Source: an uncultured Helicobacter sp. (GTDB taxonomy: Bacteria > Campylobacterota > Campylobacteria > Campylobacterales > Helicobacteraceae). Taken from it: a stretch of 64,000 bases of DNA. Location: positions 10,401-74,400 of the forward strand of contig NZ_CALERY010000034.1 in NCBI RefSeq assembly GCF_937906905.1, given 5' to 3'. Every line of letters starts with the position of its first letter. Position 1 is the stretch's first letter. The position numbers and the translations under genes were made by a program. Below, piece by piece: positions 1 to 64,000 of the stretch. A model generated the notes under the pieces. The model ran no database searches. It was given only the letters and a program-made list of their open reading frames with translations, and was not told the origin of the DNA.

Positions 1-140
1 GCGCGTATCACACCTTTTGCCATGCTTTTTATGCACGCTACCATTTTCTACTCCTTTAGAATTTCATATAAATCTGCAGGAGACATATCGTCAAATTTGC
101 TGGAAAATTAAATACCTGCTTGGTGCTAGATTCTAGCGCT

Positions 141-1082
141 TCAGTATGTCTCGCACCTAGAGTGTTCTAGCTTACAATCATTGGCATTGATGTCAAAATA
201 ATCTGTGTAAAACATCGTCGCGCTTTTGTCTTTGTGGCGCTCGATAAAGTCTTTTTCATTGCTCGAGAATGCCATGATACACCCACCTTGCTCGATGTAT
301 TCTTGAGCGAGTTGGGGATTCTTACTAATCGTGCTTGTATGCGTGGCGACCATAGGGATACGCAGAGCTTTAGCTAAAGCAATGTCGCTGATAGATAGCA
401 TGGGCTTTAGCCCCATTTGTTTAGCTTGGTAGTAGCCGCGCAGGGAGAAAACCTCGATGAGAATGCGCTGTGTAAAAGGCAGCTGCGCTTTAATCGCAGC
501 AAAATCATTGAGTTTATCTGTTACAAGATAGGCATGCGGATAGCTTTGAAAAATCTGCGTGATAGATTCTGCTACAAGCGGGGTTAGGAAGCCATGGATT
601 TTGGATTCTAGGATTTCTTGCTTGCTTGGTGCAGTGAGCGCCTCATCTCCTTGCACTTCTTTGCCAACTAGCGAGTAGAAGTGCTTATAATCATGCGCAG
701 CGAAAATCCCACCTGCATCATCGAGCATTAAGTCCAGCTCGATAAACGAAAATCCCTCTTGTAGGCTTTGGAGCAGGGCTTCCTTGGAATTTGTGTAAGT
801 GTAGGTTTGGGGCTGTCCTTGCGCGTTTTTCAAGATTGCACCACCAGCATGCGCGATGAAGTTACGATGTGGCAGCGTTGTGATAGCTGGATTATAGCGT
901 GGGTTGAACTCGCATTTCTCATCAGCAAGCTTATATGACACAGCAAGCGGATAGTAGTGCCTAAGCGACTTTACTAGTGAGAGCTTGAGCACAAATCTAT
1001 CAAAGCACACAGCCCCGATAGCCAAAACCACCAGCACAATGGCACCAATGATGAGCGATTGTTTAGCGACGAGTTTTTTCAT
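141..1082 (-). CDS. membrane-anchored glycerophosphodiester phosphodiesterase (GDPD)-like protein
   Basis: 313-aa ORF with an N-terminal TM helix. 'FIAHAGGA...FIELDLMLDDAGGIFAAHD' fits the GDPD / PI-PLC-X-like His...Glu-x-Asp...His-Asp pattern. Its start overlaps the end of the upstream sulfatase-like ORF by 20 nt, suggesting an operon. Confidence 0.55.
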   Translation of the reverse strand: MKKLVAKQSLIIGAIVLVVLAIGAVCFDRFVLKLSLVKSLRHYYPLAVSYKLADEKCEFNPRYNPAITTLPHRNFIAHAGGAILKNAQGQPQTYTYTNSKEALLQSLQEGFSFIELDLMLDDAGGIFAAHDYKHFYSLVGKEVQGDEALTAPSKQEILESKIHGFLTPLVAESITQIFQSYPHAYLVTDKLNDFAAIKAQLPFTQRILIEVFSLRGYYQAKQMGLKPMLSISDIALAKALRIPMVATHTSTISKNPQLAQEYIEQGGCIMAFSSNEKDFIERHKDKSATMFYTDYFDINANDCKLEHSRCETY

Positions 1083-2876
1083 AATTAACCTCCCAAAATG
1101 AGTTATAAAGTCGATTTCTCATGCCAAGCTCGGCATTTAGCGCGGATTTGGTATAGGTAGATTCTAGTAGCGTAGCGCCATAGAGTGGGTTGCGCCCTAG
1201 TCCAAAGGCGCGTGTCTCCACCCCGAGAGAATCTAGTATGAGCGGTGTGATGTCAAAATGACTCATCTGGCGTTTTTTGAGTGAGCTTTGATTGTATTTG
1301 GCGGTGAATTTGGGGTTGATGAAGAGATTGTAGATTGACCGCTTGCCAAAGGTGTCAAAAAATCCATCTCCCTTATGCGAGAGATGATCGCCCAGCAGGA
1401 TAATAGTAAGACTCTCGCCAAATTGCGCTTGGGCTTTGGCGATAAACTCTGCTAGCAGTCTATCTGCGCAAGTAAATGCCTCTTGATACGAGTCGCCTAG
1501 TCCTGGGCAAGCTTCTTTATCGACAAAGCCATTTGGGTGGTGGGTATCAATAGTAGAGACATAGAGCACAAAAGGCTCTGGCAGGGATTCTAGCTCATCT
1601 TTGGCAAGTGCCAGGAGCGCAGAATCCTTAAGCCCCCAGAAGCCTTGCAGCTCCTTTGGCAGTGGGTCTGGCACTTTGCCTTGCGCTTGCAAGGCTGGGA
1701 GATCAAGCACGGAAATCGCATGCGAGCCTAGAAAGTAGCGCATACCAGAGAAGCTAGAATCTAGCCCAGAGAGATAGCGCTGCGTATAGCCAAGCTCACT
1801 TAGCACATCGCTCACGCACACCGCAGAATCTAAAAAGTATTTATTCGCAAACGAATTCCCAGCTATTGGCATATCGAGTGGAATCCCGCAGAGATAGGAG
1901 ATCGTCCCAGCAATCGTCCAGCCAGTGCCGCTAACTTGCTCTAGCCCGCCTATGCCAGCAGTGTGGCTGAAATTTACATAGCTGCTAGCGAGGGTTGCGA
2001 GATTTGGCGTGATACTTAGTGCAGGGTTTAGTGTGGTATTGAGATTTTGGGGTGGATTTGAAGCTACGCTAGAGTGCGAAGTGTTCCCCCCCCCCCCGTT
2101 TTGGCGTGTGGGCGCACAGAAGCAATAGCGCTAGAATCTGTTGTAGTGATAAAGGTAGATTCTAGGGATTCTGCCAAGATGATAAGAAGATTTTGCTTGG
2201 GCTTTGCACCAGTATGGGAGCTGGCAAAAGAGCTGGGCTCTGGGGTAATGTAGTTTGACTCATAGAAGCTTGAAAATGGTGCGGCTTGCGATTTGATATA
2301 TTGAGTGATGTGGAGCTTATTATTAGCAACAGCACCCCCGATGACAATCGTAGCAAGTGGCAGTGCAAATGCCAGATACCGAGCAATAGTATAGCGAGCG
2401 CTCATGCGCTGCCAGAGAGTCAGGGCATAGGGCGTGAAAAGTGCGATAAGCATACTTGGAAACAGCACACGCTTCTCAAATGCCACAAAAAGCCAGAATC
2501 TATGTAGCTCCATAGCAATGGGAAGAAATAGTATCAAAAGCGGCACAAATGCCACACAAAATCCCACAAGCGCACTAAAATTACTGCGCAAAAATCCAGC
2601 AAAATATGGCAATGCACTCAAAAGCAACGCATTTACCACACTAGGCAATACCACATTTACAATAAATGAGCGCACGACCATAGAATCCATATCAAGCAGT
2701 GGGAATTGCAGGTGGAAGAGAATCTGTCCAAAATGCTGGATTTCAAAATTTAGCTCAAGCCAATAGCTGCTAAACAGCAAGAAAAAGCCTATCAAAAACA
2801 CCAGAAACACCGCACAAAGCTTGGCGAGAAATCGCGCATTAGCCTTATGCCTTGCTTGCTTTAGGGACTCTATCAT
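1063..2876 (-). pseudogene. phase-variable sulfatase-family membrane transferase (LTA-synthase / phosphoglycerol-transferase-like), currently frameshifted at a G12 tract
   Basis: ORF 2064..2876 is a polytopic membrane N-domain. ORF 1063..1872 is the sulfatase/alkaline-phosphatase-like domain ('LYVSTIDTHHPNGF', 'LLGDHLSH'). The frame of the 3' ORF stays open upstream through the homopolymer at 2086..2097. The two frames fuse if the tract is G13 or G10. Confidence 0.7.
2086..2097. repeat. homopolymeric tract C12 (G12 on the coding strand)
   Basis: Counted directly: 'gtgtt-cccccccccccc-gtttt'. It lies at the junction of the two sulfatase-gene halves. Confidence 0.95.
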
Positions 2877-2931
2877 CTCTACTCCTTGGGAAACTGCAAT
2901 GATACAATGAAAACCACAATTTGCTTCAAGT

Positions 2932-5900
2932 TTATTTCGCTACGCGCACAGCCTGCGCACTTGTGCGCGCGATAAAGTCGCTATCATACATGGCTTCGGC
3001 AAGCGCACCGCCTAGCACATATTCGCCCGTGAGTGTCGCGACACATTTGATATACACCACCTGTGATTTGCCAGAATCCACAAGCCCATTATCGAAGAAA
3101 AACATCACCCTATCGCGCAAGATATCCATATAATCCACGCGATCATTGGCTTTCATAAACGCCCTATCCCCTAGCGCCTCTTCCTTGTCCCTGCCGTTCT
3201 CTTGGCTATCGCTGCTTTGAGACTTGATTCTGGTGTTTTGGATTTCCCAGCCTGTTGGGATAATTTGGGTTAGTGCGAGATTTCTAGGCGATTTAGTCTG
3301 CGAAGTGTTTGTGATTTTTAGCTCGATGTAGAATTCATCGCCAAGCTTGATATTGCTAGGGTCAAGTGCCACTTCCTGCCCACTTTTGTCAATGGCAAAA
3401 ATCCGGCGCGATAGCTCTAGATTCTGCGATTTAGCAGGGATTGTGATTGGATTGACATCTGGCACACCTGTGCTAACTAGCGAGATATAGAGCTTGTCTT
3501 TAGCCTCCAGGGTATTTTTAGCATGAGGATCAAGCACAATGCTCATGCGCTTGTTTGTGGAGTATTCCTTGCCATTGAGGGTAAATCGCACGCCTTTGTC
3601 GCTAGAATCCGCACTCATGCTAAGTGCTAGCAGACTTGTGGCAATGTCTTGTGTGCCCAGCCAGCGCTCGTTTTCTAAAGTTTTGGCAATGGAGTGCAGC
3701 AGGGTAAGGTTTGGCGACTTATCGATGAGTGCGAGAAAATACGCACTCATGGCTTGGTTTGTCAATGCGCTACCATAGTAGTAATAGCGCGTATAGTAAT
3801 CCCACCTATCACTATAAGGCTTTTCATAGTGCTGCATATCTAGGAGATTTTCAGGCAGTTTGGCGCGGATTTCTTTAGCCACATCATCTAGCCCACTTAG
3901 CTTATAGCTCGCAGCAAGGCTTAGTTTCTCGCGCAAGGAGAGCTCTTTGAAGTGATAAGTATAAAGCTCATTCATCGCCGAGATATTTGGCGTGCCTTGG
4001 AGTGCTAGGAGAAACAGCGGGTATGCCTGCAGAGCCGGGGTAGAGCTAGATTGCACGCGTTTGGTGGCATAGGCGCTCCAGTTTTTGAGCACAGATTCTG
4101 GGACTTGATAGCCTTTTTGCTTGGCTAGGAGAAGAAAAAGCGCGGCATAGTCGCTACCATAGTCGCTAGTCTCATTAGAATCTATCCAGTAGCCAAACCC
4201 GCCATTCCCACGCTGGAATTTCACAATACGATTGATTGACCGCTGCACTCGCTCACGCACGATCTCTTCGCTCTGCTCTTTTGCGCCTTGGAGCCCTAGT
4301 AGTAGTGGCATAGTCGCAGAAACACTCTGCTCGATACAGCCATACATATAATGCAAGAGATACTCGACTTTGTCTTGATAGGAGAAAATCATCGATGGTG
4401 AGATGATGAGCTTTTGTGCGAGCGAGCCTTGGATATATTGCTGCTTGGCTTGGAGAGTCTTAGACTCTTTAGCATTGAGTGTGGAGAGCTCTTCGTCTGT
4501 TTGTGGTGGCAGAGGTGTGCTGATGTTTATGGCGTAGTGGTTGCTCTGTGTGATTGTTTGTTTTGCCACAGGAGCTTTTGCGCTATTTGTGCCACTCTTG
4601 GTAGAATCTACGCTAGATTCTGGCGATACTTCTACCTGGGCTTTCATGGTGATTGTGATATTGGCTTTGCCTATGGATTTTGGCGTGATAGCAAGGTATT
4701 GCATAAAGCGTTTGCGCTTGGGATCAAGGCTAGATTCTAGCTTTTTAACCGCGACATCGCCGCTTACTTGAATATCAACTTGACTTAGGCTTGCGCTATC
4801 TTGGGCGAGCACCTCCACAGGTGCGATGATTGTATCATCGCGCTTCATCTCCTCTGGGATATTGGAGTAGAGATTGGCGGGCTCGGCGATTGTTACATGA
4901 GATTCTGCATGTCCCACACTGCTCTCATCGCTTGCGATGAGCATGACACGCGCGCTGCCCACGAAGTTTGGCAGCTGATACTCTATAGTCGCTTTGCCGC
5001 TTTCATCGCTTACTCCGCTGGTGAAGTAGATGAGATTCTCGCGGCGCTTCTTGCTAAAATCTGCCGCCTGTCCCAGGCTCTCCTCATCTCCACCGATAAG
5101 CACACTTTGATGCACCACGCCAAATAGCCGCGCCATAAACTCGTCAAAATTATCATAGTGGATCGCTTCATCGTTGATTTTGCTATATAAGCCTTTGAGT
5201 GGGTTTGGCGTTTGGAAATTGATAATACGCAAAATCCCCTCATCAACCACCGCAAGCGTGTAAGCCATTTTGCGCTTTTTGGGGTTTTGGATTGTGATTT
5301 GGAGCTTGGAAGCTGGTTTTATGGATTCTGGTGCGATGATTTCAGGAGAGAGTGCTAGGGCTGGGTCTTGCACAGGGATACTAATCGTGCCAAAGCTTCG
5401 CTTGACTATCGCGGTTTTTCGCATATCTTGCTGTGTGTGCTTTTGCGATTTGTCAAAATCTTCGCCCGACTTATCTGGGTCTTTGGCTATGAGTGTCGCA
5501 CTTACATAGATGTTTGGCGCATATTCTTTTGTAAGCGGGATTTCATAGCTTGTTTGATTGCCAGAAATTTGGATCATCTCACTTTTTAGGATTGTATCGC
5601 CTTGGGTTAGCGTGATAATCGCCTTGCTAAAGCCTTTGGAGTTAAAGCGCACTATGGCTTTCTCGCCTGCTTCATAAGAAGATTTATCAAGCTCTAGGGG
5701 CAGCTGTGATGGGTTTGCCTTTATCGCAGCATCGCCATACGCATCTGCCACGAGCCAGACGATTTTAGGGGGATTGCTCCCATCATCTAGCTCGACAAAC
5801 ACAGAATCATAGTCCTCCACCAAGCTTGAAAGATCTTCGCGCAAGTTAAATGGCGCGCCCTTAGAAGTGATACTCCCCTCTTTTATAAGCGTGGTGTTAA

Positions 5901-8250
5901 TGTCGCTTTTGATTTTAGCATTGAAGTCTTTTTGCACATCATAGTCAAACCACCAGTAGCGATTGTTGCGGTAGATTTTGTAGCGGATTGATTTATCTGC
6001 GATTGGCTTGTCGGTAAATGGATTGAGCACGATGAGCGGAAGCTCAAGCGGAGCATGGAGTAAATCGACATAGTGCGGAATCTCGCCCACCCCGATAATA
6101 CTGCCTGTGCCAAAATACTGCACCGCAGCAGCGTTTGAGACAGGGTGTCCGGTGCTTTCAAGCACTTGCGCCCTAAGTGCCAGGCGCAAATGCTTATAGC
6201 TAGAATCTAGCTCGGCGAGATTAAAATTAAAGTGCGCTTTGCCACTTTCATCGAGCACACCATCAAAGCTTTTATCAAAGCGATAGGACTCGCTCTCACT
6301 CTGGGAGAAATCAAAGCCCTTATACGCCTTTGATTTGTAATCAAGCGGCGTGGCTTGGAGATTGAGCTTGTATTTTAGCCCTTGTGCGCTTGCCCCTGTG
6401 AGATACGCGCTTTGTATCGTCGCTTCTAGGTGCTTTTTGGCGTGGTCTAGGGATTTGGGCGCATCAATATCTACGCGGATTTTATTTGGCGTGATGTATT
6501 CGACTTGGAAGTTTTTGTAGAATTTCTCGCTTCCTATGCTAAATGCCGCGCGATAGCCCCCTGTGATGAAGCTTGTATCTGTGGCAAATGTATAGCTATA
6601 AAGCCCATAGCCTATGGGCTGGATAATCTGCTCGCTGATAATCTTGCTGCCACGCGGGTTAAAAATACTAAGCTTAATTGGTGCATTTTGTATCCGCTCA
6701 TCGCGCACAAGGACATTGAGCTGGATAGATTCCCCAGGATTGGCAATCCCCCTATCCGTGTAGGCAAACACCTTGCGTTTGCGCTTTTGCGCACCGCTTG
6801 TATCGCGCCCATCGTAAAATCTACTATCATAGTGAAGCCCTAGATAGCTGATCTCGCCGCCTTTGTCGCTAGATTCTGCGATTAAAATCGCAGGTTTTAG
6901 CGCAAAATCCCTAGAAGGCTCATTGTCCTTATCTTTGATGATTTGCCCGCCAAGTGCGGTGGATTTATAGGTGCTAAACTCCGCATAGCCGCCAGAATCT
7001 GTGCTCACAGATTCTATGAGTTTGTTTGAAGTGGAGTAGAGCGAGAGCTTTATGCCAGAGAGCGGCTCGCCCGTGGTGGAATCCAGCGCATAGGCGATGA
7101 GCTTATCCCCAGCCCTCTCTGCTACAAGCGCGACATTAGAGACGACAAGCAGTTTAATAGCACTTCTATATGCGTCTCCATTATCGTATTCTTCCCATTC
7201 ATTATCATTTGGGTAAATCTTATCCGCGCGCTTAGTGCGAAACTCCAGCACATACGCGCCTTGCTCGAGATCTTTGTCCAGCAGCTCACTTAGCACAAGC
7301 GCGGTTTGCACTTCATCTTTGCTAAGGTCAAAGGTAATTTCTTTCTCCCAGATTTTATCCATAGATGAGGTGTCAATATAGCTGCTATTTCTGGTGATAT
7401 ACTCGCGTATATTGCTATCACTGCGCAGATTCTCGGTGCTAAGCTTGTAGATAGCCAGTGTGCTTTTGCGGATATTGGTGCTTATCACACCGATTTTCAC
7501 ATCACGACTGCTAGCAAGCATACTGCCCTCTTGGGCAAACCGCAGGCTTGGGTAGAGACTTTTGCTTTGTAGCGTGATCTCCTCGCTTTCTATGGGGTGC
7601 TTGAATGTGAGTTTATAGGTTAGACCCGGTTCAAAATCCCCAGTAAGCGTGATTTTACTGCCCTGCACGAGTGCTTTTACCTGCGGCGCGTAGTTCCCAC
7701 TATATACGCGAATACTCCCCTGCGCCTTGGCAGAATCCAGCCCAATATCGCGATCGAGAAAAATCTCTATCGCCTTTTGCTTGCCATAGATTTTTGCATC
7801 AAGCACCTTAGCAGTATCGCCAGATTCTAGGGCGATGTTTGCGCTAGCTGTATCAAGCTTGATAAGCAGCTCTTTTTTGCCATTTGTCTTAGGAGTGTAA
7901 AGGAGATTCCACTCATGCTCACTTACTTGCTGGAGGCTAGCGAGCTTGCTATCCTTAGGCATAGGCGCAGAATCTATGGAGATTTTAGATTCTAGCTCGC
8001 TAGCACTTAGTGGCGTGTTGGTAAAGATTGGCAGCGAGATTTGCGTGCGATTCTCATCTTTGAGAGTGGTGAAAGTCGGCGTGCCAAACTCTGCGGCAAG
8101 CGCGTTTATCTGCGCTCTAGCAGAGCTTTTGGAGATTTGCACCCCAGCCGCAAGCGCAAGCGCGACAGCCACGATGAGTGCGAGCAGGACAAGGAGCTTT
8201 GACTTAGATAGCAGCGTAGGCTTGCTGGGCGTTTGAGCTGGATTTGACAT
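2932..8250 (-). CDS. bacterial alpha-2-macroglobulin family protein (thioester-containing, ECAM/YfhM-like)
   Basis: 1772-aa ORF with an N-terminal hydrophobic anchor. Thioester motif 'GCIEQ' sits in 'HYMYGCIEQSVSATMPLL'. Size and domain layout are typical of bacterial A2M. GGGGGAG SD lies upstream of the ATG at 8250. Confidence 0.9.
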   Translation of the reverse strand: MSNPAQTPSKPTLLSKSKLLVLLALIVAVALALAAGVQISKSSARAQINALAAEFGTPTFTTLKDENRTQISLPIFTNTPLSASELESKISIDSAPMPKDSKLASLQQVSEHEWNLLYTPKTNGKKELLIKLDTASANIALESGDTAKVLDAKIYGKQKAIEIFLDRDIGLDSAKAQGSIRVYSGNYAPQVKALVQGSKITLTGDFEPGLTYKLTFKHPIESEEITLQSKSLYPSLRFAQEGSMLASSRDVKIGVISTNIRKSTLAIYKLSTENLRSDSNIREYITRNSSYIDTSSMDKIWEKEITFDLSKDEVQTALVLSELLDKDLEQGAYVLEFRTKRADKIYPNDNEWEEYDNGDAYRSAIKLLVVSNVALVAERAGDKLIAYALDSTTGEPLSGIKLSLYSTSNKLIESVSTDSGGYAEFSTYKSTALGGQIIKDKDNEPSRDFALKPAILIAESSDKGGEISYLGLHYDSRFYDGRDTSGAQKRKRKVFAYTDRGIANPGESIQLNVLVRDERIQNAPIKLSIFNPRGSKIISEQIIQPIGYGLYSYTFATDTSFITGGYRAAFSIGSEKFYKNFQVEYITPNKIRVDIDAPKSLDHAKKHLEATIQSAYLTGASAQGLKYKLNLQATPLDYKSKAYKGFDFSQSESESYRFDKSFDGVLDESGKAHFNFNLAELDSSYKHLRLALRAQVLESTGHPVSNAAAVQYFGTGSIIGVGEIPHYVDLLHAPLELPLIVLNPFTDKPIADKSIRYKIYRNNRYWWFDYDVQKDFNAKIKSDINTTLIKEGSITSKGAPFNLREDLSSLVEDYDSVFVELDDGSNPPKIVWLVADAYGDAAIKANPSQLPLELDKSSYEAGEKAIVRFNSKGFSKAIITLTQGDTILKSEMIQISGNQTSYEIPLTKEYAPNIYVSATLIAKDPDKSGEDFDKSQKHTQQDMRKTAIVKRSFGTISIPVQDPALALSPEIIAPESIKPASKLQITIQNPKKRKMAYTLAVVDEGILRIINFQTPNPLKGLYSKINDEAIHYDNFDEFMARLFGVVHQSVLIGGDEESLGQAADFSKKRRENLIYFTSGVSDESGKATIEYQLPNFVGSARVMLIASDESSVGHAESHVTIAEPANLYSNIPEEMKRDDTIIAPVEVLAQDSASLSQVDIQVSGDVAVKKLESSLDPKRKRFMQYLAITPKSIGKANITITMKAQVEVSPESSVDSTKSGTNSAKAPVAKQTITQSNHYAINISTPLPPQTDEELSTLNAKESKTLQAKQQYIQGSLAQKLIISPSMIFSYQDKVEYLLHYMYGCIEQSVSATMPLLLGLQGAKEQSEEIVRERVQRSINRIVKFQRGNGGFGYWIDSNETSDYGSDYAALFLLLAKQKGYQVPESVLKNWSAYATKRVQSSSTPALQAYPLFLLALQGTPNISAMNELYTYHFKELSLREKLSLAASYKLSGLDDVAKEIRAKLPENLLDMQHYEKPYSDRWDYYTRYYYYGSALTNQAMSAYFLALIDKSPNLTLLHSIAKTLENERWLGTQDIATSLLALSMSADSSDKGVRFTLNGKEYSTNKRMSIVLDPHAKNTLEAKDKLYISLVSTGVPDVNPITIPAKSQNLELSRRIFAIDKSGQEVALDPSNIKLGDEFYIELKITNTSQTKSPRNLALTQIIPTGWEIQNTRIKSQSSDSQENGRDKEEALGDRAFMKANDRVDYMDILRDRVMFFFDNGLVDSGKSQVVYIKCVATLTGEYVLGGALAEAMYDSDFIARTSAQAVRVAK

Positions 8251-8289
8251 GACTCCCCCTGTGGTAAAGTTTTAGCAGAGATTGTAGCA

Positions 8290-8302
8290 TTTTTTTTTTT
8301 TT
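8290..8302. repeat. homopolymeric T13 tract between divergent promoters
   Basis: Counted directly. It is flanked by TACAAT -10-like hexamers on both strands: revcomp of 8281..8286 facing the A2M gene, and 8321..8326 facing pbpC. Confidence 0.9.
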
Positions 8303-8368
8303 GATTTTTGAGAAATATACTACAATACACGCAAAATCCACAGGACACAAGCCACATAAAGCACACGC

Positions 8369-10663
8369 ATGAAGCCTAAACACATACGCGAAAAGCCCTT
8401 TATCCGCACCTTTGCCATACTTGCTTGCTTGATGTGCTTATGCGTAGGGGGCGCTATCCTTAGCGACACGAGCACGCTCACCTTTGAGCCAGAATCGCTA
8501 GTGAGCTTTGATAGAGATGGCGAGCTGCTAAGCTTTTTTGTCAATGAGCGCGACAACTTCAAAGTCAGCTTGCAGAGCCAAGATTTGCCAGCGCAGTTAC
8601 AGCAGTTTGTCCTACTCTATGAAGACAAGCGCTTTTTCACACATGCTGGGGTAGATCCCCTAGCCCTGGCACGCACGATTTGGGGTAATCTCGCCCACGC
8701 TAAGCGCCATGGCGCTAGCACAATCACCATGCAAGTAGCCAAGCTCGGCAGCCAGCAGAAGCGCACCTGGTGGAATAAATTCACCCAAACTCTGCAAGCC
8801 CTGCGCCTAGAGTGGCAAAAGGATAAGCCCCAGATTCTGCGCCTCTATCTTGATAACACCCCCTATGGCAGCAATATCGTTGGCGTGAAATCCGCCGCCC
8901 TGCTGTATTTCAAAAAGCCCTTGCATAGGCTCTCCCCTGCGCAAAATGCCCTACTAGCTATCATGCCAAACACGCCAAATCTTATTTTCACAAACCCAGC
9001 CAAACTCCTAGCCAAGCGCGATTCCCTGCTAAAGCGCGCGCTAGATTCTCATCTCATCACAGACATGGAGTATCGCCTAGCTCTCCTAGAGCCCCTGCCA
9101 ACCCTCTACCGCAGCAATTCAATCGCCCCGCACGCAAGCCTATGGCTCCCCCGCCACAACCCAGGCACCAAAGTCTTCCACACCACACTCCACAAGCCCA
9201 CCCAAGAGCTCCTAGAATCCAAGCTCCGCGAGTTTGCCACCATAATCCAAGACAAAGGCGTGCATAATCTCGCCGCACTCGTGCTTGATAGCCGCGATGG
9301 CGCGATTGTAGGCTATGCAGGCTCGCAGGATTTTTATGACTTAAGCAGCCTAGGCGCGATTGATGGCGTGCAAGCTGCGCGTAATGTCGGCTCCACGCTA
9401 AAGCCCTTTCTCTACGCGCTTGCACTAGATTCTGGGCTCATCATTCCCCAGACAAATCTCGCTGATAGCAATCAATTCTATGGGAATTTCAACCCACACA
9501 ACGCCTCGCGCAGATTCTACGGGAGCAAAAGCGCGCTGTTTTGCCTGCGAAACTCGCTAAACGCACCATTTGTCGCACTGCTGCAAGACTATGGCGTGGA
9601 AGAGTTTTTTTATTTCTTGCGTGCAAACGCGCCCTTTAGCGAGCGCGACTTCGCACAATATGGACTCTCACTAATCCTAGGCACCAAAGAGCTAAGTCTC
9701 TTTCAGCTTGCCAAGCTCTACTTAGGACTACGACATGGCGGGGATTTCTCCGCTACGCCACACGCACTAGCCAGAGCGACAAGCCCCGCAGATTCTAGCG
9801 CGATGACTTCTAGTGCGCTAGAGTCCAGCATGATAAGCCCACCAAAATCCACCCAAGTCCCCAGCAATCTCACACAAGACTACATCAATAATTCCACACA
9901 GACCAATTTTGGCATTTCTAAGGAAGCCGCCTATCTCACCCTGCAATCCCTGCTCAATCTCCCGCTAAACGCCCGCAGCTCCCGCTTCGCGCATAAAATC
10001 GCTTGGAAAAGCGGCACAAGCTTTGGAAATCGCGATAGCTGGGCGATTGGCATAAGCGATCGCTATGTCGTAGCGGTATGGGGCGGGAACTTCAGCGCAA
10101 AAGCAAGCGTGAATCTCACAGGCAGGGAAATCGCAGGGGTGGCTATGTTTGATATTTTTGAGCTACTTCATGGGGATAGTGTCAGTGAGTTTGGCAGCTG
10201 GGCGCAGGTAGGCAAATGGAGCAATACGCCCAAAATGCGCGAAGTGCGAATCGATACAAACGGCTACCGCGTGCAAGACCCTAGTGGCGGGGACTCCAGC
10301 AAGCAAGATTCTAGTAGCACCACCCCTAGCAGCAAAATCGCCTATATGCCCTACTATGCCAAGCCACTACGCACCGCCGCGCAAGCCCCACGCCCAAGCT
10401 CGATCATCGCCTACCCCACGCCTGGTATCCGCTTCTCGCGCGCTTCACTAGCAAGCATGCGTGATGAAAGCACCCAAGAAGACGGAGTCATCGCGCTATT
10501 GCAGCAAAAAACGCTTGCGTATTTTTTTCTCAATGGCGAGTTTATCGGCGCAAATGACCTTGGGCGCATGCGTCTATCTCCTAAAAATGGCACAAACTCG
10601 CTCTATGTCATCACGCAAAATGGGCAGAGCTCTAGCGTGGAGTTTGAAGTCCTAGCCCAGTGA
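8369..10663 (+). CDS. pbpC: penicillin-binding protein 1C (bifunctional glycosyltransferase/transpeptidase family)
   Basis: 764 aa. GT51 motif 'EDKRFFTHAGVDPLA...GASTITMQ', 'STLKP' transpeptidase motif, and a PBP1C-type C-terminal domain. Adjacent to A2M, as in many proteobacteria. Confidence 0.85.
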   Translation: MKPKHIREKPFIRTFAILACLMCLCVGGAILSDTSTLTFEPESLVSFDRDGELLSFFVNERDNFKVSLQSQDLPAQLQQFVLLYEDKRFFTHAGVDPLALARTIWGNLAHAKRHGASTITMQVAKLGSQQKRTWWNKFTQTLQALRLEWQKDKPQILRLYLDNTPYGSNIVGVKSAALLYFKKPLHRLSPAQNALLAIMPNTPNLIFTNPAKLLAKRDSLLKRALDSHLITDMEYRLALLEPLPTLYRSNSIAPHASLWLPRHNPGTKVFHTTLHKPTQELLESKLREFATIIQDKGVHNLAALVLDSRDGAIVGYAGSQDFYDLSSLGAIDGVQAARNVGSTLKPFLYALALDSGLIIPQTNLADSNQFYGNFNPHNASRRFYGSKSALFCLRNSLNAPFVALLQDYGVEEFFYFLRANAPFSERDFAQYGLSLILGTKELSLFQLAKLYLGLRHGGDFSATPHALARATSPADSSAMTSSALESSMISPPKSTQVPSNLTQDYINNSTQTNFGISKEAAYLTLQSLLNLPLNARSSRFAHKIAWKSGTSFGNRDSWAIGISDRYVVAVWGGNFSAKASVNLTGREIAGVAMFDIFELLHGDSVSEFGSWAQVGKWSNTPKMREVRIDTNGYRVQDPSGGDSSKQDSSSTTPSSKIAYMPYYAKPLRTAAQAPRPSSIIAYPTPGIRFSRASLASMRDESTQEDGVIALLQQKTLAYFFLNGEFIGANDLGRMRLSPKNGTNSLYVITQNGQSSSVEFEVLAQ

Positions 10664-10717
10664 AGTAGCACAATCCAGAATCCCCGGAATCCACTTTTTC
10701 AAATAACGCCCTTTTCT

Positions 10718-10785
10718 TGTCATATTGAGCCTTTAGGCGAAATATCTCCCGTCATTGCGAGCCGATGAAATCGGCGTGGCAATCC
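10718..10785 (+). repeat. REP-like structured repeat, copy a (two tandem half-units)
   Basis: 'tgtcatattgagc..gcgaaatatctc' followed by 'ccgtcattgcgag-ccgatGAAatcgg-cgtggcaatcc'. Conserved ends TCAYYRCRAG / CGTGGCAA surround a short hairpin. Confidence 0.6.
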
Positions 10786-10916
10786 ATAAACACAGCAAAA
10801 GTAAAGTAAATAAGCAAGTTTAAAGCAGATTAACACGCGTTAAGTAGGAGAGTTGAGTAAGACTAGCCCACCCCCTTAACGACCAAAGGCTTTTTCAAGG
10901 TAGGCTATGGATTATC

Positions 10917-10988
10917 CTAGTAGCACTTGACTACTACTATACATAGCAGTATAATGCCGACTAAGATTTTCTGGTAAATCTTACTCAT
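10917..10988 (-). CDS. candidate type I toxin: 23-aa hydrophobic peptide MSKIYQKILVGIILLCIVVVKCY
   Basis: Translated by hand. ATG at 10988, TAG at 10919..10917. Perfect SD AAGGAGG (revcomp of 10994..11000) sits 5 nt upstream. TGnTAGAAT extended -10 lies on the minus strand at 11059..11067. A 9-bp hairpin (11019..11043) sits in the putative 5' UTR. Confidence 0.4.
   Translation of the reverse strand: MSKIYQKILVGIILLCIVVVKCY
10927..10955 (+). promoter_or_regulatory. consensus sigma70-type promoter (TTGACT-N17-TATAAT) antisense to the small ORF; putative antitoxin sRNA promoter
   Basis: TTGACT at 10927..10932, a 17-nt spacer, then TATAAT at 10950..10955. A transcript from about 10962 would be complementary to the start codon and SD of the minus-strand peptide ORF. 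Confidence 0.4.
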
Positions 10989-11115
10989 CGTAACCTCCTT
11001 TGTGAAAAGTAGGCTACGCCAAGAGAGGCTGCAACTCTCTTGGGCAACCTCTACTGAAATTCTAACATACTTCCTAAATACTCCCTAGAATCCACTTTTA
11101 CTTAATCGTGTTTTT

Positions 11116-11170
11116 CCGTCATCACAAGATTTGCGTAGCAAATCGTGGCAAAGCAAGGCGCAGCCGCAGC
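11116..11170 (+). repeat. REP-like structured repeat, copy b (with GC-rich extension)
   Basis: 'ccgtcatcacaag-atttgcGTAgcaaat-cgtggcaaagcaaggcgcagccgcagc'. Same architecture as copy a. The 3' extension is repeated in inverted orientation at 14997..15021. Confidence 0.6.
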
Positions 11171-11203
11171 TTCTTTAGTAATCCAATCCCAAACATAAAT
11201 CTA

Positions 11204-11219
11204 TTTTTTTTTTTTTTTT
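11204..11219. repeat. homopolymeric T16 tract in the autotransporter promoter region
   Basis: Counted directly. It ends 9 nt upstream of a TACAAT -10-like box (11229..11234). Confidence 0.9.
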
Positions 11220-11276
11220 GATTTTGGCTACAATGTGGCTTTTTAAACTTTCACTTAACCTTTTTAAGGAGACATA

Positions 11277-14200
11277 ATGAAAACATCTACTCATAACACT
11301 GCCCCATATAAACGGGGGGGGGGGGGTAAATAATCTCTCTCTCAATGCTTCTACTAGATTCTCTCAAAAGGTTGCTTTATCTATCGCTTGTATCTCGTGC
11401 TTAAGTTTGACAAATCTCTATGCTATATGGCATCTAGATGCTGACAAAGGATTACAAAAAGGCTGTAAAGCTGAGATAATAAGTGGTCAAGCTTTTGTAA
11501 TTAGTCCCAAAGATGGTCAGGATAAATGTCAAGGGGACTGGACACGCTTTAGCACAAATGAAACAGGTGGAGGCTACACCCTAAGACTAAACAAGACTAC
11601 TTTAAATAACTATACTATTACAACATCTGTGGATTCAAGCAGGGTGTGGGCTAATGGTGTGCTCAATGGATCCACCATAGGGACGGCAAATATTGAAGGA
11701 AAGATGAGAGTTGAGCTTAGAGTAGAGAATGGAACCAGCACCATAACCACCCTAAATCATACAGCCAATCTACTACATCTAAAAGGTGGTGGCGGTAAGC
11801 TAGACATCAATACATTTAATCAAACCAGCGAGAATAGCGACACGCAAGTTTTCGATATAACAATAACAGACTTCAATCTTAGCGGTGGTAAAACACATCA
11901 GCTTGTAGGTGAGATTACCAACCTAAATATCACTAATGGGACATTCTATCAAGGTAAGCATAATGGCGACCCTAGTGGCTATAGTGATAGCCAAATCACA
12001 GGCGGCACTATCACAAAGGTGGATTTAAGCGGCAATGGTGCGTTTGAGCAAATTAGAGGCAGTGTAACTGACTTCAATCAGTCAGGCGGCACTGCCACGC
12101 AAAAAGGCGGCACGATAGGAACTGCCAATCTCAATGGCGGTAACTTTACCCAATCAGGTGGAGAGATCACTACTGCTAAACTCTCCGGTGGCACATTCAC
12201 CCACAATGGCGGCACACTTAACAATGTCGTGCTTAAAGCTGGTGGCAGTGGCAGCACATTTGTCAATGGCACAAATTCTGCCTTTGCTAACATCACCCAA
12301 GAGGGTGGCAATCACACTATCATAGGTAAGGTTGCTAAATTTACTCTAGCGAGTGGTTCCTTTACCAACAACGGCTCTATCGAAACACTCACCACCAGCA
12401 CTACCACCACAAGAGCCCTCCGCAATGCCCAAGCTGCCGCTACCAACCACATCACCAACAACGGCACAATCGACAAGCTAGAGCTTACTAAAGACGCTGA
12501 TAGCGTAACCAATAATGCTGTGTATAACACAGGCGGTGGCTTAGCAAGTGGTATCATCAAAGAGCTACATGTAACAAGCGGCAATGCCACCATAAACACC
12601 CTAAATGGTGTAGGACAAGGGACAGCAGGTAAAATAGAGCCCCATACACTCTCTAATATCAACATCACCAAAGACGCTAAACTCACCGTTGATACCCTAA
12701 GCGTAGGACTCAAAGGCAACCAAGCTATAGAGAGAGTAACAATAAATAATAATACAGGTGGTAATGGTGGCAACAAAGAATTTGCCGTCAATAAAATCCA
12801 AGTAACCTATCTTGATGGCAGCTTTGACCCTGCAAAAAGCATTAGCAAAAATCTCACAGACTATGTATCATCTGGCACCAGCCATAGCTATGTCGATAAC
12901 AATTCTAAGCCCACCTTTGAATCAAGCCCCGAGCTCCAAGGCATAGGTGTGAAGTTTAATCCCGATGGCACCCCTATCTTTGAGGTAGAAGCCTCCTTGG
13001 CTGCAAGTATGACAAGCGTAGTCGTGCGCCAATCTATGCGCCGAAAAATGCTTATAGACACCTATCTCGCAGAACAAAACAGAAGAAGTTTGAAAAACAA
13101 AGAGCGCAGAACCGAGCAGCGCATAGAAGCAGCCACCCTAGCAGATGCAAGAGCCCAGTATCAAAAAGACCTAGCCAAATACAAGCTAGACTTAGCCAAA
13201 TGGGATAAGCTTGCTAGCACCAAAGAGAACAAAGCCCTAATCGCCAAATACGAGCAAGAGGACAAAGCCTACCAAAAAGCCCTAGAGCAGTATCAAAAAG
13301 ACAAGGCAAAATGGGATAAGCTTAGTGAAAAAGATAAAGCAAAGCTTTCAGGCAGCCCCACACCAGCTCCCATAGCTCCTAAAGAGCCAAAAGCTCCTAT
13401 AAAGCCCAATGTCAAGCCAGATCACAAAGACTATAAAAAGCTAATGGCTGCCTATGATAAAGCACAAAAAGAGCATAAAAACGCCCTAGCCAAATATCAA
13501 AAAGATAAAGCCAAATACGACAAAGACAAAGCCAAATGGGATAAAGACAATCAAAAGCTAGCACAAGCTAGCAAACTAGCTCCAGTAGAGCCAAAAGCTC
13601 CTAAAGCTCCCGTGCGCCCAAATCTCAAGCCAAACCACAAAGACTACAAAAAGGCTATGGCAGATTTCACCAAAGCACAGCAAGCACACAAAGCAGCCCT
13701 AGCCAAGTATGAAAAAGATCTAGCCAAATACAAGCTAGACAAAGCCAAATGGGACAAAGACAATCAAAAGCTAGCTGCAAGCTCTAAGCCAGCTCCCATA
13801 GCTCCTAAAGAGCCAAAAGCTCCTATAAAGCCCAATGTCAAGCCAGATCACAAAGACTATAAAAAGCTAATGGCTGCCTATGATAAAGCACAAAAAGAGC
13901 ATAAAAACGCCCTAGCCAAATATCAAAAAGATAAAGCCAAATATGACAAAGACAAAGCCAAATGGGATAAAGACAATCAAAAGCTAGCACAAGCTGGCAA
14001 AGCCCCAGTAGAGCCTAAAGCTCCTACTAAGCCTAAAATCCTAGCCAGCAAGCCAGAAATGCCACAAGAGCCTAAGCTTGGAGAGATAAGTGCAGAGCTA
14101 CTAGCTAAGCATAAAGTCCAAGGGGATTTCTTTATCCGTGCCTATGGTGGGACAGGCTCACATAAAGCAACCAATGGCGCACAAACTAACTCTTGGAGTG

Positions 14201-14970
14201 TGGGCACACTCTTTGGCTCGACTTGGGATTTAGCGCTTGGACAAACAAGTGGGAATATCGGCTTCTATGGTGGGTATGAGTATATCTACAATGGCTATAA
14301 GCAAGCCCATATCGATGCCCAAGGACACACAGGCTTCCTAGGGCTTAGATTCTCCCATATCTTTGCTAAGACTAAGCTAGCAGGATTCTACTATATGGCT
14401 GATGTCAATGGTGGCTATAGTGATATGTCTGTAGGACAAGATATGAATGGTATGCGATTTAGTGCTAATGTAGGGAATATCAACTTTGGCTCATCATTGA
14501 GACTAGGCTCATCTGTGTATATGTATGGAAGCAAATCTATCCTCTTCCCTTCAGTTGGTGTAGGTGTAGAGGGTGGCTATCTAGGAGAGTTTGAGATGAG
14601 GACAGACCGCTCTGGTGAGCTACGCTATGGAGGACTAAGCCAAGGCTATGCTGTTACTTATGCCCAAGCAAATCTCAACTACTACCAAGAGTATGGCAAA
14701 AGGATTTCTACTACACTAGGTGGTGGATTTAGGTATCTAATGAATACAGATATAAACATTATGCCAACACTCAATGGCAAGGCTTATACCATTGATGAAA
14801 AGACAGGTAGAGCAGCAGCAGTGCATTTAGCACCATTTTTCTACCAAGGCACCTTTGTGATAAATTACCACACAGACAAAGCAGGAAACTTCTCTGCAGG
14901 CTATGTGGTAGTAGGTGGGGAGTTAGGGATTACGCATAATGCTTCTGTAAGGTGGCATTACTTTTTCTAA
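11277..14970 (+). CDS. phase-variable autotransporter-type outer-membrane protein (currently out of frame at a G13 tract)
   Basis: SD AAGGAG (11266..11271) precedes the ATG at 11277, giving MKTSTHNTAPYKRGGGGK*. With G12 the frame reads through to 'NNLSLNASTRFSQKVALSIACISCLSLTNLYA', a signal-peptide-like segment, and joins the long ORF listed as 11407..14970. The passenger domain has Gly/Thr/Asn-rich beta-helix-like repeats. The C-terminal roughly 300 aa look like a beta-barrel and end in '...WHYFF'. Confidence 0.75.
11314..11326 (+). repeat. homopolymeric G13 tract inside the 5' coding region of the autotransporter
   Basis: Counted directly (7+6 G across the 11320/11321 boundary). G12, G15 or G9 would put ATG 11277 in frame with the long ORF. 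Confidence 0.9.
13363..13995 (+). repeat. intragenic A-B-A repeat (213-bp / 71-aa units) encoding a Lys/Pro-rich segment
   Basis: 13363..13569 and 13789..13995 are 207 bp and identical except for one visible mismatch (tac/tat). The middle unit is a diverged copy. Peptide unit: 'PAPIAPKEPKAPIKPNVKPDHKDYKKLMAAYDKAQKEHKNALAKYQKDKAKYDKDKAKWDKDNQKLAQA'. Confidence 0.9.
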
Positions 14971-14996
14971 AAGGCGTTGGCTTTCTAAAGAAACCT

Positions 14997-15051
14997 GCTG
15001 CGGCTGCGCTTGCTTTGCCACGAAAATTCTTGCGGATTTTCTCGCAAGTGA
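14997..15051 (-). repeat. REP-like structured repeat, copy c (inverted relative to copy b)
   Basis: The reverse complement reads 'tcacttgcgag-aaaatccgcaagaatttt-cgtggcaaagcaagcgcagccgcagc'. It matches copy b over 'gtggcaaagcaag(g)cgcagccgcagc' with one indel. Confidence 0.6.
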
Positions 15052-15105
15052 GAGAGATGGGGCGTAAGGCTAGAATCTGCGCTTTGGGACTCTTTGTAGC
15101 TATGC

Positions 15106-15828
15106 TTAAGAGTCTTTGGTAGATTTTCTAGCGTGGGCTAGGATATTGAGCAGCTCCACGCCAAGTGAGAAAAACATCGCAAAATACACATAGCCACGCG
15201 GGATTTCAAAGTGAAGCCCATCGGCAAGCAGCACAATGCCAACGATGAGTAAAAATGCTAGGGCTAGAATCTTTAGCGTGGGGTAGGTGTCGATAAACTT
15301 TGAAATAACTTCAGCGGCAAACATCATCATAAGCACTGCGATGATGATAGCCAAAACCATGACTTCCAAATGTTCTGCCATACCCACAGCGGTGATGACA
15401 GAATCTAGCGAGAAGACAATATCGATGATCCCTATTTGCACAATCGTGCTAAAAAGCCCGGCATGCTTGCTCTTTATGGTGTGGGATTCTGGCGCGTGGG
15501 TGATGTGGTTGTGGATTTCTTGCACGCTTTTATACATAAGAAAAAGCCCCCCGGTGATAAGTACAATATCGCGCCCAGAGATAGCAAGCCCAAGCACGCT
15601 AAAAAGCGGCGCTGTAAGCTTGGTAATCCAAAAAAGCGCACCAAGCAGGGCAATGCGCGTGATAAGCGCGAATCCTAGCCCTAGAATCCGTGCTTTGCGC
15701 TGCTGGTGCTTAGGCAGTCTTGCGACTAAAATAGCTAGGAAGATGAGATTATCCACGCCTAGCACGATTTCTAGCAGCACTAGTGTGAGCAGGGAAGCCC
15801 ATACTTGCGGGTCAGCGAGCAGTGCCAT
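15106..15828 (-). CDS. TerC-family integral membrane protein
   Basis: 240 aa, polytopic. 'LLEIVLGVDNLIFLAI' and a second 'DIVFSLDSVITAVG' repeat are characteristic of TerC/YoaE-type proteins. Confidence 0.75.
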   Translation of the reverse strand: MALLADPQVWASLLTLVLLEIVLGVDNLIFLAILVARLPKHQQRKARILGLGFALITRIALLGALFWITKLTAPLFSVLGLAISGRDIVLITGGLFLMYKSVQEIHNHITHAPESHTIKSKHAGLFSTIVQIGIIDIVFSLDSVITAVGMAEHLEVMVLAIIIAVLMMMFAAEVISKFIDTYPTLKILALAFLLIVGIVLLADGLHFEIPRGYVYFAMFFSLGVELLNILAHARKSTKDS

Positions 15829-16787
15829 TATAGCCAGCCCTTTTTCTTAAAGTAGATGATGGGAATGACGGTGGAGATGATCATCACCACGATGACTAGC
15901 GGATAGCCAAATTCCCACTCAAGCTCGGGCATGTATTTGAAGTTCATTCCATAAATCGTGCCAACAAGTGTGGGGGGCATCATCGCCATAGTCGCCACGG
16001 TAAAAAGCTTGATAATCTTGTTTTGCTCGATATTGACACGGCTGGCAAAGAGGCTTTGGGTATTATCGAGCATATTGAGATTGACGGTGGTAAATTCTAC
16101 AAGTGAGTTTAAGTCCTTTAGCACGATACTTAGGTCCTTTTTGATCTCAGGATCGACTTTGTAGCTTTTGAGCAGTGCTGTAATGGCACGCCGCTTGTCA
16201 AAGAGCGAGTCGCGCACGCTAAGGTTAAACTCCTGCAAGTTTGAGAGCTTGGCGAGCTGGGCGGTGTGATCGCTTGCTTCTTCGTCAAAGACCGCTTTGC
16301 GCAGTAGCTTGGTAAGCTGCGCTGCTCCTTCTAGCATATCGGCATCTTGCTCCACACGCACTTCAAAGATTTTACTGATGAGATCAAAGCCATCTTCAAA
16401 ATTTTTGGGGCTGATAAGCACGCTTTGCTGGATTTCGTTAAATACTTTGAAATCTGCGTAGCGAATGGTAAAAAGTATGCCTTGAAAGAGAATGAAAGTA
16501 ACGGTTTCGTTGTGCAAATCCATTGTAGTGGAGCGCATGAGAAAATAGGTGTTTATCGTAATGCTTTGGGTGTCTTCAAAATACCGCGCGGACTGCTCAA
16601 TCTCCTCTCGCTCTTCTTTTGTAGGGATATCGAGTGCGTAGGTTTGGGCGATGTAGGAGACTTCAGCGCTCGATGGGCGCAATAAATCGATCCACAGCAC
16701 GCCTTGGGGGAGTGCTAGGCTCTCTGCGCTGCTGATATCTTTTCTACAAACTGCGCCATCTTTTTTGAAAAACACATTCATCATCAC
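15828..16787 (-). CDS. corA: magnesium/cobalt transporter CorA
   Basis: 319 aa. Signature 'YGMNF' lies before the two C-terminal TM helices. Confidence 0.9.
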
Positions 16788-16858
16788 TCTCTCCTATCGC
16801 GCCAGGCTTGCGCTACTACTCATCAAAAGACAAAGCCAATTGCATTTGAAGCGCTGGG

Positions 16859-18070
16859 CTATTTTTTGTCCAGCACCTCAAATGCAGGGAGGACCTTGCC
16901 CTCTAAAAGCTCAAGACTTGCTCCTCCACCTGTGGAGATGAAGCTCATATTGTCCCGCTCGCCTGCGCGCTCGATCGCATCGGCTGTATCTCCCCCGCCA
17001 ATCAAGCTAAAGGCGTAGGTGTCTGCGATAGTATGGGCGAGGTTAAATGTCCCCCTTGAAAATTGCGAGATCTCATAGATCCCTAGCGGTCCGTTCCAAA
17101 TGATTGTCTGTGAGGCTTGGATCACTTCGCTAAAGAGCTTAGTCGTGGCAGGTCCCATATCTACTGCCATATAGCCGCTTGGGACATCTTGGGCGGGGGT
17201 GATTTTGATATTAGTATGTGTAGCAATATCATCGGTGCTGACAACATCGACAGGCAGATAGATTTTCACGCCCTTTTGCGCGGCTTTTTGCAAGATATTG
17301 CGCGCTTCATCGATAAGCTCGGTTTCGACAAGCGACTTTGCCATATCAAAGCCAAGTGATGCTAAGAATGTATTGCTCATAGCCCCGCCGATGATGATTT
17401 TATCTACCACATCAAGGATATTTGAGAGTAGCTCGAGCTTGGAGCTTACCTTGCTCCCACCTACGATGAGTAGCACGGGCTTTAGCGGATTTGCCAATGC
17501 TTTGGCAAAGGAGTCGATCTCCTTTTTGAGCAAGAGTCCTGCGACTTTTTGCTCCACAAATTCTGCGATCCCATAGGTGCTGGCGTGCGCGCGGTGGCTT
17601 GTGCCAAAGGCGTCATTGACAAAGACATCACACAAGGAAGCTAGCTTTTTGCTTAGGGTCTCGTCGTTTTTTTCTTCTTCTTTATAGAATCGTATATTTT
17701 CTAGCAGGATAATGCTTCCCTTAGGCGCGCTCTCTTGGAGATCTTTGACCGCTTCAATAGAATCTGCAAATAGCACGCTTGTCTCCAAAAGTCGCTCAAG
17801 ACGCTTGATGATGTGCTTTAGCGAGAGCTCTGGCTGCACGCCTTTGGGGCGTCCTAGGTGGCTGACAAGCACGATGGATTTTGGCTCATTGTCGATGCAG
17901 TAGTTGATCGTAGGCAGGGCTTCTCTAATCCTTGTATCATCGCTAATATCACAATCCTCGTCCATTGGGACATTAAAATCCACGCGGATTAGGATATGTT
18001 TATCGCGTAAATTTATATCTCGTATGGTTTTTACCTGCTGCATAAATGTAATACCAGCGACCTGCTTCAT
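16859..18070 (-). CDS. pgk: phosphoglycerate kinase
   Basis: 403 aa. 'RVDFNVP', 'SHLGRPKG', 'GGGDT' motifs. Confidence 0.95.
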   Translation of the reverse strand: MKQVAGITFMQQVKTIRDINLRDKHILIRVDFNVPMDEDCDISDDTRIREALPTINYCIDNEPKSIVLVSHLGRPKGVQPELSLKHIIKRLERLLETSVLFADSIEAVKDLQESAPKGSIILLENIRFYKEEEKNDETLSKKLASLCDVFVNDAFGTSHRAHASTYGIAEFVEQKVAGLLLKKEIDSFAKALANPLKPVLLIVGGSKVSSKLELLSNILDVVDKIIIGGAMSNTFLASLGFDMAKSLVETELIDEARNILQKAAQKGVKIYLPVDVVSTDDIATHTNIKITPAQDVPSGYMAVDMGPATTKLFSEVIQASQTIIWNGPLGIYEISQFSRGTFNLAHTIADTYAFSLIGGGDTADAIERAGERDNMSFISTGGGASLELLEGKVLPAFEVLDKK

Positions 18071-18258
18071 AACTACTCCTTCAAGTGGTCTATAATCCTT
18101 GAATCATAGCATAAAAGGCTTTATAATCCCTTGATACCAGCGCATGCAGACACAGGGGCGAGCGGAGATTGGCGGTAAATCGAGTGAGCTAGATTCTGGT
18201 GGGTGTGAAAATGGTGTCAAAAGGCGGTGTAATTGGTGCAAGGGCTTGGTGGGTGGTG

Positions 18259-19725
18259 TTAGCTGGATTTGCGTAGGAGTAGCGCGCATTCTTTGTGGCT
18301 GGTGTGAGGGAACTGATCAAAAAGCGCGAAATGCTCAATGACATGGCTTTGGCACAATATGCGCAAGTCGGCTTCTAGACTTGTTGGGTTGCATGAGATG
18401 TAGATAATGTAGGGGAAGCTTGCTAGGAAGTCAAGCATGGCTTCATCGCCTATACCGCTTCTTGGCGGATCGACAAGCACATGCGAGAATCTAAATTGCT
18501 CAAGCTCCACCCCACGCAAGCGGAAAAACTCCCGCTGCCTGCGCAATGCACTTATGGTCTCTGCTCCGCTAAGGCGTGCGGAAGTGATGTTTGTGATATT
18601 GTTGCGGTGGGCGTTGTGTGCGATGAGTGCATGTGCGGATTTGACGACTTCGGTTACTAGCACTTTGTCAAAGCACTCTGCCAAAGCGATGGAGAAATTA
18701 CCATCTCCACCATACATCTCAAGCAGATCTTCGCGCGTATGGGCGTGGATTTTGCGCTTGACAAAGGAGAGCATGCAGGGATTCATATAGGCATTTGGCT
18801 GGCAGAATCGCCCCTCCTGGCGCAAGTAGGTGTAGGGTTTATCAAGCATAAGCACATCGCAAATCATATCCCTGGTATCAAGTGTGGATTCTCCTTGGTT
18901 TGGGGGCTTGCGCATAGCTGCGCCGGAGTCCATAGAATCTAGGGTGCTAGATTCTGGCACGCTAGATTCTAGGAAGTGAGATTTGGCGGAGGTGGATTCT
19001 GGCGGGGTTGAAGAGAAAATGTGCTTTTGATTTTTGCTTCTGGCGATGAGGGTTAGGGCTTGGATTGTGGCGTGTGGCTGGTGCGGGGGATTTGCTAGTG
19101 GGGGAGGGCAATTTGTGTGGAGGGCTTCGCGCAGGGTTTCAAGCAGGTTGTTTGTAGCGTGGCAGAAGCTAGAATCCAAGGGTTTATGATAGATAAGTGT
19201 GATGATGACATCGCTGTGCTGTGCGTGATCATGCGCGATTGTATAGAGCGTGGTAGTAGAATCTAGTGCTGTTTTCTTTATGGATTGTGGCGGGGTTGCG
19301 GATTTTACCGCAGAGTCTAGCGTGCCAAATCGAGAGCCTAGCACCTCTATGGCATAGATCTTGTGGGAGAGAAGTGGGCTAGATTCTAGCAGGGGCATGA
19401 GCTTTTCTAAGGTGCGTTGGAGGGCTGGGAGGAGAATTGGGCAATTTGAGAGTTTGACCCGAGAGTTATGTCCTCGAGCGCTCATAGAGAGTGAGAGCTT
19501 GGGTGCAGAATCTGGCTTGTAGTCTTTATAAACGCGGAACTCTCCCCTGGCACGATAGCCAGAATCTGGCGAAGCATATATGCTAAGGTGAGGGAGAGTG
19601 TAGGCGCGTAGCAGGGTGCGAAGTGCGGTGGCTTTTGTGGTGAGCGCACTTTTGCTATGTGGGCTGGCGTCTGTGCTTTGAGCAGGATCACACCCGCCAC
19701 ATATCCCTCTAACCTCGCATTTCAT
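18259..19725 (-). CDS. TrmA/RlmD-family RNA (uracil-C5)-methyltransferase with a low-complexity insertion
   Basis: The C-terminal SAM-MTase has 'VLVDPPRSG', 'YISCNP' and 'FDQFPHTSHKECALLL'. A central segment of roughly 80 aa rich in P/S/LES/LDS is coded by a motif cluster around 18930..19110. Confidence 0.7.
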   Translation of the reverse strand: MKCEVRGICGGCDPAQSTDASPHSKSALTTKATALRTLLRAYTLPHLSIYASPDSGYRARGEFRVYKDYKPDSAPKLSLSMSARGHNSRVKLSNCPILLPALQRTLEKLMPLLESSPLLSHKIYAIEVLGSRFGTLDSAVKSATPPQSIKKTALDSTTTLYTIAHDHAQHSDVIITLIYHKPLDSSFCHATNNLLETLREALHTNCPPPLANPPHQPHATIQALTLIARSKNQKHIFSSTPPESTSAKSHFLESSVPESSTLDSMDSGAAMRKPPNQGESTLDTRDMICDVLMLDKPYTYLRQEGRFCQPNAYMNPCMLSFVKRKIHAHTREDLLEMYGGDGNFSIALAECFDKVLVTEVVKSAHALIAHNAHRNNITNITSARLSGAETISALRRQREFFRLRGVELEQFRFSHVLVDPPRSGIGDEAMLDFLASFPYIIYISCNPTSLEADLRILCQSHVIEHFALFDQFPHTSHKECALLLRKSS

Positions 19726-19801
19726 ACTTGCTCCTTTGTGTGGCTACTTCTTGCAGTATTTTTCAAGCCTAACTTCACATCAGCTCCTATCTCTTGTAAC
19801 G

Positions 19802-20317
19802 CTACACAGGTGGGAGGATATAGATTGGCTCACAGGGTAGGCAGAAGCTGGATTTTGGCAGGACTGCCGGCGGGGTGAAAGGCGGGCTGTGTGGTGGGTT
19901 TTCACATAGCACACATTCGATATTTGCAGTGATTAGGGCGAGATTTTGCTCTGGGCTTTTGGTGGGGCTAGGCGCTATGTTTTCGCGCATTATGAAGTGT
20001 TTTTTCCCAAAGGCGTAGATGTAGTGCTCTGGCAGGAGAGCGAAGCTGTGTGTGGCGTATAGCGGGATAGACTCTACAATCGCCCAGCTATGCAAAAAAG
20101 TATGTGTGAGTTTCAGTGCGCTAAGATTGCCCGGACCGCTAGCATAGTAAATGCCGCTCACGCGCATGCTTGATTCTCGCAGGCGCTGATACATGAGTGG
20201 CAGGGCAGTTGAGGGCTTCTCATCAATGCTAAAGGACTCTAGCAGCCTATCATCATCATAAATCGCGTAATGCAAGGGAGAGCTGATACATACAACTAGA
20301 AGATTGCAAGCGTGCAT
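19802..20317 (-). CDS. TsaB/YeaZ-like t6A biosynthesis protein (divergent)
   Basis: 171 aa. 'IYYASGPGNLSALKLTHTFL' resembles the TsaB 'GPGSFTGLRIG' region. It sits next to lpxC. Confidence 0.45.
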   Translation of the reverse strand: MHACNLLVVCISSPLHYAIYDDDRLLESFSIDEKPSTALPLMYQRLRESSMRVSGIYYASGPGNLSALKLTHTFLHSWAIVESIPLYATHSFALLPEHYIYAFGKKHFIMRENIAPSPTKSPEQNLALITANIECVLCENPPHSPPFTPPAVLPKSSFCLPCEPIYILPPV

Positions 20318-21211
20318 TTAGCTAATCGCCACTGCTTTTTCAAACTCCGCGACTTTCTCACTTTCCCTAGCAGTTATGACCTCATACGCGCCTTCTTCGT
20401 GCAGAAGCTTTTGGGTGAGCAGGGAGTTTAGCTTATGACTGCCGGCAAAGGAGATATAGCTCCCAAGCAGCGGAATCCCCAAAATCGCCATATCGCCAAT
20501 GGCATCTAGAATCTTATGCCGCACAAACTCCTCTGGATAGCGCAAGCCCTCTTTATTCATAATGCCTGCTTCATCAAGCACGATACAATTATTAAGATTC
20601 CCGCCCTTTGCTAGCCCGATAGAGCGCAAGTAATTGACTTCTTGCAGGAAGCCAAATGTCCTAGCTTTGGCAATTTCATCGATATAGGCAGGCTTAGAAA
20701 AAGTAAAGGTGTATTGCTGCTCTTTGATAGCAGGGTGTGCAAAATCGATAGAAAAGTCAAAAATCGTCTTGTGGCTTGGCTCTAGGCGCACAAACTTTTC
20801 ACCATCGCGCACTTCTATGGGCTTTTTTATCTCTATAAGCTTGCGCGGCTCATCAAACTCCACAATGCCCGCTTCATCAAGCAGCAGACAATGCGCTATG
20901 GAGCTGCCGTCCATTATGGGGACTTCTTCGTTGTTTATGCTGATTTTTAGATTATCAATCCCATAGGCATAAATCGCCGACATCAAATGCTCTATTGTAG
21001 AGACTTTTGCCAAGCCTTTGCCGATGACCGTTGCCATAGTGGTATCAATAATGGATTCTGGCACAAGCGGGATACTCACGCCCAAATCACTGCGGTAAAA
21101 CACAATCCCACTATTTGCCTCTAAAGGCTCTAAAACAAGCGTAACAGGCACGCCCTTATGCAAGCCTATGCCCGTTAGCTCGACTCTTTTTTTAATCGTC
21201 CTTTGCTTCAT
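20318..21211 (-). CDS. lpxC: UDP-3-O-acyl-N-acetylglucosamine deacetylase
   Basis: 297 aa. '[20 protein letters not shown]...' N-terminus and 'HKILDAIGD' motif. Confidence 0.95.
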
Positions 21212-21233
21212 AGAATCCCCCTACACAATTTTC

Positions 21234-21830
21234 CTATATAATCTCTTGGACCGCTATTGTATCGCTATTTTTGATAATGATTTTTAAATGATTGCTGGCA
21301 TTGATTTTAGCGACAATAGGCTCTGGCAAGATAGCATCGCAAAAGATAATATGCCCAGAAGTGAGATTGCGCAAGATAAAAAACTCCCCTTCTACGCGCA
21401 GCACCCCAGCACAATCCCCAAAGACAACAAGACTATGCTTGGCATAAATATATGCTCCGTGCGCTATATCGCCTAAAATCACAGCATTATCTTCTAGCGT
21501 GATCTCCTCTCCACTGCGCACCTTATGGATAAGTGTGCAAGCTTGCTTACTTGGCTGCGGAAGTGGCTGCGGGGCTTGCTTCTCCTGCTTGCCTAGTATA
21601 GAATCTAGGGCTTGTGTAGATTCTAGCTTGGGCTTATTAGGTAGAGTGCCAATAGTGTATAAAAGCCCAAAAGAGCGGCACAACTCCTGCAAGTCCGTAT
21701 CGATAGGTGTGGGAAAGTGCAGGAGAAAGCTTCGCAGTAAAATGGCATTTTTCTCAATAAAGCTGCGCCATTCCGTGCTATCTCCACTCTCAAAGCTTAG
21801 AATTTGTGCGCGATGTTGTCGTGTTTTCAT
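21234..21830 (-). CDS. minC: septum site-determining protein MinC
   Basis: 198 aa. C-terminal beta-helix pattern 'VRSGEEI..NAVILGDIAHGAYIYAKHSLVVFGDCAGVL'. lpxC-minC adjacency as in H. pylori. Confidence 0.65.
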   Translation of the reverse strand: MKTRQHRAQILSFESGDSTEWRSFIEKNAILLRSFLLHFPTPIDTDLQELCRSFGLLYTIGTLPNKPKLESTQALDSILGKQEKQAPQPLPQPSKQACTLIHKVRSGEEITLEDNAVILGDIAHGAYIYAKHSLVVFGDCAGVLRVEGEFFILRNLTSGHIIFCDAILPEPIVAKINASNHLKIIIKNSDTIAVQEII

Positions 21831-23258
21831 CTACTTAGCTTCTGCATTGATGAGTGATTTGGCTTGTGCCAAAATATCGGTGATATTGTGCTTAATCCAC
21901 CGAGAATCCAGCCACTCGACATTGCGGACATTGAGCCCTTGCACAAGCATACCAAAATGCAAGTGATCGCCAAATGCCCAGCCACTTTGTCCTGTAAGCC
22001 CAGCCACATCGCCAGCAAGCACTTCTTGCTCATTGCCTACAAAAAATTCTTGCAAATGCGCATATAAACTTGCTACGCCAAATCCGTGGCTAACCATAAT
22101 CGTATTGCCATACACGCCTAGCTTTTGCTCTAAAATCACACGCCCATCATTGGCGATGATAATTTTGTCGTTTTTCACGCTTGCGACATCAAGCCCTAGG
22201 TGGATAGACTGACTTGTTTTGCCCTGCGCATTGATATAGGTGCGCTTATCGCCAAATCGCCCCACCACGCTATAACCCTTTAGCGGGATAAATGGACTCC
22301 ACTCAACAGGGAAGCTTGTGTTTTGCGCATCGCTCAAGCAGGCTTGGTGCGCACTTTGTGCGATAATCTCCTCATCTTTTAAACGCACTTGCTCATTGAT
22401 ATACACAAACTTTTCAAAATCATCATCTAGCTCATCAAGCTTAGGCTCATAGCGGATCGCCTTTACCTCACTAATTAAGCTATCCATTTTCTCGCGCAAA
22501 AAATGCTCGTGCAATTTAAGCGTGGAGGCTTGATAGCGCGGGGAAGTGTCTTTGATAAATGGAATAGTAATGCGTCTGGTATTTAGCGCGGTGTCAGAAA
22601 CTTGGATTCTGCCACTGAAGTTTGTGTTGCCCAAGGGCCAGGCTAAAATCACAGCATAATAGCCCTCACGCACAAAAGGGAATGGGATAAAAGTGTTTTT
22701 GCCATTGGTGATTTGGATATCTTTGATATCTACACTATCGATTTTAAAGACCACTAGCGCGCTACCGCCGTAGCTGATTTTGGGCGAGTGGGCAAGGATT
22801 GTGATGGTAGGCTGCTTGGCGTTAATGATAAAATCTAGCTGCTTTAGCAAAGTCGCACCGCTGAAAAAATTCGCATTGCTCCAATCTGTAATAGCTACTT
22901 CATAGCGTAGCTTTGTGTTATCAGGCAGATCGATCTCTGGGCGCGGTAGCCATATTTTAAGCTTCTCTGGGCGGTTGGTAACGACTTCTTCTTGCTCTAG
23001 CACGACAAGCCCATCGCCTGTGGTGGCTTTGATCTTGTAGGATTTGATCTTGCTTTGACTTTGGACTTCGATTGAGATTCTGCGATCTGGATTCCAGGCG
23101 GATTTGTCGCTTATGGCGATTTGCTCGGTGGGGCTTAGGTGCAAGTATGCTTGGGCGGTAATGGGTGTGCTGGTAAATAAATCTAGCGTGTAGAGAAAAA
23201 ATCCAAAAAGCCCTAACGCCACTACCACCAAAAACCGCAGCAAGTTCGATCCGCCCAT
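21831..23258 (-). CDS. M23-family (LytM) metallopeptidase, membrane anchored
   Basis: 475 aa. N-terminal TM helix. C-terminal 'HLGLD...' and 'GDHLHFGM' LytM zinc-site motifs. Confidence 0.8.
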   Translation of the reverse strand: MGGSNLLRFLVVVALGLFGFFLYTLDLFTSTPITAQAYLHLSPTEQIAISDKSAWNPDRRISIEVQSQSKIKSYKIKATTGDGLVVLEQEEVVTNRPEKLKIWLPRPEIDLPDNTKLRYEVAITDWSNANFFSGATLLKQLDFIINAKQPTITILAHSPKISYGGSALVVFKIDSVDIKDIQITNGKNTFIPFPFVREGYYAVILAWPLGNTNFSGRIQVSDTALNTRRITIPFIKDTSPRYQASTLKLHEHFLREKMDSLISEVKAIRYEPKLDELDDDFEKFVYINEQVRLKDEEIIAQSAHQACLSDAQNTSFPVEWSPFIPLKGYSVVGRFGDKRTYINAQGKTSQSIHLGLDVASVKNDKIIIANDGRVILEQKLGVYGNTIMVSHGFGVASLYAHLQEFFVGNEQEVLAGDVAGLTGQSGWAFGDHLHFGMLVQGLNVRNVEWLDSRWIKHNITDILAQAKSLINAEAK

Positions 23259-23392
23259 CGCGCAACTCTCCCAAGATTCTGTAATGATTTGTTTTGTGGG
23301 GTTTAGAAGCGCGTATTATACACAACTTCTGCGAGTTTGCGCGATTTTGTTATAATGCGCGCTTCACAAATGTGGCGATTTAAGGAGTGTGT

Positions 23393-24529
23393 ATGCAGTT
23401 GGATTCTAGGATTTTTGTCGCGGGGCATAGAGGGCTTGTGGGCAGTGCAATCACAGCGGAGCTACAAAATCTGGGATTTGCCAATCTCATCACGCGCACG
23501 CATGCAGAGCTAGATTTAGGCGATATGGGTGCAGTGGAGAAATTTTTCGCTAAAGAGCGTCCAGAGTATGTGATCCTAGCTGCGGCAAAAGTCGGCGGAA
23601 TCTACGCCAACAACACCTATCGAGCAGATTTTCTCTACGAAAATCTCGCTATCCAAAACGCTGTGATATACAATGCCTACAAACATGGTGTGAAAAAGCT
23701 GCTTTTCCTAGGAAGCTCATGTATCTACCCTAAGCTTGCCTCCCAGCCAATCGTAGAATCTGCCCTGCTCACTAGCGAGCTAGAATACACTAACGAGCCT
23801 TATGCAATCGCTAAAATCGCTGGCATGAAGCTTTGCGAGAGCTTCGCGCTGCAGTATGGCTGCAACTTCATCAGTGTCATGCCTACTAATCTCTATGGCG
23901 AGCAGGATAATTTCAATCTTGAAAACTCTCATGTTTTCCCCGCACTGCTGCGCAAAATGCATCTAGCCAAGCTCTTAAAGTGCGGCGATATAGATGGGAT
24001 CGCGCGTGATATGCGTCGCTATGATACTAGCCAAGAGCTTGATACAGAATCTATCATGGGGTTTTTGGCTAAACATGGGATAAGCGCAAAGAGCGTGCGT
24101 GTGTGGGGGAGCGGGAATGTGCGGCGTGAGTTTTTGCACGCTGCGGATATGGCTCGAGCATGTGTGCATGTGCTGCGAAATATCGACTTTTGCGAGCTAG
24201 CAGATATGGTGCAACCTGCACTAGCAGGCGGGGATTCTAATGGGTGTGCGGATTATGGTGCGCAAGATCCAAGCGCTAAAGAAGCCAGAAAAATACGCAA
24301 TACGCATATCAATATCGGCTATGGTAGCGATGTGAGTATCCGCGAGCTAGCCGAGCATATCCGTGAGATTGTTGGGTTTGACGGGGAGCTGGAGTTTGAT
24401 GTCAGTAAGCCTGATGGCACGCCACGCAAGCTCATGGACTCTAGCAAGATTATAGCGCTTGGCTGGAAGCCTAGTATCGATCTAGAATCTGGTATCAAGC
24501 GAGTATATGAGCATTATTGTCGTTTGTAG
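23393..24529 (+). CDS. fcl: GDP-L-fucose synthase (GDP-4-keto-6-deoxymannose epimerase/reductase)
   Basis: 'IFVAGHRGLVGSAI', 'SSCIYP', 'YAIAKIAG' SDR motifs. Start moved to ATG 23393, 5 nt after SD AAGGAG. Contains an inserted low-complexity segment. Confidence 0.85.
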   Translation: MQLDSRIFVAGHRGLVGSAITAELQNLGFANLITRTHAELDLGDMGAVEKFFAKERPEYVILAAAKVGGIYANNTYRADFLYENLAIQNAVIYNAYKHGVKKLLFLGSSCIYPKLASQPIVESALLTSELEYTNEPYAIAKIAGMKLCESFALQYGCNFISVMPTNLYGEQDNFNLENSHVFPALLRKMHLAKLLKCGDIDGIARDMRRYDTSQELDTESIMGFLAKHGISAKSVRVWGSGNVRREFLHAADMARACVHVLRNIDFCELADMVQPALAGGDSNGCADYGAQDPSAKEARKIRNTHINIGYGSDVSIRELAEHIREIVGFDGELEFDVSKPDGTPRKLMDSSKIIALGWKPSIDLESGIKRVYEHYCRL

Positions 24530-24564
24530 GAGTCTAGATTCTAGGGCGATTCTAGGGAAGCTTG

Positions 24565-25395
24565 CTAGGGCAGCACAACTGCGCCAAGCAGGATAAAGGG
24601 GAGATATTCTTTCTCATAGAGATGATAGACATTTTGCTTAGGCGTGTTAATACTAGGGCGTAAGTCAAGGGCGGAGCATAGCACACCTTGTGGGCTTGCA
24701 CCCATTTGCTTTGCGACATTTTGTATCATCTCTGCCACTTCGTAGGGAATAGAATCTAGCTCTTGCATATCCGGGGCTTGCTCTTTAGCACAATAGACAT
24801 TGATAGAAAAAAGCGCGAGTTTAAAGTCATCATAATCCGCGAGTTTTCCTGCTTGCTGTAACTGCCCTATATCGCGCACTTGTGTAATGGCTTTTTTAAT
24901 GCGCTTTATGCATCTGCTGCTAAACTCCCACCTTGCTTTCCTTGTATTTTTGCCGACATTAAGCCATAAATGCTTAGATTCTATCCATATATCAAACCTA
25001 TTATCCTCTATCGCACACCAGAAGTCAATCGTGCGCCTGTGCTTTTCACCCTCTTGCCCCAAGCTTACACCCCTGCAATCTACCCCATACTCGCTTATCA
25101 CATAAGGCGTGAGGCGGGAGAGTGCCATAGCGATAGCTGCAGAGTTGCTACGCTCATTATATACGATAGGAAAGTCTCCTATTTGCTCACACTCACATAG
25201 GTTAAGGTTTATATCAAAAATATGCCGACAAAGCTTGTTGTAAAAGTCCTTTAGCTTCCTGCCGCCTTTAGCCCCACTCCCTGTATTTGCTCCCGCACTT
25301 ACGCTATCGCTTTTGTAGAGAGAGTCTTCTAAGTAGCATTCATACCATCTCGCATTTTTCTCGCTAAATCGCTTGTCTATGTCGTAGTCATACAT
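24565..25395 (-). CDS. hypothetical protein with a PD-(D/E)xK nuclease-like motif
   Basis: 276 aa. '...ISEYGV...RRTIDFWCAI...FDIWIESKHLW' fits the E / D / ExK order of restriction-endonuclease-fold proteins. Its start overlaps the channel gene stop by 8 nt. Confidence 0.35.
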   Translation of the reverse strand: MYDYDIDKRFSEKNARWYECYLEDSLYKSDSVSAGANTGSGAKGGRKLKDFYNKLCRHIFDINLNLCECEQIGDFPIVYNERSNSAAIAMALSRLTPYVISEYGVDCRGVSLGQEGEKHRRTIDFWCAIEDNRFDIWIESKHLWLNVGKNTRKARWEFSSRCIKRIKKAITQVRDIGQLQQAGKLADYDDFKLALFSINVYCAKEQAPDMQELDSIPYEVAEMIQNVAKQMGASPQGVLCSALDLRPSINTPKQNVYHLYEKEYLPFILLGAVVLP

Positions 25396-26086
25396 TGTTA
25401 TTTTCCTTTTCTAGTTTTTGAGCTTTTATCTCACTAATACTATCAACAATCACGCCTATGACCATATTTAGCACGATAAAACTCACAATGATCATATAGC
25501 TTATAAAATATATCCACGCATAAGGATATATTCGCATAATAGGTCGTGCTATCGCTCCGCTCCAACTCTCCCCTGTCATCACTTGAAAAAGTGTGAAAAA
25601 GCTCTTGCCCAAATCACCAAAATACTCTGGCGCAGCTGTGGCAAAAAGCTGTGTGCCAAGCACCGCATAGATATAATACACAAGCAAGAGCAAAACACCT
25701 ATGGATACAACACTGGGGATACTCCTTGTGATAACTGCGATGACAAACCGAAGCTGTGGCACAGATGAAGAGAGTCGCGCGGCTCTAAGCACCCTAAACA
25801 ATCGTAGGATAGCAATATTGCCTATGATTGTCGTCGGTAAGACAGATAAAACCACTATACATAAATCAAAGAGATTCCATTTTGAGAGAAAAAACTCTTT
25901 GCGTAGCACAAGGATTTTCACACACATTTCAATGCAAAAAAACAATAAACACATTCTATCAATAGCGATAAGAATAGAATTGTTTTTCAAAAATGAAAAT
26001 GTCAATGCTCCCAAAACTATAGAATCTAAAATGATAACACCAAGCACTAAGCCTTGAAACAGCCTAGAATGAATAAAAGTATTCAT
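25388..26086 (-). CDS. voltage-gated ion channel, BacNaV (NaChBac/NavAb) family
   Basis: 232 aa with six TM segments. S4 'ILRLFRVLRAARL'. The pore region 'FFTLFQVMTGESWSGAIARPIMRIYPYAW' is nearly collinear with NavAb '[29 protein letters not shown]' (recalled from memory). Confidence 0.85.
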   Translation of the reverse strand: MNTFIHSRLFQGLVLGVIILDSIVLGALTFSFLKNNSILIAIDRMCLLFFCIEMCVKILVLRKEFFLSKWNLFDLCIVVLSVLPTTIIGNIAILRLFRVLRAARLSSSVPQLRFVIAVITRSIPSVVSIGVLLLLVYYIYAVLGTQLFATAAPEYFGDLGKSFFTLFQVMTGESWSGAIARPIMRIYPYAWIYFISYMIIVSFIVLNMVIGVIVDSISEIKAQKLEKENNNV

Positions 26087-26090
26087 AATG

Positions 26091-26366
26091 CTAAAGTCTA
26101 TTTTGAAGCTTATGTGGCTTTTTCCATTTGGCTTTAAAGTCTTTATCTACAAAAAATACTTTTAAATCGGCTTTGAAATCCTTATCTACCCAAGCAATAG
26201 TAGTTGTTGCGTTAAAATCTTTTTCTACAAAATACCACAAACCATCGTGCTTTGCTTTAAAGTCTTTATCTACCTCATACACAAGCAAATCTGCCTTAAA
26301 ATCCTTATCTACCTTGAAACATTTTACTTCTGCTCTATTTTCCGCTACTACACAGATTTTTGCCAT
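26091..26366 (-). CDS. 91-aa repeat mini-protein (five V-[DE]-KDF-[KN]-A units); possibly DUF6150-like
   Basis: 'KVDKDFKADLLVYEVDKDFKAKHDGLWYFVEKDFNATTTIAWVDKDFKADLKVFFVDKDFKAKW'. Its stop lies 4 nt before the channel start. Confidence 0.5.
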   Translation of the reverse strand: MAKICVVAENRAEVKCFKVDKDFKADLLVYEVDKDFKAKHDGLWYFVEKDFNATTTIAWVDKDFKADLKVFFVDKDFKAKWKKPHKLQNRL

Positions 26367-26510
26367 AACAGCTCCTTTTCAATGAAATTTTGAGCTAGCA
26401 TTGTATGAAACTGCTTTATTGATAAACGATAATTTATATATATAAAACCTATAATTTACTGACTAAAATCTACATCTTTGATAAACCAACAAAGAGTAGA
26501 AGAAAGTAGA

Positions 26511-26918
26511 ATGAAAGTTATTGATCGCATAAATGAGATTCTAAAGCGAAAAAATCTAAGCAAAAAAGAGCTTGCCAATCGCCTTATAGACTTAGGCTTG
26601 CGTGCAAATAAAACAGGTGAGACGCCCACAATCTCTAGCATTTATGCCTATCTTAATGGCAATATCGAGCTAAAGGCAGATATGATTCCATTTATCGCTG
26701 ATGCGTTGGGCGTGTATGAGCAGGAGCTTTTCTCCCAAAGCTCACCGCACAAAATGCTTCAAAGATTCTGCTTACAAGACCCAAATCTCGCTAAATATAG
26801 CCACATTGTAGAACTCCTAGAATACATCAGCCCAAAGTCCCTAGAAACGCTTGAAAAGACACTTATCAATCACAAAGCAAAAACCATAGAGCTAAATCAC
26901 ATTATAGAAAAGATATGA
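26511..26918 (+). CDS. XRE-family helix-turn-helix transcriptional regulator
   Basis: 'INEILKRKNLSKKELANRLIDLG...ISSIYAYLNG' HTH_3-like pattern. ATG 26511 is preferred over the upstream alternative start. Divergent from the mini-protein operon. Confidence 0.65.
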   Translation: MKVIDRINEILKRKNLSKKELANRLIDLGLRANKTGETPTISSIYAYLNGNIELKADMIPFIADALGVYEQELFSQSSPHKMLQRFCLQDPNLAKYSHIVELLEYISPKSLETLEKTLINHKAKTIELNHIIEKI

Positions 26919-27043
26919 ATATCTAGCACAGAATCCATATCGTATGTATTTTTGCAGTTTCGTGTGTTATTTTATGATGTATAAAAGCAAGATAGCTTGC
27001 GAGAGAATACAATCAAAATCAAGTAGCAAAAAGAATAGCGAAG

Positions 27044-27120
27044 TGGCGGAGCGGACGGGGCTCGAACCCGCGACCCCCTGCGTGACAGGCAGGTATTCTA
27101 ACCAGCTGAACTACCGCTCC
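27044..27120 (-). tRNA. tRNA-Asp (GUC)
   Basis: The reverse complement folds as a cloverleaf: GGAGCGGTAGTTCAGCTGGTTAGAATACCTGCCTGTCACGCAGGGGGTCGCGGGTTCGAGCCCCGTCCGCTCCGCCA. Anticodon loop is CTGTCAC. Confidence 0.95.
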
Positions 27121-27157
27121 AAAGGAGATATGTAGAATCTGCAAAAGCAAATATAAA

Positions 27158-27233
27158 TGGTGGTCGCTACAAGGCTCGAACTTGTGACATCCACCTTGTA
27201 AGGGTGGCGCTCTACCAACTGAGCTAAGCGACC
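27158..27233 (-). tRNA. tRNA-Val (UAC)
   Basis: Reverse complement GGTCGCTTAGCTCAGTTGGTAGAGCGCCACCCTTACAAGGTGG...GCGACCACCA. Anticodon loop is CTTACAA. Confidence 0.95.
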
Positions 27234-27266
27234 GAAAAAACGCAAGAACAAAAAGAAGAGAAAAAG

Positions 27267-27341
27267 TGGTGACCCCTAGGGGATTTGAACCCCTGTAGCC
27301 ACCGTGAAAGGGTGGTATCCTAACCACTAGATGAAGGGGCC
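27267..27341 (-). tRNA. tRNA-Glu (UUC)
   Basis: Reverse complement GGCCCCTTCATCTAGTGGTTAGGATACCACCCTTTCACGGTGG...GGGGTCACCA. Anticodon loop is CTTTCAC. Confidence 0.95.
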
Positions 27342-27354
27342 ACTACTTAATCAA

Positions 27355-27430
<76 letters not shown>

Positions 27431-27470
27431 AAAAATAAAAGCGAGATTGTAAGATTTTTGCCGCGCTTTG

Positions 27471-28274
27471 TCAAGGGTTGGAGCCAGATTCAAGATATTT
27501 TATAAGGATTTCTATGGCTTTGGTGCTGGCTTGAAGCTGGATATATTCGCGTGTGCTAAGTCGATATGATAGCGTGCCATCTCCGCTAACCATACTAGAA
27601 TCCAAAAGCTCTTGCTGCTTTAGAAGCCCAGCTTCTGTCTTAGCTTCCTTAGTGGTTTTTACTTTGTCGTGGAAAAAGTGCCGCTCGATAAGCGGCAGCT
27701 TACCGCGTGCCTGCACTCCTAGAAACACGCACCCTACGGGCTTTTGCTCACTTCCACCGCTTGGACCTGCTACTCCAGAGCTCGCTAGCGCCACATCTGC
27801 GCCAAATCTCTCCAGCGTGCCAGAGAGCATTTGTGATACAACAGGCTCGCTCACTGCGCCAAAATCCTCTAGCACATCGGGCTTTACACCCAACATCTCG
27901 CGCTTTATGTCATTGGCATAACTAACCACTCCGCCGACAAATACGCTAGAAGCGCCATTTATTCTAGTGAAGCGATAGCTTAGTAGTCCGCCTGTGCAGC
28001 TCTCCGCAGTTGCGAGTTTAAGCCCTAGATTTTCTAGTCGAGCCAGTGCTATAGCTTCCAGAGTGTGCCCAAACCCTATATTAGTGCCAAAAAACCCACA
28101 TGCCCAGCGCTCAAATCGCTCTAGCTCGGCATGCTCGCCCCAAATTTGCGCACATGCCCCTCTATCCTCCCACACTAGCCCAAATCGAGCAATCATCTCC
28201 GCACATAAAATTCGAGCAGAATCCATATCCATATTAAGAAAGAACGCTAATTTTTGTGATAGTTGTTGTTGCAC
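27471..28274 (-). CDS. CinA-family protein / nicotinamide-nucleotide amidohydrolase (PncC domain)
   Basis: 267 aa. 'LATAESCTGGLLS...GGVVSYAN..K' is the CinA C-terminal domain signature. Confidence 0.75.
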   Translation of the reverse strand: MQQQLSQKLAFFLNMDMDSARILCAEMIARFGLVWEDRGACAQIWGEHAELERFERWACGFFGTNIGFGHTLEAIALARLENLGLKLATAESCTGGLLSYRFTRINGASSVFVGGVVSYANDIKREMLGVKPDVLEDFGAVSEPVVSQMLSGTLERFGADVALASSGVAGPSGGSEQKPVGCVFLGVQARGKLPLIERHFFHDKVKTTKEAKTEAGLLKQQELLDSSMVSGDGTLSYRLSTREYIQLQASTKAIEILIKYLESGSNP

Positions 28275-28427
28275 CTTTGCTCCTTTAAAGATACGAGATT
28301 TGGTAGTGGGGTTGGCACATTCAGCTTTTGTGCCAGATTCTAGCCAAATCGCTTGAAAAAACAGCTTTTAAAGTATCTTTTAACTTAATCCCATATAATA
28401 ATCCCTTACCCCACAAAGGAGCAACAC

Positions 28428-29276
28428 ATGCAAAACAAAAAAGACGCCAAGCCTACGAAAAAGGCTATCACAATCCGCCCAGAATCCGATAAAACCCGCA
28501 CAAAAGATATTTACAAGAAAAATGGACGGCTTAAAGATGAGTTCTATTTAAAAGAGATTGAAAAACTCCAAGTCGAGCTGCTCAAACTCCAAAACTGGGT
28601 CAAAAAGACTAATCAAAAGATTGTCATTATCTTAGAGGGGCGAGATGCTGCTGGTAAAGGTGGGACAATCAAGGCTCTCACAGAGCATTTGAATCAGCGT
28701 GGATTCCGCATAGTTGCGCTTCCTAAGCCAACAGAAATCGAGAAAACACAATGGTATTTCACTCGCTACATCAGCACGCTGCCAAGTGGGGGTGAGATTG
28801 TGTTTTTTGATCGTAGCTGGTATAACCGCGCAGGTGTAGAGCGCGTCATGGGGTTTTGCACGCAAGAGGAGTATCGGCAATTTATCTACCAAGTAAGCAA
28901 TCTCGAGCAAATGCTTATTAGCAGTGGCACGATGATTTTTAAATATTTCCTTGATGTGGGGCAAGAGGAGCAAAAACGCAGAATCAAGCGCCGAAAAACT
29001 GACCCGCTACGCATGTGGAAGCTAAGCCCAATCGATTCCAAGTCGCTTGATCTCTGGGACGAATACACAGCGGTATTTGAGAAAATGTTTTCACGCACGC
29101 ATACACCCTATGCGCCATGGATTATCGTGGATTCCAATGATAAAAAGGCAGCACGCCTTAATATCGCACGCGATCTACTTAGCAAAATCGACTACGATGG
29201 CAAAGATCCGGCTTCTGTGTGCTTGCTTGCGAATCCAGCTATTCTCCACCCCTACTCACAATCTCCAAAAGTTTAG
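28428..29276 (+). CDS. ppk2: polyphosphate kinase 2
   Basis: 282 aa. 'IILEGRDAAGKGGTIK' Walker A and 'FDRSWYNR' PPK2 motifs. Confidence 0.9.
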   Translation: MQNKKDAKPTKKAITIRPESDKTRTKDIYKKNGRLKDEFYLKEIEKLQVELLKLQNWVKKTNQKIVIILEGRDAAGKGGTIKALTEHLNQRGFRIVALPKPTEIEKTQWYFTRYISTLPSGGEIVFFDRSWYNRAGVERVMGFCTQEEYRQFIYQVSNLEQMLISSGTMIFKYFLDVGQEEQKRRIKRRKTDPLRMWKLSPIDSKSLDLWDEYTAVFEKMFSRTHTPYAPWIIVDSNDKKAARLNIARDLLSKIDYDGKDPASVCLLANPAILHPYSQSPKV

Positions 29277-29437
29277 ATTCTAGTCACAGGACACGCCTTT
29301 AGATTCTAGGGCAAACTTAGAGTCTAAAGTCTGGGCAATGGCTGCTGTCGGGATTTGCATTGATTCTGGGCTTGCTGGATTTGCTTAAATCATACTGCCC
29401 CGATTGGCTAAAAACATCTTGGTCTTTGATTTGGTCA

Positions 29438-30724
29438 TTAAGAGCTTGCTGTCTCTAGGTGTTCTACCCCCAAAATTTTGGCACTGACGAGATACTCGCC
29501 ATCACAGAGTTCAATCTCATCATGCTTGCGCAGCTTGCTAAGCTGGGTTTTGCGCCCGTTTTGTAGTATCTCTGCCCCAGATTCTAGCTTCAAGCGACTT
29601 GGAGCAAATGCTTGTAGTCCTTTGTGTAGCAGCTCAAGCTCCTGCTCCCTCTCGCGCAGGAGTGGAAGCGCTCTGTATCGTGCATTTATCGCCTCTAGCG
29701 CTGCGCTTTTATGGCGCAGCTCGTGATAAAGCGCAGAATCCAATAGCGTGCGAAGCTGTAGAATCTGCTCCCCTGCGTGTGTAAGTTTGCTTTCATGGCT
29801 TATGTGTTTATAGAGCTCGGCGATTTGTGTGCAGAGACTTTGCGCGTAAGAAAGTGTGTGCTGCATGTTTTGGGCATATTGGGCAGAAATTTCATCAAGG
29901 CGCAAGAGCCACTCCTGCCTATCTGGCAAAATCATCTCCATACAAGCCGATGGTGTAGGTGCGCGCAAATCGGCGACAAAATCGCTGATGACAAAATCTA
30001 TCTCATGCCCCACAGCAGAGACAATGGGCGTGCGTGCGTTAAAAATCGCTTGCGCGACAATTTCTTCATTAAACCCCCATAAATCCTCCATGCTGCCCCC
30101 ACCTCTGCCTATGACGATAATATCAAAGGCGTCCTTTGTGCCAAAAAAGCTATCAGCATAGGCGATGTTGCGAGCGATTTGTGCGCCTGCTTGCGTGCCT
30201 TGTGTGAGTGTGTCAAAAGCGACAAGCTTAGTGAGACTCCAGCGTGCGGCAGCGACTTTTTTCATATCTTGCAAAGCTGCACCAGAGAGCGAGGTGAGTA
30301 GGGCGATTTTGCGAGGAAACGGCGGGAGTGGCTTTTTGCGCTCTTTAGCAAAAAATCCTTTGGATTCTAGAGAGGCTTTAAGCTGCTCGTAACGCTCTGC
30401 CAGCGAGCCCATACCTCCTTCTTGCAGGCTTTTGCAGATGACTTGATACTCTCCACGAGCGCTATACACGCTTAACGCACCACGCACAAGGATATGCATG
30501 CCATTGCTTGGCATGCAATGAAGCGAGCGTGCATTGCCTCTAAACATCACGCAGCGAATCGAGCTTGTAGAATCTTTTACACTAAAGTAGAGATGACCAC
30601 TTGCTTGGTGGTGGGTAAAGTTGCTCACCTCACCTTCAAAGCATACCTCCAGGAATGTAGCCTCAAGTAGTGATTTTATTTGCGCATTAAGCGCGCTGAC
30701 ACTTAGGGGCTGAAGATTATTCAT
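29438..30724 (-). CDS. xseA: exodeoxyribonuclease VII large subunit
   Basis: 428 aa. N-terminal OB-fold 'VSALN..IKSLLE...V.GEVSNF..H.SGH.YF..KD' and 'GRGGGS.EDLW.FNEE'. Confidence 0.9.
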   Translation of the reverse strand: MNNLQPLSVSALNAQIKSLLEATFLEVCFEGEVSNFTHHQASGHLYFSVKDSTSSIRCVMFRGNARSLHCMPSNGMHILVRGALSVYSARGEYQVICKSLQEGGMGSLAERYEQLKASLESKGFFAKERKKPLPPFPRKIALLTSLSGAALQDMKKVAAARWSLTKLVAFDTLTQGTQAGAQIARNIAYADSFFGTKDAFDIIVIGRGGGSMEDLWGFNEEIVAQAIFNARTPIVSAVGHEIDFVISDFVADLRAPTPSACMEMILPDRQEWLLRLDEISAQYAQNMQHTLSYAQSLCTQIAELYKHISHESKLTHAGEQILQLRTLLDSALYHELRHKSAALEAINARYRALPLLREREQELELLHKGLQAFAPSRLKLESGAEILQNGRKTQLSKLRKHDEIELCDGEYLVSAKILGVEHLETASS

Positions 30725-30747
30725 TGTTTGTCTTCTTGATTGATGTG

Positions 30748-31923
30748 TTAGAAGCTTCTTGTAACAATACGCAAGACATCATTATATACTCCAAGCACCA
30801 TAAGTCCTAGCAAGAGTGTCCAGCCAAGCAGTGTGAGGGCGTAGAGCACACGATCGCTCATGGGTTTTCGCATGAGCGCCTCATAGCAGACAAAGAGGAT
30901 TTGTCCGCCATCAAGGGCTGGGATTGGCAGAAGATTTATTACGGCTAGATTGACAGAAATGAGCGCTATAAGCATAGCAAATGCCGAGAATCCACTAGGT
31001 GCGACTTCTGCCATGACATCAACAATCCCTACTACACCACCGACTTGATCAAGCGGTATCACGCCAAGAATAAGCTTTTTTAGACTTTCAAATATCAGCA
31101 ATGAGGAGCGTAGTAACTCCTTATAGGCAAATTTCACTGCGCGTGTGAAATTAAGCCGCATCTCTCCCACAGCTCCTTGCGCGCTAATGCCAATCATAGG
31201 CTGGCGTATCATCTCGCCAAAAAGATTTTGGTGGCTACTAGATTCTGGGCGTAGGATAAGTGTGAGTTTGGTTGTCTTATCACCTGTGATGCGCATAATC
31301 GCAAATGCAAGTGGAGCAAAAAGCTCGCCAGATCCTGGGCTAGAATCTAGCTGGGGTGTTTGTGAGATAATATCGCTCAAATCCTGCCACGAGAGAATTT
31401 CTATCAATGAAGCAGGCTCTCCTGGTGAAGCAAAATCCAGCACGCCTAGGCTAGAATCCCCAGAATCTATAACGCGAGCTCCCACAATATGATCGCCCGG
31501 TAAGATTCCAGCGCGCTGGGCTGGACTGTCTTCTTGCACTGAGCCCACGACTGGCAGCAGAACCTTGATCCCAGCACTAGCTACTGCAATGTAGAGCAGA
31601 AATGCCAGCAAGAGATTAAATACCACACCAGCACTTAAGATAATGATTTTTGCCCAAGGACTTTTACTGCTGTAACTATCATCTGCGATGTCGCGTTTGA
31701 GTGGGTCGAGATCGTCTTGCCCTTTTAGCTTGACATAGCCGCCAAGGGGGATTAGCGAGAGGGCATATTGCGTGCCACCAATGGTTTTGTGTAAAATTTT
31801 TTTCCCAAAGCCAATGCTAAAAACCTCCACTTTCACGCCCATAATCCGGGCTGCGCAAAAATGCCCTAACTCGTGGAAAAATATTAAGAAGCAAAGAGCT
31901 AAAAACGCGCTAAAAAGTCCCAT
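30748..31923 (-). CDS. rseP: RIP zinc metalloprotease RseP
   Basis: 391 aa. 'HELGHF' in TM1 and a C-terminal 'NLLPIPALDGG' motif. The PDZ region carries a low-complexity insertion. Confidence 0.9.
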   Translation of the reverse strand: MGLFSAFLALCFLIFFHELGHFCAARIMGVKVEVFSIGFGKKILHKTIGGTQYALSLIPLGGYVKLKGQDDLDPLKRDIADDSYSSKSPWAKIIILSAGVVFNLLLAFLLYIAVASAGIKVLLPVVGSVQEDSPAQRAGILPGDHIVGARVIDSGDSSLGVLDFASPGEPASLIEILSWQDLSDIISQTPQLDSSPGSGELFAPLAFAIMRITGDKTTKLTLILRPESSSHQNLFGEMIRQPMIGISAQGAVGEMRLNFTRAVKFAYKELLRSSLLIFESLKKLILGVIPLDQVGGVVGIVDVMAEVAPSGFSAFAMLIALISVNLAVINLLPIPALDGGQILFVCYEALMRKPMSDRVLYALTLLGWTLLLGLMVLGVYNDVLRIVTRSF

Positions 31924-32468
31924 TATTTCATACTTCTGTAATATCGCACACTATAATCAACGCCAGAGTAGAATGTCATAAATGTCGCAATCCATAGTAG
32001 CACCTCGCCTCCAGGGAAAAAGTCCGCGAGCAAAAATGCAATAGCCGCAATTTGAAAGCCTGTTTTGTATTTGCCAAGATAGCCTGCAGCCACAGACCTT
32101 CCAGAGCTGGCTACTACTACGCGCAAACCTGTGATGAAAAACTCGCGACTTAGGATAATAAACACTGCCCATGCATTGGCACGCTCTAGAATCAAAAGCC
32201 CGATAAATGCGCTAAGGATTAGCATTTTATCTGCTAGAGGGTCAAACACTTCGCCAAATATGGATTCTACTCCATAATTTCGCGCAATATAGCCATCGAA
32301 AAAATCTGTCAAAGACGCAAGACAGAAAATCAAGCAAGCAAAGTAATTAACCCAGCTTACATGCACCCAAGTAGGCAGGACAAGATCGCTATGCAGGAGA
32401 AAAAACAGCAAAAGCACCGCAAGCGCGATGCGAGTAATTGTAAGAATATTTGGGAGTTTTTTTATCAT
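31923..32468 (-). CDS. pgsA: CDP-diacylglycerol--glycerol-3-phosphate 3-phosphatidyltransferase
   Basis: 181 aa. CDP-alcohol phosphatidyltransferase motif 'DFFDGYIAR...G...DPLADK'. Confidence 0.9.
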   Translation of the reverse strand: MIKKLPNILTITRIALAVLLLFFLLHSDLVLPTWVHVSWVNYFACLIFCLASLTDFFDGYIARNYGVESIFGEVFDPLADKMLILSAFIGLLILERANAWAVFIILSREFFITGLRVVVASSGRSVAAGYLGKYKTGFQIAAIAFLLADFFPGGEVLLWIATFMTFYSGVDYSVRYYRSMK

Positions 32469-32625
32469 TGTCTAGCTTGTGTTGTTTTGATGATATTGGG
32501 CGTAGGCTCACTTGAGACAAGCTCTTGCGCTTTTGTGTCTCTTGACTTCTTGTTGGCTAGGCTACTCTGGCTACTTTTTGGCTGCTAGATTCTGGGCTGG
32601 ACTCGCCTGCTCTATGCTTGTGTGG

Positions 32626-32874
32626 CTATTTTTCGACAAGATTGCTAAAGCTGATGTCGCTTGTAAGCTCTGCTGCCATTTGCATGAGTGATTGAGTTTC
32701 CCTTTTCAAATCATTGATGACATCTTGATTGATAAATCCCGAAAGCTTGCGTAGCTTTTTGTATGTGCATTGCGTGACATAGGGGCGCAATGCTTTAAGC
32801 TGGTTTTCATCGATATTTGGTAGCGATTGAAAAATTTTTCTCAATATTCTATCAGGGACTGCGTGCTTTGCCAT
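32626..32874 (-). CDS. hypothetical small protein
   Basis: 82-aa ORF with coding-like composition. No motif recognised. Confidence 0.35.
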   Translation of the reverse strand: MAKHAVPDRILRKIFQSLPNIDENQLKALRPYVTQCTYKKLRKLSGFINQDVINDLKRETQSLMQMAAELTSDISFSNLVEK

Positions 32875-33126
32875 GTGTGATCCTTTACTTAGCCTCTTGC
32901 GCTTATGCTGTGAGGCTCCACATCTAAAGTCTCAATCCTTCAAGAAATCTCTTATTTTAGTGTGGAGCCCCTGGCGCTGCTATTATTGTAGTGAAATAAA
33001 CTGAAAGTATAGCAAAAATCGCCCTTAATTCTTAGGCTTTTTGTGGCTTTTTGCTTTTTGTGGGCAAAATTTGGCGCGATTAAGTGGTATAATGCAGGCA
33101 TTATTGTATATCTTTAAAGGACTGGA

Positions 33127-33876
33127 ATGCGCTGGGTTAAGTATGTTTTGATTTGTCTGTTTAGTGTGCTGATTTTTGCATGTGGTGGGATTTTTGTGTT
33201 TTTTATGCCAGAAATCAGGGCGCTTTTGCGCACAGAGAGTCTAAACACCACATATACACTAGATCTCTCTGCCACCATGCAAATCCCTTATGAGCGCTAC
33301 ATAAGCGCAATAAGCTTCGAGCCATATAAAAAGGTAGAATCCGATCCCAGTAACGCAGAATCTATGCTTACCCCAGTGCTTGCTAAAATCACCGATCGCA
33401 TTGGTAAAGAGCGTGGCACAGAGGGCAATCTCTGCCAGATTAAAGCCACCCCCAAGCTTCATAAGCGCACAGAATCCGCTCTTGCCATAGAGAGCGATAT
33501 TAGCTGCATAATATATAGCCAGAATCTGCCTGCATATAAAGCTATGCTAAAAGAAATTGACTATCTCGCGCTTAAGAGTGGATTGCTTAAGATCAAAATC
33601 TCCGCGCCTACTCCCACAATCACCCAGGAGCAGATAAAGCAAGCCACGCTCGCGTTGCGCGGGGAGATTTTGGGCGAGATAGATTCTAGCGTAGCATTTT
33701 ATGCAGAGAAAACACAAAAATCCTGCCGCCTAGTCTCGAGCCATGAAATGCCGCAGTTTTTAGCTTCAAATCGTAGGGCTAGTGGGGGATTTACCACGCC
33801 AGAGGATATTAGCCTACCGCTGGATCAGAGTGAGCCTATTAGCCTTAGAGCTCGCGTAAATATCGCATGCGAGTAG
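33127..33876 (+). CDS. hypothetical membrane-anchored protein
   Basis: 249 aa. N-terminal hydrophobic helix 'VLICLFSVLIFACGGIFVFFM'. No recognised domain. Confidence 0.45.
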   Translation: MRWVKYVLICLFSVLIFACGGIFVFFMPEIRALLRTESLNTTYTLDLSATMQIPYERYISAISFEPYKKVESDPSNAESMLTPVLAKITDRIGKERGTEGNLCQIKATPKLHKRTESALAIESDISCIIYSQNLPAYKAMLKEIDYLALKSGLLKIKISAPTPTITQEQIKQATLALRGEILGEIDSSVAFYAEKTQKSCRLVSSHEMPQFLASNRRASGGFTTPEDISLPLDQSEPISLRARVNIACE

Positions 33877-33926
33877 TCAGGGCAAGAAATGACTAGAATC
33901 TAAAGTAAGGAATCAAGTGTAAGCCT

Positions 33927-35039
33927 ATGCGATTTAATGAAGAGTTAGCCAGTATTGCCACATACCAGGCGGGTAAGCCTATTGAAGAAGTTGTGCGAAA
34001 CTTCGAGCTACGCGAGCAGGACATCATAAAGCTTGCGAGCAATGAAAATCCTTATGGCACTTCTGCGCGCGTGGTGCAGGCGATTAAAGACAATGCGCAC
34101 AAAGCTCATCTCTATCCAGATGATTCTATGCGTGCGCTTATTGAGCGGCTTTGCGCGCATTACCACATTAAAGATACAGAGTGTATTATTGGTGCAGGGA
34201 GCGACCAGATCATTGAGCTGTGTATGCATGCCAAAACACATAAGGGAAGCAAGATTCTCATCGCTGGTGTTACATTTGCTATGTATGAGATTTATGCCAA
34301 GCATATTGGCGTAGAGGTTATCAAAACACCTAGCCAAACACACGATCTTGCCCAGTTCTATGAGCTTTTTATCCAGCATCGTCCTGATGTGGTGTTTCTC
34401 TGTGTGCCAAACAACCCTCTGGGCGAGTGTCTAGGGCGCGATGAAGTGTATGAATTTATCGATCGCATAGGGCATGAGAGCGATGGCGAGACGCTTGTGG
34501 TGCTTGATGGTGCATATCAGGAATTTGCCGCATATAAAGATTCGAGCAAGCGTATTTGCCCGCATGATCTTATTTCGCGCTTTTCGCATGTGATTTATTT
34601 GGGGACATTTTCTAAGGCATATGGGCTTGGTGGTATGCGTGTGGGCTATGGGATCGCGCAAGCTTCTATCATTCAAGCCCTTTATAAGCTTCGCGCACCT
34701 TTCAATATCACCACGCTTAGCCTTGTGGCAGCGTGTGAGGTGTTTGATGATATGGAGTTTGTGGAGCGCACGATTGAGAGCAATTTTGTCCAAATGCGCA
34801 GATATGAAGAGTTTGCAGAATCTAGGGGGATTAGCTATATCCCATCTTATACCAATTTCATCACCTTTGTTTTGTCAAATCCTTATAATTCTTCTGTGAT
34901 TTGCGATACACTTTTGCGAGAGGGGATTATCATTCGCAATCTTGCTTCTTATGGTATCAATGCCTTTCGCATAACCATTGGCACACAGGAGCAAAATAAT
35001 CGCGTGCTATGCGCACTTGGCGAGATATTCTCGAGCTAG
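33927..35039 (+). CDS. hisC: histidinol-phosphate aminotransferase
   Basis: 370 aa. 'LASNENPYG' and '[16 protein letters not shown]' (PLP lysine) motifs. Confidence 0.9.
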
Positions 35040-35088
35040 CATGAATGGCAGTAAGTAGTAATAGGAAAATTTTGTAAGGATACAAATA

Positions 35089-36777
35089 GTGGATACCAAA
35101 ACGCTTTTTGAACGCATAACTAAAATCTATAATAACCTAAGTGGTAAGCAAAAAATCGTCATCACCGCAACGATTATCCTGCTTATTGGGTTTTTTGTAT
35201 TTTTGCTTGTTTTTTCTAATAAGCAGGTGCAAAATTCCTATGGTGTGCTGTTTGAGGGCATGGATTCCTCGGATAATGCCCTAATTCTTCAGTATTTAAA
35301 AGACAACCAAATCCCTTACAGAATCCCGCGTAGTGATGTGATAGAAATCCCCAGTGAGCGCGTGGCAGAAGAGCGTATCGCGCTAGCAGCTCAAGGCATA
35401 CCTAAGACCTCTAAAGTGGGCTTTGAGGTTTTTGATATCAATAATATCGCCGAGACGGATTTCACTCAGCAAGTCAAATTCTTGCGCGCCACGGAAGGCG
35501 AGCTTACGCGCACAATAGAAGCTTTGGAGCCGATTTTTAAAGCAAATGTGCAGATTGCCAACCCTAAAGAATCGCTCTTTGTCTCCACAAGTATCCCGCC
35601 AACAGCGGCTGTTATGGTGCAGTTAAAGCCTGGCAGTGCGCTTTCATCATTTCAAATTACCGGGATTAAAAATCTCGTTTCTGCTGCTATCCCAAAGCTC
35701 ACGCCAGAGAATGTAAAAATTGTTGATGGCAATGGGATTCCGCTTGGAGAGGAAAATGATCTTGCCGGAATCAATGAAGTGCTTAAGCAGCGCCAGGCAA
35801 TCGTCCATGCCGATGAGCAAAAGCTCGCAGATAATATTGTGCGCCTGCTCTCTCCGCGTGCTGGAGGTTCCAACAAAGTTGTTGCAATCGTCAATCTCCA
35901 ATACGACTGGAATCAGCAAGAATCTGTCAAGCAGACATTCGATCCTGCCCAAGTTGTCCCGCGCTCAACAAAAGATTTCGAGCAGGAGAAGCAGGGTCCA
36001 GGCGAGAAGCGGATTGGTGGGATTCCGGGTGTGGAGAGTAATGTCGGTCCTGTGCAGAATCTAGATTCTGATAATGGGCAAATCAAAGAACGCACGACAG
36101 AAAATATCGCTAATAACGAGATTGGTACTGAAACAATCACAACTAAGCATGCTATGGGTAAGCCGCTGCGCCTCACGGCTTCCGTGCTTGTTAATGGTGG
36201 GCACAAGTTGGTGGTGGGTGATGATGGACAAGAGAGTTCAGAATATGTGCCTTTTACACCAGAGGAGCTTGCCAAGCTTGAAAATCTTGTCAAAAATGCC
36301 ATAGGCTTTGATGAAAAGCGCGGGGATTCTGTAACTGTGTCTGACTGGGATTTCTCCAAAGGCGAAGCGATCAAAGTGCCAAAGACATTTGTCGAGAGAG
36401 CCACAAGCTTCATGATGCAGTATGTCCCACTGCTTAAATATGTCATCATCGCCATTATCATCTTCATCTTTTACAAAAAAGTCATCGCGCCATTTGCAGA
36501 GCGTATGCTTGAAGTCCAAGATGCAGAAGACGATAAGATTGAATCGCTCTTTGAGGTTGATGATGACGATGATGAAGCGAGCTCGCGCTTTGGCGAGCTT
36601 CGCAAACGAGTTGAAGAGCAGCTTGGCATTAGTGGGGGTGGATTTAGTGAAGATGAGGTGAAATACGAAGTGCTGCTTGAAAAAATCAAAGCTGCCATTC
36701 AGGAGAAACCAGAGGAAATCGCCTCTCTATTCCAAAAGCTTATCCACGATGAAATCGGCTTAGAGAAGTCTAGCTAG
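35089..36777 (+). CDS. fliF: flagellar M-ring protein FliF
   Basis: 562 aa with a GTG start. YscJ/FliF family pattern, two TM segments, acidic C-terminus. Followed by fliG. Confidence 0.9.
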   Translation: MDTKTLFERITKIYNNLSGKQKIVITATIILLIGFFVFLLVFSNKQVQNSYGVLFEGMDSSDNALILQYLKDNQIPYRIPRSDVIEIPSERVAEERIALAAQGIPKTSKVGFEVFDINNIAETDFTQQVKFLRATEGELTRTIEALEPIFKANVQIANPKESLFVSTSIPPTAAVMVQLKPGSALSSFQITGIKNLVSAAIPKLTPENVKIVDGNGIPLGEENDLAGINEVLKQRQAIVHADEQKLADNIVRLLSPRAGGSNKVVAIVNLQYDWNQQESVKQTFDPAQVVPRSTKDFEQEKQGPGEKRIGGIPGVESNVGPVQNLDSDNGQIKERTTENIANNEIGTETITTKHAMGKPLRLTASVLVNGGHKLVVGDDGQESSEYVPFTPEELAKLENLVKNAIGFDEKRGDSVTVSDWDFSKGEAIKVPKTFVERATSFMMQYVPLLKYVIIAIIIFIFYKKVIAPFAERMLEVQDAEDDKIESLFEVDDDDDEASSRFGELRKRVEEQLGISGGGFSEDEVKYEVLLEKIKAAIQEKPEEIASLFQKLIHDEIGLEKSS

Positions 36778-36786
36778 GAGGATTTG

Positions 36787-37821
36787 ATGAGTTTGCAGCT
36801 AAATCAACGCCAAAGAGCACAATATGATGAGCTCTCAATGTCGGAGAAAATCGCTATTTTGCTAATCCAAGTAGGCGAGGAGCTTACCAGCGAGATTTTC
36901 AAAAACCTTGATATCGATGGGATTACCGAAGTTTCCAAGCAAATTATGCAGCTAAAAGGCACGGACAAAGCCATCGGCGGTGCGGTGCTAGAAGAGTTTT
37001 ATGCGATTTTTCAGTCTAATCAATACATCAACAGCGGTGGGCTTGACTATGCTAGGGAGCTACTTAATAAAGCTCTTGGACCAGAAGAAGCCAAGCGGAT
37101 TTTGGACAAGCTTGCCAAAACTATGCAATCTGCCAAAAACTTCGCCTATCTTAGTAAAATCCGCCCGCAACAGCTTGCAGATTTTATCGTCAATGAGCAC
37201 CCCCAAACTATCGCGCTTATCCTTGCGCATATGGACGCAAGCAGTGCGGCAGAGACCTTGGGGCATTTTAGCGATGATAATATGCGCGCAGAAATCGCTA
37301 TCCGTATGGCAAATCTCGGCGATATTTCACCAAATGTCGTCAAGCGCGTCTCCACCGTGCTAGAAAACAAGCTAGAATCCTTAACGAGCTACAAAGTCGA
37401 AGTGGGCGGTCCAAGGGCAGTTGCGGAGATGTTTAACCGCCTTGGGCAAAAGGCTGCCAAATCCACGCTTTCTTATATCGAGCAAATCGATGAGCAGCTA
37501 GCAAATGAGATTAAAGAGATGATGTTTACCTTTGAAGATATTGTCAATCTTGATAAAAATGCTATTAGAGAGATTCTCAAAGTCGCGGATAAAAAAGACC
37601 TTACAATGGCATTAAAAGCTGCCAATGACAGCTTGAAGCAAAAATTCCTTGATCAAATGAGCACCAGGGCTAGTGAGCAATTCATTGAAGAAATGCAGTT
37701 CTTGGGCGCGGTGCGTATGCGCGATGTCGAAGCTGCCCAGCGCAAGATCGTAGAAGCGGTGCAGACACTTTCAGAGCAGGGGCTTATCCAAGTAGGCGAA
37801 GAGGAGGATGTCGTTGAGTAA
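36787..37821 (+). CDS. fliG: flagellar motor switch protein FliG
   Basis: About 344 aa. 'MFTFEDI' and 'EQGLI' region. ATG at 36787 follows SD AGGAGGA. Confidence 0.95.
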   Translation: MSLQLNQRQRAQYDELSMSEKIAILLIQVGEELTSEIFKNLDIDGITEVSKQIMQLKGTDKAIGGAVLEEFYAIFQSNQYINSGGLDYARELLNKALGPEEAKRILDKLAKTMQSAKNFAYLSKIRPQQLADFIVNEHPQTIALILAHMDASSAAETLGHFSDDNMRAEIAIRMANLGDISPNVVKRVSTVLENKLESLTSYKVEVGGPRAVAEMFNRLGQKAAKSTLSYIEQIDEQLANEIKEMMFTFEDIVNLDKNAIREILKVADKKDLTMALKAANDSLKQKFLDQMSTRASEQFIEEMQFLGAVRMRDVEAAQRKIVEAVQTLSEQGLIQVGEEEDVVE

Positions 37822-38602
37822 TTTTTCAGAAGATAGTCTCATCACCAAAAATCATATTGAAAAGCATAGAATCAGCAAGTATGAGTTCCGCCCTATTGTG
37901 ACAGATGAAGTGGATTCTAAGCCCAAAGCCCCAGAATCCGCTCAAGCCCCCAGCTTGCCCCCAGCAGCACAGAGCATTGGAGAAGATAGTATAGAAAAAG
38001 AGCTGATAGAAAAGCTGCTGCAAAAAACCGATGAGCTCTCGAGCTCGCTTGCAAAGCTGCAAATCCAGTTTGAAAAGCAGCAGCTTGAAATGGAGGAGAG
38101 GGTCAATACTGCACGCAATGACGCCTACAAAGATGGGCTAAAAGAAGGTGAAGAAAAAACACGCCAAGCCCTAGAGACTGATGTGCAAAAGGAGCGCGCC
38201 GCCCTTGTAGAATCTGCTATCAATCTTGACAAAGCTATGCAAGCTTCCCAGACGCATTTGCGCGAGCTAGAGAAAGAGCTAAGTGCCATTGCTGTGGATA
38301 TTGCAAGAGAGGTGATCGCAAAAGAAGTGGAGAAAGATAGCGCGGCTGTGGCATTAGCCTTGGCAAAGGAGCTGCTAGGCTCAATCGCCGATGCCACTGA
38401 TGTGCAAATCCGCGTCAATCCGCTTGACTACCACACTCTAACCCAAGAGCTAAAAGATCACCCCAAGCTAAAAATAGAAGCGGATAATGCTATCACCAAA
38501 GGTGGTGTGATTATCGCAAATGGCGGTGGGATCATCGATGGCACTATCACCAATCGCTATAAAACTTTAAAACAAAGCGTTTTGGATAATTTGAAAGACT
38601 AG
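37808..38602 (+). CDS. fliH: flagellar assembly protein FliH
   Basis: 264 aa. Coiled-coil centre and C-terminal 'GGVIIANGGGIIDGTI'. Overlaps the fliG stop. Confidence 0.8.
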   Translation: MSLSNFSEDSLITKNHIEKHRISKYEFRPIVTDEVDSKPKAPESAQAPSLPPAAQSIGEDSIEKELIEKLLQKTDELSSSLAKLQIQFEKQQLEMEERVNTARNDAYKDGLKEGEEKTRQALETDVQKERAALVESAINLDKAMQASQTHLRELEKELSAIAVDIAREVIAKEVEKDSAAVALALAKELLGSIADATDVQIRVNPLDYHTLTQELKDHPKLKIEADNAITKGGVIIANGGGIIDGTITNRYKTLKQSVLDNLKD

Positions 38603-38610
38603 GGCGTTGT

Positions 38611-40473
38611 ATGGCAGTTTTCCCCCAAAAACCCATAAAGCAAATGGATTTAGCAGAGCTAGAGAAGCTATGCGCTGATATTCGCGCTAGAATTTTAGAG
38701 GTTGTGAGCCAAAATGGTGGGCATTTGAGCTCGACACTTGGCGCAGTGGAGCTAATCGTGGCTATGCACTATGTCTTTGACTACACAAAATCCCCCTTTA
38801 TCTTTGATGTCTCCCACCAAGCCTATGCGCATAAGCTCCTAACAGGGCGGTATGATGAGTTTGCGAGCTTGCGGAAGTTTGGGGGGGTGAGTGGATTCTG
38901 CGCTCCTAGGGAGTCAAGCGCGGACTATTTTGTCGCCGGGCATAGCTCGACTTCGATTTCACTAGGTGTGGGCGCGGCAAAGGCTATGGCTTTACGCGGT
39001 GAAAAAGCAATGCCCATTGTGCTGATTGGCGATGGGAGTATGAGTGCTGGGCTTGTGTATGAGGCGTTAAATGAGCTAGGCGATAGAAAATACCCTATGC
39101 TTATTATTTTGAATGATAATGAAATGAGTATCGCCAAGCCCATAGGCGCGATTTCTAAGCATTTATCGCAAATCATCTCCCACCCAATGTATCAATCGTT
39201 TCGCAATTTCACAAAAAAATGGCTAGAGAAAATGCCAGATTCTGCGACTTATCTCGCCAAACGCTTTGAAGAGTCGCTAAAGCTTATCACCCCCGGGATT
39301 TTGTTTGAAGAAATGGGGATTGACTACATCGGTCCAGTTGATGGACATAGTCTTAGTGATCTCATCTTTTGCTTTAAAAGGGCGCAGGATTTGGGGCGAC
39401 CAGTGATTGTGCATACACAAACGATTAAGGGCAAGGGCTATGAGATTGCTGAGGGTCCTTATGAGAAGTGGCACGGGGTAGGGGCGTTTGATCTCCAAAC
39501 AGGGCAGGCACTCAAAAAGCCCAGCCCAAAGCCCACGCCCACGCAGGTGTATGCTACCACACTAGCAAAACTTGCTAAAGATGATGCAAGAGTTGTAGGC
39601 GTTACAGCAGCGATGCCCGGAGGCACGGGGCTAGGCGAGCTAATTGACACTTATCCTAATCGATTCTGGGACACAGGCATTGCCGAGCAGCATAGTGTAA
39701 CCTCTATGGCGGCGATGGCAAAGGAGGGCTTTATCCCCTTTGTGAGTATTTACTCGACATTTTTGCAGCGTGCCTTTGATCAAATTATCCACGATGTGGG
39801 GATTATGGGGCTGCCGGTGCGCTTTAGCATTGATAGGGCTGGGATTGTAGGCGAAGATGGCGAGACACATCAAGGGCTTTTTGATATTGCGTATTTGCGT
39901 ATGATTCCGGGGCTTGTGCTTTTCGCTCCGCGTGATAATGCTACGCTTAAGCTCGCCATAGAGTTTGCCTACAACTTCTCTAGCGCGCCTTGTGCCTACC
40001 GCTATCCGCGCAATGCCTTCTGCCTAGAAGAAGGTAGCTATAAAGCAAGGGAATTTGTGCTAGGTGAGCTAGAAGTTTTGCAGCAGGGCAGGCAAATCGC
40101 GCTTATTGGCTATGGCAATGGCGTGGGCAGGGCGGATAAAGTCTATCGCGCTTTGTGTGATTTGGGCTTTGCTCCTAGTCTTATTGATCTGCGTTTTTGC
40201 AAGCCGCTACCACAAGAGCTAGAATCCACTTTGCGCAGTCATACAATCGCCTTTGTCTTTAGCGATAGTTATAGAGATGGCGGCGTGGGTAGCGCGATAT
40301 TGGAGCAGGCAAGCGCGTGGGAGGTGCTGCTGCCACTTTATAGCCTTGAGCTAGAATCCACTTTTGTCCCGCACGGCGATACAAAGAGTGTCGAGCACTC
40401 GGTGGGGCTTAGCGAGCAGGCGTTGCTTGAGCGCGTGCTTATCAAGCTTAAATCCCACAATATCACTCCATAG
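38611..40473 (+). CDS. dxs: 1-deoxy-D-xylulose-5-phosphate synthase
   Basis: 620 aa. 'GGHLSSTLG', 'GDGSMSAG' ThDP motif and 'IAEQH'. Confidence 0.95.
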   Translation: MAVFPQKPIKQMDLAELEKLCADIRARILEVVSQNGGHLSSTLGAVELIVAMHYVFDYTKSPFIFDVSHQAYAHKLLTGRYDEFASLRKFGGVSGFCAPRESSADYFVAGHSSTSISLGVGAAKAMALRGEKAMPIVLIGDGSMSAGLVYEALNELGDRKYPMLIILNDNEMSIAKPIGAISKHLSQIISHPMYQSFRNFTKKWLEKMPDSATYLAKRFEESLKLITPGILFEEMGIDYIGPVDGHSLSDLIFCFKRAQDLGRPVIVHTQTIKGKGYEIAEGPYEKWHGVGAFDLQTGQALKKPSPKPTPTQVYATTLAKLAKDDARVVGVTAAMPGGTGLGELIDTYPNRFWDTGIAEQHSVTSMAAMAKEGFIPFVSIYSTFLQRAFDQIIHDVGIMGLPVRFSIDRAGIVGEDGETHQGLFDIAYLRMIPGLVLFAPRDNATLKLAIEFAYNFSSAPCAYRYPRNAFCLEEGSYKAREFVLGELEVLQQGRQIALIGYGNGVGRADKVYRALCDLGFAPSLIDLRFCKPLPQELESTLRSHTIAFVFSDSYRDGGVGSAILEQASAWEVLLPLYSLELESTFVPHGDTKSVEHSVGLSEQALLERVLIKLKSHNITP

Positions 40474-40481
40474 GCGCGGCT

Positions 40482-40901
40482 ATGAGTATAGAGCATAAAG
40501 AGGGCTTTGAGTTTAGCTTTGATAGCTCTGCTTGTGGGAGCTGCGGAGGGCGGTGCTGCGTGGGCGAGAGTGGCTATATCTTTCTCACGCTCAAAGAAGC
40601 AGAATCTATCGCCACATTTTTAGGGGTGGGGTTTGAGGACTTTGTCTTGCGCTATGTGAAAAAGGTGGGCTATCGCTTTTCACTGATTGAAAAGCCTTAT
40701 GAAGATGGCTTTGCGTGCGTGTTTTTTGACACCGCAAAAAAGCAGTGCGGGATTTATGCCACTCGCCCAGCGCAGTGCAGGGAGTTTCCATTTTGGGAGG
40801 GACTTAGGGCAAGAGAGCAGCTTGCGGAGCTTTGCGCACTTTGCCCGGGTGTTGTGCGCTGTGAAAACAAAGCAGAGCCACCAAACAAGGCGCACCCATG
40901 A
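40482..40901 (+). CDS. YkgJ-family cysteine-cluster protein
   Basis: 139 aa. 'CGSCGGRCC' together with a distal 'C..FP' pattern. Confidence 0.6.
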   Translation: MSIEHKEGFEFSFDSSACGSCGGRCCVGESGYIFLTLKEAESIATFLGVGFEDFVLRYVKKVGYRFSLIEKPYEDGFACVFFDTAKKQCGIYATRPAQCREFPFWEGLRAREQLAELCALCPGVVRCENKAEPPNKAHP

Positions 40902-42271
40902 GAGGGGCACTCTTTCGTATGGCTTCTTGCGTAATGCTATGCTCTGCTATGCTCTGGGCGCATAGTGGCGAGGACGCTGCCATGCTGCGTGGGGCAGATA
41001 GCCTATATCATAGGGATTTTGCAAGCTCATTTGATGAGTTTATCGTGCTCTTTGATGAGACGCACGAGCCCTACTACGCTAGGCTTGCAGCTCAAGCAGC
41101 GATGGGTAAAGGCGACTTAGAAGCCGCCCAGCGGCTAGCCGAGCTATATATCAAGCTAAGTGGCGATCGCGACGATAGCGTGGTGAATAAGATTCTGGCT
41201 GATAGCTATGCCAAGCAAGGGCAAATCACAAAAGCCTTGCAGGTGCTTGAGCGCGTGTATAAGCAAGAGCCCACGCCAGAAATCACTGAAGTGCTCGCCA
41301 ATATGTATATGCTAAACCAGCAAGCCGCCAAAGCCCAGGGGCTTTACGCTGCGCTCTATGCAGAAAATCGCAATACAGAGCTGCTAAAAAAGCTGTTCAT
41401 GTGTTTGGCATTTCAGCAAAAGCACCAGGAAGCCTTAGCTACGCTTTCAGGGCATTTGCTTGAAGTTGGCTGCGAGGGGGCGTTTTGCGAGGAGAGTTTG
41501 CGGTTTTATGAGGATTTGCAGGGGCTTGACATGGCAAAAAATGTCTTTGAAGAAATCTACAAAACCAACCCCACAATCCCAAATGCGACGAATTTCATGC
41601 GCGTGTTAATCGTGCTTAAGGACTACCAAGAAGCCCAGGGTGTGGCTAAGGCATTTCCATTTGATAAGGGATTACTGCTTGATTTGTATGTCATGCAGGG
41701 CGATTTTGTCAAAGCCCAAAAAGAAGCCACTCATATTTATACGCAAAGTGGTAATCCTCGATTTCTCGCTCTAGAGGCGATTTATAGTTTTAATGCGCTT
41801 TCCCAGCCCACCCGAGCAGACGCCCAAGCAATCGCCAAAAAGCTAGACAAAGCCATTACACTTCTTCAAAAAGAAGCTTTAGAATCTAAGAAAAAGCCTA
41901 CATCGCAAGATTCTTTCCAGAGAGATGTGTTTCAAGATGCGTTTTTTTATAACTTTTATGGCTATTTGTTGATTGATTATGAGCTTAATATTAAGCGTGG
42001 TGTAGAGTATGTCAAAAAGGCTCTAGTGATTGAGCCTTATGCTATTGCTTATATCGACTCGCTGGCGTGGGGGTATTACAAGCTTGGGGATTGTGAAAAC
42101 GCGCTTAAGGCGTTTGCCCAAATCCCAAAAGATCAGGTGGAGAGAGAAGAGGAGCTGCGCGCACATCAGTATCAAATCCTAGGGGTGTGCCAGAATCCTG
42201 CCAAATCCGCTAAAGAATCTCTGCCAAGCCCAGCACCTAAAAACCCCACACCAAAAAGCACAAAAGAGTAG
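40898..42271 (+). CDS. secreted tetratricopeptide-repeat protein
   Basis: 457 aa. Signal-like N-terminus, repeated A/L/Y-rich helical TPR-like units, 'SLAWGYYKLGDCENALKAF'. Confidence 0.55.
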   Translation: MRGALFRMASCVMLCSAMLWAHSGEDAAMLRGADSLYHRDFASSFDEFIVLFDETHEPYYARLAAQAAMGKGDLEAAQRLAELYIKLSGDRDDSVVNKILADSYAKQGQITKALQVLERVYKQEPTPEITEVLANMYMLNQQAAKAQGLYAALYAENRNTELLKKLFMCLAFQQKHQEALATLSGHLLEVGCEGAFCEESLRFYEDLQGLDMAKNVFEEIYKTNPTIPNATNFMRVLIVLKDYQEAQGVAKAFPFDKGLLLDLYVMQGDFVKAQKEATHIYTQSGNPRFLALEAIYSFNALSQPTRADAQAIAKKLDKAITLLQKEALESKKKPTSQDSFQRDVFQDAFFYNFYGYLLIDYELNIKRGVEYVKKALVIEPYAIAYIDSLAWGYYKLGDCENALKAFAQIPKDQVEREEELRAHQYQILGVCQNPAKSAKESLPSPAPKNPTPKSTKE

Positions 42272-42276
42272 ATGAT

Positions 42277-43077
42277 ATGGATTTGACTTCCTTAGATTCT
42301 GGGCAATTAGATTTAAAAGCATTGGATTCTGGCGGGCTAGATTCTGCTCTAGCGCGCGATCATAGCGCTAGTAGCACGCGCGCTACTAGCGAGTTTTTTG
42401 CACATTTGGAGCAGAATCTCGCACGAGAGCAGGAGATAGCGCCTTTTGATTTGCTGGGGCGCTCACTCTCCTATAATCCCTACCCACCACGCTTTAAGGA
42501 GATGTTTCCTAGCTTAGATTCTACAAGTGTCAATATGCCTGCAGTCATGGTGCGAGGTTTTGGATTTGAGGCACTAGAGGGGATTGTCGCCAAGCAGCCC
42601 GCGCTTATCGTGCTAGATCTCGCACGCGATGAGTTGGCGCGCCCAAGTGGCGAGGGGCTAGAGTGTGTGGGGTATTTGCGCCATTATACAAACGCACTCA
42701 TCGTGCTTAGGGACTATTTCATCAATCCTTACCAGATGCTCCAGGCACTCGTGTATGGCGCAGATGCAATCATGCTTAATCACCTGCCTAAAAATGCTAA
42801 AGCTTTGCTAGATTTTGCATTTAGGCTAAATCTCATGTCCTTTGCATTCATAGAGAGTCCAAAGGACATTAAGCGTGCAATTATGGCAAGGAGTGAGGGG
42901 CTGGCAGTCGTGGAGTCGATATATGATGAAGTAGCTACGCTGATCCCTAGGCAAAAATGTCTAGCCAAGCTTGTCTTAGAATCTAGAGGGGCGGATTCTA
43001 GCGCGCTGGATTCTGCTATGCCAGGCTCCAAATCACGCTCTAGCCGTGTGCCAGATTTTACCTGCGTGTCGATGTAG
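42277..43077 (+). CDS. TrpC (indole-3-glycerol-phosphate synthase)-fold-like protein, divergent
   Basis: 266 aa. 'VLRDYFINPYQMLQALVYGADAIML' resembles the IGPS 'KDFIIDPYQI.EA...GADAILLI' strand-helix region. The N-terminus is motif-coded low complexity. Confidence 0.3.
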   Translation: MDLTSLDSGQLDLKALDSGGLDSALARDHSASSTRATSEFFAHLEQNLAREQEIAPFDLLGRSLSYNPYPPRFKEMFPSLDSTSVNMPAVMVRGFGFEALEGIVAKQPALIVLDLARDELARPSGEGLECVGYLRHYTNALIVLRDYFINPYQMLQALVYGADAIMLNHLPKNAKALLDFAFRLNLMSFAFIESPKDIKRAIMARSEGLAVVESIYDEVATLIPRQKCLAKLVLESRGADSSALDSAMPGSKSRSSRVPDFTCVSM

Positions 43078-43079
43078 GG

Positions 43080-44168
43080 GTGATTTGCGTGGTGCAGGTG
43101 GTGATAGATGGGCGTGAATGTGAGCTGGTAGATTCTGGGGTGCGGCTTGATGAGTGTGTATCGCGCGCACTTGGAAGCTCACGAAGCCAAGCCCAGGAGT
43201 TCATCAAGCGTCATGGCGTAATGCTCAATGGCAAGCACACGCAAAAGTGTGGAATCAAGCTCGCGCAAGGGAGCGAGATTTGTATCAGCCTGCTAGAATC
43301 TAGTGCCCCAGAAACCAAAGCCCTAGACTTCGCCCCGTTAGATTCTGGGGCAAACATGCTTATGGAATTTTCCCAAGAAGCATGTTTTGAAATCTGTCCA
43401 AAGATCTCTCCAGAAATCCTGTATGAAGATGGCGAATTGCTTATCCTCAATAAGCCCCCACATCTCGTTGTCCATGGTGCGCCAAGCGTGAAAGAACCCA
43501 CGCTTGTGGATTGGCTTCAGGCGCGTGGCACATTGCTTTCTAGCCTTGGCGGGGAGCAGCGCGCAGGGATTGTGCATAGGCTCGATAAACAGACCAGCGG
43601 GGCAATCGCCATTGCTAAAACAAACCACACACATGCAAACCTAAGCCAGCAGCTAAAGGAGCGTAGCATGGGGCGCTACTATCTCGCTCTTATCGATGCT
43701 CCACTAAGAGAGCCGCGTGTTATCACTTGCCAGCTTGATCGCCACCCAAATAACCGCCTCAAAATGGCAAATGTCGATAATATGCGCAGGGCTGGATCAG
43801 GTGCGCGATTTTCTAAAAGCACTTTTCTCCCACTGCTTTGCACAGATTCTATCTCACTTGTGGCTATCAAGCTCCACACCGGGCGCACGCACCAAATCCG
43901 CGCGCATTTAGAGAGTATCAATCGCCATATTCTAGGCGATAGTCTTTATGGCTATAAAGGCGAAGGCTTTGAGCGTGTCATGCTACATGCCTATCTGCTC
44001 TATCTCAATCACCCTGCCACAGGCGAGAAGCTTGCATTTTGCGCGAGTATTTTTACAGATATGCTACAATGCGCGCACAGAATTTTTGGCGCAAAGGAAT
44101 TTGATGAAGCAATCCAGCAAGAGACTATTTTGCGGGCTTTTTCTCAGTTTGACTCTACTGGCTCTTAG
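43080..44168 (+). CDS. rluD: RluA/RluD-family pseudouridine synthase
   Basis: 362 aa. S4-like N-domain, catalytic 'HRLDKQTSG', 'GRTHQIRAH'. Confidence 0.85.
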   Translation: MICVVQVVIDGRECELVDSGVRLDECVSRALGSSRSQAQEFIKRHGVMLNGKHTQKCGIKLAQGSEICISLLESSAPETKALDFAPLDSGANMLMEFSQEACFEICPKISPEILYEDGELLILNKPPHLVVHGAPSVKEPTLVDWLQARGTLLSSLGGEQRAGIVHRLDKQTSGAIAIAKTNHTHANLSQQLKERSMGRYYLALIDAPLREPRVITCQLDRHPNNRLKMANVDNMRRAGSGARFSKSTFLPLLCTDSISLVAIKLHTGRTHQIRAHLESINRHILGDSLYGYKGEGFERVMLHAYLLYLNHPATGEKLAFCASIFTDMLQCAHRIFGAKEFDEAIQQETILRAFSQFDSTGS

Positions 44169-45378
44169 TGGCTGCGGGAGCAAAAACACCTCGCTAAGCT
44201 TTCTAAATCCGCAAGATAGACTTGATCCAAACTTGCCTACAATCACCAAAGTGCGCACGATTGCAGATGTCAGTTCAATTGCCTTTGAATGGGATAGGGT
44301 AGCTGACCCAAACGCAATAAAAGGTTTTGTTATCTATCAAATCAATGCTAATAACAATACCAAGCGGGTTGCCACGATTAAAAACCCTTATGCCACGCAT
44401 TTTGTGCTAGATTCTCTACTGCCAGAGACTGGCTATGTCTTTGCTATCGCTACGCTTGGCACAGATAATGCTATCTCGCAAAAATCCCCAGCATTGCGTG
44501 TCAAAACTTCCTATATCGATCCTATTGAAAAAGCTTTTGCCTCAAGCGATTATGCGAAAAAAATCAAGCTTATTTGGAGTCCCCACCCAAATCCTAGCAT
44601 TACGCGCTACATTATCCAGCGCAAAAATACAAGCACCAAAGGCGCAAGCACGAAAAATACAGGCGGGGAGTTTGTCAATATCGGCACGATTAAACATCGC
44701 TTGCTTGTAGAGTATTTTGATGAGAATCTAGCCGATGCGCAGAGCTATACCTATCGCATTATCGCGCAGGATTTCTCTGGGAATAAATCACGCCCAAGCC
44801 CAGAAATAGAGGGTGCTACACGCCAAAAACCAAAAGCTATCACCACTCTCCAAGCCTCTCAAAATCTAGCCAAGAAAATCCAGCTAAGCTGGGAGGTCGT
44901 GCCTGATGTAGCGCGCTATGAGATTTACGCTTCCACGAGCCTTGATGGCAATTACAAACCGCTTGTGCAGGTGAATAAAAACTACTATACGCATAAAGTG
45001 GGCAAGGATAGTGCAGTGATTTTCTATAAGGTGCGTGCGATTGATGACAAAGATGTCGCAAGCGATTTGGCAAATGGTGCGACTAAAGGCGCTACGCTCC
45101 CGCCACCACCCACGCCCAAAATCACCAAGGGCACGATCCAAAACTCTCATGCGCTGATTGAATGGGAAGTCATCAATAATGCGCGTGTGAAAGCCTATGC
45201 TGTCTATCGCTACGAGGGGCGACTAGGCAGTCCATTGCGCTTTAGCAACACGATAAAAACGACTTTTATTGACAAAGAAATGCACAAGGGTAAGCGATAT
45301 ATCTACAAAGTCGTCTCTGTGGATAGTGAGGGGAATGAGTCGCTCCCAAGCAAAGAAGTCGAGCTGCTACTACAATAA
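44104..45378 (+). CDS. lipoprotein with fibronectin-type-III-like repeats
   Basis: Start moved to ATG 44104, giving 'MKQSSKRLFCGLFLSLTLLALSGC' with an LSGC lipobox. About four repeats of roughly 95 aa with W..V...(Y/F)..Y patterns. Confidence 0.55.
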   Translation: MKQSSKRLFCGLFLSLTLLALSGCGSKNTSLSFLNPQDRLDPNLPTITKVRTIADVSSIAFEWDRVADPNAIKGFVIYQINANNNTKRVATIKNPYATHFVLDSLLPETGYVFAIATLGTDNAISQKSPALRVKTSYIDPIEKAFASSDYAKKIKLIWSPHPNPSITRYIIQRKNTSTKGASTKNTGGEFVNIGTIKHRLLVEYFDENLADAQSYTYRIIAQDFSGNKSRPSPEIEGATRQKPKAITTLQASQNLAKKIQLSWEVVPDVARYEIYASTSLDGNYKPLVQVNKNYYTHKVGKDSAVIFYKVRAIDDKDVASDLANGATKGATLPPPPTPKITKGTIQNSHALIEWEVINNARVKAYAVYRYEGRLGSPLRFSNTIKTTFIDKEMHKGKRYIYKVVSVDSEGNESLPSKEVELLLQ

Positions 45379-46901
45379 TGCCACATTTCATCGCCAAACT
45401 TCCAGCCAAGATCACTATGCCAGATTCTGGTTCTACTCTTGATTTCAAGCTAGAATCTGGTGCATTTAAGCTCCCAAGTATCCGCTCCCCACATATCGCC
45501 CTTATCGCTATGCCCTACACCTACCAGAGCTCTGCTAGATTTTGTTTTCTACATGAGATCACGCGCGAGTGTGATGTGCTGCTAAAATGCGTAAAATCCC
45601 TGCGCCCCACACCAATAGGTATAGCCAAAGATGCGCTCTCTCGCCTAAGCGCACACTATGAGGTGCTACAGGATAATCTCTCCCTAAGCTCGTCAAAGCA
45701 GCAGGTGAGCAGTGCGTTTTTGCTTGGAGAGAGGGAGATTTTGGATCTTGTGGCGCGAGAGGCTAGTGCTTTGGATTTTGGTCAATCCGTAGAACCTAAG
45801 GCACGCTTTGATTCTACTATCCTAGAAATTGGCTTTGGCAGTGGTAGGCATATCCTTCACTTAGCTAGGCAAAATCCCAATGCTCTCGTGCTAGGGCTAG
45901 AGATCCATACGCCCTCCATTGAGCAGGTGCTACGCCAGATAGAGATTCTAGGACTAGAGAATCTCTATCTCTCTTGCCTTGATGCGCGTGTATTTCTCTC
46001 ATGTGCGCCAAGCCATAGCCTGCGCGAGATATATATTCACTTTCCAGTGCCTTGGAATAAAGCCAAGCACCGCCGTGTGCTTAATGGCAAGCTTTTGCAA
46101 GAAGCGTTGCGCGTGCTGGATTTGGCTGGTATGCTGGAGTTTCGCACAGATGACAGGGAATATTTCAACGATGTGCTCGAAGAGGCAAACGCGCTAGAAT
46201 CTACTGCGCCTAAATCCTTTTGCGTGCGCCATAGTATCAATGAAAGCCAAGCGATTACAAGTAAATATGAAGCACGCTGGCTGCGCCAGAGCAAGGATAT
46301 TTATACTATCATCGTGCGACCAGATTCTAGGGGCAATGCTAGCGGAGATTCTAGCAAGGGGTTTGAGCAAGATTCTAGTGCAGATGTGATTGTGGATTCT
46401 CCCACCACACTAGAATCTAGTGCGCAAAATTTTGCGTTTAGTTTTGATGAAAAATTGGTAAAATCCCTTTTGGCAAAGGTGCTTGAAGCGGAGTCCTCGG
46501 CAGATGGATTTGTGAGGCTTTCGCGCATAGCGGATTGGCTTTGTGCGCAAAAGTTTGTGCTAGATTCTGGTGATTTGGATTTTGGCAAGCTGGATTTTGG
46601 TTTGAGTGTTACCAAAGATTCTGGCACAGAATCCGCACTGGAAGCTAAGGCAGGTTTAAAGCCAGAATCTAGTGCGCGTGGTTTTTTGCGTATTGTTGAT
46701 ATGTATGCTTCAAGCACTGCGCGCAGATTTGCGCTGCTGGTGAGTTTTGGGGATTTTGCCTATCCGTGTAGCCGCCTTGTGCTTTTTGCAGAATCCGGGC
46801 AGGGCTGCTATCTCCCAGAGCCCCCTATACCCACGCAGCTAAATTACAAAGCCCATGCGTTGTTCGTGCGTATTTTAACCCAAGTTTTGGAGCGACTATG
46901 A
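45378..46901 (+). CDS. trmB: tRNA (guanine-N7)-methyltransferase TrmB with N- and C-terminal extensions
   Basis: Core 'ILEIGFGSGRHILHLARQNP...LGLEIH...IHFPVPW.K..H...R'. The C-terminal roughly 200 aa are rich in DS/ES/LDS low complexity. Confidence 0.75.
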   Translation: MPHFIAKLPAKITMPDSGSTLDFKLESGAFKLPSIRSPHIALIAMPYTYQSSARFCFLHEITRECDVLLKCVKSLRPTPIGIAKDALSRLSAHYEVLQDNLSLSSSKQQVSSAFLLGEREILDLVAREASALDFGQSVEPKARFDSTILEIGFGSGRHILHLARQNPNALVLGLEIHTPSIEQVLRQIEILGLENLYLSCLDARVFLSCAPSHSLREIYIHFPVPWNKAKHRRVLNGKLLQEALRVLDLAGMLEFRTDDREYFNDVLEEANALESTAPKSFCVRHSINESQAITSKYEARWLRQSKDIYTIIVRPDSRGNASGDSSKGFEQDSSADVIVDSPTTLESSAQNFAFSFDEKLVKSLLAKVLEAESSADGFVRLSRIADWLCAQKFVLDSGDLDFGKLDFGLSVTKDSGTESALEAKAGLKPESSARGFLRIVDMYASSTARRFALLVSFGDFAYPCSRLVLFAESGQGCYLPEPPIPTQLNYKAHALFVRILTQVLERL

Positions 46902-47572
46902 GTATCATCACAGCTAGCAATCTCACGCTTGGCTATCAGCGTGAAGAGCCTGTCATTGTCAATGCGAGTTTCACAATCAATCGCAAGGATTTTGTTTTTA
47001 TCTCAGGACCTAGTGGGAGCGGGAAAAGCACGCTGCTAAGCTCGCTCTATGGCGCGCTCACTCCTATGAGTGGGAATCTAAGCGTATGCGACATCAATCT
47101 TACTAAGCATAAAGAGCGCAATATCCAGCGCCTAAGGCAGAAAATCGGCATAGTGTTTCAAGACTATAAGCTCATCGAGGAGTGGAATGTTGAGAAAAAT
47201 ATCGCGCTTCCTATGCTTATCAATGGCTATAAAAAAGACGCTTGCGATGCCCAGACAGAAAAGCTGCTTTCACATATCGGGCTATTACACAAAGCCAGCA
47301 AACACCCACTTGAGCTTAGTGGTGGAGAGCAGCAGCGTGTGGCTATGGCGCGCGCAATCGCTCATCGCCCGGCGCTGATTTTAGCTGATGAGCCTACTGG
47401 AAATCTCGATGATTTCTCCAGTGATATGATTTGGAGCTTGCTAAAAAGCGCCAATGAGCAGCTAGATATTACAGTGCTTGTCGTTACTCACCGCGTCCCT
47501 ATGCGCACTAATATCTCCTATCGACACTTGTTTATTGATCGAGAAAGGAATACTATCTATGAACAGCATTAA
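46898..47572 (+). CDS. ftsE: cell-division ABC transporter ATP-binding protein FtsE
   Basis: 224 aa. Walker A 'GPSGSGKST', signature 'LSGGEQQRV', Walker B 'ILADEPTGNLD'. Confidence 0.9.
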   Translation: MSIITASNLTLGYQREEPVIVNASFTINRKDFVFISGPSGSGKSTLLSSLYGALTPMSGNLSVCDINLTKHKERNIQRLRQKIGIVFQDYKLIEEWNVEKNIALPMLINGYKKDACDAQTEKLLSHIGLLHKASKHPLELSGGEQQRVAMARAIAHRPALILADEPTGNLDDFSSDMIWSLLKSANEQLDITVLVVTHRVPMRTNISYRHLFIDRERNTIYEQH

Positions 47573-48368
47573 ACAGCACTTTTTTCTTCTTTTGCCTCTG
47601 CTTGCGTTGCTATTTAGCTTGGAGAGTTTTTTGTTTATCAGCCGTGCGATTGTAAGCAAAGAAGACAAGCTCTTGCAAAATTACTCAATTGTGATTGCGA
47701 GCAAGAAAAAGCTCTCGCTGGAGTTTATCAGGCAAAATATCCCAGAGACAGCTTCGTTTGAGTCAATTGATCCAGGTTTTATCCTCGATAAAATCCGCGC
47801 AAACATGAATAACGAAGATTTTGAAAACATCAAAAAAGATCTTTCGTTTTACTACACGCTAAAGCTTGATTCTTTTCCTAGTCAAGCCCGTCTTAGCAGT
47901 ATAGAATCTACGCTTGGCAAAATCCCTGGAATTGAGCGCACAGAATCATTTGCCAAAACACATAATCAAGCCTATCGGCTGCTATTTTTGATTAAGTTTA
48001 GCATACAGACATTTGCGCTTATTTTGGGGCTACTTAGCATACTGCTGATGATTGATCAAATTAGAATCTGGCATTTTGAGCATAATAAGCGTATGCAGAT
48101 TATGGGCTATCTGGGCGCTAGTATGTGGATGAAAAATAGCTTTTTATTTAAAGGCGCAATTTATGATGCGATCATCGCAGCAGTGGCGGTGAGTGTGGGG
48201 TTTTTGTATTTTTCTACGACAAATGCTGCTAAGGAAATGCTTGGTGCGTTGGAGATTGGGCAAGAGATTTTTAGCTTTGGGCTGGATTTTGGGATTTTGC
48301 TAGGCGCATCTATTGGTATATGTATGCTGTGTGCGCTGATTGCCATTATGCTACAAAGAAAGGTTTAA
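47559..48368 (+). CDS. ftsX: cell-division permease FtsX-like
   Basis: Start at ATG 47559 (MNSIKQHFF...). One N-terminal and three C-terminal TM helices around a periplasmic domain. Overlaps the ftsE stop. Confidence 0.75.
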   Translation: MNSIKQHFFLLLPLLALLFSLESFLFISRAIVSKEDKLLQNYSIVIASKKKLSLEFIRQNIPETASFESIDPGFILDKIRANMNNEDFENIKKDLSFYYTLKLDSFPSQARLSSIESTLGKIPGIERTESFAKTHNQAYRLLFLIKFSIQTFALILGLLSILLMIDQIRIWHFEHNKRMQIMGYLGASMWMKNSFLFKGAIYDAIIAAVAVSVGFLYFSTTNAAKEMLGALEIGQEIFSFGLDFGILLGASIGICMLCALIAIMLQRKV

Positions 48369-48369
48369 A

Positions 48370-49686
48370 ATGCGCGCCTTTGCTCCGCTGCTTTGCCTAG
48401 CACTGCTGACTTCTCTGGACGCTAATCCTAAAAAGCTTGAAGACATCGAGAAAGACATCAGTGCCAATAGACAAAAACTTGAAGAAAAAGCAAAAGAAGA
48501 GAAGCAAATTACATCTCGATTAGGCTCGCTTGGCAACACGATCAATGCGCGCAAAAAACAAATCATCAATCTCAAAGAGCAAATTGCATTTCTACAAAAA
48601 AGCATAACGCAAAATCAAAGCCAAAACCAAAGCCAAGAACGCAAGCTTGAGTCCCTGCGCAAAACCTTGCAGTCGCTCGAGGGCGAGAAAAGTGCCACAC
48701 AAGCCTATATTGCTAATATTATTATCAAGGATTTGGCATTTTTGCTAATCCTTGATAAGCAGAGTGTCATTTCGCCCGATGATGTGATCCTCGAAGATGT
48801 ATTTGATATTTTAACCAAGCAGAGTCAGGGCAAGATTCTGTCCCTAAGCGAGAAGCAAAATAAAATCACAAGCCAAATGGGTCTTATCACCAATAATATT
48901 AACGAGATTACCACGCTTATTGGCACCCAGCAGAATAAAAAAGAACAGCTGCAAAAAATGATTACTGAGCAAAATCTTCTCAACGAAAAGCTCCAAGCCG
49001 AGCTCAATGCCTATAATCAAAAACTAATCCAAATCTCCAAAGAGCGTGAAGGGCTGGATTCTATCCTCCAAAATCTCAACATCATCAAAGCCGATAGACA
49101 AAAAGAGCTTGAAAGACAGCGCCAAGCCCTAATTGCTGCCCAAAAAGCCCAGGCTGAAAAAGAAGCTAGAGAAGCTGCGCAAAGAAACGCCGCCCAAAGC
49201 ACCAAGCCCCAGGATCCATCGCAAGGTCTTTCAAAAGAGGACCTAAAAATCGTGCAAGTGGCAAACAGCTACAAAAATGTTTCTGTCGTCAAATACACAG
49301 GTCCCAAGACCATAGCGCCAATTGACTATTACACAATCGAGCAAAATTTCGGTCCCTATCATGACCCAGTCTATAATCTTAAGGTCTTCAATGAGTCAAT
49401 CACACTGCTTTCTAAAGTCCCAGATGTCGCGGTGAAAAATATCATGGACGGCAAGGTTGTCTATGCTAAAGAAGCCCCTGTGCTTAAAAAGGTTGTCATT
49501 ATCGAGCATAGCAACGAGGTCTATACGATCTACTCGCAGCTCGATAGGATTGCCCCCACTGTGAAGCCAGGCTTTGTTGTCCAAAAGGGTTATACCATCG
49601 GTAGAATCTCCCAGCGACTTGGTCTAGAGATCACCCAGCAGGATAAACATATCAATCCTGTCGAAGTTATCGCCAAAAGCAAATAG
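48370..49686 (+). CDS. envC: EnvC-like murein hydrolase activator (coiled coil + LytM domain)
   Basis: Start at ATG 48370 with signal 'MRAFAPLLCLALLTSLDA'. Long Q/K/E-rich coiled coil and a C-terminal M23-like domain lacking an obvious HxH. Sits downstream of ftsEX. Confidence 0.75.
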   Translation: MRAFAPLLCLALLTSLDANPKKLEDIEKDISANRQKLEEKAKEEKQITSRLGSLGNTINARKKQIINLKEQIAFLQKSITQNQSQNQSQERKLESLRKTLQSLEGEKSATQAYIANIIIKDLAFLLILDKQSVISPDDVILEDVFDILTKQSQGKILSLSEKQNKITSQMGLITNNINEITTLIGTQQNKKEQLQKMITEQNLLNEKLQAELNAYNQKLIQISKEREGLDSILQNLNIIKADRQKELERQRQALIAAQKAQAEKEAREAAQRNAAQSTKPQDPSQGLSKEDLKIVQVANSYKNVSVVKYTGPKTIAPIDYYTIEQNFGPYHDPVYNLKVFNESITLLSKVPDVAVKNIMDGKVVYAKEAPVLKKVVIIEHSNEVYTIYSQLDRIAPTVKPGFVVQKGYTIGRISQRLGLEITQQDKHINPVEVIAKSK

Positions 49687-49732
49687 GAGCTACGCTAAAT
49701 TAGAATAAGTGCGCAAAAATTTGTAAAAATAC

Positions 49733-49758
49733 TAAACAATTTTAAAAAATCGCCGATA
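49733..49758 (+). promoter_or_regulatory. sigma28 (FliA)-type promoter for the flaG-fliD-fliS-fliT operon
   Basis: TAAA (49733..49736), 15 nt, then GCCGATA (49752..49758). This matches TAAA-N15-GCCGATAA and lies about 40 nt upstream of flaG. Confidence 0.7.
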
Positions 49759-49795
49759 GTAGTGTTACCTAAGCTAAAATCACAAGGAGGTTGTC

Positions 49796-50176
49796 ATGGC
49801 AGAGGTAAATACAAATCAGGTATCTTCTATCAAAAACACGCTTTATGGTATGGTAAATAGCGCAGGACAAGCCTATAAACAAGATTCTATGCAGGCTTCA
49901 AATGCAAAGGCGGCAAATTCTACTCAAGTTCAGCGCGATGAGACGCATACTCGTGGTGAGCTTATACATACAGCAAAAGAAATCAATAAAAAAATGGAGC
50001 ATATTGGTGCTGACATTAACTTCAGCTATAACGATGATATTGGCGGACTTGTCGTAACTGTGAAAGATCCAAGCAATGGTGGCAAGGTGATTCGCGAAAT
50101 CCCTAGCAAAGAAGCCATTGAGCTCACAAAGAAAATGCACGAAGTAGTCGGGCTTATATTTGATAAGGAAGTGTAG
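49796..50176 (+). CDS. flaG: flagellar protein FlaG
   Basis: 126 aa. C-terminal 'F.Y.DDIGGLVVTVKD...G.VIREIPSKEAIEL' FlaG pattern. SD AAGGAGG. Confidence 0.85.
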   Translation: MAEVNTNQVSSIKNTLYGMVNSAGQAYKQDSMQASNAKAANSTQVQRDETHTRGELIHTAKEINKKMEHIGADINFSYNDDIGGLVVTVKDPSNGGKVIREIPSKEAIELTKKMHEVVGLIFDKEV

Positions 50177-50217
50177 AGTCTAGCTAGGATCAAAGAGCTG
50201 ATTGTGGGAGATTGGGT

Positions 50218-52245
50218 ATGGCAGTAGGTAGGATTAACTCATTAGGGGTTGGTAGTGGCGTATTGAGTTATGATGTCATCGATAAGCTGCGCGAAGCAGA
50301 TGAAAAGGCGATGATCCGCCCCATAGAGCGTAAAATGGAGCAAAATGTCGAGAAGCAAACGGCACTTACAGAGATTAAGACGCTAGTCTCTGGTATCCGC
50401 ACGCCTACCAAGATTCTCGCAGACTACTCCTCTTATCTAGGGCGCACAACCAATGTCAATAGCGATGCGATCAAAGCTACCGTGGCTAGTGGTGTGCCTA
50501 TCCAGGATATTAAAATCGATGTTCATCAGCTCGCCCAGGGTGATATCAATGAAGTTGGTGGAAAGTTTGAAAGCAGGGATAGTGTCTTTAGCGAAAATGA
50601 TGTCAATCTTAGCTTCTATACCCAGGGAAGAACCTATAATATCGCCATAAAAGGTGGTATGAGCGTGGGAGATGTCGCCCAGCTGGTTACCGATGAGACA
50701 AATGGTGAAGTAACAGGTTTGGTAATGAAAACAGGTGGGAGCAAGCCCTACCAGCTTATGCTAAATTCTAAAGGCATGGGCGATCAGAGCAGAATCTACT
50801 TTGGCACCACGCTTACGACAAATATCAATGCTGATAAGCAGCTAGACTTGGGCGATGGGGATTTGGTGCTGAAGCTCACAGACAAAAACGGCAACGAACA
50901 ATCGCTTGATATTAAGCTAAAAACCGATGGCACAGGTGATAGTGCGCTTGCGATTAAGGAAGCTATACGAGAAGCCATAGAATCTAATAGTGAGCTCAAA
51001 GACTTGCTTGATAGCGATATCAATGTCGGGCTGGATAAAGATGGTAAAGGGTTGGTGATAAATGACTTGCGAGGGCATGCCATAAGTGTGGAGGGCGAGA
51101 AAGCTAGCTTACTGGGATTCCGCAATACCCAAGCCACACAAGAGCCACTTATAGAATCTAGCACCGCTGTCAAGGCTGGTAAGCTTAGTGGTGTGGTGAT
51201 GATTGGTAGTGTGCCGCTTGATCTTAGCAAAATGACCAAAGACAAAAACACCAGCGAGCAAAATGCCCAAATCATCGCCCAAGCCATAGAAAATATCGCG
51301 GGCATGCACGCCAAGACTGATGGTGCAGGCAAGCTTACGCTCACATCTGAAGTAGGCGAGATCAAAATCCAAGCCCAAGATGACGCTAGCAAGCAGGCTG
51401 TGCAGGATTTGGGACTGCGGACAGGCGTGATACAAGGTTACTCCAAGCTCCAAGATAGCCTATTTAAAATCAAAAATATTCAGCAAGGGCAAGATGCGCT
51501 CATCTCTTATAATGGAGCGCAAATCTCGCGTCCTAGCAATGAGATAAACGATGTTGTAGGCGGTGTGTCTATGACTTTACAATCCACCACAGAGCCTGGT
51601 AAGCCAGCTATCATTAGTATAGGCAGAGATGATGCAAATATCATCGAACAGGTGAAAGAGTTTGTCAAAGCCTACAACGAGCTTGTGTCAAAGCTTAATG
51701 AAACCACGCGTTATGATGAGGACACAAGTATTGCTGGTGTGTTTAATGGCGTGAGTGATATCCGCACAATCCGCTCTTCGCTTAATTCTTTCATTAGTCA
51801 TTCTGAGCTTACAGATGGCAAGCTTGCAAGCCTTGTGAATTATGGAATTACACTTAATGACAAAGGCGTGATGTTTCTTGATGAGGGGGCGCTCACGAGT
51901 GCGGTCGCCGCAGATCCAAAGGGCACGGAGGAGTTTTTCTATGGCAAAGATAAAGAAGATGCCTTTGGCAAAGAGACACATATCGATGGAGTTTTTACTA
52001 AAATCGATAAATTTTTAGCGAGTTTAGCCGATGGTAGTAATTCAAGGCTCGAAGCATTTGGCTCATCATTAGAGCGCGATGCCAAAACCTTGCAAAAAGA
52101 CAAGAAAAGTGCGACAGAATTGCTCGATACGCGCTACGAAGCCATGGCAAACCGCTTTGCTGCGTATGATAGCCAGATTGCCAAGACGAAAAATGCTTTT
52201 GGCTCTGTGCAGATGATGATCGATCAATCTGTTGCTAAAAAGTAG
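50218..52245 (+). CDS. fliD: flagellar filament capping protein FliD
   Basis: About 675 aa. N-terminal 'GVGSGVLSYDVIDKLREAD' and C-terminal 'RYEAMANRFAAYDSQIAK' FliD termini. Confidence 0.9.
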   Translation: MAVGRINSLGVGSGVLSYDVIDKLREADEKAMIRPIERKMEQNVEKQTALTEIKTLVSGIRTPTKILADYSSYLGRTTNVNSDAIKATVASGVPIQDIKIDVHQLAQGDINEVGGKFESRDSVFSENDVNLSFYTQGRTYNIAIKGGMSVGDVAQLVTDETNGEVTGLVMKTGGSKPYQLMLNSKGMGDQSRIYFGTTLTTNINADKQLDLGDGDLVLKLTDKNGNEQSLDIKLKTDGTGDSALAIKEAIREAIESNSELKDLLDSDINVGLDKDGKGLVINDLRGHAISVEGEKASLLGFRNTQATQEPLIESSTAVKAGKLSGVVMIGSVPLDLSKMTKDKNTSEQNAQIIAQAIENIAGMHAKTDGAGKLTLTSEVGEIKIQAQDDASKQAVQDLGLRTGVIQGYSKLQDSLFKIKNIQQGQDALISYNGAQISRPSNEINDVVGGVSMTLQSTTEPGKPAIISIGRDDANIIEQVKEFVKAYNELVSKLNETTRYDEDTSIAGVFNGVSDIRTIRSSLNSFISHSELTDGKLASLVNYGITLNDKGVMFLDEGALTSAVAADPKGTEEFFYGKDKEDAFGKETHIDGVFTKIDKFLASLADGSNSRLEAFGSSLERDAKTLQKDKKSATELLDTRYEAMANRFAAYDSQIAKTKNAFGSVQMMIDQSVAKK

Positions 52246-52268
52246 CAATCAGCTAGTAAAGGACACTT

Positions 52269-52646
52269 ATGAGAAGCAACGCCTATAACCTCTATCAGCA
52301 CAATGAAGTCGCCGTAGAATCTCCAGCCAAGCTTATCGAAATGCTTTATGAGGGGATTTTACGATTTTGCGGGCAGGCTAAGCGCCATATGGAGCTAGGC
52401 GACATTGAGAAGAAAATCTACTACATCAACCGCGTTACTGACATTTTCACCGAGCTACTTAATGTCTTAGATTATGAGCGAGGTGGTGAGGTGGCGACTT
52501 ATCTCACCGGGCTTTATACCCACCAGATAAAGCTTCTCACCCAAGCGAATTTCGAGGATAACCAAGAGAAAATCGATATTGTCATCAATGTCGCTAAAGG
52601 CTTGCTTGAAGCATGGAGAGAAATTCATCAAAATGAGCTGGCTTAA
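52269..52646 (+). CDS. fliS: flagellin-specific chaperone FliS
   Basis: 125 aa. 'YQHNEV...SPAKLIEMLYEG' and 'I..LLEAW' pattern. Confidence 0.9.
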   Translation: MRSNAYNLYQHNEVAVESPAKLIEMLYEGILRFCGQAKRHMELGDIEKKIYYINRVTDIFTELLNVLDYERGGEVATYLTGLYTHQIKLLTQANFEDNQEKIDIVINVAKGLLEAWREIHQNELA

Positions 52647-52860
52647 TGGCATAAAAGTCGCGCTTATCCAAAAAGACGCGCAAAAGGCATTTGCTTATAT
52701 CCAAGAGTTGCCAGAGTCCTTTGCAGGTCTTGAGGAAATGCTTGAGGCAAGAGAGCTTATCGCCCAAGTCATTGATTTGCTCGAAGAAGAAAAAAACCAC
52801 ACCAGAATCCAAATGCTACAAATAAAGGCTGCGAAAAAATTTCTCGAGATAAATGGCTAG
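52633..52860 (+). CDS. small helical protein in the FliT position (putative FliD chaperone)
   Basis: 75 aa from ATG 52633, overlapping the fliS stop. Assigned by position, following the H. pylori fliD-fliS-fliT order. No diagnostic motif. Confidence 0.35.
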   Translation: MSWLNGIKVALIQKDAQKAFAYIQELPESFAGLEEMLEARELIAQVIDLLEEEKNHTRIQMLQIKAAKKFLEING

Positions 52861-52867
52861 GCTCTAC

Positions 52868-52891
52868 CTAGAATCTAGTTTGAGATTCTAG
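52868..52891. terminator. hairpin made of two inverted copies of the abundant motif, between convergent genes
   Basis: ctagaatct (52868..52876), loop agtttg, agattctag (52883..52891). The stem is 9 bp and perfect. No U-run follows, so terminator function is uncertain. Confidence 0.3.
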
Positions 52892-52973
52892 CACTTTGGG
52901 TATTTGTGGCTAGATTTTGGTTATCAAGCAGTCCCAATCTTATATCTACTACTCATCTTGTAAAATCTTGAAT

Positions 52974-53663
52974 CTACCTAAATGGCTTATAAAATGCGTG
53001 CGATGGAGTCGTGGCGAGAGCGAGCATTTCTCTATCGCCTTTGCTATCGCCATAGACATAGATTTCTGTATATGTGTCTAAAACATAGTGCGCGCGGATT
53101 CTTATGGCTTTTTGTGCGCCATAGCAGTTTGGCGTGGCAAAATCTCCACTTAATATCCCCCCACTCATCGCATTTTCTCCAGAATTTGGCGCATTAGTGC
53201 TGGATTGTCGCACACTAGAATCTAGGCTCTTAGAATCTAGCCCATTAGATTCTGGCAGGACTACTTCTAGTTGTGTGCCAATACACTCCATGCCAAGCCT
53301 TTGACATAGCGGCGCAAGGTATTCCTCGAAGCTCGCGCTTACTAGCACTACTTTGTCTCCGCGTTGTTTGTGCCACTCTAGGCGATCTAGGGCGGATTCT
53401 CTTAGCATGGATTCTAGCACGCTTGTGAAGCGCTCGCAGTATCCTATAAACTCCGCATGCTCCATTCCAGCAAAAAAATATCGCATGAGCGCTTGCTTGG
53501 CGGCAGTATTGCTAATAAGCCCTAGTATGTATCCTACTAGAATCCAGCAGCGCGAGAGTAGCCCGCGATAGAGTCGCCCACGCCCATGCACAAATGCCAC
53601 AAATGCAAAGAGACTATCGCGCCGAGTCAAGGTGCCATCAAAATCGAAAAACGCTATATTCAT
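52974..53663 (-). CDS. HAD-IB family hydrolase (phosphoserine-phosphatase-like)
   Basis: 229 aa. 'IAFFDFDGTLT', 'VLVSAS', 'YGDSKGDREML'. Contains a motif-coded insertion 'LPESNGLDSKSLDSSVRQSS'. Confidence 0.7.
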   Translation of the reverse strand: MNIAFFDFDGTLTRRDSLFAFVAFVHGRGRLYRGLLSRCWILVGYILGLISNTAAKQALMRYFFAGMEHAEFIGYCERFTSVLESMLRESALDRLEWHKQRGDKVVLVSASFEEYLAPLCQRLGMECIGTQLEVVLPESNGLDSKSLDSSVRQSSTNAPNSGENAMSGGILSGDFATPNCYGAQKAIRIRAHYVLDTYTEIYVYGDSKGDREMLALATTPSHAFYKPFR

Positions 53664-53756
53664 GGTAATCCTTTATGATTGGCTTTGTGTGATACATTAG
53701 AGTGATTATTTCGATTTAGATTCTGCGCACCCGCACCAATATTTTGTCTTTCTACG

Positions 53757-55043
53757 CTAAAAGCTTAGGGCAAATTGCAAAAACCACTCTTCCCCCTTTG
53801 CGCTCACATATCGCTGGCGTAGCAGGGTCTCACTCCATGGGTCATTTGGGCGCGCTTCACCGATATTATCAGGTTTGCTGGTGTCAAATTTCGCGCCATC
53901 ATAGCCATACCACCGCTCCTGCGCGATAGGGTAGTAGCTATGTTTGTAGCCAAAGCTAAGTCTCGCAAAGCGCGTGAGATATACACTCACTCCATAGCGT
54001 AGAAATCCCCCGCTCCCAGCAGCGAAAAACGCGTCATTAAGATTGCTTGCTTTGCCTTGTGCAGCAGCGGTGTTTTGCCAGGTTTTATTCTGTGGGTCGC
54101 CTTGGGAAAAGCGCGCGAACTCCGCACCTCCGCCAACAAACACACCAAGCTTGATATATGTCAGTCGTGAGGCGAAAAACCCATCGCCTAGGTAGAATCC
54201 AGCCCAGCGCTTGAGCGCGTAGTCGATAGGGAGATTGAGCAGGGCATCAATACCAAGCGCGAAGCTTAGGTATTTGCCATCTTGTGGAGCAAGCTGCGCT
54301 GCGTCGGGGGTCTTTTGAAATGTGAAAGAGTCCTCGACTTTGGTATTTGGGAGACTTGGGTGCTGCCCCATGATAAGGATTCCGCATTTATCTAGCGCTG
54401 CTTGTGGGGCTGGAGCTGTCATAACGCCCGTTTCTTTATCGTAGGTGGGATTACCCCATGCAGTGTTTTTGTCTAGGCAGATTTGATAGGCTTCTTGCAG
54501 GTTATTTGTAGTCGTATCGCGCTTGTCGCTGCCTTGAATCTTGCTCCCAAGCGAGCCGTTGCGCTGGGACATTTCGCCAAAAAGCCGCACCCCGATGATA
54601 TGAAATCTGTCAAAAAAGTATTCCGCACCAAGCTCTAAGCTCATGCCGCTATCAAACATTCCCTGGTATGAGGCGCTTGTAGTATCGCCTGTGCAGAGCT
54701 GGTCGGGGCAGGTGGCGACTTCTTTGCTCATGCTTTGGCGCACATTTGTGGCATTGCTGCTTGCGCTGACAAGCCCCATGGCGACATAGGGGTGGAGGAT
54801 ATCTCCAAAAAGCCACTGCTTTTTGGGATTAGATTCTACATAGGCGTTAGAATCTAGTGTCTTTGGATCAAGCGCTTTGTGAGAGTGCTTGCGCACTTTG
54901 GGTGGCTCGGCAGGGATTGTAGATTCTGGAGGCGTGGCAGAATCTAGCTGTGCAAAGGATTGGATTGGGCTTTCTTTGGGATTTGTGGCATGGAGGCTGG
55001 CAGAGCAGAGAAGAGATAGCGAGATACACTGCAGTAGATTCAT
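53757..55043 (-). CDS. outer-membrane beta-barrel protein
   Basis: Start moved to the internal ATG at 55043, giving signal 'MNLLQCISLSLLCSASLHA'. Alternating-hydrophobic C-terminal strands end in '...FLQFALSF'. Confidence 0.65.
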   Translation of the reverse strand: MNLLQCISLSLLCSASLHATNPKESPIQSFAQLDSATPPESTIPAEPPKVRKHSHKALDPKTLDSNAYVESNPKKQWLFGDILHPYVAMGLVSASSNATNVRQSMSKEVATCPDQLCTGDTTSASYQGMFDSGMSLELGAEYFFDRFHIIGVRLFGEMSQRNGSLGSKIQGSDKRDTTTNNLQEAYQICLDKNTAWGNPTYDKETGVMTAPAPQAALDKCGILIMGQHPSLPNTKVEDSFTFQKTPDAAQLAPQDGKYLSFALGIDALLNLPIDYALKRWAGFYLGDGFFASRLTYIKLGVFVGGGAEFARFSQGDPQNKTWQNTAAAQGKASNLNDAFFAAGSGGFLRYGVSVYLTRFARLSFGYKHSYYPIAQERWYGYDGAKFDTSKPDNIGEARPNDPWSETLLRQRYVSAKGEEWFLQFALSF

Positions 55044-55105
55044 GCTGATTTGGCTAGTGCTTTGGCATGTGCTGTTTGTGGTATTTGGGTGAGATTCTAG
55101 GCTCA

Positions 55106-56140
55106 TTAGACACTTCTTTTGTTAAGCTCAACTATGGGCGCACTGCCCCACTCTAGCGGTGTCAAAGCAAAAAACTCCTCAATACACTCGCGCATAATTT
55201 TTGGCTGCGTGATAGAATTTACCACACTGCGAAATGCGCTCGCACCCTCATGACCTTTGGCATAGGCATGTAGATTTTTGCGAAACATCACCACCCCGCG
55301 ATCCCCATAGAATCTAACCATAGAGTCAAAATGCTCGAGCACGAGCTCTTGCTTGATAATGCAAGGCAGCTCTTCGCTCCCCTCGCGGATCTGCCAGAAA
55401 ATCCACGGGCTTACCAGTGCTGCACGCCCGATCATAAGCCCATCTGCGCCCGTGCGATTAAGCACTTGTTGGGCTTTGGCTGGGGAGTCGATTTCGCCAT
55501 TTGCGATGAGCGGGTGGCGGCAGGCAGACTTCATCGCAGCAATAGCATCGTAGTCGATTTTGTCTTTTTTGTAGCCATCTTTGCGTGTCCTGCCATGCAC
55601 CACGACAAAATCCACTGGTGCGTCATTGAGTGCTTGCACGATTTCTAGGGGGATTTTCTGCTCGAAGCCTAGGCGCACCTTTACGCTTGTGTAGCTTGTG
55701 CGACTATGCTCGCGTATAAGTGTGAGTAGTTTCACAAGCAGCGGGAGATCTTGCAGGAGACCGCTGCCATTGCCATGGTTTGCGACTTTGGGCGCAGGGC
55801 AGCCGCAGTTGAAGTCCAAAATATCAATACCGATACGAGTGATTTGCTCATTGATTACATTCACCGCGCGAGTGATGATTTCTGGCTTTGATCCTGCGAT
55901 TTGCACGCTGTATGGGGACTCTGCTGGAGATTTTTCTAGCATTTTGAGCGTTTTGGTGCTGGAGAATGCAAGGGCGTGCGAGCTTACCATTTCACTCACC
56001 GTTACATCTACGCCAAATCGCTTCACCACCGAGCGAAAGGGCAAATCTGTATAGCCAGCAAGGGGTGCTAAGAATAGTAGGGGCTTGGCGCGCGAACCCT
56101 CGTGCAAAAATTTCTGCAAAGAATCTAAGCCCATTGTCAT
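55106..56140 (-). CDS. tRNA-dihydrouridine synthase
   Basis: 344 aa. 'LAPLAGYTDLPFR', 'DFNCGCP', 'VHGRT' motifs. Confidence 0.9.
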   Translation of the reverse strand: MTMGLDSLQKFLHEGSRAKPLLFLAPLAGYTDLPFRSVVKRFGVDVTVSEMVSSHALAFSSTKTLKMLEKSPAESPYSVQIAGSKPEIITRAVNVINEQITRIGIDILDFNCGCPAPKVANHGNGSGLLQDLPLLVKLLTLIREHSRTSYTSVKVRLGFEQKIPLEIVQALNDAPVDFVVVHGRTRKDGYKKDKIDYDAIAAMKSACRHPLIANGEIDSPAKAQQVLNRTGADGLMIGRAALVSPWIFWQIREGSEELPCIIKQELVLEHFDSMVRFYGDRGVVMFRKNLHAYAKGHEGASAFRSVVNSITQPKIMRECIEEFFALTPLEWGSAPIVELNKRSV

Positions 56141-56391
56141 GTAGCAAAATCCATATATTTAAGTGAGATAGAGTGGGCATTATAGCACAAACAATCCCAA
56201 ACGCCTTTGTGCTGGATTTTCTTGAATATATTTAGAGTATTGGATATTTTTCTTGGTAGATATTCTTTCGAGTATGGCGAGTGTGATTGGTAGCCAGACC
56301 AGCGGATTTAAGTGATTTTTTAGCACTTGGGGCTTACAATTTGTCGCTTGAGAAATCTCATGGATACTTTAACCATACTTAAGGAGTAAAT

Positions 56392-57549
56392 ATGCAAGAC
56401 AAGAATGCCACAGAGGCGCTGTTTTCTGAAGTTTCTGCACGGCTTGAGCGTATTGCTAAACTACCTGCACATAATGCAGAGAGATCGCTTGAAAGTGAGC
56501 TAGAGAGTAAAGGGGTCTCTCGACGCGATTTTATGAAATGGGCAGGCGCAATGACGGCGGCACTCTCGCTCCCAGCGAGTTTTGCGCCACTAACAGCGCG
56601 TGCGGCAGAAGTTGCCAATCGCACGCCTGTGATTTGGCTACACATGGCAGAATGCACAGGCTGCAGCGAGAGCCTGCTACGCACAGAAGATCCAAGTGTG
56701 GATTCTATACTCTTTGATATGATCAATCTTGAATATCATGAGACAATCATGGCTGCTTCAGGCTATCAAGCAAGCCAGAATCTAGAAAATGCCATCAAAA
56801 AGCACCATGGCAACTATATTCTCATGGTTGAAGGTGGTATCCCAAAAGGTAATGAGTATTTCTTGACAATTGGTGCAGATGGCACCACAGGTGCGCAGGA
56901 ATGCCGCCACGCCGCAGAAGGTGCTATGGCGATTTTTGCTATTGGGACTTGCTCGAGCTATGGTGGTGTGCAAGCAGCTGCACCAAACCCAACTAACGCC
57001 CAACCACTTGATAAAATCATCTCTAAACCTGTGATTAAAGTCCCTGGCTGCCCACCAAGCGAGAAAAATATCGTAGGTAATGTATTGTATTTCATCATGT
57101 TTGGCAAGACACCTCCAACCGACGCCTTTGGGCGACCGACTTGGGCATATCAGCATAGGATTCACGATCTCTGCGAGCGTAGGGGGCATTTTGATGCGGG
57201 CGAGTTTGTAGAAGCATTTGGCGATAGCAACGCAGAGAAAGGCTACTGCCTCTACAAGGTAGGCTGCAAAGGTCCTTATACTTTCAATAACTGCTCCAAA
57301 CTCCGCTTCAACTCCCACACAAGCTGGCCCATACAAGCAGGACATGGCTGCATTGGCTGCAGTGAGCCAAACTTCTGGGATACGATGAGCCCATTTGAGC
57401 GACCCTTGGGGAATACGCCTTTCCATACCGCATATAATGGCTATGGCGCGGATAAGGCAGCAGATACAATCGGCACCGCAGTGCTTGCAGCTACTGCAGT
57501 AGGAATCGCAGCACATGCTGTAGTATCAAGCATGGTCAAAGCCAAATAA
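56392..57549 (+). CDS. hydA: [NiFe] uptake hydrogenase small subunit (Tat-exported)
   Basis: 385 aa. Twin-arginine 'SRRDFMKWAG', FeS cysteines 'ECTGCSES' and 'GCIGCSEP', C-terminal TM anchor. Confidence 0.95.
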   Translation: MQDKNATEALFSEVSARLERIAKLPAHNAERSLESELESKGVSRRDFMKWAGAMTAALSLPASFAPLTARAAEVANRTPVIWLHMAECTGCSESLLRTEDPSVDSILFDMINLEYHETIMAASGYQASQNLENAIKKHHGNYILMVEGGIPKGNEYFLTIGADGTTGAQECRHAAEGAMAIFAIGTCSSYGGVQAAAPNPTNAQPLDKIISKPVIKVPGCPPSEKNIVGNVLYFIMFGKTPPTDAFGRPTWAYQHRIHDLCERRGHFDAGEFVEAFGDSNAEKGYCLYKVGCKGPYTFNNCSKLRFNSHTSWPIQAGHGCIGCSEPNFWDTMSPFERPLGNTPFHTAYNGYGADKAADTIGTAVLAATAVGIAAHAVVSSMVKAK

Positions 57550-57578
57550 GCGTGCAAAGCAGAATCTAAGGAGAACAC

Positions 57579-59318
57579 ATGTCAAAAAGAATTATCGTCG
57601 ATCCAATTACCAGAATCGAAGGACACTTGCGTATCGAAGTTATTGTTGATGAAAACAATGTCATTACAGACGCATTCTCTTCCTCTACACTATGGAGAGG
57701 GCTGGAGAAGATTATTGTAGGGCGAGATCCTAGAGACGCAGGTTTCATCGCGCAAAGAATCTGCGGTGTCTGCACATATAGCCACTATAAAGCAGGGATT
57801 ATGGCAGTCGAAAATGCGCTTGGTATCACTCCTCCACTCAATGCACAAATGGTGCGAAGCCTTATGAATATCTCGCTTTTCTTGCATGATCATATTGTGC
57901 ATTTCTACACGCTACACGGGCTTGATTGGTGTGATATCACAAGTGCTCTTAAAGCCGATCCGGCAAAGGCTGCGAAGGAGGCTTACAACTACACGGATAT
58001 CCCGCTCGCTGCTGGGGAAAGCGACTTAAAGGCAGTGCAAAAACGCGTTGGTGATTTTGTCCAGCAGGGAGCGCTTGGACCATTCCAGAATGCGTATTGG
58101 GGACATAAGACATACAGATTTTCACCAGAACAAAATCTTATCGTTCTATCTCACTACCTAAAACTCCTAGAAGTGCAACGAGAAGTCGCCAAAATGATGG
58201 CGATATTTGGCGCGAAGCAGCCACACCCACAAAGCCTCACTGTGGGCGGTGTAACTTCTGTCATGGATATTTTGGATCCATCAAGGCTCGGCGAGTGGAA
58301 GAGTAAGTTTGACATGGTGGCAGACTTTGTCAAGCGCGCATATTGGGCGGATCTTGTCATGGCAGGCAAGGTATATGCTAGTGAGCCATCTGTGGCGGCG
58401 ACAGGCTGTGGTGTAAAAAACTTCTTATCACACGCCGAAATGCAAATTGGTGAGAATGAATACCTCTATAGCACAGGGATTGTGAAAAATGGCGATCTAA
58501 GCAAACTCTATGATTTAGATGAGAATCTAATCGCTGAAGAGGTAACAAACTCTTGGTATAAATACGAAAACACTGATAAAGTCGCACTCCACCCTTATGA
58601 TGGGCAAACTACGCCAGAATACACAGGATTCCAAGATGGCACAAGTATTGGACCAGATGGCAAAGAAATCAAAACCAAAAACCTAAACCACTCTGGCAAA
58701 TATTCTTGGATCAAGTCTCCTCGCTATGATGGTGAGCCTATGGAAGTAGGACCTTTGGCGACTGTTGTGGTAGGACTTGCGGCGAAAAATCCTTATATCA
58801 CGCCAATAGCGCAAGAGTTTTTAAAGCAAACGGGCTTGCCAGTAGGGGCGCTCTTTACCACGCTTGGCAGGACTGCGGCACGCTGTATCGAGGCGCGTGT
58901 ATTGTGCGAGCATGGACTAAAAGCATTTGATACACTTGTGGAGAATTTGAAGGTCGATAAACGCACCTGCGCGCCGTATAGCATCGATGAAAATGAAGAC
59001 TATAAGGGTCGCTATATCGGCAATGTGCCTAGGGGTATGTTAAGCCATTGGGTGAGAATCAAGGGCGGTAAGGTAGAAAATTACCAAGCTGTTGTGCCTT
59101 CAACTTGGAATGCTGGTCCAAGGGATTCTCAAGGCAAAAAAGGTCCGTATGAGATGAGTCTTATAGGCACAAAGGTCGCGGATATTACACAGCCTCTAGA
59201 GATTATCCGTCATATCCACTCGTTTGATCCTTGTATTGCCTGTGCGGTGCATATTACAGACACCAAGGGCAACGAAATCAGCCAATATAAAGTCGAACCA
59301 TCTTTTGCGCGTATATAA
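57579..59318 (+). CDS. hydB: [NiFe] uptake hydrogenase large subunit
   Basis: 579 aa. N-terminal 'RICGVC' and C-terminal 'DPCIACAVH' Ni-binding motifs. Confidence 0.95.
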   Translation: MSKRIIVDPITRIEGHLRIEVIVDENNVITDAFSSSTLWRGLEKIIVGRDPRDAGFIAQRICGVCTYSHYKAGIMAVENALGITPPLNAQMVRSLMNISLFLHDHIVHFYTLHGLDWCDITSALKADPAKAAKEAYNYTDIPLAAGESDLKAVQKRVGDFVQQGALGPFQNAYWGHKTYRFSPEQNLIVLSHYLKLLEVQREVAKMMAIFGAKQPHPQSLTVGGVTSVMDILDPSRLGEWKSKFDMVADFVKRAYWADLVMAGKVYASEPSVAATGCGVKNFLSHAEMQIGENEYLYSTGIVKNGDLSKLYDLDENLIAEEVTNSWYKYENTDKVALHPYDGQTTPEYTGFQDGTSIGPDGKEIKTKNLNHSGKYSWIKSPRYDGEPMEVGPLATVVVGLAAKNPYITPIAQEFLKQTGLPVGALFTTLGRTAARCIEARVLCEHGLKAFDTLVENLKVDKRTCAPYSIDENEDYKGRYIGNVPRGMLSHWVRIKGGKVENYQAVVPSTWNAGPRDSQGKKGPYEMSLIGTKVADITQPLEIIRHIHSFDPCIACAVHITDTKGNEISQYKVEPSFARI

Positions 59319-59327
59319 GGAGAGAGC

Positions 59328-60029
59328 ATGAGAGCTGCAGTAGATTCTGGCAATCGAGATTTTCAAGCCCATACCGAGTTCTCCGGGCTTACTAGGATTT
59401 TTCACTGGTTGCGCGCGTTTGCGATTTTTGGGCTTATTGGCACGGGCTTTTATATTGCGCTACCATTTTTGAGCTCCACGCCAAGTGCCCAGCCCACACT
59501 TTTTACCCAAGCCTATATCCGTAGTATCCACTTGATTTTGGGCTTTATTCTCATTGCAATATCGATTTTCCGTGTGTATCTTTTCTTTTTTGATAAAGAT
59601 GGTAGTAAAGAGGAGCGCCGATCGTTTAAGCAATTTGTCGATGTTAAGGTGTGGATTGCTTCGATTAAAACCTATCTATTTATCGGTAAGCATCCGCATA
59701 TAGATGGTGCCTACAATCCCTTGCAATTTATCACTTACTTCACACTTGGCGTGCTGACATTGCTTGTGTGTCTAACGGGTGTTGCGCTCTATGGCAATGT
59801 CTATCATAGTGGGCTAGGTGGGGTGCTAGGTGTGTGCTTTAAATGGGTGGAGGTGCTGTGCGGCGGGCTAGCCAATGTCCGTGTGATTCACCATATTTTG
59901 ACTTGGGCGTTTATTATCTTTATCCCGGTGCATATTTATCTTGTTGTGTGGAATTCTGTGAAATATCCAAATGGTGGGGCAGATGCGATTATCAGTGGTG
60001 TGCGCTATCAAAATGAGCTGAAAGTCTAG
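59328..60029 (+). CDS. hydC: Ni/Fe-hydrogenase b-type cytochrome subunit
   Basis: 233 aa. Four TM helices with conserved His ('IFHWLRA', 'IHHILTW'). Confidence 0.85.
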   Translation: MRAAVDSGNRDFQAHTEFSGLTRIFHWLRAFAIFGLIGTGFYIALPFLSSTPSAQPTLFTQAYIRSIHLILGFILIAISIFRVYLFFFDKDGSKEERRSFKQFVDVKVWIASIKTYLFIGKHPHIDGAYNPLQFITYFTLGVLTLLVCLTGVALYGNVYHSGLGGVLGVCFKWVEVLCGGLANVRVIHHILTWAFIIFIPVHIYLVVWNSVKYPNGGADAIISGVRYQNELKV

Positions 60030-60031
60030 CA

Positions 60032-60571
60032 TTGCGTGTTTTGGTGCTGGGGATAGGCAATATCCTTTTTGGCGATGAGGGCATTGGTGTTCATCTAAGC
60101 AACTATCTTAAAGTCAATTTTGCTTTCACTTCCAGTGAGCATAGTGTTGAGTTTATTGATGGTGGCACGCTCGCGCAAGCGCTTATTCCGCTAATTGTTG
60201 AGTATGACTATGTGCTTATGCTTGATAGCGTAGATGTGCATAATGGTAAAATAGGCGATGTGTATAGCTTCCCTTTCTCGGCTCTACCAGAGCAGGTTAC
60301 TTGGGCAGGGAGTGCGCATGAGGTCGAAATGCTCCAGACTCTTAGAATGACACAGATTTTAGGCGATTTGCCACCATTACATATCATAGGGATTATCCCT
60401 AAAATCATCGGCGAGGATACGACATTTGCACTCTCACAGGAGCTTTTAGCGCAGTTTCCCACCATGGAGCAAGCCGCGCTCAATCATTTACAATCCCTGG
60501 GCTTTCATATCAAGCGCATAGGCTCTACACCCATTCAAGTCATCGCTGATAATTCCTACAAAGGCTATTAG
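60032..60571 (+). CDS. hydD: hydrogenase maturation endopeptidase
   Basis: 179 aa. 'VLGIGNILFGDEGIG', 'DGG', and 'H' in 'GSAHEV'. HyaD/HybD family. Confidence 0.85.
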   Translation: MRVLVLGIGNILFGDEGIGVHLSNYLKVNFAFTSSEHSVEFIDGGTLAQALIPLIVEYDYVLMLDSVDVHNGKIGDVYSFPFSALPEQVTWAGSAHEVEMLQTLRMTQILGDLPPLHIIGIIPKIIGEDTTFALSQELLAQFPTMEQAALNHLQSLGFHIKRIGSTPIQVIADNSYKGY

Positions 60572-60574
60572 AAG

Positions 60575-62593
60575 TTGTTCGCATTTATCTTCCATACGAG
60601 CAAATCTCGCTCCTATCTTGCGCCATTTGAAGACATGCTAAAGCGCCTTGCATGCGAGCATTCTTTGGCATTTGCGATAGGCTTTGATACTTCGATTTTG
60701 CCCTATCGCTATGAGTTTATTGTCGCGCTGGATTCTAAGCGATCCCCCCAGAATCAGCCCGAGCGAGAATCTATATTCCATGAGTGTGTGTTGGCATTTG
60801 CAGATGATATTAGCCGCTCATTGCCCATGAGTATGTATTTTGTCTTTCATGCCATAGAGCCGCGCGAACATTGCACGAAGCGATTTTCCAGCGCCTTTAA
60901 ACTTAGTCAAAAACCTTTTGTCCCCTCCGTCCCAGAGATTGCAGAGCTACTTGCCTGCTTCATGCAAGAGAATCCTAAAGCTGATTCAAACCGAGATTCT
61001 ACAAAATGGAGCAAACTTTATAGGCGGTTTTTCTCCCAGGTGCTTGGCACACTAGATTCTCATATCCAGCCCACCCAAATCACAAGCAATAAGCAAGGAA
61101 AAAAGCCAGCACACACATCTAGTGCTGCGCCTAGTTTGCATGTGATTGGATACCATGATCTTTATGCCGCGATTAAGGCTTTATTTCAACTTCTTCAGCA
61201 GCGCCCTATCACTATTGCCACGCCGATTGGTAGCTATACGCTCTCGCGCACGCCTATGATTTTAAGTGCCTTACAGACTTCGCGCGCAGCCCAGAGCACA
61301 GCAGAATCTACTGCGGTTTTTTGGGATACAAACGCACTGCAGACATTTATGCGCGTGGATTCTCTGCAGGTCTCATTTTTGGCGAGTATCGAGAAGCCTA
61401 GCATGCGGCTCTGCCCTAAAGAGATTTTTCGCGAGCAGTTTTTTCCAAAATCCCCACCTAGTGAAATGAGCGCTAGTAGAACTGCTGCTTGCAGCAGTGT
61501 AGAGATCCCATGCCAGCTTGCCTTTGACCCCATGCTTATGCTATTTGGGGCAGTGGCACGCGAAATGAGTGAAACAGAAGGATTGGCAGATGGGCTAGAA
61601 AGTGGATTGGAATATGTGTTTCTCACCAAAACTTCAAGCAAAAACCCTGATTTCATATATGGGTTGCATTGTTTTGCTCCAGTGCCTAAGCTTATTGTAT
61701 GTGGTGGTGATGGGGTCTATATCGAGGAGAAACGCTCCTTGCACGATCTCCCCGCAATCATTAAACGCCACTATCCAGCCTGCAATCTTGCCCCAGAATC
61801 TACCCAGCCCCTAGAATCCAAACACGCCTCGCGTCAAAACCTATTGGATTCTAAGTCTCCAGATTCTCATGCTAAAGATTCGCCCTCTATATCAAATCCG
61901 CACAATCCAAACGCCAGACAAATGCTTGTGTGCTATCTCTCCACTAGCCATCAAAGCGCGATTTGGAGCTATAATGGCGCGCAGTTTTTCGAGCTACTGC
62001 CTATACATTTTCATGCGAGTGAGGCATATATGCTCTCCCAGCTTGAGCAGCATTATCAGGGCGCAGATAGGCTTATTGCAAACTATCGCAAGCATTTTGG
62101 TGATGATGCACTCGACTTTTGTGCGCACCCTGCGTCCCAGAATCTCGACTCGCGCAATTTGATTGACATGCTTGCTATTATCGCGCGCACACTTGGATAC
62201 TGCAAGAAAGAGTCCGCCACCCCAAGTGCTATCTACTCACTACTAGATTCTGCCAAGCTTTGCTTGCGCGACAAGGGACCTAGAATTGACTATAAGCTTA
62301 AGAAGCTAGATTCTGGCGCGCTAGATCTTGACTACCCTAGAATCCTGCGTAGCTGTATGAGCTTCGCGCTCGCAGGTGTTGAGAAGGAGCTTATTGCCTA
62401 TGGTGTGCTGGATTCTCTAGCGGAGTTTATGGGCGGATTTGTGCGTGATGTAGTGCAAAACTATGCGATGAAGCAAGTATTTTTATGCGGTGATATGCTT
62501 AGCCATAAAGTATTTTTGGATAAGATTCTGCTCTATCTGCCGCGCGATATCACGCTTATCCTGCCCCAAGATGGCTGGGTAGATTCTAAGTAG
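60575..62593 (+). CDS. hydrogenase-operon protein in the HydE position (function unknown)
   Basis: 672-aa ORF starting 3 nt after hydD. Assigned by position, following the Helicobacter/Wolinella hydABCDE order. No motif recognised. Contains motif-coded low-complexity segments. Confidence 0.4.
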   Translation: MFAFIFHTSKSRSYLAPFEDMLKRLACEHSLAFAIGFDTSILPYRYEFIVALDSKRSPQNQPERESIFHECVLAFADDISRSLPMSMYFVFHAIEPREHCTKRFSSAFKLSQKPFVPSVPEIAELLACFMQENPKADSNRDSTKWSKLYRRFFSQVLGTLDSHIQPTQITSNKQGKKPAHTSSAAPSLHVIGYHDLYAAIKALFQLLQQRPITIATPIGSYTLSRTPMILSALQTSRAAQSTAESTAVFWDTNALQTFMRVDSLQVSFLASIEKPSMRLCPKEIFREQFFPKSPPSEMSASRTAACSSVEIPCQLAFDPMLMLFGAVAREMSETEGLADGLESGLEYVFLTKTSSKNPDFIYGLHCFAPVPKLIVCGGDGVYIEEKRSLHDLPAIIKRHYPACNLAPESTQPLESKHASRQNLLDSKSPDSHAKDSPSISNPHNPNARQMLVCYLSTSHQSAIWSYNGAQFFELLPIHFHASEAYMLSQLEQHYQGADRLIANYRKHFGDDALDFCAHPASQNLDSRNLIDMLAIIARTLGYCKKESATPSAIYSLLDSAKLCLRDKGPRIDYKLKKLDSGALDLDYPRILRSCMSFALAGVEKELIAYGVLDSLAEFMGGFVRDVVQNYAMKQVFLCGDMLSHKVFLDKILLYLPRDITLILPQDGWVDSK

Positions 62594-62614
62594 TGGATTG
62601 AACTAGGAGAAAAA

Positions 62615-62965
62615 ATGCGATTTGAAATGCTCTATGCCAAAATCCATCGCGCACGCGTGAGCGATGCAAATATCAACTATGTAGGTTCAATCACGATTGA
62701 TGAGACGCTATGCGAGGCAGCAGGCTTACTTGAAGGCATGAAAGTTGATGTGGTCAATGTCAATAATGGTGCGCGACTTAGCACTTATGTGCTGCTAGGG
62801 CAACGCGATAGCGGGGTAGTCTGTCTAAATGGTGCAGCGGCGAGGCTGGCATGCGTGGGTGATGTGGTGATTATCATCGCGTATGCAAGCATGGAAGCAG
62901 ATGAAGCAAAAGCGCACAAGCCTAGAGTCGTGTTTGTCGATGAGCATAATGCTTTACAAGCCTAG
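62615..62965 (+). CDS. panD: aspartate 1-decarboxylase proenzyme
   Basis: 116 aa. 'KIHRARV..A...Y.GSITID' contains the Gly-Ser self-cleavage site. Confidence 0.95.
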
Positions 62966-63010
62966 AATCTATTTCCAACACTATCTCACACAATTTCCAA
63001 AGGAGCATGT

Positions 63011-63313
63011 ATGTTTGATATGAATAATTTGCAAAATATGCTTGGCGATATGCAAAAAAACATTAAAGAGCTAGAGGAAAAATCCAAAGAGAGTGTATTC
63101 ACCGCCAAAAGTGGTGGCGGGCTTTTGAGCGTGAGTGTTAATGGTGCAGGCGAGGTGGTAGATATCAATATTGATGATTCTTTGCTAGATGATAAAGATG
63201 CTCTCCAGATTTTGCTCATTTCCGCGCTTAATGAGGCATATAAAAATATGGAGAATAACAAAAAATCGCTAGCACTAAATATGCTAGGTGGGCTTAATCC
63301 TTTTGGCTCTTGA
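63011..63313 (+). CDS. ybaB: YbaB/EbfC-family nucleoid-associated protein
   Basis: 100 aa. 'MQKNIKELEEK....F.AKSGGGLLSVSVNGAGEVVDINID' pattern. Confidence 0.85.
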   Translation: MFDMNNLQNMLGDMQKNIKELEEKSKESVFTAKSGGGLLSVSVNGAGEVVDINIDDSLLDDKDALQILLISALNEAYKNMENNKKSLALNMLGGLNPFGS

Positions 63314-63452
63314 GTTTTTGGCTAAAATTTCGTATTTGCTTGGTAAGGGTGCGATTTGATGTGGCTTTCTCATAAATAAGTGAATTATAATAATACTTTA
63401 AGCATTTTTTTCTATAATTCCCAGAATCCACTTAAAAATGAAAGGAGCTACA

Positions 63453-63947
63453 ATGCTATCAAAAGAGGTTATCGCGCGTCTAAACGACCAAGTCGCTAAG
63501 GAAATGTTCGCTTCAAATTTGTATTTGAGTATGAGCTCTTGGTGCTATACGCACCGCTTCGATGGGGCTGGGGCGTTTTTGTTCGAGCACGCAGGGCAGG
63601 AGAGTGAGCACGCAAAAAGGCTTATCACCTACCTAAATGAGACAGACTCTAATCTCAAGCTACAAGCGATCAAAGAGCCAGAATCTAGCTTTGCAAGCTT
63701 GCTTGATGTTTTTACAAAAACTTATGAGCACGAGGTTGGTATCACGCAGTCTATCAATGAGCTTGTGGATTTTACGCTATCGCATAAGGATTTTTCTACT
63801 TTCAACTTCTTGCAATGGTATGTCGCCGAGCAGCACGAAGAAGAAGCACTATTCCGCGGTATTGTGGATAAAATCAAGCTTGTAGGCGATAGTGGCAATA
63901 GTCTCTATCTTGTCGATCAATACATTAAAACTCTGCTTGGCAAATAG
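63453..63947 (+). CDS. pfr: non-haem bacterial ferritin
   Basis: From ATG 63453 (SD AAAGGAG upstream). 'MLSKEVIARLNDQV.KEM.ASNLY..MSSWCY...DGAG.FLF.HA.E..EHAK' is nearly collinear with H. pylori Pfr (recalled from memory). Confidence 0.9.
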   Translation: MLSKEVIARLNDQVAKEMFASNLYLSMSSWCYTHRFDGAGAFLFEHAGQESEHAKRLITYLNETDSNLKLQAIKEPESSFASLLDVFTKTYEHEVGITQSINELVDFTLSHKDFSTFNFLQWYVAEQHEEEALFRGIVDKIKLVGDSGNSLYLVDQYIKTLLGK

Positions 63948-64000
63948 GCTTGGCAGGCTGGTCTCCGCGTATTTGGGCGGGGGCTAAACCCTAGAATTTA

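Follow-up and report, generated by a model that had tools for sequence, protein, structure and literature searches.

A four-gene cassette beside a tRNA cluster

The window is a 64,000-nt stretch from a genome of the Helicobacter canis group, and all positions given here are those of the whole window. It contains a 2.3-kb cassette of four genes, three of them on the minus strand and one transcribed divergently, next to a cluster of tRNA genes:

24565..25395, minus strand: gene for a predicted nuclease-fold protein of 276 aa, the constant component of the cassette, from an unannotated PD-(D/E)xK-like family
25388..26086, minus strand: gene for a short BacNaV-type voltage-gated cation channel of 232 aa, without a C-terminal domain
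26091..26366, minus strand: gene for a Septknot (DUF6150, PF19647) mini-protein of 91 aa, occupying the first, swappable slot of the operon
26367..26510, no strand: AT-rich divergent control region of 144 nt between the operon and the HTH gene
26511..26918, plus strand: gene for an XRE-family HTH regulator of 135 aa, starting at ATG 26511 (frame open from TTG 26478)
24572..26911, no strand: transferable cassette, as delimited by the nucleotide homology common to relatives with unrelated flanks
27044..27430, minus strand: tRNA-Asp/Val/Glu/Lys cluster (ARAGORN), context only

Inspection of the sequence places an 8-nt overlap (ATGTATGA) between the nuclease and channel genes and a 4-nt gap between the channel and mini-protein genes. 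The tRNA-Asp gene (27044-27120, minus strand) lies 125 nt from the HTH stop codon and is followed by tRNA-Val, tRNA-Glu and tRNA-Lys. The open reading frames, spacing, tRNA neighbour and GC dip described in an earlier, sequence-only reading of this DNA were all recovered at the same coordinates. The cassette has a GC content of 0.389, compared with a window mean of 0.463. By gene, the values are 0.326 for the mini-protein, 0.373 for the channel, 0.390 for the HTH regulator and 0.445 for the nuclease. The "low-GC islet" of that reading therefore comprises the mini-protein gene, the channel gene, the spacer and the HTH gene but not the whole block, because the nuclease gene is close to the genome level.

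The divergent gene was previously described as an XRE-type HTH gene, and its product indeed matches Pfam HTH_19 (PF12844) above threshold (1.6e-08, 34.8 bits against a cutoff of 30.2), as well as transcriptional regulator and repressor families of PHROGs. Its reading frame had been listed from TTG 26478, but the homologs are 135 aa long and start at ATG 26511; with this start, the AT-rich spacer first put at 145 bp measures 144 nt, with 26.4% GC. The cassette regulators of the H. typhlonius group, H. japonicus and H. jaachi, all of 135 aa, are 94%, 78% and 68% identical to it, respectively, and the regulator is missing at several nuclease loci. The control region carries promoter-like hexamers, a direct repeat with TTGATAAAC at 26408-26427 and 26467-26486, an imperfect palindrome at 26423-26458 and an element of about 20 nt, TTATCGTTTA..ATAA, that is conserved at six Helicobacter loci. 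These repeats are candidates for an operator.

A predicted nuclease family without earlier annotation

The 276-aa protein had no match in Pfam, NCBIfam, PHROGs, PADLOC, a phmmer search of the PDB or two PDB profile searches, the sole PDB matches being designed helical proteins at E > 0.2. Its relatives define a family without prior annotation, for which 114 cluster representatives were found, some of them fused to an EVE domain; none occurred on viral contigs or in the phage and plasmid collections searched. The AF2 model (pTM 0.82) has an αβββαβ core composed of a helix at 81-95, strands at 98-106, 120-128 and 135-146, a helix at 160-181 and a strand at 190-203. Across 47 family sequences, down to about 17% identity, the only invariant columns are E81, E102, D124, E139 and K141, and Q172 is nearly invariant. 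In the model, D124 lies within strand 120-128 and E139-S-K141 within strand 135-146, which corresponds to the PD-(D/E)xK layout of an aspartate on the second core strand, ExK on the third and an acidic residue upstream. The IDFW...IWIESK motif pointed out in the sequence-only reading is thus present, with D124 and E139-x-K141 invariant across the family.

Foldseek searches with the model returned weak matches (TM no higher than 0.27), almost all of which were PD-(D/E)xK nucleases; the best E-values were 1.8e-3 in the PDB and 2.4e-4 in BFVD, and the list was dominated by SduA (Shedu), MGME1, RecB, Cas4, phage exonucleases, bunyavirus endonucleases and UL24. The proposed PD-(D/E)xK-type core is upheld by the five invariant residues, which are acidic residues and one lysine, while the fold matches are weak. 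That these active-site-type residues alone are invariant argues for catalysis. The protein is accordingly best described as a predicted PD-(D/E)xK nuclease of RecB/Cas4/MGME1/Shedu-like fold with the signature E...E...D...ExK, and it probably has nuclease activity. An N-terminal EVE domain was found in 2 of the 47 scanned relatives (382 and 407 aa); the window protein contains no Pfam domain, and hence neither EVE nor another reader domain. Modification-dependent restriction enzymes are built in this way, with EVE fused to a nuclease (PMC6765204, PMC7897488, PMC7641849).

A short BacNaV channel and a swappable mini-protein

BacNaV channels serve as structural models for eukaryotic sodium and calcium channels, but little is understood of what they do in bacteria. 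As the sequence-only reading had proposed, the 232-aa protein is homologous to them: it consists of a single 6TM domain matching Ion_trans (PF00520, 1.8e-45, residues 8-224), and residues 4-227 align with NavMs (5hvx, 2.6e-55) and NavAb (3rw0, 1e-49), so that the PDB matches are full-length. Four S4 arginines (R95, R98, R101 and R104) occupy every third position in ILRLFRVLRAARL, and the selectivity filter, FQVMTGESWSG, contains TGESW (T-x-E-x-W) with the pore glutamate E173; relatives have TGEGW, TLEGW or AGENW. As a BacNaV, it would be expected to form homotetramers that carry a voltage-dependent, Na+-selective current. The C-terminal neck and coiled-coil domain is absent, with only about 8 residues beyond the region aligned to NavAb and NavMs, where the structure chains continue for about 40. 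The channel belongs to a clade of 221-254 aa that is specific to Campylobacterota, whereas other BacNaVs are 255-300 aa long and at most 51% identical. Channels of the same short clade also stand alone, beside bioD and an MCP gene or beside petABC. Their C-termini are similarly short in solo and paired channels, and there is thus no visible docking feature.

The 91-aa mini-protein matches Pfam Septknot (DUF6150, PF19647; 3.1e-17, 62.8 bits against a cutoff of 27) and contains five [DE]KDF[KN]A repeats, at residues 20, 33, 48, 61 and 74. The four best PDB fold matches of its AF2 model (pLDDT 90.7) are all Q9PR55, the 7_1-knot protein, with E-values of 0.03-0.36 and a best TM of 0.50 (rmsd 3.1 A). 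To our knowledge, neither Septknot (7_1-knot) nor IceA2-type mini-proteins have a known function.

Across relatives, the mini-protein slot holds Septknot, an IceA2-like protein, a CxxC-repeat protein or nothing. In place of Septknot, H. zhangjianzhongii and the H. typhlonius group have an IceA2-family protein and H. jaachi has a CxxC-repeat protein, while the Campylobacter cuniculorum-like channel-nuclease pair has no mini-protein. The membrane slot is likewise variable, containing the channel, a 2TM zinc-ribbon protein or neither; in H. japonicus, the 2TM zinc-ribbon protein stands in for both the mini-protein and the channel. The minus-strand trio, which had been treated as one unit, is therefore not fixed, as the mini-protein is swapped even between close relatives and many relatives of the nuclease either have a substitute for the channel or lack it. 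Just upstream of a distant solo nuclease homolog there is a Septknot remnant.

Three possible connections of these proteins were considered and rejected. IceA2-like and Septknot mini-proteins share no sequence similarity that would make them divergent homologs. Septknot is not a general BacNaV partner, given that no channel lies near the Septknot genes of Flavobacteriaceae or of a JGI contig and no Septknot occurs at 59 BacNaV loci. The 171-aa protein of H. japonicus has no homology to the 171-aa neighbour of Septknot at another locus (L008).

The cassette occupies different chromosomal sites

By blastn, the cassette is 92% identical to a segment of H. canis CCUG 32756T (locus L009, 7178-9512), 87% identical to a MAG locus (L010) and, outside the mini-gene region, 91-93% identical to H. 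zhangjianzhongii (locus L011). The flanks of the H. canis CCUG 32756T, MAG and H. zhangjianzhongii loci gave no match in these comparisons, and the homology ends at the ends of the open reading frames. The 2.34-kb block has thus relocated among four different sites within the canis group, each between housekeeping genes, and all cassettes examined have housekeeping flanks and no defence island. No recombinase is encoded by the four open reading frames or accompanies the cassette in H. canis CCUG 32756T, H. zhangjianzhongii or the MAG. These observations support the view that the block behaves as a mobile accessory unit. Movement without a recombinase is documented for Helicobacter restriction-modification units (PMC2853133), and both restriction-modification and TA units relocate in this way in Helicobacter (PMC2853133, PMC3874152).

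A tRNA cluster adjoins the cassette here and in genomes of the H. typhlonius group, H. japonicus and H. jaachi, but no tRNA lies within 8 kb of it at the H. canis CCUG 32756T, MAG and H. zhangjianzhongii loci. The tRNA neighbourhood, which the sequence-only reading had stressed, is consequently not intrinsic to the cassette, since its closest relatives are found at other sites. A tRNA-integrated island with att repeats was rejected on the same ground and for want of an integrase and of a tRNA-derived repeat at the far boundary; tRNA-Asp and the region 24400-24700 share no k-mers of 10 nt or more. The palindrome CTAGAWTCTAG just past the nuclease stop codon was considered as a cassette end and discarded, since its 50 copies across the window mark it as a genome-wide repeat.

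Recurrent linkage of channel and nuclease

In H. jaachi, as in the canis and H. typhlonius groups, the channel gene directly precedes the nuclease gene. A Campylobacter cuniculorum-like MAG keeps this order in different surroundings; its nuclease is only 30-33% identical, and a gene for GmrSD type IV restriction is found at about 3 kb from the pair. Co-occurrence beyond the strain, whose absence the sequence-only reading had named as a refutation, therefore holds for channel and nuclease in several Helicobacter lineages and one Campylobacter, in unrelated contexts, and the reading passes this check. The two gene trees disagree: for the channel the outlier is H. jaachi (40% identical), which is not an outlier for the nuclease, and for the nuclease it is Campylobacter (30%), which is not an outlier for the channel (55%). 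This indicates that the parts have been re-assorted and that the pairing was either re-formed or maintained through exchange. Also in favour of the linkage, 59 BacNaV loci from other phyla contain none of the partner genes.

Each of the two genes also occurs alone. A channel is lacking in roughly half of the nuclease lineages sampled; the channel-less forms include solo homologs, HTH-plus-nuclease pairs and EVE-nuclease fusions. The presence of a different membrane protein in the same slot of H. japonicus suggests that the nuclease has been selected to have a membrane partner. The short BacNaV channel is a recurrent partner of this kind, and the two proteins may be physically or functionally coupled.

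A possible mobile conflict cassette and alternative explanations

We favour the interpretation that this is a small, mobile and modular conflict cassette of Campylobacterota that does without a recombinase and serves anti-invader defence or is a closely related selfish module, a tentative reading to which we give slightly less than an even chance. Its recurrence in another genus and its different sites in close relatives suggest an undescribed defence or selfish module, and the exchange of the mini-protein and of the membrane protein is a modularity typical of conflict systems. The sequence-only reading, which likened the block to abortive-infection or defence islands, is partly supported: channel and nuclease recur together and the block behaves as a mobile accessory unit, but no known defence model matches it and no defence island surrounds it. 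Defence or abortive infection is a candidate function. PADLOC-DB v2 gave no match for the nuclease, the channel, the mini-protein or their relatives, and the HTH protein had only a weak PDC-M64C match over 30 residues; the HMM check proposed earlier, with Pfam and PADLOC, thus yielded no known defence system for the operon proteins.

Several of the same observations would fit a selfish module of an addiction or toxin-antitoxin-like kind that plays no part against phages. The nuclease and/or the channel would then be toxic, the XRE protein or the very stable mini-protein would repress or neutralise it, and the cassette would persist and spread because its loss is costly. The cassette relocates between housekeeping sites without a recombinase, like Helicobacter restriction-modification and TA units (PMC2853133, PMC3874152), has a regulator better conserved than its cargo (94% versus 52-63% identity), carries a small protein directly upstream of the nuclease in several lineages and is not surrounded by a defence island. 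We nevertheless regard this explanation as unlikely: the mini-protein is dispensable, being absent from the Campylobacter pair and swapped among unrelated folds, which would be uncommon for a cognate antitoxin; several loci lack the regulator, which in any case is transcribed divergently and not with the operon; and the EVE-fused relatives point to recognition of modified nucleic acid, a defence-type trait. Somewhat less probable still is that function resides in the nuclease only, as an independent restriction-like enzyme (for example, type IV or modification-dependent), with the channel and mini-protein as passengers in a mobile block. Although the channel-less nucleases described above and the channels of the same clade that function alone elsewhere would agree with this, the channel-then-nuclease order is kept, overlapping or close, in two genera and at least two unrelated contexts even though the trees disagree, BacNaV genes are otherwise never found beside the nuclease family (59 loci), and H. 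japonicus fills the same slot with a different membrane protein.

The sequence-only reading itself had offered an ordinary physiological sodium channel, active in motility or in ion or pH homeostasis, with unrelated neighbours. We consider this improbable even with an intact voltage sensor and selectivity filter, solo orthologs in housekeeping contexts and no matching defence model, because the channel travels with the nuclease, HTH and mini-protein genes as one 2.34-kb block at four sites, departs from the window in GC (0.373 versus 0.463), pairs with the nuclease again in another genus and belongs to a set of genes that appear to be translationally coupled. The 276-aa protein might instead be a non-catalytic cytoplasmic auxiliary subunit that makes up for the tetramerisation or gating domain absent from the C-terminus of the channel, by analogy with enzyme-derived subunits of some eukaryotic channels. 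The lack of that domain throughout the clade and the overlap of the two genes would suit such a role, yet the sole invariant residues of the family are five of active-site type, many of its members occur with no channel gene in the vicinity, and the domain is absent from the clade's solo channels as well, leaving this explanation very improbable.

If the cassette acts in conflict as we favour, the XRE-type repressor, divergent from the three-gene operon, would keep operon expression low. When the membrane potential changes, for instance through depolarisation during phage DNA injection, the channel could report or amplify that change and so license cleavage of nucleic acid by the nuclease; or the two proteins may each be an effector. 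The mini-protein, which is small, very stable and built of beta repeats, might inhibit the nuclease or serve as its adaptor. The most specific form of this proposal is an immune module that reads the electrical state of the cell, in which the BacNaV would sense phage-injection depolarisation or another envelope insult and license the nuclease, through ion influx or direct contact, against incoming or resident DNA. It is speculative and rather unlikely; if true, it would for the first time make a voltage-gated channel from the family ancestral to eukaryotic NaV and CaV the basis of a defence system, and it would provide a biological role for BacNaV channels. The repeated pairing of a BacNaV with a nuclease in a small mobile cassette points to genetic conflict rather than housekeeping ion homeostasis. 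The cassette also provides a first genomic association for Septknot (7_1-knot) and IceA2-type mini-proteins, and with it a lead for the H. pylori marker gene iceA2, and its size of 2.3 kb makes it experimentally tractable.

Comparison with known systems

The best structural matches of the 276-aa model are Shedu, RecB, Cas4 and MGME1 (SduA, 8ps5, E 1.8e-3), with which it has the core and the D...ExK placement in common. It differs in that TM is only 0.2-0.27 and no Shedu HMM (PADLOC), Pfam or PDB profile matches, and it lacks the Fe-S cysteine cluster of Cas4. Type IV EVE/PUA-nuclease enzymes (PMC6765204, PMC7897488, PMC7641849) resemble the two relatives in which EVE is fused to the nuclease domain, whereas the window protein lacks EVE and is accompanied by a channel and a mini-protein. 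The channel is homologous over its full length to NaChBac, NavAb and NavMs (E 1e-49 to 1e-55), with the four S4 arginines and the T-x-E-x-W filter, but it has no neck and coiled coil, belongs to the short Campylobacterota clade and resides on a mobile cassette with a nuclease. The mini-protein shares Pfam membership and a five-fold repeat with Q9PR55/Septknot (PMC10840475), which also supplies its best fold matches, although its repeat is KDFKA rather than SFPD.

Among anti-phage systems, our literature search for voltage-gated channels returned only Zorya, RexAB, CBASS and CRISPR membrane effectors, none of which has an Ion_trans channel. The membrane complex of Zorya responds to perturbation of the envelope by recruiting a nuclease (10.1101/2023.12.18.572097, PMC11890865). 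The cassette would follow the same logic, a membrane ion-conducting complex and a cytoplasmic nuclease in one operon, but it is much smaller, has no MotAB-like ZorA/ZorB and no ZorC/ZorD, with PADLOC silent, and its membrane protein is a homolog of 6TM voltage-gated tetrameric channels (Ion_trans). RexAB-type systems couple a cytoplasmic sensor to a membrane ion channel that causes depolarisation (PMC12894663). The likeness to lambda RexAB lies in the combination of a soluble nucleic-acid-related protein with an ion channel that alters membrane potential; there is no sequence relationship, RexB not being an Ion_trans channel nor RexA a PD-(D/E)xK enzyme, and the cassette nuclease differs further in keeping an apparently catalytic site.

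Organization of the cassette

Three minus-strand genes and a divergent regulator gene make up the cassette, which lies beside a tRNA cluster:

24565-25395, minus strand, nuclease-fold gene (276 aa, from the ORF list)
25388-26086, minus strand, channel gene (232 aa, from the ORF list)
26091-26366, minus strand, mini-protein gene (91 aa, from the ORF list)
26511-26918, plus strand, HTH regulator gene (135 aa from the ATG at 26511, placed by homologs)
27044-27430, minus strand, tRNA-Asp, tRNA-Val, tRNA-Glu and tRNA-Lys genes

The tight packing described in the sequence-only reading agrees with both the ORF list and the sequence itself, in which the nuclease and channel genes overlap by 8 nt (ATGTATGA) and a 4-nt gap separates the channel and mini-protein genes; likewise, its distance of about 125 bp to tRNA-Asp was measured as 125 nt from the HTH stop. 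The divergent XRE-type gene gave an HTH_19 match above threshold and also matched PHROG repressor families. All of its homologs are 135 aa long with an ATG start equivalent to 26511, and placing the start there reproduces the spacer size of that reading (144 nt between operon and HTH gene, 26.4% GC). GC content is 0.389 in the cassette versus 0.463 in the window, and the proposed low-GC islet holds for the mini-protein (0.326), channel (0.373) and HTH (0.390) genes but not for the nuclease gene, which at 0.445 lies outside the dip.

Compared with the H. typhlonius-group locus L001, the regulator (window 26511-26918, L001 4453-4860) is 94% identical, exceeding the housekeeping flank PPK2 (77%), the channel (63%) and the nuclease (52%), a pattern suggestive of either very strong purifying selection or recent recombination. 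Within the spacer, the half next to the HTH gene matches that of the H. typhlonius-group locus, whereas the half next to the mini-gene goes with whichever mini-gene is present, consistent with recombination inside the cassette. Beyond the tRNAs, the CinA ORF (window 27471-28274) has 267 aa versus 168-184 aa in relatives, and translation probably begins further inside it. For PPK2 (28428-29276) the ORF has 282 aa versus 334-374 aa in relatives.

A predicted PD-(D/E)xK nuclease family

The 276-aa protein matched nothing in Pfam, NCBIfam, PHROGs, PADLOC or PDB sequences. A word-indexed search returned 64 homologs, whose named sources are all Helicobacter (canis, zhangjianzhongii, japonicus, sp. 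MIT 05-5293 and uncultured Helicobacter), and an exhaustive profile search yielded 114 cluster representatives, of which 55 reached E ≤1e-10. When 47 representatives, with identity down to ~17%, were aligned, the only invariant columns were E81, E102, D124, E139 and K141, and Q172 was nearly invariant. The AF2 model (pTM 0.82) places a helix at 81-95, strands at 98-106, 120-128 and 135-146, a helix at 160-181 and a strand at 190-203, with D124 on the second strand and E139-x-K141 on the third; as modelled, this order and placement correspond to the canonical PD-(D/E)xK layout. Foldseek matches were individually weak (best PDB E 1.8e-3, TM ≤0.27) but uniform in theme, comprising Shedu SduA, MGME1, RecB and UL24, together with bunyavirus and arenavirus cap-snatching endonucleases and Cas4-family and other phage PD-(D/E)xK exonucleases. 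The PD-(D/E)xK-type assignment made from sequence alone is supported by the invariant D124/E139-x-K141 residues on the modelled core. Very probably, then, the protein belongs to a new PD-(D/E)xK family and is active as a nuclease.

Two relatives (382 and 407 aa; L074/L075 6001-7149 and P0217) carry an N-terminal EVE domain. Modification-dependent restriction enzymes share this combination of EVE and nuclease (PMC6765204, PMC7897488, PMC7641849), and these family members look like candidates for such enzymes. At L074 the IceA2-like/EVE-nuclease pair has a SIR2-family gene oriented divergently from it.

A short BacNaV-type channel

The identification of the channel as BacNaV-type was borne out by a Pfam Ion_trans match (1.8e-45), by alignment of residues 4-227 to NavMs (5hvx, 2.6e-55) and NavAb (3rw0, 1e-49), by four S4 arginines (95, 98, 101 and 104) and by a TGESW selectivity filter with glutamate E173. 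The protein ends only ~8 residues past the aligned region, so that the C-terminal neck and coiled coil of BacNaVs are missing. With its close relatives (221-254 aa, 50-97% identity), which are from Helicobacter wherever the source is named, it makes up a clade of short channels, whereas BacNaVs outside the clade have 255-300 aa and are ≤51% identical. Some channels of the short clade stand alone: that of L012 (57% identical) has bioD on one side and an MCP gene on the other, and those of L085/86 (55% identical) adjoin petABC.

Exchange of the mini-protein and membrane slots

The 91-aa mini-protein, described earlier as a repeat protein, does contain five [DE]KDF[KN]A repeats and belongs to PF19647 (DUF6150, now Septknot; 62.8 bits versus a cutoff of 27). 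Its AF2 model (pLDDT 90.7) retrieved the four Q9PR55 entries as the top four PDB fold matches, all with weak E-values (best TM 0.50, rmsd 3.1 Å); Q9PR55 is a 7_1-knotted protein, and its family has no known function (PMC10840475). Elsewhere, a secreted Septknot form precedes a Zn_ribbon_15 gene in Flavobacteriaceae (L007 4001-4623), and in L008 (2169-6230) a Septknot gene is surrounded by HNH, DEAD-helicase, WYL and DnaB genes, a neighbourhood that looks mobile or defence-type.

Gene content of the cassette and related loci (regulator; mini-protein slot; membrane slot; nuclease; percentages are identities to the window proteins)
Window and H. canis CCUG 32756T (L009): XRE HTH; Septknot; channel; nuclease
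MAG L010: mostly off the contig end; Septknot; channel; nuclease
H. zhangjianzhongii (L011): XRE HTH; IceA2-family; channel; nuclease
H. typhlonius group (L001-L004): HTH 94%; IceA2-family; channel 63%; nuclease 52%
H. jaachi (L078): HTH; 74-aa CxxC-repeat; channel 40%, TLEGW filter; nuclease 45%
H. japonicus (L005/6): HTH; none; 171-aa 2TM zinc-ribbon protein; nuclease 49%
C. cuniculorum-like MAG (L076/77): none; none; channel 55%; nuclease 30-33%
L074/75: none; IceA2-like; none; EVE-nuclease fusion
L079: divergent HTH_3; none; none; nuclease
L081: none; truncated Septknot ORF (MAKICVVAE...); none; nuclease
L083 and L072: none; none upstream; none; nuclease

IceA2-family proteins (PF05862, 36-38 bits) are encoded directly upstream of the channel-nuclease pair (L001 4995-5291, L011 7674-7970) or of the EVE-nuclease fusion (L074 5691-5984), and a weak IceA2-like ORF lies downstream of a solo nuclease (L083 4230-4550). 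H. pylori carries iceA2 as an allelic alternative to iceA1, an endonuclease-like gene beside hpyIM; taken with the ORFs described here, this suggests that IceA2-type proteins may be nuclease-associated in general. In H. jaachi the slot is filled by a 74-aa protein with two CxxC...C repeats (L078 5005-5229; MAVYTCKYCGK... / KYVCKHCGS...), for which a family match was sought and none found. In H. japonicus, mini-protein and channel are both replaced, ahead of the nuclease homolog, by a 171-aa protein (L005 5461-5976) for which two TM segments are predicted; it has a CPKC...CGSC zinc ribbon and no family in Pfam or PADLOC.

The nuclease is thus constant, the channel recurs as an optional partner, and the mini-protein slot is exchangeable. 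The proposed trio is kept in the window, L009 and L010; elsewhere the mini-protein is swapped, truncated or absent, and at several of these loci the channel is replaced or absent. Co-occurrence of channel and nuclease extends across several Helicobacter lineages to the Campylobacter-like MAG, which was assigned from its YchF (in the C. cuniculorum YchF cluster, ≥90% identity) and in which the pair has a different context (GmrSD, cupin and YchF nearby). Profile HMM scans over all 86 loci found relatives of the nuclease, Septknot or IceA2-like proteins in 0 of 59 BacNaV loci from other phyla. In the channel tree the Campylobacter protein is nearer to that of the window than the H. jaachi protein is, whereas the nuclease comparison gives the reverse; the adjacency of the pair thus survived, or was rebuilt through, module exchange. 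On these comparisons, channel-then-nuclease adjacency is hard to explain by chance or simple vertical inheritance; the linkage is real, not obligatory.

Relocation among chromosomal sites

With blastn, window 24572-26911 aligned at 92% identity with H. canis CCUG 32756T (L009 7178-9512), at 87% with MAG L010 and, except in the mini-gene region, at 91-93% with H. zhangjianzhongii L011. Homology stops where the ORFs stop, and the flanks matched in no canis-group pair.

Flanks of the cassette in the canis group (left; right)
Window: fcl; tRNA-Asp
H. canis CCUG 32756T (L009): hypD, gltS, fliW; 102-aa ORF, NFACT-family gene
H. zhangjianzhongii (L011): cydA, cydB; efp, pabA, pabB
MAG L010: contig end; two unknown ORFs, ABC-F gene, GT11 gene

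Judged from these alignments, the HTH/mini-protein/channel/nuclease cassette behaves as a mobile unit. Its tRNA-side position stands for the window and for more distant species, where the cassette adjoins the same tRNA cluster and the far flank varies (fur, pyrH or purD), but not for L009-L011, in which no tRNA occurs within 8 kb. Neither a recombinase gene nor a tRNA-derived repeat was found at the window cassette; recombinase-less movement of small gene units is documented for Helicobacter restriction-modification systems (PMC2853133).

An 11-nt palindrome, CTAGAWTCTAG (≤1 mismatch), occurs 50 times in the 64 kb versus 1.3 expected (maximum of 5 in 100 shuffles), for example at 126, 1754, 4730, 6200, 18932-18972, 24482, 24534, 46194-46672 and 53215-53240, and also just past the nuclease stop in L009-L011. 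It represents a short repeat scattered genome-wide in the H. canis group and may be REP-like or uptake-sequence-like.

Possible function

The cassette bears hallmarks of a conflict system: a catalytic-looking nuclease, some relatives of which have a fused modified-base reader, exchangeable accessory modules, an XRE regulator, reduced GC and relocation from one housekeeping site to another. Under our preferred mechanism, the channel would report or amplify a change in membrane potential, which might then license the nuclease. The suggested resemblance to a defence island is partly supported, in that the unit is mobile and modular and pairs a nuclease with a membrane partner; PADLOC, run on the cassette proteins and their relatives, matched no catalogued defence system, the loci lack a defence-island context, and no nuclease-family relatives were found on phages or plasmids, all of which weighs against a defence role, as do the solo channels, the solo nucleases and the weak fold matches.

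Four main rival explanations were weighed. The cassette might be a selfish addiction module, for which its relocation without a recombinase speaks, or the nuclease might be a stand-alone restriction-like enzyme with the other genes as passengers, a reading favoured by the solo and EVE-fused nucleases and disfavoured by the recurrent channel-nuclease pair. An ordinary physiological channel would be in keeping with the solo channels beside bioD or petABC, and the recurrent pair speaks against it. The 276-aa protein might instead be a non-catalytic channel subunit, to be weighed against its invariant PD-(D/E)xK residues and its occurrence at loci with no channel.

The sequence-only reading knew of no described system of this composition, and the composition is rated here as undescribed; PADLOC was negative, and a search of the literature turned up no defence system with an Ion_trans voltage-gated channel. 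By kind, the cassette is a candidate for a mobile conflict module built on a nuclease and accompanied by a membrane partner. Although it contains none of their defining proteins, its closest functional analogies are Zorya, which joins a membrane ion-driven complex to a nuclease (10.1101/2023.12.18.572097, PMC11890865), and RexAB, which joins a sensor to a depolarising channel (PMC12894663).
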